Assembly: GCA_017654855.1 (NCBI GenBank)
Contig: CM030336.1
Coordinates: 744,001-808,000 of the forward strand
Direction of reading: 5' to 3'
DNA: 64,000 nt
Source: Podospora anserina
Lineage: Eukaryota
Under the pieces are notes generated by a model that saw only the letters and a list, made by a program, of their open reading frames with translations, did not search any database and was not told where the DNA came from. Numbering within the stretch: position 1 is the stretch's first letter; every line of letters begins with the position of its first letter. The position numbers were made by a program, and so were the translations under genes. Of the stretch, positions 1 through 64,000 are shown piece by piece.

Positions 1-1447
1 CTGACGCTGAAAAGCATTGTGCTAGTGTGGAATCTAATTTGGTGTTGGTGTTGGTTGGGTCTCGCCAGGAGCCTACAGTCCATGAGAAGAACCAACATGA
101 TGAACACCGGAAATATTCTTGTGATGAGGAGATTTAAGAACTTCTCCAAAAAAAACTGGTCCGTGCTGTGTGGTTGGAATATGTGGAGTAAGCCAATTCA
201 GGCTTGGTGGGGTTTGATCTTGCGTGCCGCAGAACCCCTCTGTTTTCCTCGATTCTTTGCTGCCTACACCATGTCACAAGAAATCCATTGCCAGCTTCCT
301 CTTTCAACCTGGTGCCGACATTTTGCCCACAAAGATACGAACGACAGAGAAACATCAACGAGAAATGCTATTTGTACCACCGTCAGCCTGCATCACGAGT
401 CGGTCCGCGTCCCTATGCTTCAGCCCTAAACGATGCTCTGGGTGGCCAGATGCCATCCGATAAAGAGCTGGTTCGATAAACCCTTCCCACCAAGGACAAC
501 TGGCTGGGCTCGTACACTGGCACGGGAAGCTTACCGCATACATAAAACCAAGATTTGATGGCAATGGGTGTTGGGATGGCACCACCACCATGGAAACACC
601 ATCTCGAGGCTCCGAACTGCCGCCAGCCGCGGGCGCTAAATGCACCCCTTCTTGGCAGGTCAGCGTGCGCTAATTGACTAACCTCTCTAGGGCGTTGGAT
701 TTTGCCGTTGCGCCAACACTCGAGACATGAAGACCACCACGATTGAGATGCGTCAATCTTCCCCGCGATGCAACTGATTGCCAAAATCGCTGAGGTCCTA
801 CACAAGCCAGATCGGCTTACACATAATGCACCCCTTCAGCACTCTCAGCAGGCGATTCCGGTGTTTTATTCGAACCGGCTTGCGAAGGTCCGTCGCAGGA
901 TGTTGCTGTTTGGGGGCGCTCCGGGGGCGGCCCAGCAAAATTGAGCACCAAGGCCGTCGTGATACCTATCTCTTGTGTGTCGGTCCTCTCCGGCCCCGGC
1001 CGCGAGACAGTGGTCCTATGATTCTCTTCAGACACCTTCAACATCACCGCCCCCCGTTATCTCAATGGCAATGCACCCATCTAGCTCCGTGCATGCACTC
1101 TCTTGGTGTGCCGGCTTCCAGCCCGGATCTGGCGATCGCCCAAAGGGGGTCATGTAGCCCAGAGGCTGAGCTCAGCATGCCCCCGTCGTGATTGGGCTGC
1201 TTGTCCTGATGACGGGGAAGGTCGCAAGGCTCCCTGGCACGCCCACCGTGGTGCTCAGTTTCGTCCCCTGCGGCATCCATCGTCGCTGTGCCAAGGTTGC
1301 AACAAGCGGCGCGGTTGTGTGGTGCTCTCCAGACCACAGCCCACACGTACGCAAGCTTTCAGCAGCAAAAATCATTTCACACATGCGACTCTGCGGCCAA
1401 CGTCGCCGATACATCTCGACCACACTCACGTCTCCCTCTCTCGCCTT

Positions 1448-1490
1448 GTGCTTGCCTGCCTGCTTGCTTGCTTGCTTGCTTGTTGCTTGC
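1448..1490. repeat. (GCTT)n-like tetranucleotide microsatellite upstream of the NRPS-like gene
   Basis: gtgcttgcctgcctgcttgcttgcttgcttgcttgttgcttgc. Confidence 0.8.
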
Positions 1491-1732
1491 TGGTCTTTTC
1501 GCTCCTCCCCCGCCTTCCCGCAGCTCTCTCCGACCCCAGGCTGCCATCCCGATACCCGAAAGAGGTGTTGCTGATGTGCAACCAAACCACTTCGAGAGCG
1601 TCAAGCCAACCTCCTGCTGTGCCCCATGCGGCCCAGCGCCTGACGACCCTCCAACTCTTCTCCTTTGTTTGAGATACCCATTTGCCGCTTTCTCTGTCCG
1701 TGTTTATACCGTCCCAGGCGCTGCTTGTCAGC

Positions 1733-4700
1733 ATGGCCTCCCCCCAGAGGTTTGCCCCTCCGCGCATCGATGCCTCGACTTCCTGGTTAATGCTCGAAGA
1801 CGAACCCCTCGAAGCGCGTTTGCTCAGCGTGGTTGCTCAGGTCTTGGGAATCGACACGGCAACACTGCGGATACAGGCCTCCTTCAGAGAGTTGGGAGGT
1901 GACGAACAGAGCGCCTCTGCGCTAAGACAGGCTTGCCTGGATGCTGGGATGGATATTGCTGTGGACGACATTCTTCGATGTTCGACCCTCGCCGAGTTAC
2001 AGACATGCATAACGCCATGCACCACGCCAGCGCGAAACATCGACAATGAACTCGACGATGCCCCATTTTTTGCCCTTCCTGACGTCGACAGCCACAACAA
2101 TATTATGGCGCAAGATGATGGCGGGGCTCATTCGCGCAAGCCAAGCCAGGCGAGCCAGGCCAGTTCGGTGACAGTGGGGAAGCAGAGAACGGAACTCGAA
2201 CAAGCGCTTGGGATACAACCAGAGATTGGGAGGATGGCCACGGTAAGGCCAAAAGCTGGGTTGTTGGAGGGCAAGCTGGTGGCTCTTCTCACCCTCGCTT
2301 CCATGCAGAAAGAGAAGACAGATTCCTCGCCGATCGACCTCATTCCACAGTCACACGCCCTCTTTGCCGGTACCCAGGTTGCCAACTTACGGCAAGCAGC
2401 CGAGTCGACTCTGGAGCCCGACGCCGTGCCAGACTTGTGGATTGTGTTGGACGGAATGCCCATGACAGACTCTGGCGACGTGGACGAGAGACGGTTGCGA
2501 ACATGGGCCCAGAACATCAATGAGGATGTCCACCACCAGGCTCTCAGCTTGGAGCTTCAAGAAACATTGCAAGCCCCAGAATCGGGCATGGAAAAGACAC
2601 TGCAGAGGCTGGTCAGCAAAATACTGGATGTCCCACAGAGTCAGATTGGCGTCAATTTCTCCTTCTCGCAATTGGGCGGGGATGAGATGACAGCTATGGA
2701 ACTCGCTGCTCGATGCAAACATGAGTCCATATATATCCACGCTTCCGAAGCCCTCGGATCAACAACACTGTCCGAGTTGGCAGCCATTGCAGCAACCCGG
2801 GGCGGGCTGGCTCACAAATGGGATGAGGAGACATCGGACGTTTTTGATCTATCACCAATGCAGCACTTGTACTTCCAGACCTCGATGGGCGGTGATCTCA
2901 AGCGGAGAGTTGGCATTGAAGGGAGCTACCGCTACAACCAGAGCTTCCTCTTGCGGTTCAAGAAACACTTCAACTTTGTCGATATCTCCGCCGCGGTCGA
3001 GGCAATCGTTGGGCACCACCCCATGCTCCGCGCGCGCTTCGGCCGGGGATTGCATGGGTGGGTGCAAAGGGCGCTGCCCGAGGTGCCGGGCTCATACACG
3101 ATATCTCAAAACACCATCCGATCCGAGAAGGAAGCCGAGGAAATTATCGCCAAGACGCAAATATCCATCAACGTCGAGACAGGACCGGTGTTTGCAGTTG
3201 ACTGCTTCACAACCCAGGATGAGCAGCAGTGGATTTACTTGGCCGCCCACCACCTTGCGGTCGATGTTCCATCCTGGCGCACCATTATCCATGATTTGGA
3301 CGAGCTCCTCGTGAACGGTAGTCTGCTGTCACAAAGGTCAATGCCATTCCACAAGTGGGTTGACATGCAGAAAGCTGACGCCAGTGGCCCGGACCCAAGG
3401 GAGCTGCTCCCCTTCCCAGTCCAACCCGGCGATTATGCCTATTGGGGCCTCCAAGATGCCGCCAACACATATGGCGATGCTGTCGAGGTCGGCTTCTCGC
3501 TTAGCCACGAACTTACCTCGATACTCCAAACGTCATGCAACCAAGTATTCCAGACAGATTCCGTTGACATTTACCTTGCCGCCCTCATGCTGTCTTTCGC
3601 CCAGACCTTCCACGACCGATCTGTGCCAGCCATTTGGAACCAAGAGCACGGGAGAGACCCCCTAAACCCTGATGTCGATATCTCCGAGACAGTGGGGTGG
3701 GTCAGTTCCCTTTGCCCCATTGGCCAAAAGGTCGAGAGCGGGGACGACTTCATCACGGTTCTTCGCCACCTGAAAGATACAAGAAGAAATATTCCAGGAC
3801 GAGGGGTACAGTACTTTGGGTCGCGCTTCTACCACTACAACAAGGCCGATATCGTCGCTAACGACTGGCCATTTGAGATCATATTTCGTTACGCCGGTTC
3901 TATGCAGCATCTGGAAAGGGATGATGGCGTCCTAGAGCAACTTCCGATTCCCGGCCGGTCACTGGGCTCAAGAACCTCCGATATTGGAGCCGACGTGGGC
4001 CGCATTGCAATTTTTGAGGTTGACGCTGTGGTCGATCAAGGGATGGCGAGGGTGAAATTTCTCTACAGCAAACATTCCACAGACCAGACTCGGATATCAC
4101 AGTGGATACACAACTACGAGCATCTGTTGCTGGAGGCTATTGGACGACTCAGGTACCACCCGCAGGAACTGACCTTGACCGACGTGCCGCATCTAGATGT
4201 TACATATGAGGGCTTGCAAACGTTTAACAAGGAACGGCTCTTGACACTCAACCTTCCCAGCGTCCGCGATGTCGAGACCATTTACCCAGTCACCGCTGTC
4301 CAGCAGAGCATCCTGATCAGCCAGGCCTTGAGACCCGATACGTGCTATGTTCATGCAATTTACGAGTTTGCGTCCCCTAATGGTGACCCCATCGATATTT
4401 CGAGGATATGCACAGCCTGGCAACAAGTCACCATGAGACATGCGGCACTGAGGACCGTGTTTACCGAGAGCGTCAGCGAAACAGGCCTCTGGGACAAGGT
4501 GATACTGCGCCGAGCGTCTCCTGAAATGTTATTCATCGACACAGCGCCCGCTGAAGATCCAGTGTACGAGCTCAGCAACCTCCCTAACCTCCGACCTTCA
4601 GATAGCAAACCTCTCCACAGGCTGACAGTCTGCAAGGCGCCCACAAGGACTTTGGTGAAGCTGGATATCAGCACTGCTCTTTGTGATGTGAGTTTGGGCA

Positions 4701-7700
4701 CCCATTCAAGTGCCGGCCATGGCCTGATACTGACCCGGTCAACAGTCCATCAGCATTCACCTTCTGCTTCATGACTTGCGACGAGTGTACGCCACCGAGA
4801 GGGCCATCATGGAACCAGAGCAGTTTCAATATCCCGATTACCTTTTTTTCCTCAAAAATGTCCGGCAAGAAAGCAGTCTCAAATACTGGCGTGAGAAACT
4901 GACTGGGGTCACCCCCTGCATGTTTCCGCGGCTCACTGTTCTTCCTGAAGAGCAGAAGTTTGTTAACGCTGGTCTGGAGCTTGACATCACTTCGTACGAG
5001 TTGGCCAACTTCACTCGGACTCACAAGATTTCTGCCGCTGCAGTACTTCGTCTCGCTTGGGGACTGCTCCTACGGTGCTTTACAGGCTCCAATCAAGTTT
5101 GCTTTGGCTTCCAAACAGCTGGGCGTGACGAGGCAAATGTTGGAATGAGACACGCAGTGGGGTCCTTCGCGAACACAGTTGCCTGCACCTTCGAACTTTT
5201 AACATATGGCCCGGTGATTCACGCCCTTCAAAAGGTTGAGGAGGAGCTCCAGGCGACCCTGCTTCATCAGAATTTCACCATGGCTGAGTTGCAACATGCC
5301 ATGGGCGCCAAGGGTGGTGAGCGTTTATATAACTCTTGTTTAACTTTCACAGAAGAACCGGCTGGGTTGAACAGCAAGTTTACGACAAGAACGAGCTTCG
5401 AGTTGAAACCGATAACACTGCAGCAGACATTCGACACAGATGTCGTCGTAAATACACGATTCACTGGCGGAAAGCTGTTTGTCGATATTGGTCAACGAAT
5501 CATGTCACCAGAGCAGTCGATCAACGTTGCCAGCACCTTTGGCAAGGCCATCCGGGCTATTTTGGCAACACCCAACAGCTCAATCGGCCTCGTTGACCTC
5601 TTCACCGACAGAGACCTCGCCCAAATCCTGGCTTGGGATGCCGAATCTCCCCAGTTAACCGAGACACTCACTGACACGGTTGTGCATGAGTTGATCTCGA
5701 GGCAGGCGGAGATGCAGCCCTCATCGCAGGCCATATGTTCCTGGGATGGCTCATACACATATCTGCAACTGGAGGAAGAGGCGACCAAGCTCGCTCATCA
5801 CTTGGTGGATGCAGGGGTTGGGCCTCATTCCGTGGTTCCTGTGGTGATGGACAAATGCAAGCTTGCTCCTGTCGCTATGCTGGCCGTCCTCAAGTGAGTT
5901 TCTTGCATCCTGATCCACTGACTTTCATCTTGCTAACGCTCTTAGGGCCGGTGCTGCATTCGTTCCCGTGGATTCGCTCGAGCTTGGTATCATCCAGCCG
6001 ATTTTTGAACGGCTCACCAACTCGAGGGTTGCTGTTTCGTCTGAACTTGCGGCCCCTGTTCTCAGCAACCTTTTTGATCAAGTAGTTGTCGTTACCTCTG
6101 AGCTCATGGGGGCAATTCCAGATAACCTAGGATCGCTGACCTCGATGGCCGCCCCGACAGACGCTGCCTGTGTCCTTTTCGTTCCTACATCAACCAGCGA
6201 GGCCCGGGGGGTCACCTTCAGCCACTCTGCCCTGGCTACCGCTTTGGTTGGCCAAGGCCCTGCTGCTCGAATCACACCTCTCAGTCGCGTCATGCAGCTA
6301 TCGTCCTTCAATGTCGACATTTGTATTACCGAGATTTTCACAACGCTGGTCTATGGCGCTTGTGTTTGCATACCATCGGCTGCTGAGAAGCTACAGGATT
6401 TTGGTGCGGCCGTCAACCGCATGCAGGTCAACTGGAGTTACATGACGCCTCTGCTGTCGAGGAAACTGGATCCGACCCTTCTGCCTTCTCTCAAAGTTGT
6501 TTGTTTCCGGACACGAAGCCTCGACGATGACACGTACAACATTTGGCATGGGAAGGTCAACGTCGTGCTGGCCTATGGGCCACAGGACTGTTGTCCTCTC
6601 GGGATTGCCTTCCTCGAAGCCATGGGAACACATCATCTACGCAGCATCGGGCGACCTTTCAGCGGAAACCTCCTCATTGTTAACCCAGAAGACCACAAGA
6701 AGCGTGTTCCGGTTGGTGCTGTTGGAGAGCTTGTTGTGGAGGGACCAACGCTGGGCTTCTCCTACCCAAACAGGGAATCCACTGTGAGCCCGATGTCGCC
6801 CCTCGGAACTACCGGAGGCAAGGCCCGCTACTTCAAGACTGGTCACCGCGCCAGATACACCGAGGGTGGTCTTATGGAGTTTATCTCTAGTCAGAGGGAG
6901 GATATTGACCTTGACGGCAAAACGATCAACGTTACAGAGATCGAGCAGTATCTTCGACGTTGCCTGGGTCGCGGCATGGACGTTATCGTGGATATTGTGG
7001 CATTCCGAGGACCGAAATCCGACACCATTTTAGCTGCATTTGTGGAGTTTGGTGATCGCATTGAGGTGGATGAAAGCCTTAGCTCGCTGAGCCCTGCCAC
7101 CCAGGAGCAGTTGACTACGGTGAAGCAGCTGGTTCAGGCTGGACTGGAGAACCGACCGCCCCCATGCATGCTGCCCTCGGTCTTCATACCCGTCAAGCAT
7201 CTCCCGGTCACGCCGTCTCTCAAGGTCAACCGACGACGTCTACAGAAAATGATCACTGGGATGACCAAAGAGGAACTGTTCAGCATTTGCGCCTTCTCTA
7301 CCGAAGCGAGACTGGCCATGCTGAAGCCACTGCCACCGACAGAAAGTGAGGAGAAAATGAGATTGTTGTGGGCAAGGGTTTTGGGCATGGAAGATTCCAA
7401 GATCACGGCTTTGGATACCTTCTTTGGACTTGGAGGCGATGTGATCATGGCTGGGCAACTAGTAGCCGCTTGCCGCCGCGAGGGCATTTCACTTTCGATC
7501 GCCAAAGTACTTCAAAATGCCACCTTGGCTGAACTCAGCAAGACCGTTGCGGAGACTGCAAGTCCTCAGAGCCTACCCGTTCCGCAAGCACCCACCTCTC
7601 CGCCACCACCGGTTCCCACAGCATCAAATTCGCCTGCGCCACCACCAACCCCCAGCCAAACCCCGGTTCCCAACCCTTCACCAACTGCCCAATCATCGAA

Positions 7701-10308
7701 CGCTATCAAGGAAGTCTTCATTGAGAAGGTTATTGCGCCCAAGATTGGAGTGGACCCAAGCTCGATTGCCGATGCAGCCGAAGCCTCGTCTGTTCAGATC
7801 AGGTACATTGAGACGGGTATGCTGCGTGGACGATCCAACATCAATTACTTGACGTTCAACTTCATCGGCGCGGTGGACTCCAAGAAGTTGGAAACAGCCT
7901 GCAAAACCTTGATCAGCATTCATCCAATTCTACGCACTGTATTTGTCCCATATAATCGTCGAGTGTACCAGGCTGTTCTCAAGAATCCCGACATCGAGTT
8001 CCGTCGTCATTACTGCCCGACCTGGAGGCTTGCCACCATGTTGGAGAAGATTGTCAAAAAGGACCAGTCCTCTGGCACCAAGTTTGAAACACCAATGACA
8101 AAATTCATGTTTTTGGACGGGAGCAAGCAGTCGGTTCTAATTCTGAGGCTCACCAAGGCTCAATATGATGACTTGTCCGTGGCCTTGTTGGTCAAGGACC
8201 TCAAGCGACTTTACGATGGATCTCAACCGGCACCCAAAAGGCCAAGTTATTGCGATTTCCTGCGGACTGCCCAGCTCTCCATGGCCCAAGGCCCGGGTGC
8301 GGAGGAGTACTGGCGAGCGTTACTAGAGGGCGCTGTGATGACACAGGTTGTTGCCCATTCTCAGCCCTACCAGATGTCTACCCACGTCAAGACAATTCGA
8401 AACCCCATGCTGTCTCTGGGACCCCTTTCAAGTCTCGGTATCTCATTCGAGACAGTCCTCAAGGCAGCTTGGGGTATGACGCTTGCCAAGCTCTCGGCAA
8501 CGTCCGATGTCGTTTTTGGAGAACTGATCGATGGGCGACATGTGCGGCTACCTGGGAATGTATCTGTTGCTGGTGTGATGGGCCCCACCGTCAATACGAT
8601 CCCCATTCGTATTCAGTTTCCCGACGCCTCATTGACGCCCATGAGTTTGCTTCAATACGTCCAAGCCCAGCACGGTGCCGGCGTGCCATTTGAGAACCTC
8701 GGGACTCTTTTTCTGATCGAAAAGTGCACACCATGGCCATACTGGACACGTTTCAGCACGGTTGTTCGACATCAGTATGAGGATACCGCCATCCTGCCCA
8801 ATGAGCCCAAGTCATTTCATCTTGGTGCAGCGTCATGCAAATTCACCATCAACGAGTCCAGAGCCCAGGACATTCCAGATCTCTTTGTGAGATCCGTGGT
8901 TCGACCCCCTGGCCGAGTTGAAATATCCATTTCGTACTGCTCTGAGCGGATCCCGGAAGCGTTTGCCGACCACGCTCTCCGCATGCTGGCAACCAACATC
9001 ACCATGCTCACCAATGCCAACCTCACGCAAGAGCTGATACCACAGGGGTATCAGTACCGCAATATGATGAGGCGAATTCCCCTGACACCGAGCGAGTCAG
9101 CTTCTAGCCAGAGCTCGGAAGCCGACAGCTTGAATCTGATCAACTCCCTCAGCCAAGAACAGATCACGCTCATTAGGACGGCGGTTTCCAATACATGGTC
9201 GACGATTTTGAATCCTCTTGCGCTCGGAGTGCCGGAGGATCAGGTACACAATGCCTCATTTTACGATCTCTGGGGCAGTCTGATCCCGGCGTCGCAAATG
9301 ATGCAGCAGTTGAACCGGGAGCTTCCCAAAGCCAACATCCCAGGCGCCGATGCCAATCTCAAGGTCACGATGGAAGAGATTATTGAGAACGCCACCATGC
9401 TCAAGCAGTTTGAAGTCATCGCGTCCAAGGTGAAGCCGCTAGGAAATAAAGATGCAGCAAGGAAGGAGAAGTCAAGGGAGACCACCCGGGTGGGCACCGA
9501 TACCCCCAAACTCTCGGGTTTGCAACAGAAGCGAAAGCCAAGCATGAACAACTTGGCCGCCCCAGCGAGCTCGAGCTCCCTTGGATCACGCATCCGCCGT
9601 CTGGCGAGCACCGTGGGCCGTACTAACTCGCCGCCCATTGCCAGACCACAGACGGCAACCTCTCCCCCACCGGTTACGCCAACAACCCCAGTTGCCATCG
9701 GATTGGCATCTGCCATGGTGGCGGACATGTCACCGCTTGCGCCCAAGCTCGTCGGGAGTCTGTCTCCAAGCATGGCAAGCACACCTACCATGCGCAATGG
9801 CGCCAGCAGCGCGGCTGGTGTACCAAATTCTGCGCCCCAGCTGCCAAGCCTGCCGCTATTTGAATCCATCGCCGAAGAATCAGAAGCTGCCAGCGACAAC
9901 ACGCTCAAGCCAGCCGCATGGAGGAAAGCGAGTCCACTGCTCCCAGGCAGTTCAGCCGACAGCATGACGACGGGGAGTTCAGCCAGCAGCCACCACAGCG
10001 GTGAAGGGCTGGGGCTGATGGCTAGGATTGACGAGCACGACACGGAGGAGGACACCATTGTTGCCACAAATAACCAAATCCGCACTGGAGCCAATACACC
10101 TATGATCACAGAGGAGATTATTGCTGGTGAAGCCGAGGATGTGGCCAGCCCGCTTGCAGCGCCGCCTACTACGACGCCCAAGACGGGGAGCACCAGGTAT
10201 TTTTCTACGACATCAAGTGGGCAGGCTGAATCAACAGCGGGCGTGAGGGAAGCAAAAGAAAGGAGTAAATTGTGGGGGAAGACGGGGATGTCACCTGTTG
10301 TTGGGTAG
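1733..10308 (+). CDS. NRPS-like multidomain protein (~2,820 aa; T*-Asub*-T*-E-C*-A*-T*-C*-T?-S/T/P-rich tail, * = degenerate active-site motif)
   Basis: ORFs 1682..4774, 4776..5897 and 5968..10308 join in frame through GT-AG introns 4688..4745 (LCD|SISIHLLLHDLRRVY) and 5894..5945 (VLK|AGAAFVPVD). ATG at 1733. NRPS hallmarks present: HHPMLRARF, epimerization-type HHLAVD/EHGRD/ETVGW, RHAALRTVF, GELVVEGP, carrier-like F..LGGD motifs. Confidence 0.9.
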
Positions 10309-11917
10309 AGAAAAGTCATGCCGTGTTTCTTTTGTTGGTGCGGGTGAAAGGGATTTGGGATGGCCGGTGCATTGGATGGAATTGGGATACCCTGGGTGCC
10401 TTGATCATGGACTGTTCTTCTATGTGTTGTTGTTGTTGTTTGAGTCACTGCCTCTATTGTCAATGTTTGTGTTGGTTTATACATTGCATATCTTACACCG
10501 ATTTTGTCTGTTTAATATTTTTATTATCATAGTCCTAGTCCTCAGCGAACTGGACAATGTTTTGATATTTCGAGCATTTGGACAAAGCCGCCGTGTATGG
10601 AACCCCGGTTACGACCGAGGGACACATCATGGCAATGTTTTCCAGGCCGGTGATGTGATATTTGTTGCTCTCGGTGTTTTCTGGGGGGCTCTAGCAAGGT
10701 CTTATGTAGCACTGCATGACCTTCCGCAATAGGGTTCAAAGAGGAAGGCAGACGGGGGGGATGGACGGAGCGATTCGGTGCGGTCTGTCGGTGTGGGGGT
10801 GATGCAGCCAACTGTCCGGATTCTTGCTCTCTCCTTGGTGTTGGTGTGTTCTTTTAGGAGAGAAGAGGGGGTGGCGCTTTCTGCTTTGGGGGCTGGTCGG
10901 AGTCAGCTAATTAGTATCGGATATGCACTTCAATTATGAAAGACAGGTTTTCCTGGAGGAGGAACTCGAGTTCGGGTTCGGGAGAATGTGTGGGTAAAAC
11001 TTTTCTCTTTTACATGAAGGATTTCGGTTCGAAGTGGAAATCGGTGGATGAACGCAACGTGGTGGTTTACCTTACCTTACCTTGCTGTCGCTGCATAGTG
11101 GCGCCATTCCTACTGCAGATAGTTCTCCGGGGGCCACCAATCGGGTTCGGAGCCCTGGGGGATGCTGCAGAGGGATGCGACTGTGACTTCTTCAGCGGTT
11201 TGTCAGTGCACCACCAGAGAAAGAAATCCGCAGCTCGCCGGGTGTAAAGGATTTCGGGGTTTGGCGGGGACTGGGCTAGCTGAGCTGCGTGGATAGAAGA
11301 CGAGTAACGATTGTCAAGCCATTGATGTTTTCCTCTCTCGTTTTTCTCATTGAAGATTCGCGATTCATAAGCATTCCCAATTGAATGGATCGTCAGCCGG
11401 GAACGAACAAAGAAGATCATGGGGTAGCACGGCACGACACAACACCCTTTCCATTCCCAGCAGCTTGGGCCGCGCTAACCCCCTTCCAGAACCTGCCCTC
11501 GCCCATGCGTCTTTTTCCTCTCTCTCTCTGCAGGACAGCAATGAAATAGTTTGCTGTCAAACCCTGGACACCGGGTGGGCGGTGTGGTGCTGTTGGTTCA
11601 ACCGTCCAAGAAAACCCACGACGGACGGAACCCTCCCGGGCCAATTTTCCCCAGCTGTGGTACTTCTTGTTCCCCGTCCCCCCCGCGTTCTTGACTTTTG
11701 TCCCAATTCCTTTTCGCCCCAACTTCTCCCACGAACAGCACACTTGTTGGGTGCTCCACATTGCGCGCCCGCGTGTTCTTTGTGTCTCAACGTCTAGACC
11801 ACAGGGCCAAGACAAACGGCTTCACTTGTCACGGACTTTTTGCTTTTGAGCTGAGTGAAAGTGGGGGATTGATTGATCGACAGAAACCATTTTGGCTCCC
11901 GCGACCGATTTTCCACG

Positions 11918-13318
11918 ATGGCCTCCACCGACGACGCTCCACCTGTCACCACCACCGCAAAATCGGCGCCATCACCACCAGCTGCTTCCCCATCCCCGGC
12001 GCCGGAGGGGAAATTGTCGGGGAAGAGCTCACCCAAATCTGGGGCGGGTTCGCCGAGGAATTTGGATGATGCGCTTGATCCGCTGAATGGGGAGCACTGG
12101 ACTCAGCACGTATCTTTCCCCCTTATAAACACCCTACTTGTTTCAAAGCGCGCGGGACTAATGAGGTTTTTGGGGGGGGGAGGAATAGCCCGTTGAAGAC
12201 GACAGCGACTCGGTCCTTGACAGCATTCTGAGTTCCACCGCGAGCCTGTCCTCGAGTATATTTGAATACCGCAACATCAACGGCCGGACGTTCCACAGCG
12301 ACAAGACCAACGCCGAGTACTGGGGCCCGAACGATGACAAGCAGCTGCAGAGCCAGGATATCATTCACCACTGCCTGACGCTTGTGCTGGAGGGGAGGTT
12401 GTATCTGGCGCCGATTGACGCGGGGAAGATTAGCAAGGTTTTGGACGTGGGCACTGGAGGGGGCTTGTGGGCCATGTTTGTTTTTCTCTTCCCCCTTTTT
12501 CTTTCTCCGGTGCTGATGATGGCAGTGACTTTGCGGACCTGCACCCCAACCTGGAGGTGACGGGGACGGACATCTCCCCTGTGCAACCCTCGTGGGTGCC
12601 CCCCAATGTGAGATTCGAGATCGAGGACGCGACGCTGCCGTGGACGTTCAGGGAAAATTCCTTTGACTTTGTGCACATGAGGTATTTGTTCGGCTCGATT
12701 CCGGACTGGGATGCGATTTTTGAGCAGGCTTATGCGGCGACGAAGCCGGGGGGGTGGATTGAGAGTTTTGAGGCGGATGCAAATCTGTACTCGGAAGATG
12801 GGACGGTGACGGAGGACTCGCCGATGGGGACGTGGACCAAAGTTTTCAAGGAGGCCAAGAAGAAGTTTGGGAGGACGTTTTTCCCTATTGAGGAGGACGT
12901 GCAGAGGAGAGGCATTGAGAAGGCTGGGTTTGTTAACATAACTGTGAAGGATATCAAGGTGAGTTCTGTTTAGGAGGTGTACGGCGGATGTAGGCTGACC
13001 TTGATGGCAACAGGTGCCGATGACGGGATTCCCGAAGGACCCGAAGCTGAAGGAGATTGGGCAGTATAGTCATTTGGCTATTGAGCAGGACTTGGAAGGT
13101 TCGTTTGCTACCCACCATGCCTGATGAAACGAAAACCAGAAACTAACAAGATAACAGGCATGGTGCTCTACATTTTTGGAGAAGTCATGGGCTGGTCCGT
13201 GGTGGAGATCCACGCTTTCCTGGCTCACTTCCGTAAGCAGATGAGAAACAAGAACTGCCATCCCTTGTTTCCGATCAGGATTGTGTACGCCCAGAAGCCA
13301 GAGAAGAAGAAGGACTGA
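11918..13318 (+). CDS. SAM-dependent methyltransferase (LaeA-like/TAM family), 5 exons
   Basis: Spliced reading gives SSIFEYRNINGRTFHS..YWGPNDDKQ..LYLAPI..KVLDVGTGGGLWA|IDFAD..GTDISPVQPSWVPPNVRFEIEDA..FDFVHMRYL..KPGGWIE..IVYAQKPE. Introns ~12110..12188, 12476..12525, ~12959..13013, ~13099..13157. Confidence 0.9.
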
Positions 13319-13848
13319 GCAGAGATCAAGAGTTTGCGATGGATGATGGATAAGTGAGAAAAAGTGGTGGTGGTGGTGGATACGATGACATATATCTTAC
13401 TTTCATTTCTTGTTCATAGCGTAAATTGGAAATAAGTCTGACATGTAAAACCTCTTTGATACTTCAGGAACTATCTTGTCACCTAAAGGGCTGTGGAACT
13501 TTGGTGCAATGCAATGTGTCTCCATGGCAACACAGGTGTGGGATCCACAAAAGGGGCTATTGCTTTCTCCACACTTTGGCAACATCCAACCCAGCCTTGA
13601 TGAATGAGCAACCCAATCTTGAAACACACGTCTCCAATATGACGATGATAAGCGCGAGGGGTATGACAGTGGTAGCTGCAGAAATTGAGGGTTGGGTGGA
13701 TGGCAGCCGAGAAGAACCATTTTAAGTTACCTAATGTGATGTGTTCGGAGGACAGGGGGATTGTTTTGCTGGACTTCTGTAAACTCCGGTAGAAAGGAGA
13801 TTTGTGGATTCCAAATTTGTCGCAAGGGGGAAGGTGCTAAAAAATATT

Positions 13849-13933
13849 CGACCAGCATGGGACTCGAACCCACAACCTCGGCTTTGCAATCCCTTAGTAG
13901 GAGAGCCACACGCTACCATTGCGCCAACTGGCC
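13849..13933 (-). tRNA. tRNA-Arg(CCT) with 13-nt intron
   Basis: Minus strand reads GGCCAGT TG GCGCAATGGTAGCGT G TGGCT CT CCT A [CTAAGGGATTGCA] A AGCCG AGGTT GTGGG TTCGAGT CCCAT GCTGGTC G. All stems pair, and a T-run terminator follows. Confidence 0.9.
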
Positions 13934-14430
13934 GCTTATCAGTGGGAATCCAACAAGGGCGAGTGTCTATAAAACTGCTTCTCAGTCAGTCGTGTAATCG
14001 CATCTCCATAGATCTCACCGGCCCATGGCCTCGATTTATCTTAAGATCATCACAATATAGCTCACCGCTCATCTTATAAAATACACCAGAACCGCCACAT
14101 CGTATCAGCCGCCTTTCACCCAATAGGGCCCCGAGAAGATAGGTTTTGTTTGACAGATGAAACTATCGAGAACTCACAGTCCCATGTTAGAAGAAATGCT
14201 CGGACAATAGACAGCAAAAGCTAAGACTCTAGATACCAAAAGCTCAGCAGTCCACCACATTGTCACCCACCCCGACATCACTGAAAGGCAAACATAATGT
14301 GCCAGTCGATCTTCAAGTCCAAGTTGTCCAGGCACGCCGCCGGCAGCACAGGCAAGCAGCGGCGTCATCTTCCAATGTGGAGCGATTGGCCCGCGGACCG
14401 GGTCAAACAGTATTCCGAGTTTCCGGCAAC

Positions 14431-15243
14431 CAGAGGTAAAAGTACAACGAGCAATCCAAGAAGCGCATGACTATGGCCCGGCAGATTGGTACTTGTGAGT
14501 CCTGCCGAAAGGAGAAGAGCCGTTGTGACATATCGGAAGAGTTATATTATGGTTAGGACGATACCTGCTTTGTTGCCACTAAGGTAAGACCCAAAGCGCA
14601 AGGCGATTTATTCACGATGTCAATACCTACAGCTAACCCGGATTTAGGACCAATTATTGGTGCTGCGCTTTAGTTCTGGCTGGCCGCACGAATGATTGAG
14701 AGATTATGGCTTAGATACGATACAGACAAGCCAGATATTATCCCTAGTATAACCCTAATGAAAGAAAATATCGGTCCCTGCCGCCGTGACCTCCTATGTA
14801 GATAAAATCCCTACTACCCCGGCGATGGATACTTACTTTAACGATATTGTTATTAGACAGAGATATCCTGCCTCCCTTGAGCAGGGCAATTTTTAAGCGT
14901 TCCAAAGCCCTGTCTTTACCAAAGAAAAGGGAAATTAGTTTGGTATATATCTTGTGTCTTTTTCACTGTTTTGCATATTATGGAGCAAGTCCTTCGACGC
15001 ATCATCATGGATTTCTCTCGCAGATTCGGTATCAATCTAAGTGCCATCTCTCCAATTTTGACAGATTCCAGGTTGCCGATGTCCATCTGCAGCCCGGGCC
15101 AAGATCAAACCACGAGAGCCCCGTCAGTTATGCTCACTTTTAAGCATGCTGGACCATTCTCTTGTACTTTCAATCTGCGGGAGGTGCAGGTCCACTATCA
15201 GTGGACCATCTTGAAGGGGGTTTGTTCTATGGACAATAGTTGA
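14431..15243 (+). pseudogene. Decayed fungal C6-zinc-finger-type gene
   Basis: Fragments in shifting frames: QR*KYNEQSKKRMTMARQIGTCESCRKEKSRCD (C-x2-C-x6-C), IIGAAL*FWLAARMIERLW, DKIPTTPAMDTYFNDIVI, ILPPLSRAIFK, GN*FGIYLVSF, IMDFSRRFGI. Several in-frame stops and frameshifts. Confidence 0.55.
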
Positions 15244-15587
15244 GATAAATGGCATAGCCAGTTTGTCTAAGGATACCGGACCTCGTTGGTTTTGTAAGTA
15301 GGTATGGAACTTGCGTGCGCAAGAAATTTAGGGATCCATAATCCTGCTTTGTGTAGAGGGTTACCTACACTTTGACAATCAACTGGTTTTCGGGACAAGA
15401 TACAAGAAGTCACAAGTAATCAAAATAGAAGAACAATATAATGTTAGTAATAGTAGTATTAGTATAATTTGACAAAAGAAAAAAAATGATTGACTCACCG
15501 ATCCATATTTTTTGATATTTTTGCTTCAGTGAAAACACAACCCCACGATCTACAACAATTGTACTTACCTATGTGCGACAGGCAAGC

Positions 15588-16094
15588 TCAGTTTTCCTCG
15601 CCCAGCAAATCATCCCAAAGATCAGAAAGAAAGCCCGAGGGGTCTGAAGCCTTGGAAGGTTTAATCTCCACCTGATTCTCTCTCTCCTGACCAGCAGTAT
15701 TAGCAGTTGGAAGAAGAGGAGTTTGGGAAGTAATCGCATTCCTTCTCAAGTTCCGAGGGTGCCCATGGGTGGCACATTGGTTGCAGAGAGCCCTCTGCTG
15801 GGATATTCTCATGTAAGAAGCGCCAGCAGCGAACGTCCCTGGACATTGCGGGGGATCAGTGATGTTGTCATCGCCAGTGAAAGTGGGGCAATGCTCCCAG
15901 AATTGTCTGATAGGCTCCCACCGATTGCAGCGTTGAACGTCGCCGATCCGGCGGAGGTAGAAGCCAGTCGGCTCCGGGGAGGTAGGGAGGGTAGGCCGGG
16001 AGGTTGTAGAGCGGATGTAGTTGCTATGCGAGCAAATGGCTCCGTCCCGAAGGGGGCAGCGGCAGTAGAAGTTGATGATGGTGTAGGTGCACAT
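15588..16094 (-). CDS. Small Cys-rich hypothetical protein (168 aa)
   Basis: ATG-started single ORF, MCTYTIINFYCRC..., with 9 Cys and a CNQC..H motif. Flanked by AT-richer non-coding DNA. Confidence 0.6.
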   Translation of the reverse strand: MCTYTIINFYCRCPLRDGAICSHSNYIRSTTSRPTLPTSPEPTGFYLRRIGDVQRCNRWEPIRQFWEHCPTFTGDDNITDPPQCPGTFAAGASYMRISQQRALCNQCATHGHPRNLRRNAITSQTPLLPTANTAGQERENQVEIKPSKASDPSGFLSDLWDDLLGEEN

Positions 16095-17258
16095 CTTGAC
16101 TGGCTTTTTGGGTTAGTTTTGGATGGGGGTATTTCCTAGGGATAGTACTTAACTTCTTTTGGGGTGTTGATTTGATGTGTATGTAATGAGTGATCAGTAA
16201 TAAGGGATGAGAGATGAGAGAGGAGAAGCTGGGTTTGATTTTCGAAGCATGTTGTCGCTGTTAAATAGACCTAATTTAGGCTACAGTCTTCGTGGGATAA
16301 ATGAATTGTGCAGCGTAGTATATCTCTGTGTTATGAATCATCTTACTGAAGACTGATTTAAAGCAATTATTCCAACTTTGGTCGGTTGTTGTCGACTCGA
16401 ACCATGAAATATGCAAATCTCATGAACAAAGACAATGCCTTTGTCACAGCCCACTTGTTCCGTCGCCTTCTCACTTCGGAGAGCTCCCTTCACCATGAAC
16501 GAGCGATGGCGGGGTTCTGGAGCACTCCACAACAGACAACCCCTGAAGACAGCCCTAACTGAATGTAAACAGAGATCAACTCAACCGCCCCGCCCTTAGA
16601 GTGTGGACTTTCTGCTCAAAGAAGCACCGCTCCATATACTTGGATCTGTTGCTAGAACCATGATGTCGTTGCTCGCACATCATTCCAGCGCGGCATTTTG
16701 TGATGGCTGGTGTCAGACAATGTATCACCACATCCCTCCCGCAAGCGCTCTGACGCTTTACCCTCGCGGAACTGTAGATGCATCCCGGTCTCAGATCATC
16801 GACCATTCATCGTTTCCGTTTGCCATACACCGGGCCGAAGCTACAGCCCGGAACGTTTGTAGAAGCTGCGCAAGAGTCGTTGTCTCGGGAAGAGCCGGTC
16901 GAACATTTTACGTAAACTTCCACAACGGGAGCTTCTGAACACCACCAGTCTTGGACATCGTGTCATCTGACTGTGGCACAGGTGCCAGGTGAGATGGTCT
17001 GTCGGTCCCTATTGTAACAAAACGACCGCCCATCAACCCCGACCTGACGGTCACCTCCAATCGCTTCGAAGAGAGGACGCACGACAGGTCTTCCTGACAA
17101 TGCTGATGTCTTGCTGTTTCCTGCTTTTGACGTATGGATATCCAACTCGACGTCTGTGTGGTCAGACGGGATTGGGAGGATGGGAATGTACTTACCTCAG
17201 TCACTCGCTGGACACATTAATAGCATAGTTAGCTCACGCCTACTCCAAACGATCATTC

Positions 17259-18687
17259 TTAATTCTCCTCATCAACCGGCAAATGTGTCCTCTCATCCTC
17301 CACCACCTCATACTCATCCCTCCCAAAAGTCTCATTCAACCTCACTCTCCCCACCACCTTCCCACTCTCCAGCCTAACCCACGTATCCATCTCCCGCAAT
17401 CTCAACCCCTCAATCGAAACCCACACCTGCCTCGATCCCCTAATCCAACTCCCATACCCCCCATAACCCGTATGCTGCCCAAAACACAAATAAACCCTCC
17501 TGCCCCCCTTTTCATAATCCGAACACCATGTATCCCCATGATCGTGCCCCACAAACAACCCCAACAACCCCTCCTCCATCACCGCCTCCATAAACCCCCC
17601 ATCCTGCCCCCCATACTCGCAACCCTCCATCCCATCTTCACACCACCCCTCCCCTTGTCGGTTAACCGGCTGATCCCCATTAATTCCAGGCTGCTTCTTC
17701 CCGTTTATCCCCCTTTTCTGAGCCTCCCAAAAAGCCCCAGTAGGGATATGCACAAACCCCAACCCCGGCAAACTCCTCCCCCCATTCTCTCTCTTCAGCC
17801 TCCCGCTCATCTCCCTAAACCACCTCACCACCTCCTTGCTAACCCAATTTTCCCTCCCCTTACTCCTATTCCCACCTCCCTCCTCCTGGGAAACAAAACC
17901 ACCTCTGCTATCAAAAAACCACAACACCATCTCCACCCTCGCATCCAGCCCTTGCACCTCCAAATAATAATTCGTCACCCCCACCCCCTCCTCTCTGCCC
18001 CTTACCATCCTCGCCGTTCTACTACCTTTGTACCTCTTCTCCCGCTCAAACAACGCCGTGGGCGACAGCCTGCAGTCCGAGTCGTGATTCCCGTACGTAC
18101 TCCCCCACGTAATATCTCTACTTGCCAAAGTCTCGGCGATTTTGTCGATATACTGGGTGCCGTTGTCGAGATAAACATTCTCCCCCGTGATGATATCACC
18201 ATTCAGCACCACAAAATCCGTCTCTGGTTCTCTGTCCAAAACAGAGTTTATCACGCCGAGGGAGGCGAGGTCTTGTTTGGGACCCCAGGGTTCCCAGGCG
18301 TCTTTTCAGCGATTTACATTGTTAGATTGGTACAAGGTAACCTCACAGAGCGGGTGATTCTAGTGTTGATGCAGCTGAGCTAAGTTGAGGGGGTGACTTA
18401 CTCTCGCCAAAATGCAAATCTGAAAAGATGCTCAGTTGGAAGCTGCCGTCTTTTTTGAACTGAAGCGGCGGCAGGAGGGGACTGAGTTGCGGTCGATGGC
18501 GATGATTGATGAAGCCGCCAAGCTGTTCGCAAAATGGGATCGTTACACGAAGGAGCTGTGAATAAGGACCGAGTAGACATAACGTCGACACGACCAACAA
18601 AACTCGGCAATACGATGCCCGTCTGACCCTCGTAAACCTCGTGTAACCACCACCAGCAGCTTCCGTCCTTTCAGCGTCTCGCGGCAT
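17259..18687 (-). CDS. Calcineurin-like metallophosphoesterase (DCR2-like), 2 exons
   Basis: Motifs FSDLHFGE|NAW (intron 18302..18401), VVLNGDIITGE, YGNHD, GFVHIP, VGHDHG, HTGYGGYG. N-terminal hydrophobic anchor. Confidence 0.9.
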
Positions 18688-18956
18688 AATGCTACAGTTG
18701 TGTTGTTGAAAGCAGAGAGAGTGACGTTGAGGCGGATTACCCCACCATCAAAACCCCTCCCTGAACACAACACAACTACCAACCTTCGGACCTTCTCTCA
18801 AAAATATCACAACTCCAACATGTACATCCAAGCCCACTCTCTAGCAAAACTTTCGCCCCATCCCACTCAGCTGGCAAAAGAAAAAGAAGATACCCACAGA
18901 GGCATGACATCACAGCTACAAGCTGTGTAGAGCAAAAGAGAAGGAACAGGCGCAAT

Positions 18957-19042
18957 TGCGCGATCCGGGATTCGAACCCGGGTCCCTCGCTAGACCAAGA
19001 TATGATGGGAAGCGAGGATTCTAACCACTAAACTAACCGCGC
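18957..19042 (-). tRNA. tRNA-Gly(CCC) with 14-nt intron
   Basis: Minus strand reads GCGCGGT TA GTTTAGTGGTTAGAAT C CTCGC TT CCC A [TCATATCTTGGTCT] A GCGAG GGAC CCGGG TTCGAAT CCCGG ATCGCGC A. Confidence 0.92.
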
Positions 19043-19586
19043 CTTTTTCCTTTGTTGTTGAAAAGGCTGTCTGTTTCACAGCTTATGAGAGTGGAAGCGG
19101 GGTAAAGCCGAGCTGTGTGTTGGCAAGCACTCCACAATCAACCCCCCCCTCCTCCACTTTGACTTCCATTGCATTCCAGGAGACCAGACACTGGTCTCTG
19201 GATCAAACACACCTTGAGTGTAAGGAGTAGCCAGAAAGAAGTACAGCATATCGATCAATAGGATTATCCCAGCTACCTCGACCCAGCTAACCCATCATTT
19301 GATAACCTCCCACACAAGCAATGGTCCCACCAAGCCATGTTTTTCCCATCCACCAGGTCCCCCAGATATCAGAACACACCATAGCAGCCCCCTGTAAAAC
19401 ATGCGGTATAGGTAAATGAGCAACAGTAAAGTGTACAGAAAGTAAAAACACCTATAAAAACGGTACAGGGCGGGGAATGGGTATGCTTCATCGCCCAACG
19501 CCGTGAAAATGCAAATCATAACATCGAAAACCTGTTAAAAGAAAGACAGCCGTACAGGTCCATGCGTTGGGGAGATCGTTTGAGCT

Positions 19587-22532
19587 CTACTGAGGTCTGC
19601 TCGCTGCCTTTGCCTATTGCTCTCTGTTAGTGCCTGCCCTGCACACTTCTCGTCGAGGCCTCCGCAGCTGCACATACCTTCATAAGTTCAATCCTGGCCT
19701 TCAGCTGACTCGTCACCTCGGCAGCTCTTCTCCAGCTCTCCATGCCAGACGTCGCGGGAGCACCAGAAGCATTGATTGGTGGATCGCCCAACCTGCTTCC
19801 TGCACGGCTCCCAGCCCTGCTCCCCGCCCGGTCACCATATCCGCCATAGGCACCGCTGCCACTAGCACTATCGTTATTGCGAATGTCTCTGTCGTCACCG
19901 CCGGAAATGTCTCGCCTAAACCCTCTAGCTGGGCTGGCGCGGCCGCTGCTAGCGGTGCTGCCCGCGTACCGGGACTCTGGGGGAGCCATCTTTCGGGGGT
20001 GCGGCACACCGTCGCCGTTCTCCTTCTCCTCGCTAAGGGTGCTGGCGAAGCTTTGACGGGCTCTACCCGCACTAGCAGGAAGAGCGTTGTCACGGTAGAT
20101 CCCGCCATCATCGTGCGTTGGGCTCAGAGCCCGGAATCCAAGACTGGGGGATACAGGGCTGTCTGCGCCCCCACCGTTGTTGAGGGCGGCTTCGGCCTTA
20201 CTGAGCGCCCTCTTCAAACGGTCCAGCTCGCGTCGTAGCCGCTCATTTGTCTGTTCGGCAGCCTCGGCATCACTGCGAGCTCTCACCAGCTGTGTCTCCT
20301 TGGCCTTGATGGAAAGTACATCTCTCGTGTGATCCTCGATCAACTGAGCATTTTGGTTCTTGAGCTCCTGAATTTCTGATGTCAGCTTGGACCGGTCGTG
20401 ACGAGCGTCATCTAGCTGTTTGAGCAAGCGTTCATTGGCCATGCGCAATTCCTCCAGCTCGGCACGTTCCATGTGTGAGAAGGTAGAGGTCGGAGATGGG
20501 GATGCAGCGGGCGCGGGGGCTGATGGCGCAGCTGGTTTGGCGAGTGAGCGGCCAGCGAGACCACCGCGTCCCAAACCAATGCGCGGCTTTGGTGGGGGAG
20601 AAGCGGGAATGGGCTCCTCCTCTTCGTATTCCGGCTCAAATGCAGGTGATGGCACGCGAGGGGCTGCCGGTCTACGCGGTGAAGCAGCGCCGGCGGCAGG
20701 ACCACCGAGAGTGCGCTTCTGTGGTGCCTTGAGACCCCCGAGCCCTGGCTTCCCGAGCTTGCTCCCCGCGGGACCGGGACGCGCAGCAGCTGGCGGCGCA
20801 GGTGGAGGTGAAGGCTCTGGCGGCGGTGCGGCGGCTGCCGGGGGTGCCTTTTTGAGACCAGGAGGGGCCTTCTTTGCGCCCAACGTCTTCTTGGGTGGTG
20901 GCCCCCGCGCAGCGGGAGCTGGCGGCGGCGGCTTCGGCTTATCCTTGGCCTTGACTTCGGCCGTCTCAAAGAACTCCTTGATCTTGGTCTTTCGGATATC
21001 ATCAAGACCTTCGAGATGGGGATTCATGGCTCTTTCGCCAATGATCTTCATGATGGTTCCCAGAATCTCGGCACCGCCAGACCGAAGAACCTCGCTACCC
21101 TCGGAAAGCAGCTTCTTGGCGCATTCAACGATGCTGGCAATTTCCTGCTTGCTCGGCACCTCCCTGGTTGTTCGAAGACACCTGACAAGAAACTTCATGG
21201 TTCCCTCCTTGACCTGGGGGTTCTTGTGAACGAGGAATGTGGTGATATCTTCCAAGCACTCGGTCAAGTTGGTAGAAAGAAACACAGCGTCCAGCGCAGC
21301 ACCAAGCGCATCAGCAACCGTAACCTTCTTTTCCTTCAATCTCTCCATGATAGGCTGCATGACGTTGGAACGATACTTGGCGAAGCCCTTGCGCAGACCC
21401 TTGGCGAGCATTTCGATACATTGCGCTGCCTGAGTGACGACCGCAATGTTGGCGTCCTTCATGCATTTGGCCAAGCAGCGGGTGATCTCACCAAAATCAC
21501 CATCCTTGATCCTTGGCACATTGACAATAGCATACAAGGCCTCGCAAGCTTCCTTTCTCTCCTTCCACTTGGACGAGGCCAGGTTGTCGTAGAAATCCTT
21601 GGGCACTTTGCTGATGACGTCTTGTGGCTCGGCCAGGTCAAAAGCGTCAACCTCACCAGCCTCTTCCTCCTCTTCTCCCTCCTCTCCATACTCGTCACCA
21701 CCTCCTGCCGCAGGTGCCCGTTCCTTGGCCGCTTGCTGTGATCGCAACAATCGCTCCTGCTTCGCTGGACCTTCGGCCTTGATCTTCTCAAACTGCGCTT
21801 CGAGATCTGTCTGCTGTGTTGGTTTGAGGTCGCCCCAGAACATTGGCTTCATAGCCTCGCGCAGCCACCGGTAGAACTCGACCGCCAACCCCGTCGCCTC
21901 TGCTCTCACATTCTTGTCGGCGTGGCCAAACACCTTGGGTAGAATCTTGAGAACGGGTTTGGGATCCGCTGTTTTGCAGCCATAGTTGTGAAAGATCTGG
22001 GTCAAAGCATGAAGCGCCGCAGCAACAACCTTGGGTTGCTTGTTGGAAAGCACCGGCAGAATCTCTTCGATCACCGGGCCGGGAACATCAATCTCGATGA
22101 AGAGGAGCAACGCTTCGACTGCTGACGCCTTCGTCGCCGCTCTCGTGGAGGACAGGCCCTTCTCGCAAATTGGTGTGACAGCATGTTGTCTGGCTCGTAT
22201 ACCGCCTTCGCGGCCGCCAAATTTCAGAAATGCGCAGAGGGCAGCCAAGCCATCTTGTTGAGCAGCAACGTTGGAGTCTGCGACTGCTGTCTTCCACAAG
22301 CTCGGATCTTGGATGAATGGTCGGAATGCTGGGTCGTACTCGTCGGGGGTCTTTTCGAATGCCTGGGCAGCCTCCTCGTATGCCTGTTTTCGTACTTTCC
22401 AGACCTATTCGCCAACTGATGTTTTAGTTTGCCTGTCTAGTAGGTAGTCAGCGAATAAGGAGACGCGCGCACCTTGTGGACCCAGCGATCTGTAAGGGGC
22501 AAAGAGCTAAAGTCTTCTTCTCCGTCAGCCAT
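19587..22532 (-). CDS. STU2: XMAP215/Dis1-family microtubule polymerase (Stu2/Alp14/AlpA): two TOG domains, Pro/Lys-rich linker, coiled coil
   Basis: MADGEEDFSSLPLTDRWVHK|VWKVRK (intron 22405..22472), GHADKNVRAEA, LASSKWKERKEA, KDANIAVV, C-terminal coiled coil and WRRAAEVTSQLKARIELMK. A final intron gives AKAASRPQ* ending at 19587. Confidence 0.93.
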
Positions 22533-24120
22533 GGCGGGCTGTTCTTCTTCAATGGATGGTGATGTGGTGGTAGAGTCGGAATCAAGCAGACAGGATTTCA
22601 GCAAGTGCTTCCGGGGATTGTGGGCAAGCTGGTCGGTGTGGTTCGTAAGTCTGTCGGTCGAGAGGCAAGTCTTGCGTTTTCCTGAGCCTAGAGTTGAAGT
22701 TCGCTTGATTAGCTTCTGCAGCCAAGGCGGTTTCCAACGGCCCGTCATAGCAGCCAGTGCAGTGCGCCGTCTAAGGAACAGAAGCGCATCTGGGAGATTG
22801 GCCTTGGTGAGGCTGGAGGAGGGAATGCGAAGGAAGCAACATACGTGCGAGGGGTGAAGCAACAAAGCAAAAGCCAGCAGCTGTTTTCTTTGCGACTTGT
22901 TGGGTTTGGTGTCGAGACCGAGCTGGCTGTTGCGCGTGATTGGCTTCCAGAAGGAGAGCGAGGGGAAGCTCTTGCTCGGCGGGGGGCGATTGTTGCGAGG
23001 ATGTTCGCCGAAAAGGATCGTCTGCGCAGTGGTTGTTGACAATTGCAGTTGTTGTGACTTGCCGCCCAAGATTTCTCGCTCAAGGCTGGCTCGCGGTGAG
23101 AAAGCGTGTCTGGGGCGCCCTGACCCTGTGCTCTTGGCTCTGCGGGACAGGTGTGGGTGTGGGGCCATTCGCTGTCACTGACAGTTGCCCTATGGATGCA
23201 GATAAACACCACAATGAATAAGGAATGCTCTGATGGAGTTTGGGTACAAGTAGGAGTCTCTTGATCCCTTGATTATCCTATGTGCGCATATGCACCGCCT
23301 CTCCAGTTGTTGGTAATTTCCTCTTGTCTTTCTCTGATGGCGGGGGATGCTGACTGGACCCTTCTTTCCACTGACAGACTTTGCTCTGGCAATTGTTGAC
23401 ATAGGGAATTGCTGTAGAAACCAAACCACAGTGTGGCTGAGGTGATGTCACTGGCTGAGGCTTGACACGGCTGGCAGCCTCCTGTGGCAGCTGTCGTGGC
23501 CCGACCTCTCTATCTTGGCAGGCCCGGCAGCGAGCATGGGAATTGGATGGCCAGCGACAGCAAATGCCACCCACCACAGATTGCGAGCTTGCTTTCGAGT
23601 TTCAAGTGTTGTTCTGCCCCGCTGGATGCCCGCCAAAGAGGGACCATGAGATCCATTTCCCACGGCAACACCGCCTCCATCCAGAACTCCCATCTTCAGC
23701 CCTGAGTTGATATCCGTGTCTGGAAGCCCAACCACAAACCCTGGACACCTCGCCTTCCCCAGTACCCCAGGTCCACTTTTCACGACCCCTCCAACCATCC
23801 ACCCAATCCATCCGCGCGTGCATCTGAGGATTGGGATTGAAACAGACATTCGACGAAACCTTCTCGAACAAAGCGCCACCCCTTTCCCGACGCTGTTGTT
23901 TGTCACCAACAACCTTCCGCCATCCTTCCATGCCCACCCGGAATCCACCTCAAAGAATACCTCACCTCTTGACACCGATTTCAACCCAACGGCCGCCGCC
24001 GAGACGAGAAGGTTCCCGACCGCTGATTTCAGGCCGATAAATTTCCCCGCCATTTCCTGTCTCCCGCTCTAGCAGAACGGCACGGCCCGGGGGCTCCAGA
24101 TTGCCCTCCGAGTCTCCGCG

Positions 24121-25662
24121 ATGAATACAAACATCCTGACCACCCGTCAGGCTGAGGAGCTGTAGGTTTCCTGTCGTGTGATCACGTCCACAGCGGGCGG
24201 GGTTGGGTCTTGACGAAGCCGAGGCAGGCAGGGACTGACAGCGATGCAGACACAAAGCCATCATCGCCTACCTTACTGCCAACAACCTTTCGAATACCGC
24301 GTCGGCTCTGCGAACAGAGCTCAACCTTGGAGAGGATGTGTTTGATCCAGCAACCGCAAAGAAGTATGAGGGGCTGCTAGAAAAGAAATGGACGAGTGTT
24401 GTGCGGTTACAAAAGAAGGTCAGTCGCGTGGTCGGTTTCTGTGTTTGTCGGCCTGTCCATCTGACATTCTTTCCCAGATCATGGATCTCGAGTCCCGGAA
24501 TAGCACTTTGCAATCAGAGCTCGCAAACAGCACCCCCACGTCCCGACAAAATAAAGATCCAGTAGCCTGGTTGCCCAAATCTCCAGCCCGCCACACGCTG
24601 CAATCCCACCGAAATCCAATCACATGCGTCGCCTTCCACCCAGTATTCTCATCACTGGCTTCCGGCTCGGAGGACCAAACCATCAAGATTTGGGACTGGG
24701 AGCTGGGCGAGCTCGAAAGGACGATCAAAGGCCATACCAAAGCTGTGCTCGATGTCGATTTCGGCGGACCTAGGGGAAACACCTTGCTTGCCTCGTGCAG
24801 CTCAGACTTGACCATCAAGCTCTGGGACCCATCAGACGACTACAAGAATATCCGAACGCTCCCTGGTCACGACCACAGCGTCAGCGCAGTTCGATTCATC
24901 CCGTCAGGGGTAGCAGGTGGTACCGGCAACCTCCTTGTCAGCGCGAGTCGAGACAAGACGTTGAGGATATGGGATGTGAGCACAGGCTATTGCGTAAAGA
25001 CTCTTCGAGGACACGCCGAATGGGTCCGTGATGTCTGCCCATCCATTGACGGGAGGTTCATCTTGTCGACAAGTGACGATTATACCGGCCGGTTGTGGGA
25101 CGTCTCGATACCGAACCCGGAGCCGAAGACCACACTGATCGGACACGAGCACGTTGTGTTATGTTGCGCCATTGCTCCTGCGGCTGCTTATCCACATCTT
25201 GCCGCCATGGCAGGGATCAAGAAGCCACCAGCAACGAGTGCCGTAGAGTTCATGGCGACCGGCTCAAGAGACAAAACGATTCGGCTGTGGGATGCGAGAG
25301 GGACGTGTATCAAGATATTGGTGGGCCACGACAACTGGGTGCGGGGCCTTGTCTTCCACCCTGGTGGACAGTACTTGTTGTCGGTGGCTGATGATTATAC
25401 GTTGCGGTGCTGGGATCTGACCCAGGAGGGTAGATGTGTCAAGACGATAGGGGACGCACACGGGCATTTCGTGCAGTGTATCCGGTGGGCGCCTTCGATC
25501 GTCAAGGATGTCCCGGCAGTCAATGGTGAGGGCGCCAATGGTGAATCGAACGGGACACCAAGGAAAGCAGCGGGGGCTGCCGGTGCGGGTGGTGAGGCGC
25601 AGATTCGGTGTGTCATTGCGACAGGGAGTGTTGATTTGAACGTGAGGATTTTTGCCAACTGA
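24121..25662 (+). CDS. nudF: LIS1/NudF/Pac1 dynein regulator (LisH, coiled coil, WD40 repeats)
   Basis: [22 protein letters not shown]...[27 protein letters not shown] (introns 24162..24249 and 24419..24477), followed by WD repeats ([48 protein letters not shown]). Confidence 0.95.
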
Positions 25663-26481
25663 ACCTACAGGAGGGGTACTTAAACATCAGCCACATTGCA
25701 CACAAACGCCAGCTCGGTATTTAATAAGAGAAAAGCCAAGGAAGAGGAGTTGGGGGAGCGATTTATAGCTTATCATGCAAATCATGCAAGCCGCCAGCTT
25801 CTGTCAGTGGCAGGAGGGGCAAGTCGAGGATCGAGGTCTGAGAGACAAAAGGGAATCCTGTCAGTCGCTACAAACGGTAATTGGCTGCATATAATCAACA
25901 TGTCCGAAAAACTTCTTGGTCGGTACGGGAGATCTTCAAGATGAGACGGTGTGCCTGTAAGAGGAAAAAGTTGCAACAATCAATGTTCACTTTGCGGAGG
26001 TGTGTGGTACAACTTTTGATGACTGATGAGCCAAAGAATTGGGCGTGAGAGGGGGGGGATAATCTCGAACGTCGTGGGCCTTTTCTCGCTGGGAACAAGA
26101 TGTTGTTGAACAGAAGTTAGATAGATACCCCCCAAAGTTGAACGATTTATGACTTGTGTATTGTCGAGCTATCTGGTATGTTTGTGGTGAGTAGGCACAA
26201 CGCCTTGCAGAATCAAAATGGGGGCTTTACTTAGAAACCCCTCATGCCTCCCCTACGGGGGACGAACTGCTTTCCACCTCGGTCGAGAATCTCGATAACA
26301 GCCATCCAAGGCTGGTCATGGGGTGTTTGGACGACGTGAGTTTTGATTTGGACGCATTGCTGGTTGGCATAGTAGGGAGACCAGGTTGATACCAAGCCCG
26401 TGAGGCTAAGTGGAAACAATTGACTGCAGGTAGAAGTGTTAGATTTCTTTCCGCATGATCTGTGACGAAGGATTCAAGCTC

Positions 26482-27079
26482 TTACCGATTGTCCCTGCGA
26501 ATGAAGGAGTCCTCAACTAGGGGGTGGCTTCCCCTGACAATTTGTTGAAACTTGACGTCAATCTCGTCTTTGCATCGAATATATTGCTTCTGGACCTTGC
26601 TCCAGGAGATGCAATCCGGAGTATGACGGCAGACCTCAGAGTTGGGTGCTGCAACTTGTGAAACTGGCGATAAATGGCGTTCGGCAAGCGGTGGCCGATA
26701 ATGGTGTGAATCCTGTGCTTCCACTCCGAGCAAAGATAGACGTCCTCCCGGTGTTTCACATCGGTCTTGGCTTGATAACATTGAGTCATGTGCCATCGAC
26801 CCAGGACCTCCACAAGTCAGTCATCGCGAGTGTCGTCGAGCTGATCGTGCCACTCCTTCAGGGCAGCTATGTCTCGGGTGTGATCTTGGGGTTCCTGTCT
26901 TCCAACTCGATCGTGATACCGCCGTCATTGTGGCTCTCAGAGTCGAAGGGTGGCTCTCTGAAATAATCAGTGGTTTGTTTCTGCGGTTGATCATACTTGT
27001 TTTCTTCGTTCAGCCATTTCTCATGAGCCCAAGCATTGCTGGCTCGCACGGCGGCCGTAAAGGCTTTGTGGTCCTGCAT
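26482..27079 (-). pseudogene. Possible fragmented gene remnant of unknown family
   Basis: Protein-like text continues across three frames with a stop and frameshifts (MQDHKAF..NPKI / TRDIAALKEWHDQLDDTRDD*LVEVLGRWH..HPT / EVCRHTPDCISWSKVQKQYIRCKDEIDVKFQQIV). Confidence 0.3.
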
Positions 27080-27380
27080 CCCGTCAGGTTTGTTGTGTAG
27101 AATTCAGGAGAGAATGTACACCAAAAGAAGAGTAACAGATGACAGTCGGTCGAAGGTTTTCAATTTTCCAGGTGGAATATTGGCAAGAGATTTGTGGCCA
27201 GCAAGACCTTAACTAGGTAGAATCCCCCTAGACCAACCTACATCGTTCCTTCCCTCTGGTACCTACTTGGCAAAAATCACTATATACTATCCCTCACCCC
27301 CGCCCAAGACACCTCAGCCTGAGGATCGGCCCCTTTTAGGACCGACCGACCCCCTGAAGCTCCTCATTAGGGAACTGGAC

Positions 27381-28086
27381 CTATTGAACCAACCTCCGCT
27401 GCTCCCCATCATCTCTCTTCTCCTTCCCCTTAACCGGCACCCAAAGCCACAACACCTGCAAATGCCCCGGCGTGATCCCCATCTGATGGGCTCCCCAAAA
27501 GAACTGCCACACTGGCTGCACAGCCTTCGTCTTGCCCACCTCCTGAACCGAGAAACTGTCCCCGCTATCGTCATCATTTTCCGGAGCATCCGGGATGTCG
27601 TAGTAGCACCCCAGGTTCCCGTTGCAGAGGTATGGGTGTTTGAATCCTTGCTATTTCACGTACACCCAAAAATCAACATCGGTCTGCTAAAATTGAAAAA
27701 AGAGGTCACATGGTACTCACAATAGTATAATACCTCTCCCCATCAATCCCGGCCTTGGCCCCCTCGAGGCAGTGCCACGCGTACGTGTTCTTGCCGTAGT
27801 AGCTGTCCTTGTTGTTGGGCATGCTCTTGTCGTTGAACGTACAGACGCCCCTTGACGAGACGAGCATGTAGGGGTAGCTTTCCGTCCGCGTGAATGTGGC
27901 GCAGTTGGATTTGGACAGCAATCCCGACGCGGTCAGACAGCCGATGGTGTCTGTTGCCGGGTCGGCCGAGACGTAGGAGCTCGAGTTGAGGACGTGGATT
28001 TGGCCTTGGCCGACAAAGTCGTCTATTACGTTTGGGGATGCGAGTGCTGCTCCCAAGAGGAGGAAGATTGGTGATGAGGTTCTCAT
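27381..28086 (-). CDS. Small secreted Cys-containing protein resembling the C-terminal extension of fungal RNase T2 (Rny1-like), 2 exons
   Basis: Signal peptide MRTSSPIFLLLGAALA; GCLTASG..CATF..LVSSRGVCT..WHC. Intron 27651..27720 joins YYTI|QGFKHPYLCNGNLGCYYD..VLWLWVPV.., with stop at 27381. Confidence 0.7.
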
Positions 28087-29162
28087 TGTGTTGTTGATTT
28101 GTGGTTGGCGTGAAAAAATGATTCTTGTGAAGAGGCTGTTGTTGGTGAGATGCGAAAAGTGATGACGAGGCTCAAGAAAGGCGGGGGATCACATGGCCCT
28201 TTTATTCAGATCTGATCTCGAAGGATTTCTCGGCTGCGGGAGCACGAGATCATAGATCATCTATGTTGGTGCCAAAGGGAGGTGTGATTCGGACTGACAA
28301 AAACCGGGGATAATTCCTCCATGACCGCTTCCCAGTTCCCATCAATATGGGGCCAAACACAACCTCATCGCATGTGTCAGACATCTATAAGCCTTTTTCG
28401 CTCTGCTATAGCTGTAGGGAATTTTCATCACCAAACACAGTCGCGTCCAGACTTTTCCCTTCAGCGCGACGTCAAAAGGGCCCTGAGCTAGACCCAAGAA
28501 ACATTTAAAGTCGGTTCTGCCCAGTCGCCATGGTCGATCAGATATTACCTGCCAGACCTTGACAGATGCAAACTACTATGACAACCCCAGTCTTGGACAT
28601 GACCATGGGCAAAAGCCGAAAGTGACCAAGTGACTAATGCATGACTGTGGTAGGTACAGGTCTACAGCAGCCGACCGTTGCGCCGCTTTTCCCCGGATCG
28701 TCGCAGTAAACGGTCCTGAAGACAGGCTGACAGCTCGAGTTGGCTGGGCCGAGCACACCTTCCCCAACGGGCCGCCCATACAAAACGAGAAGCACCCCAG
28801 ACCCTCTTTCCGGTTGAAGTGAGCGGTTGAATGGCCGCGCTGGACGTCTTGATTAAATTAAATACACTCCAACTCTGCAGCTCGTTTATCTACAGCGAAC
28901 GCGGGGTACGGTCATGTTTCCTCTTTAATGGCAGGGGTTCGATTCCTGAGCGCGGTACTTGGTTATTGCTCTCGGATTTGTCATGATTAGACGTCCAAGA
29001 AAATCTAAAGTGCTGACGTGTGTGTCCATGAAACCTCTTTTGCTCTGAAAAGCTTGTTTCCGCACCTGCTTGATTTGGGGGTTTCCTTTCAGGGGTACAT
29101 TGACGGTGTAACTGACGGATTAAGGCCCTTTCCGGGAACTTGGATTCTGCTGTTGCTTTTTC

Positions 29163-30135
29163 TTACCAGCTTTTGACCTGCCAGATGCCCAGATGATCAG
29201 TTCCTTCTCCTTGCGGATACGTCCGAAAAGGCCTGATACGGGCCACTCGCTCCAGCGGTCCCTTGTTGGGCCGTTGCAGGGCCGATTGGGCTGCTTCGTC
29301 ATTATCAAAAACCCCGGTCCCACCGCCAGCCAACACATCGTAATAGATTCCTTCTCTCAAGGCCCATGGTGGACCAGGAAGCTTGAGGTCTTTGTAGAGG
29401 GGAAATTCGAGGCAAACCAGCTTTGCAGGTTGAGGTCCGAGCAATTCTCCCATTCGACGGCCCCAGTCTCGACGCATCTCCGGGAGGAGAGCACATAAGA
29501 ACTGACCGGTCAGCACAGCCCCGAGCGGACATGGCATGGCAAAAGCAGCAGACTTACAGTGTAATCATAGATAAGATCGAAACCCTCAAAGGTCTCCCCC
29601 TCGCGCACACACTTGCCCTCCCAGTCGCGCTTGAAAAAGTCACCAGCCATAAACGTTACCTCTCCCCGCTGATCCTTCGGGTACCTTTCTTGATTCCCCT
29701 CTCCATAGTTGTGTGCAAGGGGTGCATCTAGTTGCTTCGCGGCATAAGCCCTCGCAGTCTCGACACCGGTCGGTGAGACCTCAAGCCCATACACATCGAA
29801 CCCATGCAGGGCCAGCATCACGACGTCATAGCCTTTTCCGCAGCCCTACAATGATTGTTAACATCTCATGGCGCCATTCTGTGAAAGCCGAGTAAACATA
29901 CCGGCACCAACGCCTTTGGCCTCCTTCGCTCACGCGACGGCCATGGAGCAGACTCGATCAAGTCAATAAGGGCAGGCGATGGCTTCCCCCTGTCCCAGAG
30001 ATCGTTCTGCTGCGAGTCCCACAACGCCGACCACCCACTGGTCTGGGCGTCACGGGTTGTGTGATTCGCCTGAAAATGCTTGATGAGCTTGGTGGGAACA
30101 AATGGTTCCCCGGAGTTTGGTGTGTTAGAAGTCAT
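29163..30135 (-). CDS. SAM-dependent thiol/halide (TPMT-like) methyltransferase, 3 exons
   Basis: GWSALWDS..LWDRGKPSPAL, KALVP|GCGKGYDV, GFDVYGLEVS, GDFF, FDLIYDYT|FLCAL, LVCLEFPLYKD..GPPW. Confidence 0.9.
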
Positions 30136-30557
30136 GGTTTCGATTTCTGGTTCGTGGTCAGGGCAAGCAACACAATCAAAGGCAAAGGCGCAGGACAAAA
30201 AGACAACCCCTCTCAAATTATTCAACAGGTTCATAGGAATAGTTTCCCAAAAGTGGAGCCTAGCAACCGTGTCATGCCAAGCTGGGTTACATAAGCCATC
30301 TCCTTCTCCCCCTTTTCTACCCCTGAGATAATTGTTAGAGTCAGTGCTAGAACAAAAAGTCAACATGGGAGGGTTGGTGCAAGATGATAGCAAGCATTAT
30401 ATCAGCCACGTAGATTGACGATCGCCGTACCTAGTCGATTATTACCGAGCCAGCAACCGAAACATGGGGAAGCTCACTGCCCCCGCATTGACAACCTCCA
30501 CGCCTACTCCAAACGGAATATTGGAGACCAGCCCTTGAGGTGAAATCACTATACCAA

Positions 30558-30564
30558 TTTAGCC
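30558..30564 (-). promoter_or_regulatory. Candidate XlnR/Xlr1 binding site GGCTAAA upstream of the CE1 esterase
   Basis: tttagcc on the + strand is GGCTAAA on the minus strand, ~280 bp upstream of the ATG at 30845. A motif this short can arise by chance. Confidence 0.35.
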
Positions 30565-30844
30565 TCGACCAAACTGCAGCCTCGCTCACCAGCAATTCTG
30601 TTTCGAAATCATGAAGGCCAAGCCAGACTTTGCTGCGTTCATGTCTCCACGCCCGTTGAGGCTATATATCGAAAGGCCTATTTACCTTACCACCCGGCTC
30701 AAATCCGACCATGCGGCTCTCACCCACGGCAATCTCACATCTTCGCATCCCAATGTTCATAAAACACCATCCTCTAACCCATCCCACCACCATGACCCTT
30801 TCAACCACCACCGATCAACTACCAACAAACTCCCCCAGAGCATC

Positions 30845-31714
30845 ATGGCCAAACTCACCCTCCTCACCCTCCTAGGTCTGCTGACCCCAACAGCCCTCTC
30901 CCTCCGCCCCTCCCCTGGCTGCGGCAAAACCCCCGCCCTCGTAACCTCCTCCTCCACCACCACCCCCCTCCGAATAACCTCCAACAACAAACAACGCGAA
31001 TTCTTCGTCCGCCTCCCCCAAAACTACAACTCCTCGACCCCCCACCGCCTAATCTTCACCCTCCACGCCCTAGGCGGCACAGCCCAGCAAGTCATCGCCG
31101 GCCAAGGGGGCTACCTCCCCTACTACGGCCTCCCCCCCCTAGCCAACTCCTCCACCACCCCAACAGTCTTCGTAATCCCCAACGGCCTCAACAACGGCTG
31201 GCAAAACTCCAACGGCGAGGACGTCACCTTCCTCCGCTCCGTCCTCTCCACCGTCGAGTCAGACCTCTGCGTCGACCAGGACCTCCGCTTCTCCACCGGC
31301 TTCTCCTACGGCGCCGCAATGTCCTACTCGCTCGCCTGCTCGCTCGGGAAAGAGATCAGGGCCGTGGCCGCGCTGAGCGGGAACCCCCAGATCAGCGGGT
31401 GTGCCGCCGGCTCCGAGCCCGTCGCCTACTACGGCCAGCACGGGACGACGGACAACGTCTTGCCTCTGGCCCAGGCGAGGCAGATGAGGGATCGTTTCCT
31501 GAAAAATAACGGTTGCGCCGCCCAGGCTGAGCCGCCCGTCCCAGCGGCGGGAAGCCAGGGGAAGGTCAAGACGGTGTATACCGGTTGTTTGCCCGACAAG
31601 CCCGTCACGTTTGTCGTTTTTGACGGGGGCCATGTTCCCACCCCCAGGGAGACAGGCGAGAGCGAGACTTTTGCGCACAAGGAGACTTGGGAGTTCTTTA
31701 GTCAGTTTACCTGA
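30845..31714 (+). CDS. Secreted CE1-family esterase (feruloyl esterase C-like)
   Basis: Signal peptide MAKLTLLTLLGLLTPTALS; SPGCGK, PNGLNNGW, nucleophile elbow GFSYG, HGTTDNVL, FDGGH. Confidence 0.88.
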   Translation: MAKLTLLTLLGLLTPTALSLRPSPGCGKTPALVTSSSTTTPLRITSNNKQREFFVRLPQNYNSSTPHRLIFTLHALGGTAQQVIAGQGGYLPYYGLPPLANSSTTPTVFVIPNGLNNGWQNSNGEDVTFLRSVLSTVESDLCVDQDLRFSTGFSYGAAMSYSLACSLGKEIRAVAALSGNPQISGCAAGSEPVAYYGQHGTTDNVLPLAQARQMRDRFLKNNGCAAQAEPPVPAAGSQGKVKTVYTGCLPDKPVTFVVFDGGHVPTPRETGESETFAHKETWEFFSQFT

Positions 31715-31885
31715 GACCGTCAAGTGGGTAACAGCAGAGGGGTCATCAATGCATACGAAGTTTTTAGTTTCAAGTATTTTCATGTGCTCACTACTGCTCT
31801 GCTAGGAAAACGTACAAAGGCCTAAAATAAACCCATGAATCATCATCCTCAACAATCCGTCCCCACACCCTCCTGATACACACCC

Positions 31886-34800
31886 TTAAAACCTATCAAC
31901 CCCAGTAACCCTGTTCACAGCCTCCTTCACATACCCACTAATATCGTTATCCCTCCCACAATGCTCACACTTGTGCATAACCTTCCCCTGCGGCACATTT
32001 ACATTCCCAGTCCCAACACCACCAACACTCCCATTGCCAGTACCCGAACTCGCAGCCCAGGCTCCAGTAGCAGCAGCAAGAGCAGGGCTCACAAACTTAT
32101 TCTGCCCAGTCATATACTGCTCAGACTGTACGGGCTGCATACCCCTCGTCTTCAAGTCGCTGTTGTTGTTGTTGATGATGTTGCTGTTTCGCGGAACTGA
32201 AGATCTGTAAGCATTGGGCATCACCTCAGGGCTCATTTCCATAGCATGATCAGAAGGGCGGGAGACAGACTCTCTATACGCCTCAGGCATCACCTCGGGG
32301 CTCATTCCCTGCTGCTCATGCGGCTTGGTCACCGACTCCCGGTAGGTATCTGGCATGACTTCTGGGCTCATGCCCTTGGCCGTGCTGGGGAAAGAAGTAT
32401 ACCGGAGAGTGGCCGATTCGCCGGCAGCGGGAGGAGGGTTAGTAGCCTTGCCGGTCTCGGGAGCAGCGTGCACCGGAGGCGAGACAACCGTGTGGTGAGA
32501 CGACGGGTGCGCGTTGGTTGGGCTGGAGGATGAGGCCGGAAGAGGCAGGTCCTTCAGATGGCTATCGCGAGTGTCAATGTTGGAAGGCTGGCTTCGATGA
32601 TGCTGGGTGAAGGGAACACCAGTCGGCCCAGTGGGTGAAGACACGTTACGGTCGGACGAGTGCTGGTCATGGGCGTGGACGGTGGGCTCCGTGGCGCGAC
32701 GGGAGTTGTCCTTGGGCTTAATCTTGACGCCTGAGGGTGTTCCCGAGGGCAGCTTGTTGTATGGCCCAGAGTCGGTCCTGTTCTGCGAAGGACGGCTGGA
32801 CCCAGAGGCGGCAAGATCGTGTGCTCTGCTACCCTCGGTGGGGCCAGCATCTCTCTTGATACCAGATTCAGTACCGGAGGGGAGATGTTTGTACTGGCCG
32901 GAATCCTGAGTTAGATTCCCCTGGCGAGAGGTCTCAGTCGTCGAGCCGCGAGCCTTGTGTGCGGCCACGCCAGCAGCACCAGCGGCAGCAACACCAGCGG
33001 CAGCGATGCCGGATGCATTGCCGGAAGAGAGATGGTTATAGTTGTCAGGCTCTTGATTTATCTGACCCTCGGTTGAGTGGCGAGCGGTGTTCGAGTTATC
33101 GGTGGACTGGTCACTCTTCACGCCAGATGTGGTGCCGGAAGCAAGATGGTTGTAAGCACCAGGCTCCTGCGTGACAACACCAGTCCGAGACCCATGAGAC
33201 TCGGATTGACGAGCAGAGCCTAGAGCCACACCAGACGGAGTGCTAGACGAAAGATGGTTGTAGGCAGGCTCCTGAGTGGAGGATCCTGTGTAAGTATTGT
33301 TGGACTCGGATGGGTGGTTTGAGCTAAGCGGCTGACTAGAAGAGGCAAAGACATTGTAGTCACCAGGCGCGTTGGCCACTGGTCTGCTGGTATTGATGGA
33401 CTCATGGACAGCTGACCCACGAGGGCTGATGTTGGTCGAGTTTGACTGGACGCCAGAGGGCAGAGTGTTGTAAACCACGTTGGTGTCTGGGTGCTGGTTG
33501 GTGGCTGTGTTTGCCGCGGTAGAGTCCCTTGATTGCCTCATAGCAAGTGGGGCACCGCTGGCGGCCGCGCCAACCACGGCAGCGGGAACCCAGCTATGAG
33601 AGCCCTTCGGATCATCGCGAGGAGGGGAGGGCGGCTCTCTAGGATGCTCAAAAGGAGTGGAGGGGTCATCATGCTTGTGGGTAGCAAGTCCGACAGGAAC
33701 AGCTGTGCCGAGAACTGGGTGGGCAGGATCGTGCTTGTGAGCAAGTTCAACAGCATCGAGGCCGACGGCAGATCCAACCCCTGAGCTTCTGGGCTGCCTA
33801 ACTTGAGCTGTGTTGCTGGCGGGGGCTTGCGAAGCGAGCGGCTGGTTGGGGTGAGAAGAGAATGAAGGCTTCTCCTGCTGGGTATTTTGGTCCTCGGTGA
33901 CCTTGCCGTCCTTGTCCTTCTTGTGATGCAGCAGCCCAAACGCACCGGCACCTGCGGCGGCACCAGTAGCGGCACCAGCAGCGGCCTTGGTACTGTTGTG
34001 ATTCGAGTTATCAGTGTCAGTAGGGCTATCGGAAGATGCCCTGCGGTCCTTGGGCTCGCTCCTGCTTCCCTTTCTAAGGCGGTTGCGAGTCTTTGTGGTA
34101 CCCGTCGTGCTTTCAACCAGAACAGGCTCTGGCTTGCGCTCAGCCTGCTGCGCGGGATGCTCGTGGGTCGAGGTATCTTCCTGAAGCCTCTCCTCGTCCT
34201 TGTGCCGGCTGAAGATGCCAAGAACCTTGTGCTTCTTCTCGCCTTGGACGGATCGGCTCCGGCTCCTGTGCTTGTCGACAGACGAGTTGCGTCTATCATC
34301 CCGCGGCTTACGCGAAAGGAGCCCGCCGGCAGCACGAGTGCCCTGATCCTCACTAGTGCTCCTCGAGTGCCTAGCCTGAGTCTCGGTGTGGGAATTCTGA
34401 GCATCCTTGTCGTTCCTATTCTTGTCCGCCATGCCGTAAGCCGCGGCACCGGCACCGAGGGCAGCGGTGCCTGCAAGAGCAGCGTTGCGGCTGTTCGATG
34501 TCGACGTAGCTTCATCGTCGCGCGCGTTCTTGGGAGATGACGAAAGCGGGAATGCTCGTTGGGTGGGGGACTGTCGGCTCACGTTGATCTCACGGTCGGT
34601 CGGGCCTGAGCCAGGCGCTGCAACCAAAGCATTGTCCCGCGAGACGCTGTGGGGGAGCGAAGGAGGTGGGACATTGGACCTGTCAGTTTCAGAGAATGTC
34701 TGCTTCTGCTGCCCTTCAGGAATCTCCGAAAGGGGGGCAGCAAGCACAGCACCGCCGAGGCCGCCAGCCGTGGCATTCCTGTCGCCGGTTGTGGCAGCCT

Positions 34801-35545
34801 GGTTGTGGCGCCTGCTCTCTGCATCCTGGCTGCCGTGGCCGGATACTGAGTTATATACTCCAGTACCCCTGGGAAAGTCAGCGGTGCCGACGATGTGGGA
34901 TGTTTCGGAAGCTGCTGACCTTTGAGGGTGATGATGGTGCTGGTTATGGTCGTCCTGCGCGCTGCCATGACCTGTCACCGTGTTATAGATACCTCCGCTG
35001 GAAGCCTTTGGGAGGTCGCCCCAGTATGGTGGGTCGGAGCGTTGCTCGTGGCTTCGACGCGGGGTTATGTCGGTGCTGTCAATCGTGTTGTGGTCACGGG
35101 TGGCTGCTTCAGCCCCAGCGCCTACGGCAGCAGCACCAAGTGGCTTCTCATTGGCATTGTTCCTTCGGATCGGGAACTCTTCATCACTGTTCTCTTTGGC
35201 CAACTGTCTTGGTTGTAACGATCCATCATCTGCTGGCTGGGAGGTCTGGTAGGGTCCAACATCGTCTCGGACGTAGGTGCCCCCACCAACTGCTTCTGAT
35301 GGTCCAACCCAGCGGTCATTGTTGCCCTTGGCTGGTTGGATGGCCTCGGACTCGGTAAAGTTGACACCGGAATCGGTATGAGCGTGGCCGCGGGAATCGG
35401 TCGCCTTGGGGAGCTTGTTGAGCTCACGGTGGTGGTGACCTTGGTCTTGCTCTTCCGGGTACTGCCGGGGCTGCTGCACAGGTTCGTCGGCTGGAGTGGG
35501 TGGGATCGAGGAGGGGAAGGCCCCGGGAATGTGCTGCGCCGCCAT
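31886..35545 (-). CDS. Large hydrophilic low-complexity protein with internal repeats and a terminal CxxC motif
   Basis: ~1,219-codon uninterrupted ORF from MAAQHIPGAFP. Contains repeated YNxLxSGxxSG and MSPEVMPxAYRxSV units, and ends HKCEHCGRDNDISGY. Confidence 0.8.
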   Translation of the reverse strand: MAAQHIPGAFPSSIPPTPADEPVQQPRQYPEEQDQGHHHRELNKLPKATDSRGHAHTDSGVNFTESEAIQPAKGNNDRWVGPSEAVGGGTYVRDDVGPYQTSQPADDGSLQPRQLAKENSDEEFPIRRNNANEKPLGAAAVGAGAEAATRDHNTIDSTDITPRRSHEQRSDPPYWGDLPKASSGGIYNTVTGHGSAQDDHNQHHHHPQRSAASETSHIVGTADFPRGTGVYNSVSGHGSQDAESRRHNQAATTGDRNATAGGLGGAVLAAPLSEIPEGQQKQTFSETDRSNVPPPSLPHSVSRDNALVAAPGSGPTDREINVSRQSPTQRAFPLSSSPKNARDDEATSTSNSRNAALAGTAALGAGAAAYGMADKNRNDKDAQNSHTETQARHSRSTSEDQGTRAAGGLLSRKPRDDRRNSSVDKHRSRSRSVQGEKKHKVLGIFSRHKDEERLQEDTSTHEHPAQQAERKPEPVLVESTTGTTKTRNRLRKGSRSEPKDRRASSDSPTDTDNSNHNSTKAAAGAATGAAAGAGAFGLLHHKKDKDGKVTEDQNTQQEKPSFSSHPNQPLASQAPASNTAQVRQPRSSGVGSAVGLDAVELAHKHDPAHPVLGTAVPVGLATHKHDDPSTPFEHPREPPSPPRDDPKGSHSWVPAAVVGAAASGAPLAMRQSRDSTAANTATNQHPDTNVVYNTLPSGVQSNSTNISPRGSAVHESINTSRPVANAPGDYNVFASSSQPLSSNHPSESNNTYTGSSTQEPAYNHLSSSTPSGVALGSARQSESHGSRTGVVTQEPGAYNHLASGTTSGVKSDQSTDNSNTARHSTEGQINQEPDNYNHLSSGNASGIAAAGVAAAGAAGVAAHKARGSTTETSRQGNLTQDSGQYKHLPSGTESGIKRDAGPTEGSRAHDLAASGSSRPSQNRTDSGPYNKLPSGTPSGVKIKPKDNSRRATEPTVHAHDQHSSDRNVSSPTGPTGVPFTQHHRSQPSNIDTRDSHLKDLPLPASSSSPTNAHPSSHHTVVSPPVHAAPETGKATNPPPAAGESATLRYTSFPSTAKGMSPEVMPDTYRESVTKPHEQQGMSPEVMPEAYRESVSRPSDHAMEMSPEVMPNAYRSSVPRNSNIINNNNSDLKTRGMQPVQSEQYMTGQNKFVSPALAAATGAWAASSGTGNGSVGGVGTGNVNVPQGKVMHKCEHCGRDNDISGYVKEAVNRVTGVDRF

Positions 35546-36210
35546 GTTCGTCAAGGGTCGAGAGGAGGTTGTCAATCAAATCTGCACGAGGTGGTCAACG
35601 TCGTCACAAGATGCAGTCCGTGAGCAAAGTCTGAGGGAAGAGTAAGGCATGTACCACAAGGTACAGATGGGGGAGAGAGACAAGTAGTAATTATGCAGTC
35701 TATTTGATGTGCGTAGGCGTCATTCTGGGCCGGGTTGGGGCCGGGCAGAGCTACGTCAACGGGGTCTCTTGATGTGGAATTTCCTCGATTCCCTTCAGGC
35801 TTCATTGAGGGACCGCCGATCTTGACATCATCGGCTTGTGGAATCGTGGGGATTGACCAATGGCGTGTTGTAGAAAAAGCGGGCTCCCGCTCTGCCGGTC
35901 ACGCCTTGACGCCTGGCTTGGCACGCTGCTCCAACTGTGGAAGCGGGTGCGTCACTGGCGCTGTGAAACAAAAGATATTACCCTGATTATCAAACTTTGG
36001 AAATGCTCTCGTGCGTCAGAGCTGAGAAGAGCCATCATCGATTGGACGCCCGCTGCCGGCGTAACCGCGTGAGTGGTCTGTTTGGATGTATCGAGATGGT
36101 TGATTTTAACTCCGTGAGATGGGCTTGGCACCTGGAGATCAGGGGAACCCTAACCCTTTTCACTTTACATGTAGGCGTCGACATCGACAACAATCAACAA
36201 ACGTAACTGA

Positions 36211-38545
36211 TTAACACTCACATACTTTAGCATCAACAGTAACCCATCCCGACAATCCCTCGTCGTCCGAACTATCATAATTGCTCAGTGCGAACAAGAA
36301 ACTCCCGTACCCACCCGCCTCCGACATGATGCTCGCCAGCAACCGATCACGGCTCTCTGTCATTACCGCTGACTCAATGCCGTCTCCACCTACACCACTT
36401 GAACCTCCGACACAAAAGCTAGAACTACACTCAGAAATTGACATTGTTTCCCTGTAAATTCTTTCTCTGGTTCTCGAGGCTCCAGGTTCCAGCCCAGCAA
36501 CCTGGTGTGTGCTCCCTGTCCGCTTGCTGTCCTCCCGGCCCAGGACAATACGGATCTCCTTGACATTTTCCGGAGTATCAACATCCATAGGTGTATCCAG
36601 CTCCTTCGGCTCCGAGTTTCTGCTCTTCTCCGTCACCCCAGTCGTACTCGACAACCTCGATCTCCTCCTCCCTCTCCTCTCTCGTAGCTTCGATCGGCAA
36701 AATGCCACTTCCGTACTCGTACACGTCGTACACCCGCTGGTTTGGCTCTCTCCGCATTCCTCTCCCTGTTTCTCCTCGTCTTCTTGCTCGTGCCGGCGAT
36801 GGTAGATACGCTTCGGGTCCATGTAGTCAGGCGAGAACATAACTCTTCTGTAGGACGATGGCGAGTTAGACTGGTCATTGTTACTAGTGGGAACGGAAGA
36901 AAAACGGTCTTCCTCTTCTGGTGCTGGGGGAGGTGGTCTTTCCCTAGAGTTTATTGGCGGCGGCTGTGCCACCTGCCTCGTGGGCTGAGCTTGGGGTGTA
37001 GGTTGCGGAGGTGGTGCTACACCTGCTCCGATACCTACTCCGACTCCAACGGCGGTGCTGGAACCGGCGCTCACTGTCGGTGCACCGCCCGCTTCAAGGG
37101 AGGCTTGATACTCTTGAGGGGACTGGAGGCGCCGGATGAAGCCGTACTTTGCAATCTTTAGGCATGATCAGTATCCTCAGCTGAGGTACCATCACAATGT
37201 CCAACATGGTGTCTAGAAGAGAGAGAGAAGACATACCTGGTCCTCCGCTTCACTCTGCAAATCTCTTGTCTCGTACTTGGGCCAGACGATCTTGCTTGTG
37301 CAGCAAGAGACGCAAAACTCGGTCCTGTCAGGGCAGAGCGGTTTCCCAGAGTCGTTCCGTGCTCTGATCTCAGGCGGCTGTGATGTCGATCGGAACATTC
37401 CCATGAAGCCCCAACCTATCTCTCTCAAGCGGACTTCAACATCGAAATCAAAGTGAAGGTATCTTCTGAGTTCCCTAAGTCCATCCTCATTACTCCAGCC
37501 CTTCTTGTTAACTTTCAAGATACTATCAATCAAAGCCGCGTCGACTTCCCGATTGACGGTGACCGGACAGGTCATGTTCTCGTAAATCTCTGGTGTCCAC
37601 AAGTGTAATTGGGCTTCTGTCTGTCCTGACCAGTGGGCTGCTCGGTTGTAGGGCCATGTCCGAGAACTGCGGTGTCGGCACTCGCGATGCCTTCGACAGG
37701 AACAGCCGCTGACGTGGGAAGATGAGACGCGAAATGAGGACTCGGATGGTTCTGGAACTGGGCAGGCAAACGGGAGGCCGAGCAGCGAGGTTATAGTTGG
37801 CCGGTAGGAGTCGCGACAGTCGGATCGAGGCTGGGGGTAAGTTTCGTAGGTGAGGGACTTGCGCCAGCTCCGAAGCTTGCGCTCGTAGGTGACCTTGCTG
37901 GCATGCTGAGCATGGGCCGTGAAAGCTGGGAGGGGGTGTCCGACACCTGTGGCGGTGACTCCGGCTGTCAAGTCGGTTGATACGCCGCTTTCATTGCGCA
38001 TGGCGATGTCCGAAACAACATCATCGCCCTTGGGCAGAACGTCATGGCGCTCGCCGCTGCGGTAGAGATAGCGAACGTTGACCGAGTCGAAGATGCGGTT
38101 GTGCCGTTGGAGTCTAGTTGTGTCAGTAAATTTCGGTCAATCTGAATCTCAAAGCAGTGCCATACTCTCCGGTCGATCGATTGATGTTGAACTGCAGCTT
38201 GAAACTGACAATGATTCGATAGACAGGTCTTGCGCTGGGATCTCCACAATTGTAGGTGCCAGATCGCTCAATCCGCATCACGGGTTCCAGCACGCTGACA
38301 GAGGCATAGACGCCCTTTCCCCCTTGGATATTCTCTTCGAGAGTGACTGGATGAATATGTGAAAGGAGAATGGGCGGCTGCTGAGGTGGCTGGGCTGGTC
38401 GAGAAGCGGGAGGAGGGCCACTGGCTGGCGGTTGTTCTGGGTCAGGGCAGGCATACTGGCGCTCTGGAGACCTCTTGCACGACCTGCGTCGCCGTCTCGA
38501 TCTCTCGTTGCGACGGTAGCGATAAGACTCGTAGTTCTCGGACAT
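36211..38545 (-). CDS. Hypothetical protein, 3 exons
   Basis: ORFs 38123..38545, 37213..38001 and 36211..37074 join in frame through introns 38114..38165 (RSTGE|LQRHNRIFDSVNVRY) and 37156..37236 (EDQ|IAKYGFIRRL). Both introns have GTATG donors and CTGA(C/T) branch sites. Confidence 0.7.
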
Positions 38546-39081
38546 TCGAAATCAGATCACTGTTGGACGTGATGGCTGCATTCATGATGGAGAAATCAGA
38601 AGAGTATATGCGCGGTAAAGGCCGGTTAGGTAGGGGTGGATCATGGTTTTTATTCTCTATTTTACAGCGACTGGACGATATCTGGTGGCCAAGGAACATG
38701 TCGACTGAGGGTTGAGAAAATCACCAGGCGAGAGTAGCCAAACTTTATGACAGACAGCGTGTGTTGTTTAATTTTAGCTAGCATCAAAAGTCAAAATTAC
38801 CTGACTGGAGGTCGGTTCGTTTCCCGTATAGCCGCGGGTAATTTGCAGCCAAGACGTTGAAGAACCGGGCCCCGATGCCTCGTGAGTCGTGAGTCGTGAT
38901 GCACGCCATCAACGAACACCCAAGAGTCCAAGACGGGCGCCAATGCTTGAGCAACCTAATTTTGACGACTGACCGTTGAAAAATAGCAGGTGCAGGGCTG
39001 GTAGGGCTAATAGGGTCGGTGATAATGCAGCCCTGTGATTCTTGGCAAATTCGGCGTCGCCTGACCCTTATACCCATGAGA

Positions 39082-39122
39082 GCTGGGCGATGTTTGGGGG
39101 CTGGGCGATGTTTGGGGGCTGG
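39082..39122. repeat. 18-bp tandem duplication
   Basis: gctgggcgatgtttgggg twice, followed by gctgg. Confidence 0.8.
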
Positions 39123-40910
39123 TGTTGACGACGAGGAATGTTTCGTGCCGCCAGCATGAACAGCTATTCAACATTTGGCCGACATCATCACACCCTGCAG
39201 TTTCGGAATACCGGAAATCAAAACAAAAAAAGATATCATATGAACGCATGATGGAAGTGAAAGGAAAAATTGAGACGAACTGCCATCCAGAGTGGCCGGC
39301 ATATAGCTGTGTTGTGGCATTGGACTTTGACATTAGCCACCTTGAAGTTGACTCGACGTTGATTCAACGTTGGATCTCCAGACTTCCCCAGATGTTGATT
39401 ACCGTATTCCCCATGTGTGATCAGATCTGGACTGGCCGGGTCCGGGGAAATCTTGGCCCATCCGTCAACCCCAGAGGGAAAAGAGCCGACCGTGCATTGC
39501 GCAACAACTCGCGCCGTCCATGGCCATCCAGGATGAGGCTCCAAATTCTGCATCTGATGCTGTCCCTGCCCTCTTCCAGGATTGGGCCTGCTTCTTTTTT
39601 TTTTTGCCTGAATTGGATGAATCCAAGAACGAGTCGAGCACCAGCGCTCGGCTATCTCCGCGAAAGCCGAGTCATGGTCGGGATACCAGCTCCACCACAC
39701 ACCCCCATGGTCATCCACAATATCACCGAATCGACACCGCTCTTGATCATCACCACAGCCGTCCAGCGACCTCAGCTGAGTTTTTCGCTGCATTTGACCT
39801 CAAAAATATTTGATCTCGTGATGTTCAATGGGCTGACAGAAAGGACCAGACGCAATCCAAATACAGGAACGCCATGCTGAACAGGGCACGGTGGAATTAT
39901 CAATGGCAGAATCTTCAACGAAGCTTGAACCCTTCCAATGAGAATCAACCTGGGCTTTTTTTGCAGCGAATTCCCGAAGCAGGGTGGGCAGTGGGAACCC
40001 TGAGCTAGGCCAGAGCATGGAACAAAGTCGACATGTGATCCCGGCATTCTCAACGGTCTCTCCCCGACCGGATAAACACCACAACGGCTCGCTGGAACCA
40101 CCGATATACGCATCCTATTACAGAGACACATTTGAAATCGAACATCTGAACGACAACAAATTGAGTTCAAGGCATGTAGTAGGTAGACCCCTTACATCGG
40201 CAGTGCTATGAAGGCCTGGAGGTTTGGATGCCGGGATGAAATTCGACATCCTCGCCACTCCCGATATCTGGATCCGTGTCAGGCTGGATAGGCCCGAGAA
40301 TATGGCCGCTTCAAGAGGAAGAAACAAAACCCACCCACAAACGTCATCTCAATGTCTGATCCAGAGCGTTGGAGCTCTCTCGGGCCTTCCGAGTTCGTCC
40401 GAACTTTGGCTTTTCTCTCCGCAAAAACCATCCCCGCGGCAAGGTCCAACCCCAGATATGCACAGGGGCAAGTGGAGAGGCTCAACTGCCTGGGACGAAG
40501 CCACAGGCCACGAGGACAGCAAAAAGACTTCACAGAACATGGGGTGTTGTGGAGGGATTCACCGGGGTAGTCGGGGTAGGGTCAGGGTCGAAGGTTCGTC
40601 GAAGCTCATGAGAGCAAAGGTATATTATCCCCTTCCCCAGGAGCCATCACCGGCAAGTGTTCCTCTTTCTCATATTCCTGTATCATTCGACACAGAGGCT
40701 GAGACTCAGACATTCCCGCTGCCAAGGGTTTGGAATTATTTGAAGTATTTATCACCTGCTTCATACCTCGTCTCAGTCCTCCCTTACCTCCCGTCCGGTT
40801 CTCATTGTCTCACCCTATCACCGACGACAACCACCGACCCTAAAACACCAACACTCACCCTCCTCCACCTACCATCTCAACACCAGCACAACCGCCTCAA
40901 CTCAGTCAAC

Positions 40911-42586
40911 ATGCCCGGTGGCGCGGCTCCCCCCGTTGGGGCTGACCCCCTCAGGGTCGAAGCCCCCGTAACCATGAAGGCGTACCTGATGTGCGTCTTC
41001 GCCGCCTTTGGTGGTATCTTCTTCGGTTACGACTCTGGTTACATCGCCGGTGTGATGGGCATGGACTTCTTCATCAAGACCATCGAAGGCCCCGGTGCTC
41101 TCGTTCTCCCCGCCTGGAAGAAATCTCTCATCACCTCTATCTTGTCTGCTGGTACCTTCTTCGGTTCGCTCGCCGCTGGTGATCTGGCCGATTGGATTGG
41201 TCGCAAGTTCACTGTCATCTTGGGTTGCATGGTCTTTATCGTCGGTGTGGTCCTCCAAACCGCCTCCGCCTCTCTCGGCTTGATCGTCGCTGGTAGACTC
41301 GTCGCCGGTTTCGGTGTGGGTTTCGTCTCGGCCATCATCATTCTCTACATGAGCGAAATCGCCCCTCGCAAGGTTAGAGGCGCCATCGTTTCCGGATACC
41401 AGTTCTGCATCTGCATCGGTCTGCTTCTTGCCAGCTGCGTCAATTATGGCACCCAGGACCGCGATGACAGCGCCAGCTACCGTGTCCCTATCGGTCTTCA
41501 GATGGCTTGGGCTTTGATTCTCGCCGGCGGTTTGGCTCTCCTTCCCGAGTCGCCCAGATTCTTCGTTCGCAAGGGCCAGCTCGACAAGGCGCGTGTCACT
41601 CTCGCCAGACTGAGAGATCAGCCTCTTGATTCCGAGTACATCCGCGATGAGCTTGCCGAGATCATTGCCAACCACGAGTACGAGACTAGCATTGCGCCCG
41701 TCGGCGGCTACTGGTCCGCCTGGATGGTCTGCTTCCAGGGCTCCATCTTCAACAGCAGCAGCAACCTCCGCCGCACTGTCCTCGGCACCTCCCTCCAGAT
41801 GATGCAGCAGTGGACCGGCTGCAACTTTGTCTTTTACTTCGGCACCACCTTCTTCCAGCAGCTCGGCACAATCTCCAACCCCTTCCTCATTTCCCTCATC
41901 ACCACCCTCGTCAACGTCTGCTCTACTCCCATTTCCTTCTGGAGCATGGAGAGAGTCGGCCGGAGACCTCTTTTGATCTGGGGCGCCCTGGGCATGGTTA
42001 TCTGCCAGTACATTGTCGCCATCATCGGCACCGTCAAGCCCGACGACGACAACTGCGTCAAGGCCATGATTGCCTTCATCTGCATTTACATCTTCTTCTT
42101 TGCCACCACCTGGGGCCCCGGCGCCTGGGTTGTCATTGGCGAGGTCTTCCCTCTGCCCATGCGCGCCAAGGGTGTGGCTCTTTCCACTGCTTCCAACTGG
42201 CTCTGTATGTGTTCCCCTCTTACCTCCCCATTACCATACCCCATAGACACAGCGCTAACCAGACCCCAAAAACAGGGAACTGCATCATCGCCGTCATCAC
42301 CCCCTACATGGTCGACTCGGACAAGGGTAACCTCGGCGCCAAGGTCTTCTGGATCTGGGGCAGCTTGTGCTGCTGCTGCTTCCTCTACGCCTTCCTCCTC
42401 GTGCCCGAGACCAAGGGTCTCACGCTCGAGCAGGTCGACCAGATGCTCAACGAGACCACGCCCCGTACTTCTGCCCGCTGGGTCCCCCACAGCACCTATG
42501 CTGGCGGTGAGAAGGCCGAGAAGTCGGTGCAGCATCACGAGGAGAAGGTTACTCCTTCTGGGAGCGATGGAGAGAGCCAGGTTTAA
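40911..42586 (+). CDS. MFS sugar porter (monosaccharide transporter), 2 exons
   Basis: FGGIFFGYDSG, DWIGRK, YMSEIAPRKVRG, PESPR, QQWTGCNF, ERVGRR, WGPGAW, PETKG. Intron 42205..42275 (SNWL|WNCII). Confidence 0.95.
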
Positions 42587-43025
42587 GTTGGCCAACTCGG
42601 GTGTTGGGAATCAAATCATAATTCGGTGTTTTTGGGTTTTACATACCATTTTTATTAGCTAGTTTGTTTCTTTTTGCGATACCATCATCATCGGGTACTA
42701 TGGAGGCGGGACTTTGGATATCAAAAAGGCTATCTGGAGGGTGTAATACCATGAATAATTAGCGCATGACTTGAATGAGAATTTGAATCAAGAATAATCT
42801 CAATACTTTTTCTGCTCGCCTTGAGATGCTTGCACGTTCTATCTCGGGAGTCATTCCACAACATTGTTCCTCTAAGGAAAACCATCCTGGGTCTTTACCT
42901 ACACCAGCGTCTCTGTGACTTGTGCAAAGCATATCATCGAACAAAAAAAGGAAAATGACATGACACCAAACATTTCAAAAATGTCTGCAGAAAAGATAGC
43001 AAAAACACCAAAAAGAAAAGATGAG

Positions 43026-43115
43026 TGCGGTTTATGTGGATCGAACACATGACCTTCAGATTGACTTCCTGAAGTTGACTTCAGTCTGACGCTCTCCCAA
43101 CTGAGCTAAACCCGC
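43026..43115 (-). tRNA. tRNA-Phe(GAA) with 17-nt intron
   Basis: Minus strand reads GCGGGTT TA GCTCAGTTGGGAGAGC G TCAGA CT GAA G [TCAACTTCAGGAAGTCA] A TCTGA AGGTC ATGTG TTCGATC CACAT AAACCGC A. Confidence 0.95.
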
Positions 43116-43441
43116 TTGTGTCGTTGTGTTACAACGGAAGAATTGCGACTAATATCAATGGGCTGTAGAGCTGGGCTTGGAGGGCTTACCCCTGAATAGG
43201 GGCTTGGCGGGAAGATGTTTTTTTTTTTTGAGGGTTTATGCCTTTTGTGAGTAAGAAGTGTTGTTGTTTTTTTATATTTTTTTTTTTAGATCTGAAGTCG
43301 AATTCTTTTGGCATCAAAGATGAGGATGGAATACAAGCGCAGTTTGGATACTTCTTTTCATTCACCCCTATTCAACCCTTATAAGCTGACTGCATCAATC
43401 CAGCATTTCATGGCAGTTCCAAAAAAAATTTCCTAGAATTC

Positions 43442-45844
43442 TCACACCCTCTCAATCGCAGGGGGCTCCTGTCCCTTAGGAGGCTTGGGCCACCGATCCA
43501 ACACCACACCCCCCTTCTGCGCCGCCTTCCCCTTCCCTTTCACCTTCCCTTTACCCTTTCCACCCCTCACAATCTCAAACCTCAACCTCGCCTTCGGCGG
43601 CTCATCCAATGAAACCTCATACTTCCCCGGATAAACAACCGTATTCCCCTCCTCATCATGTCTCGCCAAATTCCCCAAATTCCATTTCAGCCCCCCCTCC
43701 CTCTTCTCCCCACCCTTTACCCCCCTCAACCTCGTAAACGCCCCCAAAGTCTTGATCGGCCACGGCCCCGGCCCAACCCCCGGCGCTGATACAAACGCCA
43801 AAGCGACATAATCCGACGTCCGATTCCCCCTGTTCTCCACCACGACCGGCAAGTCCGGCAGCGGGCAGGTGTCAAGATACTTGTCATCACACCCCTCCAG
43901 AACCTCATCAACATCAATAACCGCCGGAAACTTCTTGCCAAACTTGGGCGAGAAGGTCGTGTAGTGCAGCCCGAAACCGAAGGCCTGCACAGGGGTCTTG
44001 TACCACCTGTACGTCCTCCCAAGCTGGCTATTACCCGCTGATGGCCGGAGCGCCATGTCCGTCATGGGGACCAGCTCGGTGAAGTTGCTCGGATACTGCG
44101 TCACTGGCAGCCTTCCCGCGGGGGACTTTAGCCCCGTGACCAACTCCATCACTGCCGTCCCGCCGTCTTGGCCTGGCCAGTTGGCCCAGAGGATGGCGTT
44201 GATTTTGGGGTTAGATAGCAAAGGTGTGTTGTCTAGTTGGTCGCCCATTTGGAGGACGATCAGAGGTTTGCTGAGGGTGGTCAAGAGGTTGATGAGAGAT
44301 AGTTGAGCCCCTGGCCAGTCGAGGTCATACCGATCTTTTGTCTCACCCGCCGCGGAGGTGTCGATCCCCCCGAAATAGAGGATGTAATCCGCGTCTTTTG
44401 CCGCGGCCATCGCGTTGTCAGTCCAGGATTGGTTGGAGGCGAGATCAGAGTGGAGGATGGGACCAGAGGCGGTGGAAAAGGGGATGCCGAGCTGGGAGGC
44501 GGCGTAGGCTGGGGTGTGGAGGTAGGCTGCCGTGCCGGAGTACCCTCCCCGAAGCTTGTCTTTGGCGTCGGACCAGAAGCCGATCATGGCGACTTTTTTG
44601 GGGCGGCTCTTGTCGAGGAGGTCAGACAACGGGAGTGTCCCGTCGTTTTTGAGGAGGACGGTGCCATCGACTGCAGCTTGGAGGGATAGTTTCTGGGCGG
44701 AGGGTTTGTTGACGTCTGCCCAGCCGAGGGAGGAATACAAAGACTGCTTTCCGTCAAAGTAACCTGCTCTGACTATCCCTTCGTATAATCGGAGAAGCGC
44801 GCGATCAACGGTGGATTCCTTCAGGAGGCCTTGGGACCACGCCCCCGGGATGTCAGAGGAACCCTCATACTCGCAGCTTGTATCCATGCCCGCTTCAAAC
44901 GAGATCGCCGTGCCCTCCGCGTTGGTGGCCGCATATTTGTGATTCAGAGAAACATCCAAAACAGCCTCGCAATCGCTAGTAATGTAATTGTTATGTTCTG
45001 TCCAGTTCCAGTGCTCCCTCAAGATTGTCTGCAGCAGATAAGGGCTCGCACACGACGGCACGCCGTTGACCGCGTTGTAGGCACACATGATGGAGCCCAC
45101 TCTCGAGTCCCGAACACACTGCTGGAACGGCATGAAGTAATACTCGGCCATATCCTGCAACGAAATCTTCGCATTGAAGTTATGCCTGGTAGCACCGTTC
45201 CAGTCCTCAAAGTCGTTAGCTGCGTAATGTTTGCAGGTTGCAACCACTCTTCGCTCTTTTTCCGGCACGGGACCCTCCAGGCCTTTGATCATGGCTGCAG
45301 CATAGCGCTTGACCAACAGGACATCCTCTCCTGGTGTTTCCGATCCCCGACCCCAGCGCGGGTCTTTGAAGGGGTTGACATTGGGTGTCCAGTAGTCGAG
45401 GCCCGAGAAGCCAGCGTTGCCAAAGGCTCGACCTTCGATGCCGATGACTTCGGCAATCTTCTCCAGCAGCTCATCGTCAAAGGTGGCCGCCATGAGCAGG
45501 GGCATGGGGAAGGAGGTGGAAGAGTTGAAGGGGCCATCGCCCTGCCAGAACTGAGTGCCAGGTGCGTAGGCCACGCCATGCAGAGCCTCACTCCACCAGT
45601 TGTAAGCAGGAAGCCCGATCCGAGGTGCCCCCAGTGACTTGCTAACGATGTTTTGAAGTTTCTCCTCCGGGGTCAGGGCGGCAACGAGGGCGGCAGCTCT
45701 TTCAGGAGGTGAAAGAGTGGTATTGCAGACTTGGTTCGTAGAAAGGAGGTCATCGACACAGTTGGGATAAAACTGGAAGGGGAGGTCAATGGCCCGGACA
45801 ACAGCCGACGTGAGGCTTGCGCCCCAGAAAACGGACGACTTCAT
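43442..45844 (-). CDS. Secreted GH3 beta-xylosidase (XlnD/Bxl-like)
   Basis: Signal peptide MKSSVFWGASLTSAVVRA; WWSEALHG, DPRWGRGSETPGED, CKHYA, nucleophile motif ITSDC, PAGRLPVTQYP, FGFGLHYTTF. No introns. Confidence 0.95.
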   Translation of the reverse strand: MKSSVFWGASLTSAVVRAIDLPFQFYPNCVDDLLSTNQVCNTTLSPPERAAALVAALTPEEKLQNIVSKSLGAPRIGLPAYNWWSEALHGVAYAPGTQFWQGDGPFNSSTSFPMPLLMAATFDDELLEKIAEVIGIEGRAFGNAGFSGLDYWTPNVNPFKDPRWGRGSETPGEDVLLVKRYAAAMIKGLEGPVPEKERRVVATCKHYAANDFEDWNGATRHNFNAKISLQDMAEYYFMPFQQCVRDSRVGSIMCAYNAVNGVPSCASPYLLQTILREHWNWTEHNNYITSDCEAVLDVSLNHKYAATNAEGTAISFEAGMDTSCEYEGSSDIPGAWSQGLLKESTVDRALLRLYEGIVRAGYFDGKQSLYSSLGWADVNKPSAQKLSLQAAVDGTVLLKNDGTLPLSDLLDKSRPKKVAMIGFWSDAKDKLRGGYSGTAAYLHTPAYAASQLGIPFSTASGPILHSDLASNQSWTDNAMAAAKDADYILYFGGIDTSAAGETKDRYDLDWPGAQLSLINLLTTLSKPLIVLQMGDQLDNTPLLSNPKINAILWANWPGQDGGTAVMELVTGLKSPAGRLPVTQYPSNFTELVPMTDMALRPSAGNSQLGRTYRWYKTPVQAFGFGLHYTTFSPKFGKKFPAVIDVDEVLEGCDDKYLDTCPLPDLPVVVENRGNRTSDYVALAFVSAPGVGPGPWPIKTLGAFTRLRGVKGGEKREGGLKWNLGNLARHDEEGNTVVYPGKYEVSLDEPPKARLRFEIVRGGKGKGKVKGKGKAAQKGGVVLDRWPKPPKGQEPPAIERV

Positions 45845-46565
45845 GGCTGCAACATGAACGAAGTGCCAGATTGCATCGAGAGGGGAATGCACAGCATCAT
45901 CACCTCAATATAAAGACCATGGTGACAGTCCAACATGGAATAACACCACACCGACATGAACCGACATGAAGATCGGGAAGTTGACGATCTCTGGTAACTT
46001 GAGATATTAACCACTATAATACCCGCTCCCCACTACTCTGCAGTGCCATCGTCCGGGTTCCTGTCCCGGTGCTTCGGGGACGGCTGGGTCTCAAGCGCCG
46101 GCGCTTTATTGGAGCGCGTCTATCTCGGGGTAACATAGTCGGGATGCAACCTTGACGATCTTGATTGACGAGAACGAGACACCGTTAATTTTTACCCAGG
46201 TTCCTGGGCTCATAGAAAGGAAATCTGCCTTGTTGGTGCGCGTAGCCTAGACGCCGGTGTGTGCTTATGTATGCCGATACGTGGAGATGGATAAAAAGAG
46301 GCAATCAATATTCATCCGGCGAGCTCCTGCTACTTCTTCCCACACAACCCAAGTGGAGCGCTTGCTACCTGGCTGCCCGTCATCAACGGTGGCAACAAGA
46401 AGAGGGGTTTGTAGGACCGGAAGAATGGATGGTATTGCCGGAGGTCCGCTGGATAATTCATCGACAGCAACATGTTGAAGACGAGCGTGAACAAATAAAC
46501 GCCAGCACCATCTACGCAATGGAAGCTCAGGGTCCACCGAACACCGAGCTCTGCTACCCGCAGCC

Positions 46566-47839
46566 ATGCTTCCAAGCCTTCTCTCGTGTGTTCTGAGTGT
46601 CGGGGCTCTGACAGCCTCGACGTTGGCCCAAGGGTCAGAGACAGACCCGGCACCATTCACCACCTTCGGTCAACGGATCATCTACGACCCCCCCGAGGGC
46701 CACAGGGCTTCGTACCCACGACATATCGAACTAGAGGATGGAACTCTCCTGGTTACTAGCACAGTTCTCGGGTCCAACTTCTTCACCCCCTCTGCAGCCT
46801 TCCCCGTGTTCGAGAGCAAGGATGGCGGCGTGAACTGGGAATGGGTCTCCAACATCACTGACCAAGTCAATGGCTGGGGGATGTCTGCTCAGCCAGCATT
46901 GCTTGAACTGACGGCTCCTTTGGCTGGCTTCGAGGCTGGCACTATTCTGGCGTCAGGAAACAGCTGGAGCGCCAACGGCACCCGTATCGACTTGTATGCG
47001 TCGACAGACAAGGCTCGGTCCTGGTAGGTTTTCTGGTCCTGTGTTTGTCGTCAACGTGGGGACCAATGCTGACATCACCATTCGCAAGGTCCTTTGTGTC
47101 AAATGTCGCTGCTGGCGGCAGGCCGAACACCACAAACGGTGCTGACCCTATCTGGGAGCCCTTCCTCTTGGTCCACAACGACGAGCTGATCGTCTACTAC
47201 TCGGACCAGCGCGACCCTCTTCACGGCCAAAAGCTGGCTCACCAGCGATCAACTGATCTGAAGACATGGGGTCCTGTGGTGAATGACGTTGCGTATGACG
47301 AGTATCTGGCCCGGCCCGGCATGACTGTCGTCGCCTACATCGCGCCCTTGAAACAGTGGATTCTAGTGTATGAGTTCCCGGTTGGCAACTCTTCATCCCA
47401 CGGCGTCAACTATCCCGTCTACTACCGTCTTGCACCGGACCCAACCAAGTTCGACGAGGCGCCTGGGATTCCGATTGTCATTGAAGGCAAGGTCGCGCCG
47501 AACGCGTCGCCTTATGTGGTCTGGTCGCCTTACCCCGGCGGCAACGGCACCATCATTGTGAGTGACGCGGATCGGGATGAGCTATATTCGAACCAGTTTG
47601 GTGGTGATCCCGACAAGTGGGAGATGCACCCTTGCAGCCAACCCAGTGCCTACTCCAGGGCGTTGCATGTGTTCAACAAGTATCCGGAGCACCTGATGGT
47701 TCTCGGCGCGGCCATCTTCGACGGCGGGCCTGATGAGCTGAGCTTGAGTGTGTTAAGCTTGCCCGAGTTGTTGAAGAACAAGGTCAATATCGATGAGTGG
47801 CTTGCTGGCCAAAACAAGACACAGCCTGGAAACGAGTAG
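46566..47839 (+). CDS. Secreted GH93 exo-alpha-1,5-L-arabinanase-like protein (Asp-box beta-propeller), 2 exons
   Basis: Signal peptide; Asp boxes FESKDGGVNW and YASTDKARSW; IWEPFL, YYSDQRD, RPGM, ILVYE, SPYVVW, AYSR. Intron 47024..47088. Confidence 0.88.
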
Positions 47840-48385
47840 GAGTCAGAGCGGAGTCGGAAAATCTGTAGATGCCTATAGTCCGAGATACTGAATAGATGGG
47901 AATTGTTGAGGGAGCCCAGATTGAGCCACAGCAGCCAATCGGAGAATTTTTGGCTGTCGACATGTATTCGCGGCCTGCCACGCGTGCAAGGGTGATGGCA
48001 ACGGACGCCACAGCTCAGCCTCAATTATGACATCAGTGCCGGAGCACTCCCACGTGCCGTGCAATCACGATACTGTAGATAGATGCAAACAGAAGGACAT
48101 CGAGGTCGACCTTCTGATACAAAGCCACAAGCTTCGTGTTCCCTCCGCCTGGCAACAGTGCTTGGAACCATCTCAGCATCTCAGACGTTGGAGTATAAAG
48201 TAGCAAGCACGCAAGCAAACCACCCCGCTTCTTGGAACTTCCACGTTCTTGGACATTCCGGCAACTAACCCACCAGTAGGAGTTGACACAGCCGCTGATC
48301 TGCCAATCTCCCGCCCAACCCAGATTGATTTACACTGCGACCATCTTCCAAGTCTCCTCCAAGTCAGAAATACCGAATCATCATC

Positions 48386-50112
48386 ATGAGCTCATCCGAC
48401 CAGAAGCCGCCGCTGGAGCCTGCAGACAAGCAGTCGTTTCCGCCCCCGCCTCCCGGCCCCCCGCCCATCCAGACCACACAGACACAGGTGCCAAAGCATC
48501 CTGACGAGACCCCTATCCCAGATTACAACCCGAGGCATCCTCAGTTTGCGCCGCCCACAGGTGGTGCCGACGACGACATCTACAACGCGACGCCGACATC
48601 CGAGCACCCGCCCCAGTTCCCGCCGTCTGGAGATGGTCACCACGATGGCGAAACCAAGAAGAAGTCCAAGTTCTCCTTCAAGGAGTACTACCAAAAGGCC
48701 TCAGAAAGCTTGACGACCCATGTTGGCCCGGCAGTCAACGCGATGGCCCGCAAGACGGGCGCTGAAGGCTTCATTGCCGAGTCTCTGGACAAGGAATGTG
48801 AAAAAGCTGCCAGGATCTTGAGGGCATTCTGCAGTAAGTACAGCTCCATGGTTGCGCCTCCATGTCAGCCGCTAACATTAATGTTCCAGAGGACGGCATC
48901 TATGTCGACGCAGCGCAGCAACCTTCTTCGACGCCAGCACCCACACCCGCACCAGCTGCGACGGACAGCGAGGCCTCGGCTACCGATGGCAAACACACAG
49001 ATTCTGCCAAGACAAAGAAACCCAAGGTACTTCTCACGATACCTTCCAAGGTCATTGCGAAAGCCCAGGGCCTGGCTATCTTCACGGCCTTCCGTGCGGG
49101 TTTCCAGGGAACCGTCTCGGGCGGTAGTGGCATCCTGATCGCCCGCAAGCCTGATGGCAGCTGGTCTCCACCCAGCGGAATCAAGGTTGGGGGCGTGGGA
49201 GGTGGCTTCGTTATCGGCGCAGAGATTTACGACTGTGTCGTCGTCATCAACACCAAGGAAGCTCTTGACCTCTTCACAAAGACTCGCATGAGCCTCGGGT
49301 CCGATCTCGCGGTTACTGCCGGTCCTTTTGGCGCTGGTGGTTCTCTTGACTGGGGCGTTCCGGCGAACCAGAAGGGCAAAGAGAAGGAGAAGACCTCGCC
49401 ACAACACCCTCCAACGGCCACGTCTCCACCGCTCTCTGCCGATAACACCCACTTCCAAACGGCGCCGCTTTCCCCTGATGAGTTGACTGACCCCCTGGAA
49501 GATCCCACAAAGGGACGCAAGCCCAGTGCCTTACGTGAGGCCATTGGGAAACCGGTCTACAGTTATGTCAAGTCACACGGTGTGTATGCTGGCGTTCAAA
49601 TCAGCGGTACTGTGATTCTGTCCCGCGATACCGCCAATTCCAAATTCTACGGCCGGCCAGTCACTGTACAGGAGATTCTGGATGGCAAGGTAGAACCACC
49701 TGCTGCAGCCAAGACACTCTTTGAGGTGTTGAGCGGTGCCTCCGGGTGGCGTGGACACAGCGGTTCCAGCCCAGTAACGCCCAACCTTGCGCCTGGGGCT
49801 GGTGTGCCGCCTCCCGCTGCAGCGGCCACGTCTGGTGTTGCCGATGTCACTGCCGGTGTGAGGGGTCTTGATGTCGGAAGCTCCTCCAGCTTGGCAACCG
49901 CCCCGAGACCCACAACGCCGGCGGTAAATGCTAAGGCTGCCGAGGCCGCCGCAGAGGCGAAGCTTGCGTCCCCCTCCAGTCCACCACCGCCGTCCTATTC
50001 GGAGTTTGCTCCGAGTGGGACCCAGCAGCAGCCAGAGGACCTCCCTCCTGCATATGTGGAGGGTCAGGGGACCAGGCCGCCCGCAGGTGACTCCAAGACC
50101 GGACTGCATTAG
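48386..50112 (+). CDS. SYLF/Ysc84-domain protein without SH3, Pro-rich termini
   Basis: ECEKAARILRAFC|K (intron 48834..48889), IPSKVIAKAQGLAIF, GGSGILIAR..GSWSPPS, GFVIGAEIYD, AVTAGPFG, VYSYVKSHGVYAG. Confidence 0.88.
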
Positions 50113-51493
50113 GTGCGGAGTTGAAGGAAGTTTGCATGTTTTTCGGAGGGATAGCGTGGAGGACACGATGAGCATCGTATAGCATGTAACTGGTATTGGT
50201 GGATTAGCTTCTCAAGTCTGACGGTTTTTATGATCTCGAAATACCCCCAAATATGATAGCACCCTGAAACCGAGACTGCTTATCTTCGTTCACCTGCTTG
50301 CTTCCGCCCGCCTGCGACCTTGCATGTACATTACCCCTAACCTCCAAGTCCGAACAACCCCTCGGGTCCGGGTGTCCAATGCATTAGTGCCTTGGTACCT
50401 TATTTACCAGTGCTGCGTCACCACTGATGATTGCAGATGTCTAAACTTTCGAGGGATATGGCTCGTAAGAAAAGTTCCGGTCTGTCATGGTTCAGACAAG
50501 TCGTCCGGTCATTAGGAGGATCTGTTCCGTTCCTATCTTTGGCAAAGTCATGAGAACCTACCTAGTGATGGGTCAGACGTGTTAATTTGGGGGGCGAAAC
50601 CTAGTTCTTTGGTGTTCCTGTCAACTGAAGTAGGAAGAAGCCTCCCCATGTTGGTGCGGCGGCCAATGTCCAGAACACCAACAGAAGTACCTTACATCGG
50701 AGTAATTTCCGCCGGCGAACAGGGGATGGGCCGAAGAAAGCTCCGTGATCGAAGCAGTGCCACCTTGAGCGGATATCATGAAATTTTCCAGTCGCGGGTC
50801 GGAGCGACCGCCGTGAGTGGTGATTAGGAAAAAAAAGTTTGCTGCTTCATGCATCTAATGGTTCTAAAGCGTTCAGTCGCGGCCCCGGACACCCCTCCGA
50901 TGTGGCAAGCAACATGCTCAAAGCTTATGTGACCCGAGGGAAACGCCAGGCTGGGATGGCACTTGGATATTTCTTGGGACGGACCGGACCATGTTGCCCG
51001 GTACCTGCTTCTTAGGTTGAGGGGGTTCGGGCTAATAACGATTGAAAATGCTGGAGTCTGCGGACGTGTGGTCTGATGAAGCGTTCAAGGACTGTGACAA
51101 CTTATCACAATTATTTCATTCATGGGAGCATATGCTCCTTTTGAGCTTGTCTTGGGCCCGGTCGTTCCAACTCCCGGGGCATGTCACGGCTGGGTAAGGA
51201 TTTGGGGGAGGCAAGGGACGGCGAGACCTAAACGGACGTAGGTATATAGGTAGAACCACCCAGGACCGCTCCAAGCCGAATCCTTGTCTCTTGGTTCCAA
51301 GACTACGCTACCTTAGTCCTGCTACCCGTTGAAGGACGAGTCGATAACGGCACCCCTACCTACCTAAGACTCCACAACCTTCCCAAAACGCTCGCAAATC
51401 CCCAACCTGGACTCGAGTCTCTCCCGTGTGCCGCTCTCTCTGCCCCATACATTAGAAACTACGACCTATACCAGATGCCCAGCTTCTGCCAAC

Positions 51494-53921
51494 ATGGCTA
51501 AATACCGCTCCGTTCTAGCACAGCATGACCAGTCTGGACTCTCTTCTTGTGCGCCTCCAGCCAACCGACACCTGACTGAGCCTGCCCCCCTTCCGGACCA
51601 CTCCCCGTACCGGTACCCAAGGTATCCGTCTGATATCTTGCGTGCCTTGAAGCCCAACAAAGTGACAGACCCTCGCCACCCCATCGCGCAGCTAACCCAA
51701 GCGACGGAAAGGCCCGACAGCCAGGCCATCCGCGTTCACGCATCCTTCTCATTACAGGTCCCGTCGTCCTCTTCAAGCCTCGACAATATGGATAAGCCAC
51801 CGCCGCGACCTCTCCTTCCAGCGCCCCCACCGTCCAAAGCACGCGCCGGCTTGAAGACGCCACCCACCGGTACCCCTCTGCCACCGAGACGATCGGCCTC
51901 CATAGCCGCCTGCGAGCTTTGCCGGGAGAAGAAAGCAAAGTGCGACGGCCGACGGCCGACCTGTGGACGGTGCTTAAGCAACGGCGTCCAGTGCACCTAT
52001 ACCACCAAGGTCAATGAGACGCTGACCCAGGCTGATAAAAGAGAGAAGGCGCGATACAAGAAAGAGCGGGACGACCTGTTACATCTTCTTACTTCGATCC
52101 GTGACAAGCCCCAACGCGAAGCCGAAAACATCTTTGCCCGCCTTCGCGTTTTCAACGACCCATTCGAGGTGTGTCAGTCTTTGAGGGATGCCGAGCTGCT
52201 GCCTTTTGTTTCTTCTAGCCCGGCCAAGCTCCCCTCTCCGTCTGACGCGAATGAAATCATAGACATACACGTCCCAGCTCGACCGTGGACAACGCTGGTC
52301 AACGATGCTGTTGTTTCGAGGTTGGTGTCGCGCTTCTTCTCGCCTGGCTCCCAGCTGTTCCCGGCTATTGACAGAGATGTCTTCGTCTCCGACATGCAAG
52401 CCAAGAATCTGACAACGTCCAAGTTGTGTTCACCTCTTCTTGCCAATGCTGTCTGCGCCATGCCTTGTTTTGAGTTGACCTCGAGCTCCGGTCTTGTCGA
52501 GCTCTTCCTGAGCCAAGCGAAATCAATCCTCGAGCGAGAACATGGCCGACCCTCTCTGCCTACGGTTCTCGCTTTATACCTTTTATACCTGATATCAACC
52601 TTGCTGGGCAGGGACCGTGCCGGCTTACACTTTCGGCGGACGAGCCTTGACATGTTGGAATACCTGGATTTGGAGTCAAGAATAAAACATTTGCGCGACG
52701 ATGTTCCAGATCAGGCTCTCGAACGGCGTGTGTTGTCGAAAGCTCTATGGGGGATTTTCGTGGCGGAGAGGTAAGTTGTTATGTGCATTGCTTAGGGTAT
52801 GTCCCGCACAGAACGGATGGCTTGAGCATATGCTGACGTATAGTCTCTCTTTAGTCGAACCTTTTTGCTTTACAACCGACCCCCTCTAGTACGACCGCCG
52901 ATGGTACCTAGACTTTTCGAATTGGATACCCCCATCCAGACATCACTTTGTGCTGATGATGCTCGCAATGCAGCGATGGCGGATGCCGACGGCGACGTGA
53001 ATGGAAGATTGACGGACGCCTTGTGCAGCCTCGCCGAAATCCAATATACCATTGCCATGCATGAGGCTGAACAAAACACTGGTGTGGGTAGTGGGGAGGA
53101 TATTGGGATACGGCAATCCATCCTTCTGCGGTGGAGGGTGCTGTGTGGTTTGTTTTCAAATCAGCTTCAGGCAGAGACCAACTCGTCGTTGTCGAGCTGC
53201 TACATCAGGTGATTAGAACTGGGCTCGGGTATCTCGGCCTATACCCTATATCTCTTTCCTAAATCCACCACTGTCGTCACATTGAAACGCTTGCTAACCT
53301 ACTTATCACTCCAGCCTACAACAAAGCGAAGTCGCTCTCTCAGTCCTCCATCCCCTTCCCGCTGAGCTCACCCTTCCCGATGAGAGCACTGTCACAACGA
53401 CGGTGAAAGATTTGTTCATACAACATGCTCGATTTATATCAGAGACAGTCGATGCCCTACTGCAGTGGTCTCACAACAGGCCACATTATCACATCGGTTT
53501 CGCCCTGTACTATTCACTAGTCCCCCTCATCCCCTTACTCGACCCTGAAGACACCGGGTCCGACACCCGTGAGCTCTTCATAAACGGTTGTGTCAGGTTG
53601 AGTGTTTGCGCTCAAATATACCCATTCTTTGGTCGCCTGCTGCAGGCAATCGGGGCACTTGCCTGGCGGCTAGGGAAGGATGTCCCGTTGAAAGCTCGCG
53701 AGTGCTTCCAGCATATCAAGGTTTCCACTCCCAGGCATGATGTCGAGGACGGGGAGGTGCACGACATTCCGCTTGCCATGGACATTCCTAGGCTGTGGGC
53801 GATGCGCCATTTGCAGACGAACAATCATGTGGGTGACGATAAGAATGGTTATTTGCCTGTAGGTCAACTCGGCAAGATGATTGAGCATTGGAGTGGTGCG
53901 AATCGTCTTGATGGTAGATAA
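51494..53921 (+). CDS. Zn(II)2Cys6 transcription factor with fungal-specific middle domain, 3 exons; start codon uncertain (51494 or 51788)
   Basis: ACELCREKKAKCDGRRPTCGRCLSNGVQCTY; PARPWT..CSPLLANAVCA..SLPTVLAL..WGIF. Introns 52771..52854 and 53209..53314 preserve the frame. Confidence 0.88.
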
Positions 53922-54056
53922 TAGCAGTGGACGAAGTGGTGGTGGCAGCAGTTGAGTTGAATGATGTGTTGATTACCCTTACCTGGCCGAGGAACACACT
54001 CGATTGTTATGCACCCGTCGTGTCCCCCAGCCACAAGCCTTGATTGACAGCTGATA

Positions 54057-54364
54057 ACGTATATTATAAGCGAGTAACCCATATAAGCGAGTGACCCACT
54101 TCCCACCACACCGTAACAAACTATCCTCAATTATACTGCAACAATACTAGGAAGCAACTACAATTATATTAGAAACGGCTGAATCAGACGATTCCCCAGC
54201 CTCCTGGCAAGTGCGCGCGTTGTGGCCAGGCTTGCCGCACACACCACAGCACCGAACCCTCGCACGATCTCCCCCTGCATTACTACTATCCGGCTACGTT
54301 TCTTATACTTCCTCCCTATCTACGGCCTTCTGATCCAGTAGATCCTATGCCTCTTATATAGTAA
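54057..54364 (-). mobile_element. 3' end of a pogo/Fot1-type DNA transposon (terminal inverted repeat plus transposase C-terminus), interrupted by an LTR
   Basis: TA|ACGT terminus with repeated ATAAGCGAGT. The minus strand encodes RVRCCGVCGKPGHNARTCQE..., a CCHC knuckle typical of Fot1-like transposase C-termini. Confidence 0.8.
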
Positions 54365-54969
54365 TGTCACAGTTAAGCCAAACAGGCAGGACGGACCGTG
54401 TGCGGGGCACAAGACGCACAGCCAATCGCTAGCAGGACCAATCAAGACAAGGATACGCGATCATAGACAGCAGACTGGGAAGACACAGTGATCGCGGCAA
54501 CACAACCAATAGGGAGCCACGGAGGATCATAGCGATCATTATGATCATTGGGAACGAGCGGAATGATCACTATGATCAGGGCTTGGCACGAGGTCTATAT
54601 ATACGGAGGAACTGGCTGGTGTAGATAGACAGTTCCGCAGTATGTAATTTAGTTTGTATTTACGGTATTTAGTGTTTATATTGAGATATCTTATTGTGTA
54701 CTATTTAGCTACACCGAACCAATTATTAGAAGTTACTTTTAATTAGTATCCCTTTTAGAGGTTCTATATAGAGGTTCGTTATATATTATATATTTACTTT
54801 AATTCTATTATAGATAAATTAAAGGTATTAAAATAACGCTATAGCCGGAAACATTAGTACTTAGGGGGACTCGACCTAACCTACTATCGACTAGCTTCTT
54901 ACTCGTATTTAAAAGCTTAAAGATAAGTTACGCCTTTCTTACAATACCCTTACGCAGGAAAACGCTATA
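54365..54969 (+). mobile_element. LTR copy 1 (~54365..54790) plus start of internal region
   Basis: Starts TGTCAC and shares ggtctatatatacggaggaactggct...gttcgttata with copies 2 and 3. The LTR end is inferred as a RIP-mutated CGTTACA. Confidence 0.75.
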
Positions 54970-55121
54970 ACGTATTTGATAAGCGAGCGGATTGGATAAG
55001 TGAGTGGATCGATTTCCACTACCCTATTATAACTATCCTTAATTGCAAAACAATAATACTATTAACCTACTATAATTACATTAGAAACAGCTAAATCAGA
55101 CTCTTCTGCAACCTCCTAGTA
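54970..55121 (-). mobile_element. Second, diverged pogo/Fot1-type 3' end
   Basis: TA|ACGTATTTGATAAGCGAGCG... is colinear with 54057..54210 (aactatcct.aatt, ttagaaac.gct.aatcagac, cctcct.g.a). Confidence 0.75.
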
Positions 55122-55746
55122 TGTCACGGACCTGACATAAGTGGGGAGCGCGGGGCGCGACCGTCCAACCACTAGAACGGAAAAGTAGGGAAGTCGGATT
55201 ATCACTAGTACTAAAGGTAATAATCACGATTATTACCAGCCTTCGACGAACGACGAGTGATAATCGATATTATTACTAGTGATAATAGTAATAAACTGGT
55301 CTATATATACGGAGGAACTGGCTAATATAGATAAATAGTTCCGCAATATACAATTTAAACTTATATTTACAGTATTTTATATTTATATTAAAACATTTTA
55401 TTATATACTATTTAATTATACCGAATTAATTATTAAAAGTTACCTTTAACCCGTATCCCTTTTAAAGGTTCTATATAGGGGTTCGTTATACGTTATATAT
55501 TTACTTTAATTCTATTACAGATAAATTAAAGGTATTAAAATAACGTTATAGCCGGAAACGTTAATACTTAAAGGGGCTCGATCTAGCTTACTATTAACTA
55601 ACTTCTCGCTTATATTTAAAAACTTAAAAATAAATTACGCTTTTCTTACAATATCCTTGCGCAGGAAAATATTATATTTTACTAGGAGATTAATACTTTA
55701 TGTAAAAAGGGAAAGCGTATTAAGCTCGAGGCACCCGATCGCTATA
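55122..55746 (+). mobile_element. LTR copy 2 (~55122..55497) plus start of internal region
   Basis: Starts TGTCACG; shares the 3' half, and has the same post-LTR sequence as copy 1. Confidence 0.75.
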
Positions 55747-58656
55747 TGTCACGGCTTGACACTTTGGTGGGGCGCGGGGCGCACTACGGGCCAATTATTA
55801 GTACAGGAGCGAAGACCAATTAGAGTAGGATTATTGGGATCGAGGATCGATCCAGAAAAGTTAATCCCAAAAGGGACAGTATCGATAGGATCGATGGTCG
55901 AATCAATCAATCCAGGATAGTGCTAGGCTTAGCACAGGGTCTATATATACGGAGGAACTGGCTAGTATAGATAGATAGTTCCGTAATATATAATTTATAA
56001 CTTATATTTACGGTATTTTATTATATACTATTTAGCTATACCGAACTAATTATTAAAAGTAACCTTTAATTAGTATCCCTTTTAGAAGTTCTATATAGAG
56101 GTTCGTTATACGTTATATACTTACTTTAACTCTATTATAAATAAGTTAAAAGTATTTTTTTATTACTATAGCCTAACCTAAGAACGTTTAGATAGGAAGC
56201 GTCCCGCTTAGCTTAATTATCGAGGGACCTTTTACGGTAAACGCTAAGTCTAAGGTTATTACGGCTTAATAGTTTATCGATCGTATTAAAAAGTTTAAGG
56301 CCGAAGCCTAGTAGACTAAGGAGTAGGTTCTTGCTCTTTCGGCGGTTAAGCCTACGTATATAACTAAGTTCCCGGCACCGGAGTACTATAAAAGCGGAAA
56401 CGTAGAACTTAGAAGTTTCTTAATCTAGTTTTATTAATATGTGGGTACTACTAAGTGCCCTACTTACTGCCCTACAGATTGATATTACAGTGGGCAGTAC
56501 TGCTATAAGCAGTAATGGAACTTCCCGGCTTAGATCCCTTTAGAATATTCTTTATAAGGGACCCTTAAAGGCTTACAGGGCTACTGTGGCCTAAGGCTTA
56601 GTCAACAGGATACTGGAACCTTCTAAAGTGGCTACAGGCTTACGTAGTAAGTCGCCACAATAGCATGATTTACAGGGCACCCTTGCTACCGAAAGTTCGA
56701 TAGATTTCCGTAAGTTTACAGTAGACTCACCTAAGCCCACTAAATACCTAAAATGGTATAGGGGCTTCCAGGGCCTACAGGATCCACAGTAGGCCTACAA
56801 AGGCCTATATATAGACCTCTCCTCTCTCCTGTAGAATAGTTATCTTCTTTCTTTCCTTAAAGGGCAAAAGCTTAAGACTAAGGCCAAAAGCCAAGGCTAA
56901 GGGTAATAAAGGCAATTCTTATTCCTTATACCTCACTGTATTACAGTGCTTTACCTTCCTTCGGCACTGCCGTCGTATCCTCCCGCTTCCGCTTGCGCAC
57001 TGCTGTATTTTACAGCAACCCTGTATAGGTTCTATATTATAGGCCTATCAAGGCTTACCAGCTAACAAGTTTAAAACCTACTTTCGTTATTACCTAGAAT
57101 AGTTCGATACGGAGGAATCGAAAGTAATATACGTAACTACCCGGCTTAAAAATAAAGCTTTTATTTAGTTCGAACCTATTTTTAACGATTATTATAAAGT
57201 AATAGCGGAGGATTAAAAGGAAATTATTATTTAATATTTTCGGAATTACCGAACCTTCGAGGTAAAGTTTAAAAAAATATTTAAAAAATATAATAAAGGT
57301 AAGTACGCGTAAAAGAAATTTACGAACTTATAGTAAATACGTTTGGTAATAAAATACGTTATTTAATTTAAGATTAATAATTTATATAACGAAATTAATA
57401 ATAAAAAATTAATATAAACTTTTTATAATAGTTTTAAGGAAAAGGTAAAGAACGAATTATATAGGGAAGAGAGGCCTAATACTATTAATAAGTATATTAT
57501 TATAATTATACGAATTAACGATAAATAATTTTAGTATTATATAGAAAAAAGAAATTATAATAATTGAGATTATTATAAAAATTATTATTTTAACGATAAA
57601 CGTAAGCGGTAGTACCCGACTACTAACTACTTTAGTATTATATATTCGGGACCTATAAATATTGATATTATATAATAATAAAGGTTGTAAAGTTAAAACT
57701 AAAGTAAAGATAACCGTAAGTATTTTAATTATAATAAAGTAGGATACTTTAAAAAAAATTATTAGGTATTTAAGTAATTTAAGTAAAAAAAAAAGTTGCT
57801 ATAATAATTATTATATTAAGAGGATTAAAGGTTATAAAGATTATAGTTATCGGGTACTAGTAAAGTAAAATAATAAGTTTCGAAAATTTTTTTAATTAAT
57901 ACGCTAAATAAAAGGAAATAAAGTTCTAGGAACTACGGAAAGTAATAAAAAGGTTAAAAGCGGAGTATAAAGAAGGAGACTTTTAGATATTAGTATTTTA
58001 GGATCGATTAATATAAATTATTATAAAAATCGCTACGTAAGTTATTAAAAAAAATAATACTATATAATAAGAAAAACTTATTAAATAAATAATATTAAAA
58101 AAATAATACGGTAAATATAAAATCGTTATTTCGTAAAAAATATTATTATTTATAAAGCTCGTATATAAAAACTAAAAGAAATACTAAAAAAGTAAGAAGG
58201 TCGTTAATATCGGGATTACAAAGTTATTAAAAAATATACTTACATTTATATAGTATATACCTTATAAAGGAGATATAGTATAACTTTATTCTAAATATCC
58301 GGAATATCGGAAAGTACTTTAATTTTAATATATTATATATAAATATATAAAGTATTATTAAAGTAAATCGCTATATAGCTATTAACCGATATATAAATTC
58401 GTACTAAAGTATACGAAATACTATATTAAATACATAAACGGTTAAAATATAGACGATAGTATACGTTTTTAGGAAAAAGTAATATTAGGTTAGTACCTAA
58501 GCCTAAATTATATATTATATTTATAAAAGAAAGATAAATAATATTATTAAATAAAGGTATTTAAGTAAACGATTAAATAAAAAAATCGTTATCGGATATA
58601 TATACGGGAGAATATTAAATATATAAAAGACGGAAAATAGGAGGAAGCTAGGCGGG
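55747..58656 (+). mobile_element. LTR copy 3 (~55747..56117) followed by a RIP-mutated Ty3/gypsy gag
   Basis: One frame from ~56168, once the solo LTR is removed, de-RIPs to MAQPKNV..KFPAPEYY..LRSFLIQ/KTYFRYY..DTEESKV.Y..TRL..KAF.WFEP, then ELYREERP, GPMDID and a C-x2-C-x4-H-x4-C knuckle near 57720. Confidence 0.75.
56432..57067. mobile_element. Solo LTR (636 bp) inserted in gag, 5-bp TSD AGTTT
   Basis: AGTTT at 56427..56431 and 57068..57072. Termini are TATTAAT (RIP of TGTTAGC) and GCTAACA. Removing it restores the gag frame. Confidence 0.8.
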
Positions 58657-61600
58657 TATTAGTTTGGGGTGCGGCTATAGGCCTGAGAGTATAAGTAAGG
58701 AAGCGGGGCTCTCAGAGGACTCAGGGGTTCAGGGGTCATGTATATAAGCGGTCTGCTTCGGACATTCTATTTTAGACAAATCATCGACTTTTATTCTTTT
58801 CTTTGTATTTTATACCTTACACGCGTGCAGGCAATTCTAGCCCTCTGATCAGGCTAATCCGGTGCTTATTATATAGCCTGCGAGCCTATAGTGTCTTTTC
58901 TTTGTCCTACGTAAAGTGCGGCCTGCAAGCGAGTCACTATTACGCAAGTGTATTCATTCTGAGACCTATTGAGGGTATATTTATAGTATTGTGGTTATTT
59001 TATATATTTTCTTACTATTTTAAATGGAGGTCGTGCCCGGGTTAAGTAAAGTTTAGGGTTTAAACTAGACTTATAAGCCCTAGGTATTAAAAAAAGTATA
59101 AAGCTATAAACGATAATAAGTACCGATAATTTTATTAAACCCCGCGAGGTTTAACGGAAATAATTTTTTTTTATTTAATCGGATAAAACTTTTTTATTAT
59201 CGATTAAATTTTAAATTTTTTACTTACGAGTAGAGAGTTAAGTATATAGTTCGGATAGGACCGGGAAATAAATTAAAAATATTAATTAAAATTAATTCGT
59301 TAATAAACTTTATTTTTACGTTAATTATTAAAATCCTTTTTTATTTTTAATTAAAAAGAATCCTTTTAATATATTATTTAATAATAATAAATAATCGTAA
59401 AGATTTCCGGGTTAGTTTAATTTAAGATATTAGGAATTTAAAAGTAAAGAAACGAAAATACTTTCCTTTTAATTTAAATAAATATAATTTATATTTATAT
59501 ATTAAAGTTATAAGGAATAACCGTTTTTATATTTTTAATAATATATATAAAGAAAAAACTATATTATTAATGTAAATATAATAATAATTATCGAGTATCG
59601 ATATATTTAATAATATTTTACTTATCGCTTTAATTAACCTTCCCGGTAATAATTAAGGGTATTAAACTTTTATAGTTCGTTCTATAATAAAAGTAATTAT
59701 TTTAGCGGCTAAATCCCCGGAATTATTATTATTTATCCTTTCCTTAATTATAAACCGTATTTATTTTAAAAATATTAAAACCCTTTATTTCCTTTCTAAT
59801 TAAAGTAACCTAATTATAAAACTTAACGCTCTTAATATACTAAATAAACCTCGTACTTACTTAAATCTTATTATTTAAAATTATACTACGCTTTTTACTC
59901 GGTATATTAAATATCCCGCTCCTTTTCCTAAATTTATATATTAATTTTAGTAACTTAAATACTTATATTCTATAAGAGTTTACCCCGACTATCGTTACTT
60001 TTAAAGGTCCCCTATATTTAATTATTTAACCCTCTATCCTATAATATTTATATATTTTCTTTAATATAAATTTTTTAATTTAAAAAAAATTAATTTTAAA
60101 AATAATTTTAAAGGAAATTACTTTATAGAATATTTAAAGCGTTTCGAGAATATTTATAAAGAATATTATATTATAGAATTTACTTTTCGCGTTTATAAAT
60201 TTAAATTTTAATATAATTTCGATATAGGAAAATAAATTAATAAATATATAAACCTACCTATACCTACCGATATTTAATTTATTTTAATTATTTATTTTAA
60301 ATACCTTTTTAAAATCTATAATCCCCGATAAAATAAAAATATTTATAGAGAATTAAATAATTTTTATATTAAAATTATTTTTAAAAATATAAGTAAATTA
60401 AAGAAAATTATTTTTAATTACTTTAAATTACTTTCTTAAGTACCGACCGGAGAGAAAAAGGTAATAAAAACTAAAATTATTAACTGCTTTTAAATAAAAT
60501 TCTCCGAATTAATAAAAATAATTTTTATTAACCGAAGAAAATCCGAACGTCGTTTAAGATCTATAAATTTTATTATTTAAAATAATTAAATTAATAATAT
60601 AATCGAAAATAGGTATAACATAGGAAAAAAAATTTATAAGGAAAATAAATTAATTATTATACCCTCCCTTATTATTTTTAATTAAACGGCCGAAGTATTT
60701 AATTAATATATAGCGATTAATACTATAGTAAATAGAAAAATAATATTATAGTATTTAAAGGTAAATATTTATAATAGTTTTTTTATACCGGAAAATAATA
60801 AATTTAAAATAATAAAGATTTACGTTTAATACTTAAAAGACTAAGTACTTTACTTTTTAAATTTTAATATTAATTTTAATAGGGAAATAAATTTATTTTT
60901 TAATATTTTTTTTATTATTAATACTAAAATTTAATTCGGAAGATTAAAGGGGTAATATTATAATAACCTTCTTTTACTAAAAAAATATTTTTAATATAAT
61001 AAAATTAATTATTATATTAAATTAATAAAATATCTGAAAAAGGAGTATAATAAAGTGTAAGGATTATACTATATTAAAAAAAGTAAAGTATATATTAATA
61101 AAAAAAAATAGTTGGAAAATAAAAAAATATAATTTAATTAAAAGAATATAAGGAAGGCGTAATATAAAAGGAAAGTTAATAATTTAATTTATATTATAAT
61201 TTCGTTAAAATTAAAATTAAATAAGGTCTATAAAATTTATATAAAATAAATTAAATATTAAAAAATTCGTAAGGGTAAAGGATATAGGTTTAAGGTCTTT
61301 TTAATTAAAAAGAAAAAATAAATAATTATTTAAATAATTAAGGTTATAAATATTAAATTAAATAAACTTTATAAATACTTTAAACCCTATATATTATTTA
61401 ATAAGAATTTAATTAATAATTATATTATTAAAAATATTTTATAACGTTATTTAATAAAGAAATAATTATTTAAAAGTATTTTAAAGTACTTTAATAATAT
61501 TTTAATAGTCGTTTATAATTAAAAAATAAAAGTAAAGGTAAGTACGTAAAGAATAAAGAAAATAAAGATTAAGGATTTATTAAAAAAAGATATAAATAAT

Positions 61601-64000
61601 TTAGTTTTAGCCGAAAATCCGAAAGTAATATTTACCCCCGTATAAAAAAAGTTAAAGGTAGTTAAAGAAAGAGTTTCGTCCGATTAAGGGAATAAAGTCC
61701 GGAGTAGCTTAAGGTTATTTAATAATAAAGTAAAGGACTTTAAAGATTATATTATTAAGAAAATTAAAAAGTATATTTATAATTAAATTAAGTTTATATT
61801 AAAAAAGTATTATAAAATTTTATTTATATTTATTTACCGGTTAATAAATTATATAAAAAGTATAGCCGAAAATATTAAAGTAATTAAATAACGTAAATCT
61901 TTTAAAAGTACTCCGAATAAAAAAAAAAAGTTTTATAAAAGGGGAAGGCCTTACCGTTAATAATTCGAACGAATTTTTAAACGGCTAAATATAATAAAAT
62001 TCCTTTATTTAATTAAAAGAAAATTATTTTTATTTTATATAGGATTACGGCGGATAGTAAATATAATATAATTAAAAGAAGTATTTAAGAAAAGATTATC
62101 GAAAGTAAAGTTTAACCGGGTAATAATTTAGAAAAGCGATTATAGACTTTACTATTTACGCCTATTAGCCGGCTTTTTAATAATAAATAAATTTTTTTAA
62201 AAGCCGTTATTCGAATTTATAATATCCTATTACTATATTATAACTTTATTTTATTAATTTTAAAAAAAATATTAATAATATTAAATATAAATTTAAAATA
62301 TAATTTAATTAATAAAACTATAATTAAAAAATTTTATTTATTAATAATATCGATAAACCTATAGTTTAAAGGCCTTTATAGAAATTTAATTACGTTTATA
62401 AATAAAATTTAAATTCTAATAATATTAATTAGGGTTTTAATTTTATATTATTTTTTTATTATTAATAATATTAAAGCTTTAAGTTTTTATAATCTATTAT
62501 TAAATATTTTATTTTTTATAAATATAAACTTTACTTTTAATTTTATAAAGGGCTATATAATTAACGTAAATATATTATATAGGAGAAAACTAATTAAAAT
62601 TTATATAGTAAAAAAAGAGGTAATTAATAAAATAAAAATAAAATATAATAATAAAAATCGAAGTAATACTTTTCTTACTAACTAACTTTTATAGGTATTT
62701 AAAGGATTAATTAATAAAGGAATACTTATCTTTAAATAAATAACGGAGGAACTAAAAGAAAGGAATAAAGTAATTAAAGGACTAAATAAAAAAGTTAAAC
62801 GTTTTTTATTTAATTTTATTTTAAAGAAATTAAGTTTATTATTATTAAATTATTATTTAACGTTTAATATTATTTTTTATAAAAATAAAGAAAAGGGGGA
62901 TATTAAAAGTAAGGGAGGAAAGAATATTAATAATTAAAGGGAAAGAAAGAAAAAAAATATAAAAGACTATTAAAAAAAAAAGTCTTTATTTTAACTTAAA
63001 AGAGTAGAAATTACGATAAGAACTTTAACTTTAAACGAAATTTTAAAGAAAAAACGACCGTTATTACTAACCTTTATAATAAATCTATATTTAGTACTAT
63101 CGTTATTATTATTAAAAATATTATTACCGTTTAATTAAAAAATTAATAAAATAACTTTATTTAAACTTAATATAATATTTTTATATTTAAAAATATTTAA
63201 TTAATCCTTTATTTAATTAAATTAATATAACTTCTTTACTATATAATTATATAAATATTATTTACTTCCGTCCCCTTTTAAAAAAAAAATAATATAAAAA
63301 CTAACTTAATTATTATTTTTAAATAAATTTAATTAATATTTACGGATATTATTATTATTATTATAATATATAAAAAAGTAAATAAAAAAGTAAAGCCGGT
63401 TAATAATATTAAATTAAATAATAATATTCCTAAAGGAAATCTAAATTAAAAAGTAAAAAAATAGGCGGTAATTAAAGAATCCTTATAATATAATTTAGAA
63501 TTTAATAATATTATAATCCTTAAATTTTTTAAAATAATTAAAGGATTATACTTTACTTTAAAACGTTTAATTAATTTAATTAAATAAATTATTAATATTT
63601 TAATAAATTAAAAAATTAAAATATTTATAATAATTTTATTCGTAAAAGAAATTATATTAGTATAAGACTTTACCGAATATAAATAGATCTTTAAAAAAGT
63701 TTTCACTATTTAATATATTAGGACTATTTTTTATAAAGTATAATAAAATAAATTTATTTCGATCTTAAAGCTATTCGTAAAAAAAATTATTAATTTCTTT
63801 AAAGAACGAATTAAGAAAAATATTATTAAAGAAATATATAATCCTTACTATAATAATTAGTTTTTAATAAAGAAAAAGAATAATAATTTTTATTTAATTA
63901 ACGATACCTAAAAATATAATAAAGTTATATAACGAAATACTTTTATTTTACTAAATATTAAAAAGTTTAATAAAAACTTTATAGGATACTTTATTACTTT
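58657..64000 (+). mobile_element. Second gypsy-type retrotransposon, heavily RIP-mutated: putative 5' LTR (~58657..59020), primer-binding site at 59025, decayed protease (~62400-62600) and RT start (~63370-64000); runs off the window
   Basis: A GC-richer LTR-like block is followed by TGGAGGTCGTGCCCGG. By-eye de-RIP reading gives YKKV.KKVKPV, RLTPERL, LAWDFTE, PY.N.WFL.KKKN..L.LIND.QKYNKV. CpA/TpG are almost absent. The LTR boundaries, and continuity across 59-62 kb, are uncertain. Confidence 0.65.

Follow-up and report, generated by a model that had tools for sequence, protein, structure and literature searches.

The gene PODANS_5_1070 of Podospora anserina encodes a protein with the domains of a nonribosomal peptide synthetase (NRPS) in which many catalytic residues are replaced. 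This raises the question whether it is a synthetase, a decaying copy or a protein with another role. We examined it within a 64,000-nt stretch of contig CM030336.1 (positions 744,001 to 808,000; hereafter the window); all coordinates are window positions on the + strand. Most likely, it derives from an NRPS, was repurposed long ago and does not work by thiotemplate chemistry.

PODANS_5_1070 is an intact and transcribed gene

Three long frames (1673–4774, 4734–5897 and 5914–10308) are united via two GT..AG introns into a CDS of 8,466 nt at 1733–10308, which begins with an ATG at 1733 and encodes 2,821 aa (exons 1733–4687, 4746–5893 and 5946–10308, stop included). Its translation shows 0 differences from the deposited P. 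anserina S mat+ protein. Intron 1 (4688–4745, 58 nt, GTGAGT...CTGAC...CAG) interrupts the degenerate motif STALCD/S of the C2 domain, and its position is also found in the metagenome orthologue L011. Intron 2 (5894–5945, 52 nt, GTGAGT...GCTAAC...TAG) lies within the A2 motif LK/AGAAFVPVD. Both joints (4687>4746 and 5893>5946) are present in spliced RNA-derived contigs of 7.4–10.1 kb in all four runs, from four studies. Splicing in these contigs is exactly that of the gene model, and the one sequence difference found is synonymous. The largest extent of such a contig over the gene is 1094–11318, its ends not being transcript ends. The 8.5-kb uninterrupted frame with two canonical introns proposed in the initial annotation is thus borne out by the frames, the joints and the RNA contigs. 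Absence of expression had been named there as a sign of recent decay; full-length spliced mRNA is present in 4/4 runs. Seven Podospora-complex proteins from six species are of equal length with 0–33 differences. Apparent stops in L008, L009 and L011 were considered as decay and rejected, the alignment running on into an intron. PODANS_5_1070 is a real, transcribed gene that is not decaying.

Among the best 120 protein matches, 100 align over nearly the whole length at 38–99% identity and the other 20 at 23–30%. The family examined comprises about 110 orthologues across Sordariomycetes, among them N. crassa NCU04531 and V. dahliae VDAG_10211, with additional members in Hypocreales, Zalerion and Cryphonectria.

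Carrier folds have lost the phosphopantetheine serine

The domain order is T1, A-subdomain remnant, T2, E, C, A, T3, CT, T4 and a disordered tail; Pfam recognised three PP-binding, three Condensation and one AMP-binding domain. Every motif named in the initial annotation lies where it was placed, TKAQYDD, VPTSTSEARG, YGPQD, KTGH and HHLAVD included. Its reading of three clear carriers without the phosphopantetheine Ser was correct. T1 (1820–2032, aa ~30–100) has GGDE at the Ser site (aa 55–58, nt 1895–1906), with Ser there in 1/110 orthologues. T2 (2579–2797, aa ~283–355) also has GGDE (aa 315–318, nt 2675–2686); 95/110 orthologues have Glu or Asp at this site and 4/110 have Ser. T2 is absent or unrecognisable in Hypocreales members, so it is not essential to any family-wide mechanism. 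T3 (7348–7557, aa ~1836–1905) has GGDV (aa 1864–1867, nt 7432–7443), and Ser occurs in 3/110 orthologues.

A fourth carrier (T4; 9124–9447, aa 2428–2535) had been called barely recognisable from the motif FYDLWGSL (aa 2473, nt 9259). Its Ser site is indeed lost, but the AlphaFold2 model (pLDDT 89.6) and Foldseek reveal a real carrier fold: all but one of the PDB matches listed are ACP/PCP chains or assemblies containing one, at weak E-values (0.09–0.65), the odd one out being an Orf2971-FtsHi complex chain at rank 12. Aligned without gaps, the Ser site falls on Leu2480; S2479, one position ahead of the canonical site, is Ser in 89 and Ala in 12 of 101 orthologues. The phosphopantetheine Ser is therefore absent from 4/4 carrier folds of the window protein. 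Seven of the 110 orthologues do have Ser in at least one carrier (P0054, P0062, P0078, P0087, P0092, P0094 and P0211), P0087 in both T2 and T3.

Between T1 and T2 lies the C-terminal subdomain remnant of an upstream A domain that has been lost (2213–2578, aa ~161–282), with its A10-like Lys mostly gone across the family. Multimodular paralogues align from query aa ~145–155 onwards, through the A-T-E-C junctions.

Only the E-type domain keeps its catalytic residues

The E-type (epimerization-like) domain (2888–4222, aa ~386–830) retains HHLAVD and the Glu of EHGR, and it is the only domain with intact catalytic residues. Across the 110 orthologues H506 is kept in 110, H507 in 105, D511 in 110 and E638 in 107. 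In the window protein HHLAVD is the sole surviving catalytic motif of its type, as first described. The best PDB matches are the E domains of GrsA, TycB and TycA. Retention of these residues could have structural reasons.

The two C-type domains had both been described as lacking HHxxxD. This holds for the condensation-like C2 (4268–5660, aa ~846–1290, intron 1 inside), which has S-T-A-L-C-D for HHxxxD; the second His position is Ala in 104/110 orthologues, the Asp is kept in 109/110 and the Cys is found in 101/101. C3 (7768–9102, aa ~1976–2420) is a terminal condensation-like domain of CT type, for which the canonical motif is SHxxxDG, and only loss of the second His therefore counts. Here T-K-AQYD-D replaces the SHAQ[YF]DG of paralogues, and the His position is Lys in 51, Arg in 37 and Gly in 13 of the 110 orthologues.

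The A-derived domain has a putative remodelled pocket

In the A-domain derivative (5748–7272, aa ~1320–1810, intron 2 inside) the A3 P-loop, the GGE strand (now CFRTR), the A7 Asp (now His) and the A8 GRxD are replaced, while A2, the A4 Asp, A6 and the A10 Lys persist. His occupies the A7 position in 103/110 orthologues, and GGE is replaced by Arg, Thr and Arg in 109, 105 and 103 of 110. The A4 Asp is present in 110/110 and the A10 Lys in 97/110. The reported loss of A3, A7 and A8 stands; the A5 Glu was wrongly counted as lost, the change being a conservative Glu to Asp (Asp 77, Glu 23 and Gly 1 of 101 orthologues). With A2, the A4 Asp, A6 and the A10 Lys still in place, the domain could conceivably adenylate through a divergent active site. 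Pocket positions are near invariant across the family. We mapped them by motif anchors and the PheA numbering, which we take to apply to the D235 and K517 equivalents; on this basis two invariant Arg, in place of Gly and Glu, are assigned to the putative pocket beside these equivalents and invariant Tyr, Cys, Pro and Leu. The verdict "catalytically dead" was too strong: catalytic residues survive in the E domain, and in the A pocket the D235/K517 equivalents are found together with new invariant residues.

Replacements are fixed and under purifying selection

CFRTR, KTGH, SxALCD and S[KR]AQYDD are fixed as family signatures in the 110 orthologues, and the anticipated conservation of the Ser to Glu, Asp or other changes and of the A3/A7 substitutions was found. 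As a control, 14 paralogues were placed in a single alignment; 14/14 are canonical at every site, in exactly the same columns (HHxxxDG, FTSGSTGxPKG, FDxS, YGPxE, GGE, TGD, GKxDR, GGDS, GRxDxQVKIRGxRIELGEIE and SHAQ[YF]DG). The motif loss is therefore more than chance.

Selection was measured by the Nei-Gojobori method on metagenome orthologues with the same motifs, some pairs having dS near 0.8–1.0. On unsaturated pairs the overall omega is 0.07–0.09, well below 1 (0.072 for L003–L006, dS 0.27, 2,490 codons; 0.086 for L005–L007; 0.075 for L001–L006; 0.080 for L001–L003). In the pairs L003–L006, L001–L006 and L001–L003, omega is 0.02 for T2, 0.05–0.06 for E, 0.03–0.05 for C2, 0.04 for the A core, 0.06–0.08 for T3 and 0.03–0.05 for C3, so that domains that lost catalytic residues lie at 0.02–0.08; T1 is higher. 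Linker 1 (0.39–0.69) and the tail (0.53) are far more relaxed. Values are slightly raised in the pair L005–L007 (T2 0.12, E 0.09, C2 0.07, A core 0.05), whose coverage ends partway through the A C-terminal subdomain. T2 has the lowest omega of all domains in 3/4 pairs, and T1 is the least constrained folded domain (0.20–0.41, four pairs). Protein-level conservation is similar among all folded domains. Strong purifying selection has maintained this family, with new family-specific invariant residues at the lost sites.

A Pro-rich linker (7558–7767, aa ~1906–1975) is variable (mean top-residue frequency 0.30, gaps 0.34). The S/T/P-rich tail noted at about 280 aa is real and measures 286 aa (9448–10305; S+T+P = 100, also rich in Ala). 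It is poorly conserved (omega ~0.5) except for three short islands, [ILV]R[RK]xAxTV, [ED]SMTxGS[ST] and [ED]DxVSPL.

No conserved biosynthetic neighbourhood was found in the window or in 21 orthologous loci. The downstream methyltransferase of the initial annotation, which is LaeA-like, is present, but it is not a conserved partner, not being syntenic in the 21 loci. No partner synthetase is encoded nearby within the window, nor was one found in the 21 loci, searched with the window's flanking ORFs.

A repurposed NRPS derivative and its alternatives

The roles of these motifs in adenylation, pantetheinylation and condensation are those of general NRPS knowledge. By sequence criteria the gene is not an assembly line, and all three activities have presumably been lost. 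Conserved substitutions, low dN/dS and full-length spliced mRNA together disfavour both recent decay and a canonical synthetase role, and they support the suggestion that the protein is maintained for a non-synthetase role. The probable explanation is an ancient NRPS derivative that lost thiotemplate chemistry, has been under purifying selection since and now has a different job; a peptide-synthetase descendant so tightly preserved across a fungal class would be doing something else.

The ancestor of the family would be a multimodular NRPS, whose final two modules (...A-T-E-C-A-T-CT-T) gave rise to it. Before the Sordariomycetes radiation it would have lost the Ser of four carriers, the His of both C-type domains and, in the A domain, the residues that handle the nucleotide (P-loop, GGE strand, A7 Asp, A8 Arg/Asp). 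Our best guess is a ligand pocket that has been remodelled, together with an E-type activity that needs no carrier, or a function as scaffold. In a specific form of this mechanism, the A-derived domain, no longer adenylating, may bind a small ligand that probably bears an amino and an acid group; the E-type domain may supply any residual chemistry, its substrate being either free or presented in trans; the carrier folds without Ser may be fixed docking or structural modules, the T2 Glu/Asp perhaps mimicking the phosphate of a holo carrier; and the disordered tail may serve regulation or partner binding through its three motifs. This combination is tentative, and we lean slightly against its being right in full.

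A pure non-catalytic scaffold or regulator is an unlikely alternative with several observations in its favour. All domains, E too, would now be structural or protein-interaction modules. With its carrier-like folds, its degenerate C tunnels and the motifs of its tail, the large protein would organise or regulate other proteins, such as those of a developmental pathway or another synthetase. Omega is equally low in domains with clear catalytic-residue loss, the disordered tail has conserved motifs, a biosynthetic neighbourhood is lacking in the window and the 21 loci, and degenerate C-type X domains of glycopeptide synthetases are recruitment platforms. However, the His-His-Asp and Glu are selectively kept in E only while both C-type domains lost theirs, the near-invariant A pocket exceeds what a scaffold seems to require, and no partner is known.

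It is improbable that the protein is a trans-acting tailoring enzyme, whose E domain would epimerise or process groups on holo carriers of another NRPS or PKS. The intact E domain is of E type by residues and PDB matches, and carrier-bound substrates are the usual ones for E and C domains, but N. crassa keeps its orthologue despite few NRPS genes, and the conserved A-derived pocket would be left unexplained. Other NRPS genes exist in P. anserina, according to the available text of PMC3495915; none that could be a partner lies near the gene in the window, and the flanking-ORF search of the 21 loci found none.

An ordinary peptide-making NRPS, as public annotations imply, is very improbable. Pfam recognises all domain types, orthologues appear among the NRPS or NRPS-like backbone genes of papers that relied on antiSMASH and SMURF, and the A10 Lys and A4 Asp are kept; against this, Ser is found at 0/4 window carrier sites and at any one site in at most 4/110 orthologues, neither C-type domain has its catalytic His, substitutions affect the P-loop, A7 Asp and A8, and no cluster is conserved in the 21 loci.

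A recently decaying pseudogene or annotation artefact has a negligible chance: the probable Scedosporium orthologue is annotated as a pseudogene in a draft genome (available text of PMC6737921), but the 2,821-codon open frame, the equal-length Podospora-complex proteins, the RNA contigs, omega overall and per domain and the shared motif states of 110 orthologues refute recent decay as far as sequence allows.

Comparison with known systems

Prior cataloguing had been suspected, rightly. NCU04531 is SMC no. 18, an uncharacterised NRPS backbone gene (PMC9239088), and VDAG_10211 is catalogued likewise (PMC4971026). These orthologues belong to the same family (full-length alignment, 42–61% identity to P0148 and P0117, same signature motifs). 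The carrier problem has been remarked once: the available text of PMC6737921 describes SAPIO_CDS8684 of Scedosporium apiospermum as a 2,708-aa E-C-A-C protein with "surprisingly no peptidyl carrier domain", 45–49% identical to Colletotrichum and Verticillium NRPSs, and its authors speculate that amino acid tethering is impossible. From this published description SAPIO_CDS8684 is probably a family orthologue. In the N. crassa study, as far as its available text goes, most of 126 cluster-gene knockouts were wild type in phenotype, a study-wide figure for a set that may or may not include NCU04531. Our literature search turned up neither a functional study, nor a selection test, nor an analysis of motifs across the family; earlier papers catalogue the gene or comment on a single species, whereas the present analysis covers family-wide motifs and selection.

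The fungal siderophore synthetases SidD/NPS6 and SidC/NPS2 contain degenerate A domains (dA) with eroded core motifs, and PODANS_5_1070 resembles them in keeping an eroded A-like domain inside a conserved fungal NRPS. These synthetases still make a product by means of a further A domain together with holo T and active C domains, while PODANS_5_1070 is without any carrier Ser or active C-type His. "Degenerate" modules are mentioned in the available text of PMC2823734, and Pa_5_1070 was once listed, in a source available in part, among BLAST relatives of AfSidD.

A second likeness concerns a condensation fold without HHxxxD chemistry. The X domain of glycopeptide antibiotic NRPSs is a degenerate C-type domain conserved for a non-catalytic role, the recruiting of P450 enzymes; in contrast to the present protein it is bacterial, forms a single domain of an otherwise active assembly line and works with a known partner, and the evidence of homology is the shared C fold only.

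A further comparison is with multimodular CT-ending fungal cyclic-peptide synthetases (paralogues P0045–P0051 and others; 4,100–4,800 aa), homologous over C-A-T-CT at 23–30% identity. Their domain order is the same, they too have the CT-type SHAQ[YF]DG region, and some have a Ser-less carrier-like element after CT similar to T4. They differ in having more modules and every catalytic motif (14/14), whereas the PODANS_5_1070 family consists of two module remnants with motifs replaced. One sampled paralogue is named "HC-toxin synthetase-like" by a source.

PODANS_5_1070 encodes an intact and transcribed NRPS-derived protein

Three long open reading frames on the + strand between 1673 and 10308, each in a different phase, translate into NRPS domains. 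They are connected across two short introns, 4688-4745 and 5894-5945, each with canonical splice signals in the form of a GTGAGT donor, a branch site and an AG acceptor. Counted from the earliest ATG in the 5'-most frame, at 1733, the spliced coding sequence of 8,466 nt remains open and specifies 2,821 aa. Its product matches the deposited PODANS_5_1070 protein of P. anserina S mat+ (P0130) at every residue and differs at 15-33 positions from equal-length counterparts in five further species belonging to the P. anserina complex. Pfam matches comprised two PP-binding and two Condensation domains in exon 1, Condensation and the start of AMP-binding in exon 2, and AMP-binding, PP-binding and Condensation in exon 3. 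The motifs quoted in the initial annotation were all recovered in the translated frames, each where it had been placed.

Six public sequencing runs contained a fraction of 0.97 of the words sampled from the gene, against 1.00 in DNA runs, and were treated as candidate RNA runs. Four of these, from four studies, were compared with window positions 1-14000. In every one, a single contig of 7.4-10.1 kb spans the whole coding sequence and skips exactly the two GT..AG introns; these contigs therefore represent mature + strand mRNA, although they are uninformative on expression level and transcript ends. This result answers the call for evidence of expression in the initial annotation. The sole difference from the window was T>A at 6279 in all four runs, a synonymous change (CCT>CCA, Pro1479) that is probably a strain difference. 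Runs X15, X16 and X18, three of the four, also gave low-depth RNA-derived contigs upstream of the gene at 316-1087, where the local ORFs had no Pfam match.

Catalytic and carrier residues are replaced where paralogues are canonical

Residues 840-2540 of 101 family sequences were aligned with the corresponding region of 14 multimodular synthetases of 4,100-4,800 aa that are paralogues of the family. All 14 paralogues were canonical at every site compared, so the losses of catalytic and carrier motifs that had been reported from the sequence are real. In the second condensation-like domain (C2), HHxxxDG of the paralogues corresponds to STALCDS in the window protein, and in the C-terminal one (C3), the counterpart of the paralogues' CT domain, SHAQ[YF]DG corresponds to TKAQYDD. 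In the A domain, FTSGSTGxPKG (A3) is FVPTSTSEARG, the GGE strand is CFRTR, YGPxE (A5) is YGPQD, TGD (A7) is KTGH, GKxDR (A10) is SLKVNR, and GRxDxQVKIRGxRIELGEIE (A8) is SSQREDIDLDGKTINVTEIE, in which the GRxD core has become SSQR. FDxS (A4) is NVDI, with the Asp kept. An independent alignment with linear gramicidin synthetase A (LgrA) placed A3, A4, A5, A7, A8 and A10 identically.

The Ser of the carrier motif GG[DH]S accepts phosphopantetheine, and the second His of HHxxxDG (SHxxxDG in CT) is catalytic. The Ser is absent from all four carrier-like domains of the window protein, which read GGDE (T1), GGDE (T2), GGDV (T3, GGDS in all 14 paralogues) and WGSL (T4); the control protein P0298 has GGDS at all three sites T1-T3. 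The catalytic His is missing from both C2 and C3, where each of the 14 paralogues has HH or SH. Judged from these residues, the thiotemplate route is predicted to be closed, as no pantetheinylation site is recognizable and neither of the two C-type domains has its catalytic His.

The A3 P-loop, the GGE strand, the A7 Asp and the A8 GRxD bind the nucleotide, and the A4 Asp and A10 Lys anchor the amino and carboxylate groups of the substrate. All four nucleotide-binding cores are replaced in the window protein, and the replacements are fixed across the family. Both anchors are kept as D1492 and K1794, placed by the LgrA alignment and the paralogues; we take these to be equivalent to D235 and K517 in PheA numbering. 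The ATP-handling part of the A domain thus appears to have been rebuilt.

The replacements are fixed in an orthologous family

With exon 3 as the query, 785 proteins matched at E <= 1e-10, and the best 120 were examined. One hundred of these align over the whole window protein at 38-99% identity, and the other 20 are at 23-30%. The full-length relatives belong to Sordariales, Coniochaetales, Magnaporthales, Glomerellales, Diaporthales, Xylariales and Microascales. A full HMMER scan, run with exon 1, extended the membership to Hypocreales (Stachybotrys, Thelonectria and Metarhizium rileyi), Zalerion and Cryphonectria. The membership includes N. crassa NCU04531 and V. dahliae VDAG_10211. The family is marked by the signatures SxA[LI]CD, CFRTR, KTGH, SLKVNR, S[KR]AQYD[DE] and F[YF]DLWGS and by full-length collinearity, all present in the window protein.

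Residues were tallied over 110 members, including the query and leaving out the control P0298. The initial annotation had asked whether the substitutions are conserved in orthologues, and they are. Ser occupies the former acceptor site in 1 (T1), 4 (T2) and 3 (T3) members, and T2 carries Glu in 78 and Asp in 17. The second His position is Ala in 104 members in C2, and in C3 it is Lys (51), Arg (37) or Gly (13). The A7 Asp is His in 103, and the former Gly-Gly-Glu is Arg (109), Thr (105) and Arg (103). The A4 Asp is invariant (110/110) and the A10 Lys is present in 97. Specificity-pocket positions, mapped by anchoring on motifs, are almost invariant, with Tyr in 109, Cys in 110, Pro in 110 and Leu in 109. 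Near invariance at both the pocket and the former motif sites indicates that the lost residues were swapped for new, fixed ones, unlike the outcome of erosion.

Seven of the 110 orthologues have Ser at one or more carrier sites, P0087 being the only one with two (T2 and T3), and all seven keep the remaining family signatures. In the Hypocreales members the T2 region is missing and Pfam barely detects the carrier domains, in agreement with a published remark on Scedosporium. The family is very probably an ancient, conserved, non-thiotemplate derivative of NRPSs.

The gene is under strong purifying selection

DNA for dN/dS estimates came from 21 orthologous loci found in a scan of metagenome contigs, with the same motif states as the family. 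Aligning each locus to the window protein with tblastn supplied the codons, which were analysed by the Nei-Gojobori method; more distant pairs were saturated. Four pairs gave ω of 0.07-0.09, well below 1 as the initial annotation had anticipated: L003-L006 (dN 0.019, dS 0.269, ω 0.072, 2,490 codons), L005-L007 (0.042, 0.485, 0.086, 1,726 codons), L001-L006 (0.061, 0.820, 0.075, 2,483 codons) and L001-L003 (0.071, 0.883, 0.080, 2,590 codons).

Over the pairs L003-L006, L001-L006 and L001-L003, ω was 0.02 for T2, 0.05-0.06 for E, 0.03-0.05 for C2, 0.04 for the A core, 0.06-0.08 for T3 and 0.03-0.05 for CT. Values were 0.12-0.17 for the T4 region, 0.11-0.14 for the A-subdomain remnant between T1 and T2, 0.20-0.25 for T1, 0.11-0.31 for the Pro-rich linker and 0.39-0.69 for linker 1; the tail gave 0.53, from one pair only. 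The L005-L007 pair, whose coverage ends within the A C-terminal subdomain, was higher (T1 0.41, A-subdomain remnant 0.20, T2 0.12, E 0.09, C2 0.07 and A core 0.05). Conservation at the protein level followed the same pattern. Domains whose catalytic residues were lost are constrained as much as the E domain, which kept its own.

Three apparent in-frame stops at query residues 986-1087 in L008, L009 and L011 had raised the possibility of a pseudogene lineage. They arose because the tblastn match continued, out of frame, past the site of conserved intron 1, and the correct exon-2 match is open. The same run-on may slightly alter C2 codon counts in other loci; no stops occur in the aligned columns of the dN/dS pairs. 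The whole protein is strongly constrained and transcribed. That the gene is a pseudogene, or else an ordinary NRPS, is very improbable, given the open frame, an ω of 0.07-0.09 and full-length spliced contigs in all four runs, together with the lost carrier Ser and catalytic His residues.

Domain architecture and origin

The multimodular paralogues align from about query residue 145-155 onward, across the A-T-E-C junctions, which identifies residues ~161-282 as the C-terminal subdomain of an A domain without its core. T1 is an additional carrier-like domain ahead of this remnant. The domain at 386-830 contains HHLAVDVPSW and EHGRD, and its HHxxxDxxSW and GHGRE regions align with solved E domains; its top PDB matches are the epimerization domains of GrsA, TycB and TycA (E 7e-26 to 7e-20). 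By these sequence matches it is assigned to the E type. The HHLAVD motif, which had been singled out as intact, is so throughout the family (H506 in 110, H507 in 105 and D511 in 110 of 110), and the Glu of EHGR is kept in 107.

The FYDLWGSL element after CT (T4) had been described as a barely recognizable fourth carrier. This holds for sequence profiles, where carrier matches were weak, if always in carrier register (hhalign probability 10.9% against the T3 profile; EntF carrier matches at E about 1), but not for the predicted fold. An AlphaFold2 model from an 11-sequence alignment had a pLDDT of 89.6 and a pTM of 0.82. Among the Foldseek PDB matches listed, all but one were ACP or PCP chains or assemblies containing one (probability 0.77-1.00, E 0.09-0.65, TM-score 0.40-0.72); the exception, at rank 12, was a chain of the Orf2971-FtsHi complex. 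T4 is thus modelled as a fourth carrier fold, a four-helix ACP/PCP, with Leu at the Ser site in ungapped register, and this call owes more to the predicted fold than to the weak profiles. A comparable element lacking the Ser also follows CT in some paralogues, so the loss of Ser from T4 may predate the family.

The S/T/P-rich tail, put at ~280 aa in the initial annotation, is 286 aa long, S/A/T/P-rich, variable and gap-rich, with three conserved islands, one of them basic (R-[RK]-x-A-x-T). A 416-aa ORF antisense to it (9261-10511, - strand) most likely results from the skewed composition of the sequence that encodes the tail. In Diaporthales orthologues (for example the database proteins P0084, P0090 and P0121, of 3,450-3,580 aa) the C-terminal tail is ~600 aa longer than in other orders.

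Possible functions and relation to known systems

How such a protein might work can be sketched from its domains. The A derivative would be a small-ligand binding module, in which the anchoring Asp and Lys are still used together with two new invariant Arg, Arg1556 and Arg1558. The E domain would be the sole candidate catalyst, and its substrate would have to be free or delivered in trans. The carrier folds would serve as fixed docking modules, their Glu or Asp perhaps mimicking the phosphate of a holo carrier, and the tail would carry regulatory or binding motifs. We favour this combination tentatively, at somewhat less than an even chance.

A purely non-catalytic scaffold would fit the losses in the carrier and C-type domains and would leave the retained E motifs to be accounted for; it is rather unlikely. 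A bolder proposal is that of a pseudo-megasynthetase, present across the fungal class, with a signalling or regulatory role, not a biosynthetic one. The A pocket would have been rebuilt as a sensor of a small metabolite bearing an amino or acid group, through the change of Gly-Gly-Glu to Arg-Thr-Arg and of Asp to His, with the anchoring Asp and Lys retained. The sensor would be coupled to an E-type catalytic or switching domain independent of phosphopantetheine, and the carrier folds, their Glu/Asp mimicking phosphate, would be held fast on the domains that once were their partners. This proposal is speculative and rather unlikely. A trans-acting tailoring enzyme would also make use of the E domain, but is improbable. 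Overall, what the first reading of the sequence had found is real, and its interpretation, a protein maintained for a role other than synthesis, is supported as far as computation reaches.

Degenerate A domains occur in siderophore synthetases, and an X domain occurs in glycopeptide synthetases. In those systems one degenerate domain sits inside a working assembly line, whereas in PODANS_5_1070 the entire protein seems to have left thiotemplate chemistry. It would be a clear example in which an entire megasynthetase, as opposed to one domain, stayed under strong selection once thiotemplate chemistry had been lost, and a natural system for exploring NRPS domain folds without phosphopantetheine. 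In every Sordariomycete, among them the models Neurospora and Podospora and the pathogens Magnaporthe, Colletotrichum, Verticillium and Cryphonectria, genome-mining pipelines score this gene as an NRPS backbone. If indeed no peptide is made, each genome contains one wrongly assigned 'orphan cluster', and efforts to find a product of this gene are bound to fail. Its presence in two genetic model fungi opens its function to direct test.

The family had been suspected of being catalogued already, and orthologues do occur in published NRPS cluster tables. There, NCU04531 is the NRPS of N. crassa cluster 18, with coordinated regulation on some media and in sexual development (PMC9239088), VDAG_10211 is catalogued as 'NRPS-like' (PMC4971026), and one published table gives Pa_5_1070 as a BLAST relative of AfSidD. 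In Scedosporium apiospermum, SAPIO_CDS8684 is described (PMC6737921) as an E-C-A-C protein of 2,708 aa with 'surprisingly no peptidyl carrier domain'. It was annotated as a pseudogene, and the authors speculate that amino-acid tethering is impossible. From this description it is probably an orthologue. The accessible text of Bushley and Turgeon 2010 treats MGG_14967 as an A domain fitting no subfamily and makes no mention of Podospora; no link between MGG_14967 and the PODANS_5_1070 family could be made. Literature queries on pseudoenzymes, inactive NRPSs and the accession numbers returned nothing besides the Scedosporium paper, and no analysis across the family, test of selection or functional study was found in a literature search that covered subscription journals thinly. 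Apart from that paper, orthologues in print are entries in cluster tables only. The Scedosporium remark is a short precedent in print, covering one species.

The gene does not lie in a conserved cluster

The initial annotation saw no tailoring cluster apart from one downstream methyltransferase. The first part stands, but the methyltransferase, although present in the window, is not a conserved partner. This LaeA-like Methyltransf_23 gene (385 aa; 11489-13443, + strand) has four GT..AG introns in the RNA-derived contigs (12110-12188, 12476-12525, about 12957-13011 and about 13097-13155), and tblastn found no match to it at E <= 1e-5 in any of the 21 orthologous loci (flanks up to 10 kb). Conserved tailoring, transport or regulator neighbours, as expected of a secondary-metabolite cluster, were not found in these loci either; only housekeeping genes recur, in L002 and L003. 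The housekeeping neighbours in the window are a Stu2/XMAP215/CLASP TOG-domain microtubule protein gene (19627-22404, - strand) and a WD40-repeat protein gene (24370-25662, + strand). In L002 and L003 the orthologue is flanked on its other side, upstream, by counterparts of the TOG gene and of an ORF of unknown identity (17262-18305, - strand, in the window), which implies an inversion of the NRPS-like gene relative to its neighbours. Thus there is no conserved biosynthetic cluster, and the orientation of the gene relative to its neighbours varies. Just upstream of the methyltransferase exons, contigs of two of the four runs contain a joint at 11430-11489 across 58 omitted nt whose ends (GG..CA) are non-canonical; this joint may belong to a 5' UTR or be an artefact of the contigs.
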